From contig CP070695.1 of the NCBI GenBank assembly GCA_020353515.1, forward strand, positions 1,012,227 through 1,029,060: a stretch of DNA of 16,834 nucleotides, read 5' to 3'. Position 1 is the first letter of the stretch, and the number at the start of each line of letters is the position of its first letter. The DNA comes from Candidatus Heimdallarchaeota archaeon. GTDB taxonomy: Archaea; Asgardarchaeota; Heimdallarchaeia; Hodarchaeales; Hodarchaeaceae. Made by a program: the position numbers and the translations under genes. Below the pieces are notes generated by a model. The model saw only the letters and a program-made list of their open reading frames with translations. It was not told the DNA's origin and made no database searches. Of the stretch, positions 1-16,834 are shown piece after piece.

Positions 1-988
1 TTTGGTCTAATCTATGGTCATATTTCATAATTAAGTTGATTCCTTCCTCTCTAGTTATTTTGTTCTGTCTTACCCACCTGCTTGCAATATCTGTTGCCCT
101 TGCAAATCCAAATTTAGGATACTTCATCCAAAGATGAACAATATAAGAAATTGAATCAATCTGACCGTGATCCTCAATATTTCCTTCCCTCCTCCATTCA
201 TGATGTAAATCTTTAAATCCATATTTTTTAGCAATTTGGTAATTTCTCTCATCGTCCCAAGGTACGAAATAGCTCAAAAAAATCGGTTCTGGATTAACTC
301 TTTCTAACTCCTCTTGCGTAGGGAGAGCAATTGCATTCAATTCTTTATCCGATATACCCCTATCGAGCCAGAAATCCGTAATTTTATTTCCAAGTCTTTC
401 AGCAGCAGCACTGTGCCCTGCGAGGATATATTTTATCACACTATAATCATCTTCCGTGGTAGTTCCGTATGTATATGCTGCATTCTCGCCAAAAACAACT
501 AAAGGGATATTCAAAGCTACAGAAAATTTAAAGGGAACCGTGTATATTGCTGCTTCAATAAATCGCAGAGGTTCACCCAATTCTTCAAATCCAATTCTAG
601 TTACCCTTCTAAATAAGTCAGTGCTTATATTGAACACAATGAGGTCGCAATTAAAACTCTCCATTAGATTATTCAAATTGCTTTTACCTGCTTCTGTATG
701 TGTGAACGGATCTGTCACGCAAATTAGCAATGGGTTCATTCCCATCTGTTCTTTCATTATGTATGTCAAAAAAGTACTATCTTTTCCACCGCTGACAGCA
801 ATGACACAGTCGTAAAATCCATCTGTTCTTCTATATTTATTGCATAATGATTTTAACTCTTCAAACCTTGCAGTCCAGTCAACTCCCTTTTGTTTTTCAT
901 AATTTCGACAAGCTTGACAAATCCCATCTTCATCAAAGATAGTATGTGGTCTAGTTTCAGGCATTAAACATCTTATGCAATATTTCAT
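1..988 (-). CDS. N-acetyl sugar amidotransferase (WbuX/PseA/PtmG-like PP-loop family), 3'-truncated by window edge
   Basis: Not in the ORF track because it runs off the left edge. Manual translation from ATG at 988 gives MKYCIRCLMPETRPHTIFDEDGICQACRNYE...YDCVIAVSGGKDS...GMNPLL...IPLVVFGEN...FLSYFVPWD...WMKYPKFGFARATDIASRWVRQNKITREEG. It has the N-terminal CxxC...CxxC, the SGGKDS PP-loop and the YPKFGF motif of this family, with no stop before position 2. Confidence 0.9.
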   Translation of the reverse strand, partial: MKYCIRCLMPETRPHTIFDEDGICQACRNYEKQKGVDWTARFEELKSLCNKYRRTDGFYDCVIAVSGGKDSTFLTYIMKEQMGMNPLLICVTDPFTHTEAGKSNLNNLMESFNCDLIVFNISTDLFRRVTRIGFEELGEPLRFIEAAIYTVPFKFSVALNIPLVVFGENAAYTYGTTTEDDYSVIKYILAGHSAAAERLGNKITDFWLDRGISDKELNAIALPTQEELERVNPEPIFLSYFVPWDDERNYQIAKKYGFKDLHHEWRREGNIEDHGQIDSISYIVHLWMKYPKFGFARATDIASRWVRQNKITREEGINLIMKYDHRLDQ

Positions 989-1109
989 GAGATTTCACTT
1001 ATTATTTCATTTGTATCTTTTTAACTTGAAATTTTGGAGATTTCAAGATTTACCTATTCAAAAAACATCGAAAAAAGAGAGTTTTAATAATACTTTGCTA
1101 GAAGTTGCA

Positions 1110-1751
1110 TTACATCTTTTCAAGGAGAAACATTGAATCAACATTATCATTGTCTAAATATTTGTATTTTTTTTCTTTGATAAGTCGTAAATCACTGAAA
1201 ATATCAAGATATATCTTACTAAAGTTATTTTTCCATAATAAATCAGTATTTCCTCTGTAATTGACTACTGTACAATCCTCAGAAAAGTACTCGAATCCCC
1301 AAATGAATTTTTTTGTGCTTCTATATATTTCCTTTATTGCAAGTTCAAGATCCGATGGTGCAATGTGAATAAGAACCCCCGAAGTGAATACCAGACCAAA
1401 AAAGCCATCTTTAAACGGAATGTCAAATGCTGATCCTTGAATGATATTAATTTGTTTTGTTCTCGATTTTGAGAATTCCACAGCATATTCTTGAATTTCG
1501 ATACCATAAAGGTTTGAAAAACCCATTTTTTGTAAGCAAAGCAATTGGTTCCCAATATTTGATCCGACTTCAAGGATACGAACAGACTGGTCAAGATTTC
1601 TAATGAATTCATAATTCATATCTGTTCTAGTCAATCCATAGTTCTTTTGGTAGAGAGCTTCCATTTCTTCAAGTGAAAGGGCATTTCTGTCAGTATACTC
1701 TCGTCCGAATTCTCCAGTCCATTTCTCCATTTGTTGTGTTTTTTTATTCAT
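1110..1751 (-). CDS. Class I SAM-dependent methyltransferase, pseudaminic-acid-biosynthesis-associated methylase type
   Basis: N-terminus WTGEFGREYTDRN, SAM motif ILEVGSNIGNQL, LVFTSGVLIHIAP, EYFS, YRGNTDLLWKNNF. GAGGA lies upstream of the ATG. Located directly upstream of the amidotransferase on the same strand. Confidence 0.85.
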   Translation of the reverse strand: MNKKTQQMEKWTGEFGREYTDRNALSLEEMEALYQKNYGLTRTDMNYEFIRNLDQSVRILEVGSNIGNQLLCLQKMGFSNLYGIEIQEYAVEFSKSRTKQINIIQGSAFDIPFKDGFFGLVFTSGVLIHIAPSDLELAIKEIYRSTKKFIWGFEYFSEDCTVVNYRGNTDLLWKNNFSKIYLDIFSDLRLIKEKKYKYLDNDNVDSMFLLEKM

Positions 1752-2115
1752 TTCTATTTTTCCTCATAATTGTTAGAATGATAAATAGCTAAAGTAATTC
1801 TCTGTGATTTGTATTTATATTTAAGCAAAGTATGTTTTCATGCTTTACAAGCTTATAAGCGAGTTGTTCTTTGATTTAGCATGAGAAAGTTATAAGGGGC
1901 TAATCAAACCTGTGATGAGTTAATCTTGCTATTGAGATTACTTATTTAATTAAATTATAAATATTTCACTGGAGTCCTCATTTCTAATAAGGTTTTGATG
2001 AAATAATTTTTTACTCTGATTTATCCTTTGTCTTTTTGAATGTTTGAACTCGAAACTGGATTTCGTTATTTTGCTATTATGGAAAAAGTAAATTTAACAA
2101 AAGAAGAGATAGAAT

Positions 2116-2964
2116 ATGAAGAAAGGTGTAATAATACAAGCAAGAACCAGGTCAACGAGATTCCCCAAAAAAATACTGAAATCATTGCCATATAAATCCT
2201 CTTTGACAGTCTTAGATCAGATAATTAGAAGAGTTAAGCTGTCAGAATGTATTGATGAAATAATTATTGCAACTACAATTAATCCTGAAGATAATGAAAT
2301 AGTTGATGCGGCAAAAAGAAATAATGTTCATGTATTTCGAGGATCCGAAGAGGATGTTCTCGCTAGATATTACCATGCAGCTGTTTCAAGAGAACTAGAT
2401 CTTGTCGTGAGAATCACAAGTGATTGTCCTTGTATGGATTGGAATATTATTGACACGATGATAAAAAAGTTTGAAATTGGAACTTATGACTATTTATCAA
2501 ACACGCTTCAACGAACTTTCCCCCGTGGACTTGATGTTGAGATTTTTAGCTTTAACGCTCTGACAGAGGCCTTTAAAAAAGCTGAAGACCAAGACTTCCG
2601 AGAACATGTCTCTCCATATATTTATAAAACAAATGATTTTAGAACTGGGAATTTCGAAGCTTCTCCTTCATGTTTTGCCCCTAATATAAGAATTACTTTA
2701 GATACTCTAGCAGATTACGCGCTTATCTGTTCTGTATATGATTACCTTTATGAAAACAATCCAAATTTTATTTGTAGCGATATTGTCAAACTTTTCAAAG
2801 AAAAGAGCTGGCTATACTTCATAAATCAAGACGTAGTTCATAAAAAAATTCTCATGTCCTTAGCGGAGGAAGTAAAGGAGGCAATTAGGATATTAGAATT
2901 GCAGGATTTAGCTAAAGCAAAAGAATTCCTTGATGTGAGTTTTCGTAAACATTCCAACAAATGA
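2116..2964 (+). CDS. spsF: SpsF-like cytidylyltransferase (acylneuraminate/CMP-nonulosonate synthetase family)
   Basis: IIQARTRSTRFPKKIL nucleotide-binding loop, FRGSEEDVLARY, VVRITSDCP, TFPRGLDVEIF, REHVSPYIY and RITLDT are SpsF/CTP_transf_3 signatures. Confidence 0.85.
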   Translation: MKKGVIIQARTRSTRFPKKILKSLPYKSSLTVLDQIIRRVKLSECIDEIIIATTINPEDNEIVDAAKRNNVHVFRGSEEDVLARYYHAAVSRELDLVVRITSDCPCMDWNIIDTMIKKFEIGTYDYLSNTLQRTFPRGLDVEIFSFNALTEAFKKAEDQDFREHVSPYIYKTNDFRTGNFEASPSCFAPNIRITLDTLADYALICSVYDYLYENNPNFICSDIVKLFKEKSWLYFINQDVVHKKILMSLAEEVKEAIRILELQDLAKAKEFLDVSFRKHSNK

Positions 2965-3188
2965 TAGAAAGTGATTATCCAATTTTTCTAAAATCTTTTT
3001 CTCTTGCATTCTTCATCTTCATAAATACTTAATATTCATTCAATGAAGCATTAATAATACGTATAAGCAACTGTTATCAATTTAAGTTATGATTATTAAA
3101 AACAAAGTTTTCATAACAAGAAAATCCATAAACTAAAAATCCTAGCTAATGAAATTGAATAAAGGATATTTATTTAACTGTTACCTCA

Positions 3189-4715
3189 ATGGAAATAGCT
3201 GTTATGTCTACTGATGATATAAATGATCATGAAGTTAAACAGAGGGCCATAGCTCAGAAAAAAAAGCAAACTTCTGGATTTTTTAAATCAATGACTATTT
3301 CTTGGGGGCTAATAAAATTGAGGGGGTTAATTTTCAACAAGATTTTCACTAATTATTTAGATCAGAATGAATTTGGACGATTCAATTTTTTAATACAGAC
3401 AGCAACCTTCTTAGGAAGCTTTGGAACTTCAGGATTAAGTGGCGCAATATTTCGTTTCACTTCTGTTTATACAGAGGAGAAAAATAGGAGAAAGATTAGT
3501 AATTTGATTATTACAAGCCTGATTTTAGCAACTGGTTTCTATATCATAATAACTGGAGTGTACTTAGTTCTTGTAAGCATGGAATTTTTCAGTTTCAAAA
3601 ATTTTAATACTATAGTTGTTGTACTTGTTGGGTCTTTTGGTTTTTTTTATCTTCTCCAAAACCTATCTAATGCTTATATTCAGGCACAGCGACGATTTTT
3701 ATCTTATGTTATTGTCAATGTAGCTGTAGTTTATTCAAATCTTATTATTGCTGTATTATTTGTTTTTTTTTCAGAACCAGGAGCTAATGAACTAGTTCTT
3801 TCCTATGTATTAAGTCATGGCTTTTTCATCTCAATATATTTCTTGAAAATAATATTTGATAATGGTCTTGGATCCTTTTCTAAAGAAGAATTAACCAATG
3901 TAGTTAAGTATTCAGCCCCTACTCTAATTATCTCCCCATTCTATAACTTATTCAATTATCTACAATATTTTCTTCTCACATTTTTCGCTGGAGAACAAGC
4001 AGTAGCTTTATTTGTAATTTGTCTCTCAGTTATTGGATTTCTTAATATAATTGTGAATCCCATTTCATCTGCATTTAGTAGCCTACAATACAGTTTATTC
4101 GATTCTAATGAACATGATTACTTAAAATCATTAATTAATAAAATGACTAGAGTTTATATGGCTCTTTTGGTTCCGATAATAGTTTTATTTTGGTACAACG
4201 CTCCTTTTCTTATTGAAATCCTGTCTAATTCTGAATTTGTAAATTCAGAGACTGTTTTGGGGACTTTAATTCTAGGGTTTAGTTTTCTTTTCAAAGCTTT
4301 ACTTCATTTTACTTGTCAAGGACCATATTTTTTCAAAAAGACACCTGAAATTTCTTTACTGTATCTTCGAGCTGTAATTATTGCAGGAATATCTAGTTTG
4401 ATTATTGTACCAATATTTGGTCTCCTTGGAATGTGTACTTCCTTTTTATTACATGATTTCTTCAGGTGGTTTTTCGTATTTCCCTTTTCTCAGAAAGTTT
4501 TTCGAATTAAATATTCCTTAGTTAGAATTCTCAGCATAGGTATTCCTACGATGTTTTTTTTAACTGTAAGTCTGGTGTCTGAAATTATCTTTGGTTTACC
4601 ATCACTACTTGCATCAATTTGTGGATTATTATCCTATTTAATTATTCTCTTCAGCCTAAAAATAACAGGGGTTAATGAAACAAAACAACTAATGAGACAA
4701 CTTCTCAAAAGGTAA
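3189..4715 (+). CDS. Oligosaccharide flippase (Wzx/MOP superfamily)
   Basis: 508 aa with about 12-14 hydrophobic segments, an N-terminal 'YLDQNEFGRFNFL' (L-x3-E-F/Y-G) pattern and glycan-cluster context. The start may be ATG 3204. Confidence 0.8.
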   Translation: MEIAVMSTDDINDHEVKQRAIAQKKKQTSGFFKSMTISWGLIKLRGLIFNKIFTNYLDQNEFGRFNFLIQTATFLGSFGTSGLSGAIFRFTSVYTEEKNRRKISNLIITSLILATGFYIIITGVYLVLVSMEFFSFKNFNTIVVVLVGSFGFFYLLQNLSNAYIQAQRRFLSYVIVNVAVVYSNLIIAVLFVFFSEPGANELVLSYVLSHGFFISIYFLKIIFDNGLGSFSKEELTNVVKYSAPTLIISPFYNLFNYLQYFLLTFFAGEQAVALFVICLSVIGFLNIIVNPISSAFSSLQYSLFDSNEHDYLKSLINKMTRVYMALLVPIIVLFWYNAPFLIEILSNSEFVNSETVLGTLILGFSFLFKALLHFTCQGPYFFKKTPEISLLYLRAVIIAGISSLIIVPIFGLLGMCTSFLLHDFFRWFFVFPFSQKVFRIKYSLVRILSIGIPTMFFLTVSLVSEIIFGLPSLLASICGLLSYLIILFSLKITGVNETKQLMRQLLKR

Positions 4716-4741
4716 CCAATTACCCCCAGCTTATGTACCTC

Positions 4742-4817
4742 TGTTATAACACGATAACTACGGTCTAACCGTTGAGTGTTTTACTCACTTCCTTTTGTGA
4801 GAATCTCACGGAGGAAG
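4742..4817. other. Tandem palindromes/hairpins between convergent genes (probable bidirectional terminator or small structured element)
   Basis: TGTTATAACA palindrome (4742-4751), ACGGT-cta-ACCGT (4760-4772), TGAGT-gtttt-ACTCA (4773-4787) and CTTCCT-ttt-GTGAG-aat-CTCAC-gg-AGGAAG (4788-4817). Confidence 0.45.
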
Positions 4818-4826
4818 AAATTTGCT

Positions 4827-6458
4827 TCAGGCACATAATTTGTCTATCTGATCAACCACTCTTTTAGTCGCTTTCCCATCAACTTGATAAAGATAATTTT
4901 CTATATAGCGTTCTCTATTTGCTACAAGTTCTGAATCATCATTAAGTAAGCGTTCAACAGCTGATTTTAATTTTTCCCTACTATAAACACCAATAGCTAC
5001 ACCTTCCTCAACATAATTTACAATATCAGGTTGACCGCTCAAATTTAAAATTAGTACAGGCTTATTTAATGCTATAGCTTCCATTGCAGTAGTAGAATTT
5101 TTTGTAATAAGTAAATCAGAACAATAAAGCAGTTCAAATGTATCAGCATTTTTTGGTACAAACAATGCTTCCAAGTGATATTTATTGAGGTATTCTTCTA
5201 TCATTTTCGTATACACAATCCCTTCCCCTGGATGTTGTTTGATAATCAAGAGTGTATCTTTCAATTGGTAAAAGGTTCCAAAAACTGCATCGAAATTTTT
5301 TCTATTTTCACCAAGGTCCTTTGTATAAGGTTCTAGCTGGCATTGTGTTGCCCATAATATGATTTTTTCACGAGGACTGGTCTTGAACTTTTTACCGAGT
5401 TTTTCTTTGGAATAAAGATTATTTCCATGTATAAATATATCATATCTTGGGGATCCTGTTACAACTACTTGCTTGGGCTCATAGACGCTTTTATTAACAA
5501 GAAGATCCCTGAAATAATACCCATATACACAAGTTATGTCAGGTAACAATACAGATCCTTTGTATCGTTTATTTATCATATATGCATAATGAGTTGGGTG
5601 GATAATCCCATGTTGGAGAGCAATTGTTGGGATTTTTTCCTTTTTGCCTGCATAGACAAAAGTTCGCTCAAAAAATCCATATTCATTCAGTAGCAGTACC
5701 AAATTGGGTGTCTCTTTTTCAAACAATTGCTTAGCCATTTCTATTTGCCTAATTGAACGAGGAAAGGCCCTGGAAAAATAAAATTCAAGTTCAGTTTCGA
5801 TTGCTTTGTGCAATTTCTTTTTTTCAAAAAAAGTTAATTGTTTAAAGATTTTATCTTCTTTTATGACATTCCAAACTTTTTTAAAATGCCTAGCAGCTTC
5901 TATTTCCTCCCTCCAGCTTTTTATAGACCAATATCTGTCAAATGGGAAATGACTAATATTAGATTTCAACTTCTCAATGAATACTCTTGAACTTCTAATT
6001 GGTACTCTTCCTTTAAGAGGATAAGTTCCTATTAATTCATATTGGCCTGTGATTTGGTTTATAATTGAATCAAAAAAAGCATCAGTCTTTCTTAGCTGTT
6101 TCTTCTTATAATCTTGGATATATTTCCACTGAATATCTTGATTTATGATTAATACTTTTCTGATTTCAGGTTTATTCTTAGAACTCTTTTTTCCAATCAG
6201 TTTTATGATAGTATTTATTAAAAAGACCTTTAAATAATAAAATAATAGCTCAAAAATTCTAAATAATGGTATTAAGTGTAATTGTGATCGACTGACTAAT
6301 GTTTTTTTAGTAAATATTCTTTCTAAGAAAATCTGAAAATGGTTGTCTATAAACCACCATAACGTCAAATCCTTGTATATCGTTAGTTCAAGTAAATTTT
6401 TACCGCAACTTAGTTTTGTAGTTATAAGTGTGGTAAAGAATTTATCACGATTATCCAT
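4827..6458 (-). CDS. GT-B fold surface-carbohydrate transferase (CDP-glycerol glycerophosphotransferase / UDP-GlcNAc 2-epimerase-like); candidate nonulosonate transferase
   Basis: ALQHGIIHP, PDITCVYG, VVVTGSPRYD, IIKQHPGE (HP motif), SDLLITKNSTTAMEAIALNKPVL and C-terminal DGKATKRV. Lies near a cytidylyltransferase and a flippase. Confidence 0.65.
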   Translation of the reverse strand: MDNRDKFFTTLITTKLSCGKNLLELTIYKDLTLWWFIDNHFQIFLERIFTKKTLVSRSQLHLIPLFRIFELLFYYLKVFLINTIIKLIGKKSSKNKPEIRKVLIINQDIQWKYIQDYKKKQLRKTDAFFDSIINQITGQYELIGTYPLKGRVPIRSSRVFIEKLKSNISHFPFDRYWSIKSWREEIEAARHFKKVWNVIKEDKIFKQLTFFEKKKLHKAIETELEFYFSRAFPRSIRQIEMAKQLFEKETPNLVLLLNEYGFFERTFVYAGKKEKIPTIALQHGIIHPTHYAYMINKRYKGSVLLPDITCVYGYYFRDLLVNKSVYEPKQVVVTGSPRYDIFIHGNNLYSKEKLGKKFKTSPREKIILWATQCQLEPYTKDLGENRKNFDAVFGTFYQLKDTLLIIKQHPGEGIVYTKMIEEYLNKYHLEALFVPKNADTFELLYCSDLLITKNSTTAMEAIALNKPVLILNLSGQPDIVNYVEEGVAIGVYSREKLKSAVERLLNDDSELVANRERYIENYLYQVDGKATKRVVDQIDKLCA

Positions 6459-6697
6459 TGATGATCACTTAGAGTTTTTTAACTAATTATAATAGGAGCT
6501 TAATTAGCAAATCCATCAAATTCATCATCTTTATTTAAATCAAATTTCAAACAGAACTTTTCAATCTTTTCTGAGTAAGCCGAAAATTCTTATATCAAGG
6601 CATTATGAAAAGGAAACTTCTAATAATTCAAAAAATCTTAATTTTCATGAAAAAAGATATACTTCAGCTATTTTCACTTTCTTTAATAGATTTTCAG

Positions 6698-6720
6698 GTA
6701 AAAAAAAAGAAATTGGAGGG
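6698..6720 (-). terminator. Oligo-T, archaeal-type terminator candidate downstream of the APS/PAPS reductase
   Basis: A9 run at 6700-6708 reads as T9 within a pyrimidine-rich tract on the minus strand, about 75 nt after the stop at 6784. Confidence 0.3.
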
Positions 6721-6783
6721 AAATCTATGCTTAAAAGTATCCAATAATTAATTTTGGAATAAGGAGTTATTCATTCTTTTATA

Positions 6784-7494
6784 TTACTTCAAGGATTTAG
6801 TATGGATACCACATTCCCCGCCACATTTACTAGTTCCAATCCATCTTCCTTCTCGCTCTAATCCTGTGTCATTTACAAGAGAAGTACATGGTTCACATCC
6901 TAGGCTTCTATATCCTCTGGCATAGAAAGGATGGACAGGGATTTCATTAATAGCCATATATCGCCAGATGTCCAGTTCGGTCCATTCTAAAATTGGATTG
7001 ATTTTAGTAAGTCCATTTTTCTTCTCAATTATCTTATAATCCTTCCTAGTTCTTCCTTCCGTGTTTCTCAATCCACAAATCCATGCATCAAGGTTCATAA
7101 CCGCCTGTTTAGTAGGTTCGACTTTTAATATGCGACAACATTCATCGGGATTAGTCTTCGGAAGGTTTATATCAACAGTTTCAGTAGAAATATATTCTTC
7201 AAGATTTAAATGGTATTTCGCGATCATTTCATCTTTATAATCAAAAGTTTCTTGAGGTTTGAACGGTGTCATAACTGTAAAGATCTTTATGGTGGGATCC
7301 ACTTGCAGAGCTAGATGGACAACAACCATGCTATCCTTACCAAAGCTGCATGCAACAGCTAGTTCATCACCAAACTGTTCGATAGCATCTGAAATGATTT
7401 TTTTGGCATCTTCAACCTTTTTGGGTAGAATATTGTAGATATTTTCGTCGTTCTTTAATTCATGTTCAGCTGTAATGTTGTTAGAAAGAGCCAT
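6784..7494 (-). CDS. cysH: Thioredoxin-dependent APS/PAPS reductase, [4Fe-4S]-containing type
   Basis: ACSFGKDS, PDECCRILKVEP (CC), WICGLR, KINPILEW, GYRSLGCEPCT (CxxC), EREGRW and terminal ECGIH with the catalytic Cys. Start moved from 7578 to ATG 7494 because GGAG precedes it and the longer N-terminus overlaps the promoter boxes. Confidence 0.9.
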   Translation of the reverse strand: MALSNNITAEHELKNDENIYNILPKKVEDAKKIISDAIEQFGDELAVACSFGKDSMVVVHLALQVDPTIKIFTVMTPFKPQETFDYKDEMIAKYHLNLEEYISTETVDINLPKTNPDECCRILKVEPTKQAVMNLDAWICGLRNTEGRTRKDYKIIEKKNGLTKINPILEWTELDIWRYMAINEIPVHPFYARGYRSLGCEPCTSLVNDTGLEREGRWIGTSKCGGECGIHTKSLK

Positions 7495-7562
7495 ATGATT
7501 CTTATCTCCGAGTTCTATGGATAATAATTGTAACAACCAAGAAGTCCAAACTTGCATATTAT

Positions 7563-7660
7563 TCTTAAAACTTTCCATTTATGGTTATTTACTTACCAAA
7601 TTCAGTAGTTCAATCTTTCATCTTTACCTTTTTTGGTAAGCGGTTTAGATAAATTTATAA
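7563..7660. promoter_or_regulatory. Divergent promoter with TATA-like boxes on both strands and three TTACC-N6-GGTAA-like boxes
   Basis: Plus strand: GATAAA followed by TTTATAA (7654-7660), about 35 nt before TTG 7694. Minus strand: GGAAAG followed by TTTTAAGA (7570-7563). Boxes: TTTCC-N6-GGTTA 7572-7587, TTACC-N6-AGTAG 7593-7608 and perfect TTACC-N6-GGTAA 7624-7639. Confidence 0.5.
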
Positions 7661-7693
7661 GAAAAAGATATCTACTTCAATTCAGTGGTTTGA

Positions 7694-8965
7694 TTGAAAT
7701 ATTCTCTTATTTGTCCTTCTTGTGGACAAAAATTCAGTGACAACTATCTACAAGTCTGTGATCATGACGCGGGTCTTGTTCGAACTGTATATAAGAATCA
7801 AAAATTAAGATTAAAACCAGTTAAGGGTATTTGGAAGTTTCAGGAGTGGTTACCAACTCATCACTCTTTATCCACGAATGGAGAGCTCAAGGTTTTCAAG
7901 AGTGATGGATTGAGTCGTGAATTAGGTCTTGAAAATCTTTTCTTAGCCTTCAATGGATACTATCCAGAGAGACAGGCTTCTTTAAAAACAGGAACTTTCA
8001 AAGAATTAGAAGCCCCTCCTACTATAGCCCGAGCATTAGATAAAAACATTCAAAGTCTTTGTATTGCATCTGCAGGAAACACTGCAAGGTCATTTGCTTA
8101 CTTAGCAGCATTGACAAATTTCAACATTGTTATTATTATTCCTTCAGAGGCTAAAGATCAAATATGGATTCCTACCAATCGTGATTCGACAAATGTACGT
8201 CTGATTGCATTAAATGGAAATACAGACTATTTTGATGCTATTTCATTTGCTAATAAATTCTCTACCCTCTCTAAAATTACTAATGAAGGAGGAGCACGGA
8301 ATGTTGCACGTCGAGATGGAATGGGAATCGTAATGTTAGAAGCAGCAGTCCATCTTAACCGCCTTCCTGATCATTATATACAAGCTGTTGGGAGTGGCAC
8401 AGGGGGAATTGCTGCTTATGAATCCTCATTAAGATTAGTTAAAGATGGCCGATTCGGCTCTAAACTGCCACAATTGCAATTGATTCAGAATTTGCCTTTC
8501 ACTCCTATGGTGGATGCATGGAAACAAAACAGTCGACACCTTTTTCTTGATCAAATAGACGAAAAAGAAATCATGAACAACATCGATGAGATTTCTGCAA
8601 AAGTACTCTCGAATAGACACCCTCCATATTCAATTCCTGGAGGGGTCTACGATTGTTTGAAAGCGACAAATGGTGACATGCACGGTGTTACCAATCAGGA
8701 AGCTTTTTCGGCTGGAAAACTCTTTGAAGACACAGAAGGTATTGATATAGTACCTGCTGCCGCAGTTGGAGTTGCAGGACTGATAAAACTAGCTGAAGAA
8801 GGAAAAATTGGTGCCAAAGAAATCATTTTAATGAACGTTACAGGGGGAGGTCTAAAAAGGCTTCATGAAGATTTGCCAATTCAATATATTACCCCCGAAA
8901 TAATTGGTAAAGAGCCAGAAGAAACTTATTCAGAAAATCAGGAGATTTCAGTCGTATCAACGTGA
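7694..8965 (+). CDS. Cysteate synthase (PLP-dependent, threonine-synthase-like; phosphoserine + sulfite to L-cysteate)
   Basis: N-terminal CxxC, FNGYYPER, TFKELEA (PLP Lys), ASAGNTARSFA, NEGGARNVARRDGMG, PDHYIQAVGSGTGGIA, LSNRHPPYSIPGGVYD and EGIDIVPAAAV. These motifs match cysteate synthase rather than generic ThrC. TTG start; directly upstream of comDE. Confidence 0.9.
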   Translation: MKYSLICPSCGQKFSDNYLQVCDHDAGLVRTVYKNQKLRLKPVKGIWKFQEWLPTHHSLSTNGELKVFKSDGLSRELGLENLFLAFNGYYPERQASLKTGTFKELEAPPTIARALDKNIQSLCIASAGNTARSFAYLAALTNFNIVIIIPSEAKDQIWIPTNRDSTNVRLIALNGNTDYFDAISFANKFSTLSKITNEGGARNVARRDGMGIVMLEAAVHLNRLPDHYIQAVGSGTGGIAAYESSLRLVKDGRFGSKLPQLQLIQNLPFTPMVDAWKQNSRHLFLDQIDEKEIMNNIDEISAKVLSNRHPPYSIPGGVYDCLKATNGDMHGVTNQEAFSAGKLFEDTEGIDIVPAAAVGVAGLIKLAEEGKIGAKEIILMNVTGGGLKRLHEDLPIQYITPEIIGKEPEETYSENQEISVVST

Positions 8966-9040
8966 TCAAACTCTTCTTTACCGCATTATTCGATACGATT
9001 TAATACAGATCATATCATTACTATCCTCGGGTGAAGTGTC

Positions 9041-10186
9041 TTGGCGTTTGAACAAATGTTTATTACAACTTTACGGCGCGCAGGAGTCGATGTTGTTCTA
9101 ACAAATCCGTGTGCCAGAATTAAGGAAGTTTTAAAGCTTCTAGAACAGGAATCAGCTTTTGATGTTATTCAATTACCCCGAGAAGATCTAGGGATTGGAA
9201 TAGCTGGAGGCGCTTTTTTAGCAGGAAAGAAACCTATTCTCCTTATTCAAAGCACTGGATTAGGGAATTTATTGAATTCTTTAGCTTCCTTAACATTAAC
9301 TTACCAATTCCCTCTTCCAATTTTCTGTAGCTGGCGTGGAGTGATAGATGAACCTATTGAAGCACAGAAACGTTTTGGTGGAGCAATAATTGGCATTTTT
9401 AAAGCAGTAAATGTTTCTGTTCATCTTATCAAGAATCAGGACGAAATTTCAATAATAGAAGAAAAGTTAAAAGGTTCATACAAAGAAAAGAGTGTTCATT
9501 TATTCCTTCTTTCTCCAAGACTTTGGACAGAAGGATTGATTGTAAAGCACACCATTAAACCGCGAAAATCTACCATTTCTGGAGAAATTAAATTCGATAA
9601 GTCATCATCCTCACCCTTTCTCACACGATACCAGACAATCCAGGAAATTACTAAGCAAATTTCTAATGATGTGGCTCTTATTTCAAATATTGGATTTCCT
9701 TCAAAAGAACTCTACAACATTAAGGATAGGCCAGGGAATTTCTATATGACAGGGAGTTTTGGACAAGTATCAGCTATTGGACTTGGAATATCACGATATA
9801 CGTCGAAACAAGTTATAGTGCTTGATGGTGATGGTTCAATCTTAATGAATCTATCAATCCTTCCCATGGTGGCTTACTATGGAACAAAAAATCTGACAAT
9901 AATATGTCTCGATAATGGTACATATGGTTCGACTGGTGATCAACCAACTTTAACCTGGGCTGGAGTTAATCTTGAAGTTGTTGCTAATAGTTTTGGTATG
10001 ACAAAGACTTGTACCGTCTATTCTGAAAAAGAGATAAAGAAAGCATTGAGGGAGAGAAATAAATATCAATTTATCCTTATTAAAATCAAACCTGGTAATG
10101 CAAAAGTAGGTTCTATCCAAATTGCCAACCAAGAGATAGGTCGTCGTTTTTCAAATTGGTTATTAGGTAAGATTTCAACTAACTAA
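9041..10186 (+). CDS. comDE: Sulfopyruvate decarboxylase, fused alpha/beta (ComD-ComE), ThDP-dependent
   Basis: ComD part: PC, REDLGIGIAGGAFLAG, LIQSTGLGN, SWRG, EPIEAQ. ComE part: TRYQTIQ, SNIGFPSKELY, DRPGNFYMTGSFG and the ThDP motif GDGSILMN...LDNGTYGSTGDQPT. TTG start with GGTGA upstream. Confidence 0.9.
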   Translation: MAFEQMFITTLRRAGVDVVLTNPCARIKEVLKLLEQESAFDVIQLPREDLGIGIAGGAFLAGKKPILLIQSTGLGNLLNSLASLTLTYQFPLPIFCSWRGVIDEPIEAQKRFGGAIIGIFKAVNVSVHLIKNQDEISIIEEKLKGSYKEKSVHLFLLSPRLWTEGLIVKHTIKPRKSTISGEIKFDKSSSSPFLTRYQTIQEITKQISNDVALISNIGFPSKELYNIKDRPGNFYMTGSFGQVSAIGLGISRYTSKQVIVLDGDGSILMNLSILPMVAYYGTKNLTIICLDNGTYGSTGDQPTLTWAGVNLEVVANSFGMTKTCTVYSEKEIKKALRERNKYQFILIKIKPGNAKVGSIQIANQEIGRRFSNWLLGKISTN

Positions 10187-10204
10187 AAAGAAAGGACAGC
10201 CTGA

Positions 10205-10762
10205 CTATTCACTGATTTTTGCGATTGCTTCAACAAGTGCTTTCTGCAATTGATCACGGCTAAAATGTAACCCAATAACTGGTATACGAACAACGCGATT
10301 AAGTGTATTTGCAGCAATTGGTCCACAAATCAGGGCAACGCATCCATCGTTTTCTGCTCGGATTCCCTGAATAATTTCTTCCTCAATGGTTGCTGCAGGA
10401 TATTCCGCCACCATAAAAGAACGATCTCCTATAGAGATAATTGGTTCAATTTCTTGCAAGGCATATCTTGCTGTAATTATACCTACAGCTGGTGTTTCAT
10501 GAGGACGAATCTCTAATTTTTTTAATGTTGTAACGATATTCTCTAACGTTGATACTCGTATATCAAAAGCTTTTACTGAAGAAATCTTATATAAAGTTCC
10601 TTCTGGGATGTTTGCTTCTTTTGCAAACTCCTTTAATGTCAAATTAAAGTGATCTATTGCCTCTTTTATCAACTTATCTTGAGTATTAGGAGATAAAATA
10701 AAGTTGATAAGAAATTCTTCCCAATAAGGTCGCGAACCAAGCTGTCGTTCCACCAGAATCAT
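10205..10762 (-). CDS. XRE-type HTH transcriptional regulator with C-terminal ligand-binding domain (MJ1545/COG4800-like)
   Basis: HTH segment LTLKEFAKEANIPEGTLYKISS...DIRVSTLENIV. The C-terminal VGIITAR, EYPAATIEEEII..IRAENDG..ALICGPI..TL..VVRIPV pattern resembles, from memory, the archaeal MJ1545-like family. Confidence 0.75.
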   Translation of the reverse strand: MILVERQLGSRPYWEEFLINFILSPNTQDKLIKEAIDHFNLTLKEFAKEANIPEGTLYKISSVKAFDIRVSTLENIVTTLKKLEIRPHETPAVGIITARYALQEIEPIISIGDRSFMVAEYPAATIEEEIIQGIRAENDGCVALICGPIAANTLNRVVRIPVIGLHFSRDQLQKALVEAIAKISE

Positions 10763-10810
10763 CTCTCTAGTTTTTTTCCTTTGTTTCAGGTGTTGGAGTA
10801 CTTCCTGTAT

Positions 10811-11725
10811 TTAATCATTTATCTGTTTAGGTTTTACAGGTGTTAGAGCATTTTTTAATTTTCTTGATGTGATTACTAATTGGTATTTGAATAGAAATTT
10901 TCGTGTCTTTTTTTGACGTCGAGAAAGATTAAACTGTGATCCACGGGAGAAAAAACCCGCGATGAGGCGTACAGCAGATCTAATACCATACTTTTGGCTT
11001 ATAATGAACCGAAATCCTCTTAAAATGACAATAATTGGATTGTAACCCATCGCACGCATTCCCCGCCCCCAATCATAGAAATCTACTGTTCCCTGCCCTT
11101 TACGAGAGACATGAAATTTAATAGCTGAGAAACTTCGGACTTCAAGACCTACTCTTAAACATTCAATCTGACATTGTGATTCCCATCCATAGGAGACTGG
11201 ATATCTTTCCCCATACCATTTCCAAAAGCGTACATCAAAGATCCTTCCTGACCCCCGAGCGTGATCAGGATTCATTGGTGCGTGAGGGGGATGACCCGAG
11301 GCTATGGCTAATCTTGGATTCTTCTTAAATTCTATTAGTAATTTCTCAATATAAGTTGGTTCTAATTGAGTGTCAGCTCCAATCACCAATATATAATCAT
11401 AATATTCTTTACACGCCTTCTCAAATCCTTTGTTAAAAGTTTCAGCAATTTTTGGTTTTCCTACTAGGCTCTCACCGCCTATCCTCTCAGGACGCTCTAC
11501 AATTCCCAGTTGAAACCTTATAGGCTTGAATTTCCTGAGTAGTGCCACTGTGTTGTCTTTAGAGCCATCGTCAACTACAACAACATACGAAGGTGGATGT
11601 GTTTGTCTATCTAATGATTTTAAAGTTGCTAGAATGTGTTCTTCTTCATTTCGGGCTGGAATCACCACATTAACAATTTTTCTTGACTTTTCTTTCACTG
11701 ATTGATTGATATTCACCTTTTTCAT
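10811..11725 (-). CDS. Glycosyltransferase family 2
   Basis: VVIPARNEEEHI, VVVVDDGSKDNT, ILVIGADT and YGWES. Start probably ATG 11725; the ORF track extends to 11848 through AT-rich, promoter-like DNA. Confidence 0.85.
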   Translation of the reverse strand: MKKVNINQSVKEKSRKIVNVVIPARNEEEHILATLKSLDRQTHPPSYVVVVDDGSKDNTVALLRKFKPIRFQLGIVERPERIGGESLVGKPKIAETFNKGFEKACKEYYDYILVIGADTQLEPTYIEKLLIEFKKNPRLAIASGHPPHAPMNPDHARGSGRIFDVRFWKWYGERYPVSYGWESQCQIECLRVGLEVRSFSAIKFHVSRKGQGTVDFYDWGRGMRAMGYNPIIVILRGFRFIISQKYGIRSAVRLIAGFFSRGSQFNLSRRQKKTRKFLFKYQLVITSRKLKNALTPVKPKQIND

Positions 11726-11896
11726 TAATGAAACCCTATAAAGACTATTCGAATGCTTGTACAAAGGATTACAACGAAAAATGTTATTAAAGCTTAGGAA
11801 AGCATATCTTAATGTATTTATTGTTAATATGATCTTCCTTAACACCAATATTCCACTAAATATGATTACTTAGGAAACTGGTGGTTTTCTTACATA

Positions 11897-12973
11897 TTGA
11901 AAGTCTTAGCTCTTAGGGTTCTAGCGTGGGATGTTACAGCCCGACTTCCCCAACGAATTGATTTTATTAAAGGTAGAATCTCTAAATCTGTTGATTACTC
12001 AGAAATTTATATTTCACCGATTCATACCTTTGGATATTACTTAGGATATATTATAAGCTTTATATTAACTATTCCACGACTTTTAAGAAGAAATTATGAT
12101 ATACTTCTGATAGAAAATGCTTACTTGGTTGTTTTCGGAATAATTTCACGACTCTCTGGGAAAAAAGTAATTGCAGAATATGTGGATTATTATCCAGATA
12201 TGCTTCATCGAATTTATCATACAAGAAAATTTCGGTATTTTGTGGCATTCATGCTTTGTAGCATGTTTTCAAAACTAGCAAATTTCGTGATTGTTGAAAC
12301 ACAATTAAGTAAACAAATCGTTATCTCTCTTGGAATTCCCTCCAAAAAAATACGCGTGATAAGTCAATCTCCAGACTTATCAGTAATAAAACGTCAAGAT
12401 AGGCACGAAATTCGTCGAAAATATGGTATCACGGATGATGAGTTTGTAATCGGATATCTAGGAAAATTTCCTGATCATTATGGGTTGGAACTCATTCCTG
12501 CAGCTACTGCAAGTGCTCAAAAACAGACAAAAAGAAACCTAGTTCTACTTATGGTGGGTGATGGAGAATTTCTATCTAAAATCGAGGAAATGACAAACGA
12601 GAATGGTTATAGAGCTATTTTTCCAGGGAGGGTTCCTTTTCAGGAGGTTTCCAAATATTATTCTTCTTTTGATGTTCTCATCTATACACCAAATACAGCC
12701 TCTGGAATTAAATTAGCTGAAGCCCTTGTATTAGGAGTTCCTGTCATCGTTGGAGCTGGTTATGCCACTGAATTTATAAAAGATGGATATAATGGTTTTG
12801 TTGCTGAACCACGAGCAGTTGAAGCGTATGCTAAAAAAATAATAGAAGTTGAAAGTCGGACAGAAGAAGACCTACAAAATCTATCTGAAAGGATAAGACA
12901 CTATGCACATAAGCGTTTTGTGCTTTCTCATAACCAATATCTTATCATGTTTAACGAAGTAATCAAGAATTAA
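11897..12973 (+). CDS. Glycosyltransferase family 4
   Basis: FVIGYLGK, LLMVGDG, FPGRVPFQEV, FDVLIY, KLAEALVLGVPVI and IKDGYNGF. TTG start. The 3' end overlaps the convergent gene by 11 nt. Confidence 0.85.
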   Translation: MKVLALRVLAWDVTARLPQRIDFIKGRISKSVDYSEIYISPIHTFGYYLGYIISFILTIPRLLRRNYDILLIENAYLVVFGIISRLSGKKVIAEYVDYYPDMLHRIYHTRKFRYFVAFMLCSMFSKLANFVIVETQLSKQIVISLGIPSKKIRVISQSPDLSVIKRQDRHEIRRKYGITDDEFVIGYLGKFPDHYGLELIPAATASAQKQTKRNLVLLMVGDGEFLSKIEEMTNENGYRAIFPGRVPFQEVSKYYSSFDVLIYTPNTASGIKLAEALVLGVPVIVGAGYATEFIKDGYNGFVAEPRAVEAYAKKIIEVESRTEEDLQNLSERIRHYAHKRFVLSHNQYLIMFNEVIKN

Positions 12974-13976
12974 ACTTCATCTTGGACTGTTCTGACACAT
13001 TTTTTCCTAATCTTTGTGTGATCAATAGGAGGAAAATTAGTCCCAAGGTGACACCAAACCACAGAGTGGTCATTCGTATCAGAATCACCAGAGCTCCAGC
13101 CGTTGACAGACTAATAACTAAAAGGTTCACTAAAAATAACTCCATACTTCCCTCCATTACTCCCAATCCACCAGGTAGGAATGATACAGCTCCAAGTAGA
13201 GAGGAGGTTGCATAAATAAAAATCGAAGTTTCAAATGTAATAGAAATTCCTAAACTTTGAGCTAATAAGAAAAAACCTATACCCTCACATGTCCACCCTA
13301 TGATTCCTAATAATAAAGCTCCGAGAAACACATCGTAATGAAAAGTGACTACAACATCTGATCGAAATTTATCTATTTTCTTTCCAACTCCAAACCAAGG
13401 CTTTAAGTGGAAAATCCAACTGAAAATATTGTATAATGGATCGAATAAAAAGATTAGAACTCCAAGGAGAATACCAAGGAGAATTATTACAAGAATTGGT
13501 AAGAAATCAACTGATTGTCGAAACTCTAAGACGAAAACTCCTAATAGTGCTAGGATAGTCACCGCTAACAAGTCAATTAATCGTTCTGAAAATGTTGATG
13601 CAAGGCCTTTTGAGAGTTCAACAGAGCTTGTTTTTTGAAGAAAAAATGCCCTAATAGCTTCACCAACTTTTGCGGGAGTTATTGAAAGACTTAGACCAGC
13701 GAAAAATATCAGAAAGTTATCTTTGAATGGGATGTTAAGTTCTAGACTCCGTGTAAATAGAAGCCATTTAAAAAATCGACAGAAATAATTTCCCAAACTC
13801 AGAAACACAGCTAGCATAACCACTAGCGGATCAACATTGAATATTTGTTTAATCAGATCCTCCCAATCACCAAATATCATTATGAGAAGGTAAACAAATA
13901 TTGCTAGTATTATGGCAAAAATGAAAGAACGAAAACTTAAAACTTGGGATAATGTTTCCTGTTTTGATGTCTCCAT
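12963..13976 (-). CDS. UPF0104 / lysylphosphatidylglycerol-synthase TM domain protein (putative glycolipid flippase)
   Basis: RFFKW, ITPAKVGEAIRAFFL, ERLIDL, SFLPGGLGVMEG and LIRMTTLWF; multi-TM. Start probably ATG 13976 (track gives 14018). Confidence 0.85.
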   Translation of the reverse strand: METSKQETLSQVLSFRSFIFAIILAIFVYLLIMIFGDWEDLIKQIFNVDPLVVMLAVFLSLGNYFCRFFKWLLFTRSLELNIPFKDNFLIFFAGLSLSITPAKVGEAIRAFFLQKTSSVELSKGLASTFSERLIDLLAVTILALLGVFVLEFRQSVDFLPILVIILLGILLGVLIFLFDPLYNIFSWIFHLKPWFGVGKKIDKFRSDVVVTFHYDVFLGALLLGIIGWTCEGIGFFLLAQSLGISITFETSIFIYATSSLLGAVSFLPGGLGVMEGSMELFLVNLLVISLSTAGALVILIRMTTLWFGVTLGLIFLLLITQRLGKNVSEQSKMKFNS

Positions 13977-14019
13977 GGAAAAAACCAAGAATTTACCTGA
14001 AGATATGTGTTTATACAAG

Positions 14020-15072
14020 TTAAAAGACTAATAAATGGTTTAAATTAGGATCTTTTGAGAGTTTCTCTGTTATCCGCTTTATTTCACGGGCGTTCTTTTT
14101 ATGACAAACAAATACACAATCTTCAGTATTAACAACAACAATGTCTGAAATCCCAAGCGCAATAACTGGTTTCTCTCCAAAGAAAACGTTATTTTTGACA
14201 TCCAGGCCTAAAAAGTCCCCCTGTATTACGTTTCCATCGGAGTCGGATTCTAAAATGCGATCTAGAGAATCCCAAGTACCTATATCATCCCAATGGAAAT
14301 CCCCTTTAACTACCACTAGATCAGAGGTCTTCTCCATAACTCCATAATCAATAGATACTTTAGGGAGGGGATTGAAAGCATTAAGGGCTTCTGTTTCATC
14401 AAACGCAGTGGTTTTTATTTTTTCAAGAGCTTGATATAAAGAAGGCATGTACTGCCGGATATTACTATATAAAATCGAAGGTTTGACAATAAACATACCA
14501 GAATTCCATAGATATCCAAGGTCAATATAATTTTGTGCCTGAGCCTCATTGGGTTTTTCTGTGAAACTCTCAACCTCAAATGTAGGAATTAAAATCTTTT
14601 CAATTCTCTTTCCTGGATTAATATATCCAAAACGTGTCTCAATACGACTCGGTTTTATTCCAATTGTAGCAATTTTTCCCTTTTCGGCCAGTTTAATGGC
14701 GGTTGCTAAAACCTCTTTAAAATGATTAATGTCTGGAATATGATAATCTGCTCCCATAAAAAGTGTAACTTCATCATTTTCCTCGTGAAGGAAGTGAGCA
14801 CATACAAATCCCATTCCAGCAGCAGAATCTCGGCCAATTGGTTCTACAACCATTTTAACTTGAGGTAGCTGCTTTTGGATAATGGATTTTATTTCTTTTC
14901 TAGTTGATACAACAATTTTCTCTTCTCCAACAATTTCGCTAGCAATTTCAAATATTCGTTGAATCAAAGACAGTTTTCCATCAAGAGAGATAAATTGTTT
15001 GGGTAGGTTAATGCGGGATATAGGCCATAAACGTTCACCTCCTCCACCAGCTAAGATAACGATGAAAACCAT
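14020..15072 (-). CDS. manC: Mannose-1-phosphate guanylyltransferase (no PMI domain)
   Basis: VILAGGGGERLWPISR..PKQF, EPIGRDSA, ADYHI, ETRFGYI, FTEKP, YLWNSGMF, SIDYGVMEK and WDDIGTW. ATG 15072 is preceded by GAGG (track gives 15114). Confidence 0.9.
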   Translation of the reverse strand: MVFIVILAGGGGERLWPISRINLPKQFISLDGKLSLIQRIFEIASEIVGEEKIVVSTRKEIKSIIQKQLPQVKMVVEPIGRDSAAGMGFVCAHFLHEENDEVTLFMGADYHIPDINHFKEVLATAIKLAEKGKIATIGIKPSRIETRFGYINPGKRIEKILIPTFEVESFTEKPNEAQAQNYIDLGYLWNSGMFIVKPSILYSNIRQYMPSLYQALEKIKTTAFDETEALNAFNPLPKVSIDYGVMEKTSDLVVVKGDFHWDDIGTWDSLDRILESDSDGNVIQGDFLGLDVKNNVFFGEKPVIALGISDIVVVNTEDCVFVCHKKNAREIKRITEKLSKDPNLNHLLVF

Positions 15073-15165
15073 TAGTATTGCCTCAATCATCGAGAATGAA
15101 TAAGCATTTGTCAATGGATATTATTAGGTTATCAAGGCATTCATGTGATAAATCTTCATCGTTCT

Positions 15166-15537
15166 TTATGAAAGATGTTTCTTGATTAGTTGGGTGAGCT
15201 CTTTTGTACTAAATGGTTTTGTGAGATATTCATCAGCTCCAGCCTTTAATCCGAGCTCTATATCATGCCTCAATACTTTTGCTGAAAAAATGATAATTGG
15301 AATATGTTTAAATCTATTATCTTGCTTCAATTGTTGGCAAACTTCAAGTCCAGATAACCCTGGCATTCTAATATCTAAAAGTATGAGATCAGGGAGCTTT
15401 TCTACTAGATCTAAAGCTTCTTTACCATTTGTTGCTCTCCAGGTTATGTAGTTTTCATGTTCTAGAATGGTACTTAACATCTCGAGAGTATCTTCTTCAT
15501 CATCTACAATGAGGATTCTCTTCTTCTCTGTGGACAT
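15166..15537 (-). CDS. Single-domain response regulator (receiver)
   Basis: ILIVDDE, PDLILLDIRMPGLSG (phospho-acceptor Asp), IIIFSAK and GADEYLTKPF. Start probably ATG 15537 given the TATA box near 15591 (track gives 15576). Confidence 0.92.
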   Translation of the reverse strand: MSTEKKRILIVDDEEDTLEMLSTILEHENYITWRATNGKEALDLVEKLPDLILLDIRMPGLSGLEVCQQLKQDNRFKHIPIIIFSAKVLRHDIELGLKAGADEYLTKPFSTKELTQLIKKHLS

Positions 15538-15580
15538 TGTAAAACCTGGATGGAAGGAATTCTCTAAACCACTCATGAAT

Positions 15581-15606
15581 TATAAGTAACTTATATAAGA
15601 ACTTTA
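15581..15606 (-). promoter_or_regulatory. TATA-box candidate for the response regulator
   Basis: Palindromic CTTATATAAG at 15590-15599, overlapped by the inverted repeat TATAAG-taa-CTTATA (15581-15595), 53-62 nt upstream of ATG 15537. Confidence 0.4.
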
Positions 15607-15640
15607 TAGTCTTTGTACAAAAAAGATCAGATTATAAAAA

Positions 15641-16789
15641 TTAGCACAAAAGGTCGTAAAGTGTCCCACGTTCGCATGCAATCCTTTGTAACTCCTGGAT
15701 ACTTGATTGAAATGTTTTAGGGGTAGTAAATTGTCCGAATGACCCTCCTGCTGATCGAGTTATATTTTCCTCAAATAAAGTTCCTCCAAAATCGTTACAA
15801 CCAGTTGTTAGTGTAATTTCAGCCAATGGAAAACCTAATTTCACCCAAGACGTTTGAATATTTTTGAAAGCCTCTCCTAAATATAATCGGGAAACCGCAT
15901 AAAACTTTACATAGTCTAAACTGGTTAATTTGTAGATATGAGAGGAGAACTTCCTTTTCAGTTGAGTATTTTCTGCTATAAACGGAAGCGGAATAAATTC
16001 CGTAAAGCCTCGCGTTTTTTCTTGGATCTTTCGTAGAAGTGAGAGATGATGTATCCAATGAAGATGATTTTCGATATGACCGAATAGAATGGTTGCTGTT
16101 GTTGGAATCCTTAATTGATGACATAGTTCAATAATATGAATCCAATCAGCACTGCTTATTTTTTGGGGGCAGATTCTTTTGCGAATGTTATCATCAAGAA
16201 TCTCGGCAGCCGTTCCAGGTATAGAGTCTAATCCATTTCGTTTGAATTCCCGCAAAACATCTTCAACATCTTCTTCTAGGGAACTAGCTGCATGTGTAAT
16301 CTCTTGAGGGGAAAATGCATGAATGTGAAGGGTAGGATCGATTTCTTTGAGATTCTGAAGGATTTCAAGATAGGTTTCAAAGGTTATTTTTGGATGGATT
16401 CCTCCCTGAACACAGACCTCTGTAATCTGATAAGGCTGTGTTTCCTCGATCTTTTTCCGTAGAGTATCAAATGATACATCAAAATACCCTTTTTCAGAAT
16501 TAGGGGAAACAGAGTACGCACAAAATAGACAGTTATTGGTACAGACATTAGTAAAGTTAATGTTACGATTTACAACATATGTGATAACTGATCCTGTCTG
16601 ACGTTCCCTAATTATGTCAGCTACTTGCCCTAATAGAGGAATTTCGCGCCCCTGAGCCGTAAATAGAGTCTTTAAATCTTCACTTGTTGGCCATTGGTCG
16701 TTTAATGCCCGTTTAAGGATATGTCGAAGCTCCTTCTTGGCTACACGAAGGTCAATCTCCTCCAGCTCAGTTTGATGCACCGTTTTCAA
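15641..16789 (-). CDS. cofH: FO synthase subunit CofH (radical SAM; coenzyme F420 biosynthesis)
   Basis: YVVNRNINFTNVCTNNCLFCAY (CxxxCxxC), EVCVQGGIHP, HIHAFSPQEI, PGTAAEILDD, GFTEFIPLPF, NIQTSWVKLG and NDFGGTLFEENITRSAG. This pattern favours CofH over MqnC/MqnE. TTG start. Confidence 0.88.
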   Translation of the reverse strand: MKTVHQTELEEIDLRVAKKELRHILKRALNDQWPTSEDLKTLFTAQGREIPLLGQVADIIRERQTGSVITYVVNRNINFTNVCTNNCLFCAYSVSPNSEKGYFDVSFDTLRKKIEETQPYQITEVCVQGGIHPKITFETYLEILQNLKEIDPTLHIHAFSPQEITHAASSLEEDVEDVLREFKRNGLDSIPGTAAEILDDNIRKRICPQKISSADWIHIIELCHQLRIPTTATILFGHIENHLHWIHHLSLLRKIQEKTRGFTEFIPLPFIAENTQLKRKFSSHIYKLTSLDYVKFYAVSRLYLGEAFKNIQTSWVKLGFPLAEITLTTGCNDFGGTLFEENITRSAGGSFGQFTTPKTFQSSIQELQRIACERGTLYDLLC

Positions 16790-16834
16790 TAACCATCCTT
16801 GTTTGAGAATTTTTAAGCTTAACTACTCTATAAA

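Follow-up and report, generated by a model that had tools for sequence, protein, structure and literature searches.

A cysH–cysteate synthase–comDE cassette within a surface-glycan locus of a Hodarchaeales-type Asgard archaeon, and its possible role in sulfonate supply

A sulfonate cassette among surface-glycan genes

Our results identify three adjoining genes of an Asgard archaeon, encoding an APS reductase (cysH), a cysteate synthase (cs) and a fused sulfopyruvate decarboxylase (comDE), as a cassette inside a cell-surface sugar locus. We lean towards the view that this cassette is a sulfate-to-sulfonate supply for a surface-glycan pathway and does not serve coenzyme M (CoM). Among the explanations considered this is the most likely, because enzymes of methane metabolism are absent and the genes lie in a locus for cell-surface sugars. 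The surface-glycan context is the best clue to what the cassette makes, and we found no published description in the literature of a cysH-cs-comDE cassette in an Asgard glycan locus.

The window, the whole stretch of 16,834 nucleotides that was analysed, is one complete contig within a MAG whose pieces were joined by N-spacers (112 N-gaps, not closed). With a completeness of 96% and a contamination of 7%, the MAG gives only provisional presences and absences. A 3-kb contig covers cs, comDE and the HTH gene, and contigs from two sediment runs span the divergent cysH/cs junction; the source sample may be among these runs. The initial annotation had proposed an archaeal, possibly Asgard host that might lack MCR. 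Both points are confirmed: the MAG is an Asgard archaeon (Hodarchaeales-type), and mcrA was found neither in it nor in any of 83 genomes of its class.

The layout of cysH, cs, comDE and HTH gene was also described correctly, with all four at their places (Table 1). The neighbourhood is indeed unlike a classical CoM locus, although its surface-glycan nature had been missed. A homologue of the GT-B transferase of the window (30% identical) adjoins the cassette in an unrelated genome, G099. The window holds no ATP-grasp, PIG-L or aminotransferase gene.

Table 1. Features of the window, with positions counted from its first nucleotide
Feature	Position	Strand	Remarks
N-acetyl sugar amidotransferase (WbuX family)	2..988	minus	cut by contig end; TIGR03573, 318 bits vs 203
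Methyltransferase, pseudaminic-acid-associated family	1110..1751	minus	TIGR03587, 189 bits vs 112
CMP-sugar-type cytidylyltransferase	2116..2964	plus	CTP_transf_3
Wzx-type oligosaccharide flippase	3189..4715	plus	Polysacc_synt
GT-B surface-carbohydrate transferase (BFO_1060 / TIGR04396 type)	4827..6458	minus	downstream of cysH, same strand
cysH, thioredoxin-type APS reductase, Fe-S type	6784-7578 (ORF)	minus	PAPS_reduct, E 8e-44
Divergent cysH/cs intergenic region	7495..7693		199 bp
cs, cysteate synthase (O-phosphoserine + sulfite to L-cysteate)	7694-8965	plus	TIGR03844, 532 bits vs 324.9
comDE, fused alpha and beta sulfopyruvate decarboxylase (sulfopyruvate to sulfoacetaldehyde + CO2)	9041-10186	plus	
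XRE-type HTH protein	10205-10762	minus	C-terminal domain without known function
GT2 glycosyltransferase	10811..11848	minus	syntenic in G066 and G050
GT4 glycosyltransferase	11897..12973	plus	
Membrane protein, flippase-like domain (LPG_synthase_TM / TIGR00374)	12963..14018	minus	syntenic in G066 and G050
Mannose-1-phosphate guanylyltransferase (ManC-like)	14020..15114	minus	

Identity of the cassette enzymes

At the level of sequence, model scores identify the enzymes as a true cysteate synthase, a ComDE-type decarboxylase and a CysH of the Fe-S APS-reductase type, in agreement with their first assignment; that metabolites flow through them in this order is what we infer. The best solved relative of cysteate synthase is 'Cysteate synthase' PDB 9k3c (332 bits). 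Its lysine K103, in the motif SFKELE, is invariant. Identity to the Methanoperedens, Methanocella and Methanosarcina enzymes is ~50%, and the CS tree has an unresolved backbone. ComDE scored 158.4 on the alpha model (cut-off 147.95) and 212.3 on the beta model, slightly below the curated cut-off of 221.5. It carries the TPP motif GDG-x25-LDNG and is 43% identical to ComDE in Asgard cs-comDE-MMP16 clusters.

CysH reached 203 bits on NF002537 (cut-off 154) and has both the iron-sulfur signature CC...CxxC and the catalytic motif ECGIH. Its nearest solved structures are the APS reductases of M. tuberculosis and P. aeruginosa, with which the Cys motifs align. Translation probably starts at Met29 (position 7494), giving 236 aa, because the relatives are 236 aa long.

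The intergenic region and the HTH gene

A TATA-like element (TTTATAAG) lies ~30 nt upstream of cs, and positions 7661-7678 form a short palindrome; any function of either is putative. The region is not conserved in its counterpart in L032 and L033.

The HTH gene had been taken for the cassette's own regulator. It converges with comDE across a gap of 18 bp. The GT2 gene ends 48 bp upstream of it on the same strand, so that the HTH gene is best assigned to the glycosyltransferase unit. No Pfam model exceeded its threshold (HTH_26/HTH_3, E ~0.01), and the protein atlas places it beside archaeal HTH_3 regulators of equal size (score 0.95). Homologues were found only in the nearest relatives, G066 (88%) and G050 (65%), in both cases adjoining GT2. 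The idea of a dedicated regulator is therefore abandoned: the gene is kept only in these relatives, and the sister genome G050 has it beside the same GT2 even though it lacks the cassette.

Distribution of the cassette

When checked, the adjacency of cysH proved to be kept in relatives and rare elsewhere, as the initial annotation had anticipated. cysH-cs, with or without comDE, recurs in either orientation across several Asgard lineages without MCR; among 80 metagenomic cs loci in general, a single one had cysH within 5 kb. The genes are co-directional in G066 (82-87% identity to the window) and in the seven g24 genomes, which belong to another family. In L032 and L033, cysH is divergent and shares just 33% identity with that of the window, against 68% for CS, and is thus a different cysH paralogue. 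Pairs without comDE occur in G075/L156 (Gerdarchaeota) and L158 (Heimdallarchaeota). G122, G127 (ACR/MCR) and G398 combine cs-comDE with MMP16 and have no adjoining cysH. Within the host's genus the cassette is patchy (4 of 22 genomes).

Glycan genes accompany several of these loci. The other flank of the cassette in G066 holds GT4, GT1, an ATP-grasp gene and an SsuA-like ABC transporter. The g24 loci have Lrp, ATP-grasp, PIG-L and a second ATP-grasp divergent from cysH-cs-comDE-GT4, with NeuB, a cytidylyltransferase, a PseB-like gene, Wzx, WecB and a homologue of the window's GT-B nearby. In L158, cysH-cs lies within an ABC transporter operon flanked by GT2/GT4 and PIG-L/ATP-grasp, and sugar dehydrogenase and nonulosonate genes are also found in loci related to the window. 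G050, of the same genus, offers an equivalent but empty site: sugar dehydrogenase, PIG-L, ATP-grasp, Wzx (atlas score 0.99), GT4 and an ABC transporter are followed by the HTH gene, GT2, the flippase-like gene, ManC, RR and CofH, and the transporter abuts the HTH gene directly, at the position of the cassette in G066. The triads of L032/L033 neighbour ZIP, MoeA and peptidase genes, and no glycosyltransferase lies close by. The cysH-cs pair of G075/L156 adjoins AhcY, with a sugar dehydrogenase 3 kb off behind housekeeping genes.

A second sulfonate cassette

The MAG has a second set of sulfonate genes, in the order cysH paralogue, ComA/XcbB-like, XcbC-like, ATP-grasp and class I/II aminotransferase; the ComA/XcbB-like and XcbC-like proteins score under their curated cut-offs (250.7 vs 280; 493 vs 575). 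Its ATP-grasp is 51% identical to an ATP-grasp of the g24 loci, and a weak MtaA-like gene lies ~6 kb away. The likeness of this second cassette to the bacterial CoM pathway XcbA-E of Xanthobacter (PMC9457059) consists of the ComA/XcbB-like phosphosulfolactate synthase and the XcbC-like lyase. It differs in that a cysH paralogue precedes these genes and that it continues with ATP-grasp and aminotransferase genes instead of XcbD/E/A.

Proposed route from sulfate to a glycan sulfonate

In the proposed pathway, CysH would reduce APS to sulfite, and cysteate synthase would combine sulfite with O-phosphoserine to L-cysteate. An aminotransferase encoded elsewhere would convert this to sulfopyruvate, which ComDE would decarboxylate to sulfoacetaldehyde. 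Because ComF/MMP16 and MCR are absent, the route would stop short of CoM. Transamination of sulfoacetaldehyde would yield taurine, which we infer to be the C2 product; where relatives lack comDE, cysteate itself would be the product. The sulfonate would then be joined to a sugar of a Wzx-exported surface glycan, a step proposed from gene neighbourhood only. An ATP-grasp ligase would be the likely catalyst, linking it as an amide to a uronic acid or a de-N-acetylated amino sugar. The cassette would be an optional, strain-variable add-on, and relatives with only the SsuA-like ABC transporter at this site may import a sulfonate instead. Co-location could partly reflect hitch-hiking, because glycan islands gather accessory genes.

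NIR_SIR sulfite reductase was found in none of the 16 genomes searched (the MAG and 15 other Asgard genomes with cs), and therefore sulfite would go into C-S bonds, as initially proposed, and not into sulfide. The description of the block as self-contained does not hold: ATP sulfurylase and APS kinase were not found in the MAG, and the block has no gene for the aminotransferase step. Sat was found in the relatives G066, G075, G105 and G127.

Alternatively, the cassette might make CoM or a close sulfonate thiol, with a last step that dispenses with ComF/MMP16, as a cofactor for non-MCR enzymes, for example methyltransferases, or for redox buffering. This would fit the orthology of cs and comDE to type II CoM genes, the MtaA-like gene near the second cassette, and the ComA-like and XcbC-like genes, which correspond to the first two bacterial CoM steps (PMC9457059). 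However, no XcbD, XcbE or XcbA homologues were seen beside the latter genes, and MMP16 occurs in none of the 11 cysH-linked genomes, yet alongside cs-comDE in ACR-bearing Asgard archaea. The lack of mcrA in the 83 genomes of the class, a patchiness unlike that of a core cofactor, and the position inside Wzx/glycosyltransferase loci further make this explanation quite unlikely. Of the earlier suggestion of CoM or C2-sulfonate synthesis in a non-methanogen, the Asgard host without MCR stands, whereas the CoM part is unlikely with MMP16 missing.

Another explanation might be that a free small sulfonate (taurine, isethionate or cysteate) acts as compatible solute in marine sediment, made de novo or taken up by the adjoining SsuA/OpuAC-like ABC transporter, with the glycan genes as mere neighbours. 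Synthesis beside uptake genes is typical of osmolytes, the cassette is optional in the genus, and every holder is a sediment metagenome; the binding protein of the transporter matches SsuA (93 bits, below the cut-off) and, weakly, OpuAC and taurine binders. Yet PIG-L, ATP-grasp, GT4 and Wzx genes repeatedly accompany the cassette in lineages without other shared synteny, the g24 loci have GT4 after comDE on the same strand and no transporter, and the cassette has no linked reductase or aminotransferase gene, so that we regard this role as unlikely. Far more improbable is a misreading of ordinary metabolism, namely sulfate reduction to cysteine, a threonine-synthase-like enzyme and a phosphonopyruvate decarboxylase for a phosphonate glycan. 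Phosphonate-decorated glycan loci have a similar layout, ComDE also gains 198 bits on the phosphonopyruvate decarboxylase model, and the solved proteins closest to it are putative Ppd subunits. That score is far below the cut-off of 312.5, however, and the MAG has no true PEP mutase, its sole PEP-mutase-like gene scoring 120 bits vs 319.55. Moreover, CS scored no higher than 81 bits on models of threonine synthase and no higher than 69 bits against solved threonine synthases, and sulfite reductase is absent.

Relation to known systems

The preferred reading, a sulfonate for a surface glycan, has parallels elsewhere. Glycan loci for 2-aminoethylphosphonate (AEP) decoration encode PEP mutase, phosphonopyruvate decarboxylase and AEP transaminase. 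They resemble the proposed pathway in that a ComDE-homologous TPP decarboxylase yields a C2 aldehyde, which after transamination is joined to a glycan, with the pathway genes set inside a glycan cluster. The Asgard cassette differs in that sulfur would replace phosphorus, and the C-S bond would be formed from sulfite by cysteate synthase, with no PEP mutase. In the type 1 capsule of S. aureus strain M, taurine is amide-linked to GalNAcA (PMC12043029), a sulfonate amine on a surface-polysaccharide uronic acid much as we propose by analogy. The related Asgard loci hold an NDP-sugar dehydrogenase, a candidate ATP-grasp ligase, Wzx and glycosyltransferases, and in their case CoM-type enzymes would synthesize the sulfonate de novo from sulfate. 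A similar analogy may be drawn with other surface glycans whose uronic acids are amidated by amino acids or amines.

CysH shares with the Fe-S enzymes of assimilatory sulfate reduction (M. tuberculosis, P. aeruginosa, B. subtilis type) the PAPS_reduct fold, the CC...CxxC cluster ligands, the catalytic cysteine of ECG[IL]H and sulfite as product. In contrast to that pathway, no sulfite reductase follows here and a PLP enzyme would use the sulfite for a C-S bond; ATP sulfurylase is found in relatives but was not found in the MAG of the window.

The Methanosarcina-type CoM genes are presumably MA3297 (cysteate synthase), MA3298 (ComDE) and MA3299 (MMP16/ComF). The cassette shares with the type II (phosphoserine) pathway of Methanosarcinales, Methanomicrobiales and ANME (Graham et al., 2009, as cited in PMC6286981) the order of cs and fused comDE, the level of CS identity noted above, and the chemistry as far as sulfoacetaldehyde. 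It differs in lacking MMP16/ComF and MCR, in its dedicated cysH (rare among cs loci in general), and in its patchy occurrence within a genus and in a surface-glycan locus. APS/PAPS reductases have been raised as a source of the CoM sulfonate group for ANME (PMC6286981); in the Asgard cassette, cysH is physically linked to the sulfonate genes.

Predicted functions of the cassette genes

The cassette lies in an AT-rich window (GC 29–39%) that is coding nearly throughout. It consists of cysH, cs (cysteate synthase, CS) and comDE (a predicted fused sulfopyruvate decarboxylase), with an XRE-type HTH gene as neighbour (see table).

Genes of the cassette and the neighbouring HTH gene, with positions in the window
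Gene	Position	Strand	Support
cysH	6784–7578	minus	PAPS_reduct, E 8e-44; NF002537, 203 bits (cut-off 154)
cs	7694–8965	plus	TIGR03844, 532.2 bits (cut-off 324.9)
comDE, fused TPP enzyme	9041–10186	plus	alpha and beta models
HTH gene, 185 aa	10205–10762	minus	atlas likeness to archaeal HTH_3 regulators

The 264-aa open reading frame of cysH contains the motifs ECC (146–147), CEPC (228–231) and ECGIH (255–259), and its cysteine motifs align to 7lhr and 2goy (M. tuberculosis and P. aeruginosa enzymes). By its CC...CxxC ligands and C-terminal ECGIH cysteine, CysH is predicted to be of the Fe-S APS reductase type. Its family scores were 140.6 bits for TIGR02055 APS_reductase (cut-off 235.3) and 163.7 bits for TIGR00434 (cut-off 165.1). 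Because its relatives are 236 aa long, translation probably starts at Met29 (position 7494).

The cs product is predicted to be a cysteate synthase that converts O-phosphoserine and sulfite to cysteate. Its closest solved structure is PDB 9k3c, 'Cysteate synthase' (332 bits; the top-scoring ThrC reached 69 bits), and in profile searches no threonine synthase model scored above 81 bits. The PLP-binding lysine K103, in SFKELE, was invariant across 18 sequences, and the protein is ~50% identical to its counterparts in Methanoperedens, Methanocella and Methanosarcina.

ComDE has its alpha and beta parts fused as in class II organisms, and the TPP motif GDG-x25-LDNG was found. It scored 158.4 bits on the alpha model (cut-off 147.95) and 212.3 bits on the beta model, slightly under the cut-off of 221.5. 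In the window and in every relative that has it, comDE lies 3' of cs. Phosphonopyruvate decarboxylase was rejected as an alternative identity on a score of 198 bits on the corresponding model (cut-off 312.5) and on the lack of a true PEP mutase, the sole PEP-mutase-like gene of the MAG reaching 120.7 bits (cut-off 319.55).

The junction between the divergent cysH and cs genes was bridged by contigs from two sediment runs, and a single contig spanned cs, comDE and the HTH gene. Outside the probable source run, no Logan contig spanned the junction between cysH and the adjoining surface-carbohydrate transferase gene (GT-B); the contigs were short and of low depth. Among the public runs listed, no RNA run holds the cassette. 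The inverted cysH is flanked by weak inverted repeats only, and its intergenic region with cs gave no alignment between the MAG and L032/L033, two metagenome contigs. A palindrome, GAAAAAGATATCTACTTC, at window positions 7661–7678 overlaps the TATA-like TTTATAAG, ~30 nt 5' of cs; this may represent an operator or a chance occurrence.

Host genome

The window is one entire contig of a 4.94-Mb record (96% complete, 7% contaminated), bounded by N at record positions 1012127–1012226 and 1029061–1029160. With 112 N-runs in it, each exactly 100 long, the record amounts to ~113 joined contigs, which rules out a closed genome. Therefore, all absences from the MAG are provisional. Synteny of the window with contigs of two further same-genus genomes supports the binning. 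No match to rRNA (RF01959, RF00177) was found in the MAG, so its taxonomy rests on genome kinship and on the source names of the nearest homologues, whose MAGs are labelled Promethearchaeota, Hodarchaeota, Hodarchaeales, Heimdallarchaeota and Gerdarchaeota. Searches for mcrA, with positive controls, returned none in the MAG and none in 83 genomes of its class. As far as the MAGs show, this is a host without MCR, the case that the initial annotation had raised.

Conservation of the link between cysH and cs

The cs gene was present in 17 of 400 Asgard genomes; within the genus it was present in 4/22 and within the class in 7/83. A single-protein search of the genome contigs gave two loci only; our survey was built on a genome search and a metagenome scan.

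The adjacency of cysH was conserved in relatives, in several arrangements. In G066, of the same genus, cysH, cs and comDE are co-directional and followed by the same downstream genes as in the window, and a co-directional triad also occurs in seven Asgard genomes of a different family (group g24). In L034 (Hodarchaeota), cysH and cs overlap. The pair occurs without comDE in two Gerdarchaeota loci (G075, L156) and in L158 (Heimdallarchaeota). L032/L033 carry a divergent cysH with only 33% identity to that of the window, against 68% for CS and ComDE, which indicates that the cysH paralogue was replaced. By comparison, cysH lay within 5 kb of cs in only one of the best 80 of 569 metagenomic cs loci. 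Among these 80, 22 had comDE with MMP16 (methanogenesis marker 16 or ComF, the last step from sulfoacetaldehyde to CoM), 19 had comDE, and 37 had neither. In the CS tree, cysH-linked sequences fell into at least three well-supported groups on an unresolved backbone. The manner of this conservation argues for function. The CysH clade of the window type is common in Heimdall-group MAGs, and occurs apart from cs too.

In another g24 locus (L050:8041–11113, G105:C14), cysH, cs and comDE are each broken over two or three frames, so that either the cassette is decaying or the assembly is of low quality. Two same-genus genomes, G053 (L013:9347–10591) and G054 (L014), encode a different cysteate synthase (46% identical, 514–522 bits) that adjoins a chemoreceptor-like gene, with cysH and comDE absent within 10 kb. 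In G053, a window-type CysH (P0147, 71% identical) lies farther away on the same 47-kb contig.

The cassette as an insert in a surface-glycan locus

By gene content, the surroundings of the cassette are a surface-glycan locus. Upstream are genes for a WbuX-type sugar amidotransferase, a pseudaminic-acid-associated methylase, a CMP-sugar-type cytidylyltransferase, Wzx and GT-B; downstream are GT2, GT4, a flippase-like-domain membrane protein and ManC, and then a response regulator and CofH. Similar neighbourhoods recur elsewhere. On its opposite flank in G066, the cassette is accompanied by genes for an SsuA-like ABC transporter, an ATP-grasp ligase, GT1 and GT4. The g24 genomes are otherwise not syntenic; there, a GT4 gene follows the triad on the same strand, and the triad faces Lrp, ATP-grasp, PIG-L deacetylase and second ATP-grasp genes. 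Nearby are NeuB, a cytidylyltransferase, a PseB-like gene, Wzx, WecB, an Asn-synthase-like amidotransferase and a homologue of the window's GT-B (30% identical). In L158:5770–11955 (WJIK01000022.1), cysH and a 430-aa PALP gene, probably cs, lie between the substrate-binding and permease genes of an SsuA-like ABC operon, flanked by GT2/GT4 on one side and by PIG-L and two ATP-grasp genes.

The same-genus genome G050 offers an empty site (L155, G050:C4:1–20000), where cysH, cs and comDE are all absent. This locus contains NDP-sugar dehydrogenase, PIG-L, ATP-grasp, Wzx (atlas score 0.99), GT4 and ABC transporter genes, and continues with the HTH gene (65% identical), GT2, a flippase-like gene, ManC, the response regulator and CofH. 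Its SsuA-like transporter abuts the HTH gene at the very point where G066 has the cassette. From the recurrent neighbourhoods and this empty site it follows that the cassette is an optional element inserted into a conserved glycan locus that depends on Wzx, and that the HTH gene is part of the glycan locus, not of the cassette. The initial annotation had assigned the cassette its own regulator, a role at odds with a gene that keeps its place next to GT2 where the cassette is missing. In the window, a gap of 48 bp separates GT2 from the HTH gene downstream of it, both being on one strand. Its product resembles archaeal HTH_3 regulators of equal size (atlas score 0.95), and a Pfam search of the 185 aa gave no significant match.

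Genes of the kind expected for a sulfonate-amidated glycan (uronic-acid-forming dehydrogenase, amide ligase, Wzx and glycosyltransferases) are linked in G050, G066, g24 and L158. The window itself links only Wzx and glycosyltransferases, and the PIG-L, ATP-grasp and dehydrogenase genes of the MAG are on other contigs. PDB sequence searches with the ATP-grasp and GT-B proteins gave nothing useful. A soluble thiol similar to bacillithiol or mycothiol was considered for the co-occurrence of GT4, PIG-L and ligase genes, and rejected on Bsh scores far below the cut-offs (61 bits for the window's GT4 on BshA, 53–60 bits for PIG-L proteins on BshB1). The linked Wzx flippases point to a lipid-linked, exported glycan rather than a soluble thiol.

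Sulfur supply and a second cassette

Searches for a NIR_SIR sulfite reductase found none in the MAG and none in 15 further cs-bearing Asgard genomes, and hence the sulfite from CysH is not en route to sulfide. This supports the central idea of the initial annotation, that the sulfite serves the formation of C–S bonds. Contrary to that annotation, however, the pathway is not self-contained in this MAG. ATP sulfurylase (Sat) was not detected in the 96% complete MAG by TIGR00339, PF01747 or tblastn with Sat of G066, nor were CysD and APS kinase. Both ends of the assimilatory pathway that flank CysH, ATP sulfurylase before and sulfite reductase after, are thus unmatched in the MAG, and the aminotransferase lies outside the block. 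In methanogens, too, the cysteate/sulfopyruvate aminotransferase is usually encoded outside the block. Sat is present in G066, G075, G105 and G127; its absence from the MAG could stem from a gap in the assembly or from genuine gene loss.

In G066 (L058:1003–3563), G127 (L059) and G105 (L061), the gene after Sat overlaps it and is conserved (~470 aa); its product is a candidate for the sulfate transporter in these archaea. A PDB sequence search with this gene gave no useful relative. The MAG has just a 31%-identical paralogue of it.

A different contig of the MAG contains a second sulfite-to-sulfonate cassette (G000:C1:1196757–1202293; L030:8757–14294), and the block is also present in G065. 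Here, a 275-aa cysH paralogue, 33% identical to that of the window and with identical Fe-S cysteine motifs, is convergent with genes for a ComA-like phosphosulfolactate synthase (250.7 bits, cut-off 280), an XcbC-like lyase (493 bits, cut-off 575), an ATP-grasp protein and a class I/II aminotransferase. This cassette is reminiscent of the bacterial CoM pathway in its first two steps and diverges from it afterwards. Its ATP-grasp protein is 51% identical to that of g24, and orthologues in other genomes adjoin PIG-L and GT4.

Proposed pathway and alternative explanations

We propose that CysH would reduce APS to sulfite, which CS would combine with phosphoserine to yield cysteate. Transamination would convert cysteate to sulfopyruvate, and ComDE would decarboxylate this to sulfoacetaldehyde. 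A second transamination may then produce taurine, and one aminotransferase could couple the two steps. Finally, the sulfonate may be joined to the surface glycan, with an ATP-grasp amide ligase as plausible catalyst and a uronic acid or a de-N-acetylated amino sugar as plausible acceptor. Relatives without comDE might attach cysteate instead, and relatives with the SsuA-like transporter alone perhaps import their sulfonate. We hold the enzymology of the cassette with good confidence; that the cassette as a whole supplies sulfonate for a surface glycan has, in our judgement, slightly better than an even chance. Glycan loci for aminoethylphosphonate provide a genetic analogue. A chemical precedent is the type 1 capsule of S. 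aureus, in which taurine is amide-linked to GalNAcA (PMC12043029). A sulfonate-amidated glycan is our working analogy to this capsule.

The initial annotation had read the genes as a route to coenzyme M or a C2-sulfonate. The predicted activities of CysH, CS and ComDE agree with the sulfonate part; the CoM part is made unlikely by the absence of MMP16 and mcrA. In the MAG, searches for MMP16 returned only ferredoxin-domain fragments of ≤31 bits, and it was found in none of 13 other cs-bearing genomes without MCR and in no cysH-linked genome. G122 and G127, which carry ACR/MCR-like genes, and G398 have cs–comDE with MMP16 nearby and no adjoining cysH. The patchy distribution of cs is unlike that of a core cofactor. 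For these reasons, the product is probably not coenzyme M. A CoM-like cofactor completed without ComF faces the same absence of MMP16 from cysH-linked genomes and the same patchiness, and we regard it as unlikely. In a more sweeping version, the Heimdall group of Asgard archaea, which are closely related to eukaryotes, would convert sulfate into a sulfonate cofactor or thiol that is CoM-like or else novel, through the two dedicated CysH-coupled cassettes (cs–comDE and ComA/XcbC-like) and an undescribed ComF-independent finish, for use beyond methane and alkane metabolism; this seems more doubtful still.

Alternatively, the sulfonate might be a free osmolyte, made or imported, which is improbable but a shade less so than the ComF-independent cofactor. 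A misread assimilatory or phosphonate pathway is scarcely credible, given the lack of sulfite reductase and the phosphonopyruvate decarboxylase and PEP-mutase-like scores far under their cut-offs. What probability remains goes to an unknown product in a coincidental neighbourhood, a possibility kept alive by L032/L033 and the Gerdarchaeota-type loci, which have no glycosyltransferases nearby. Sulfonate supply to a surface glycan remains our preferred reading.

Implications

The enzymes themselves are already known. New is the coupling of cysH, cs and comDE without ComF, in MCR-less Asgard archaea and inside glycan loci. A full-text literature search found no paper linking cysteate synthase or sulfopyruvate decarboxylase to Asgard archaea. 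'Coenzyme M genes' in metagenomes are commonly taken as markers of methane or alkane metabolism. Here they occur in MCR-less lineages, in a context that points to a different product, and annotation pipelines should not let cs and comDE alone imply CoM.

The sulfite source of cysteate synthase and ComA in anaerobes is a question for CoM biosynthesis that was raised for ANME, where APS/PAPS reductases were suggested to feed the sulfonate group of CoM (PMC6286981). Our results offer a directly testable answer, as physical linkage of APS-reductase genes to those for sulfite-consuming enzymes recurs for both types of such enzyme, in genomes free of sulfite reductase.

If the product does decorate a surface glycan, this would be the first suggested archaeal route to a sulfonated (C–S bonded) glycan, and a strain-variable trait of the Asgard cell surface. 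To our knowledge, Asgard cell envelopes are almost undescribed.

Genes for F420 (FO) synthesis lie directly beside the glycan locus in a genus without MCR: cofH is located at window positions 15641–16789, and cofG and cofC are also present in G066 (L062:18017–20980).
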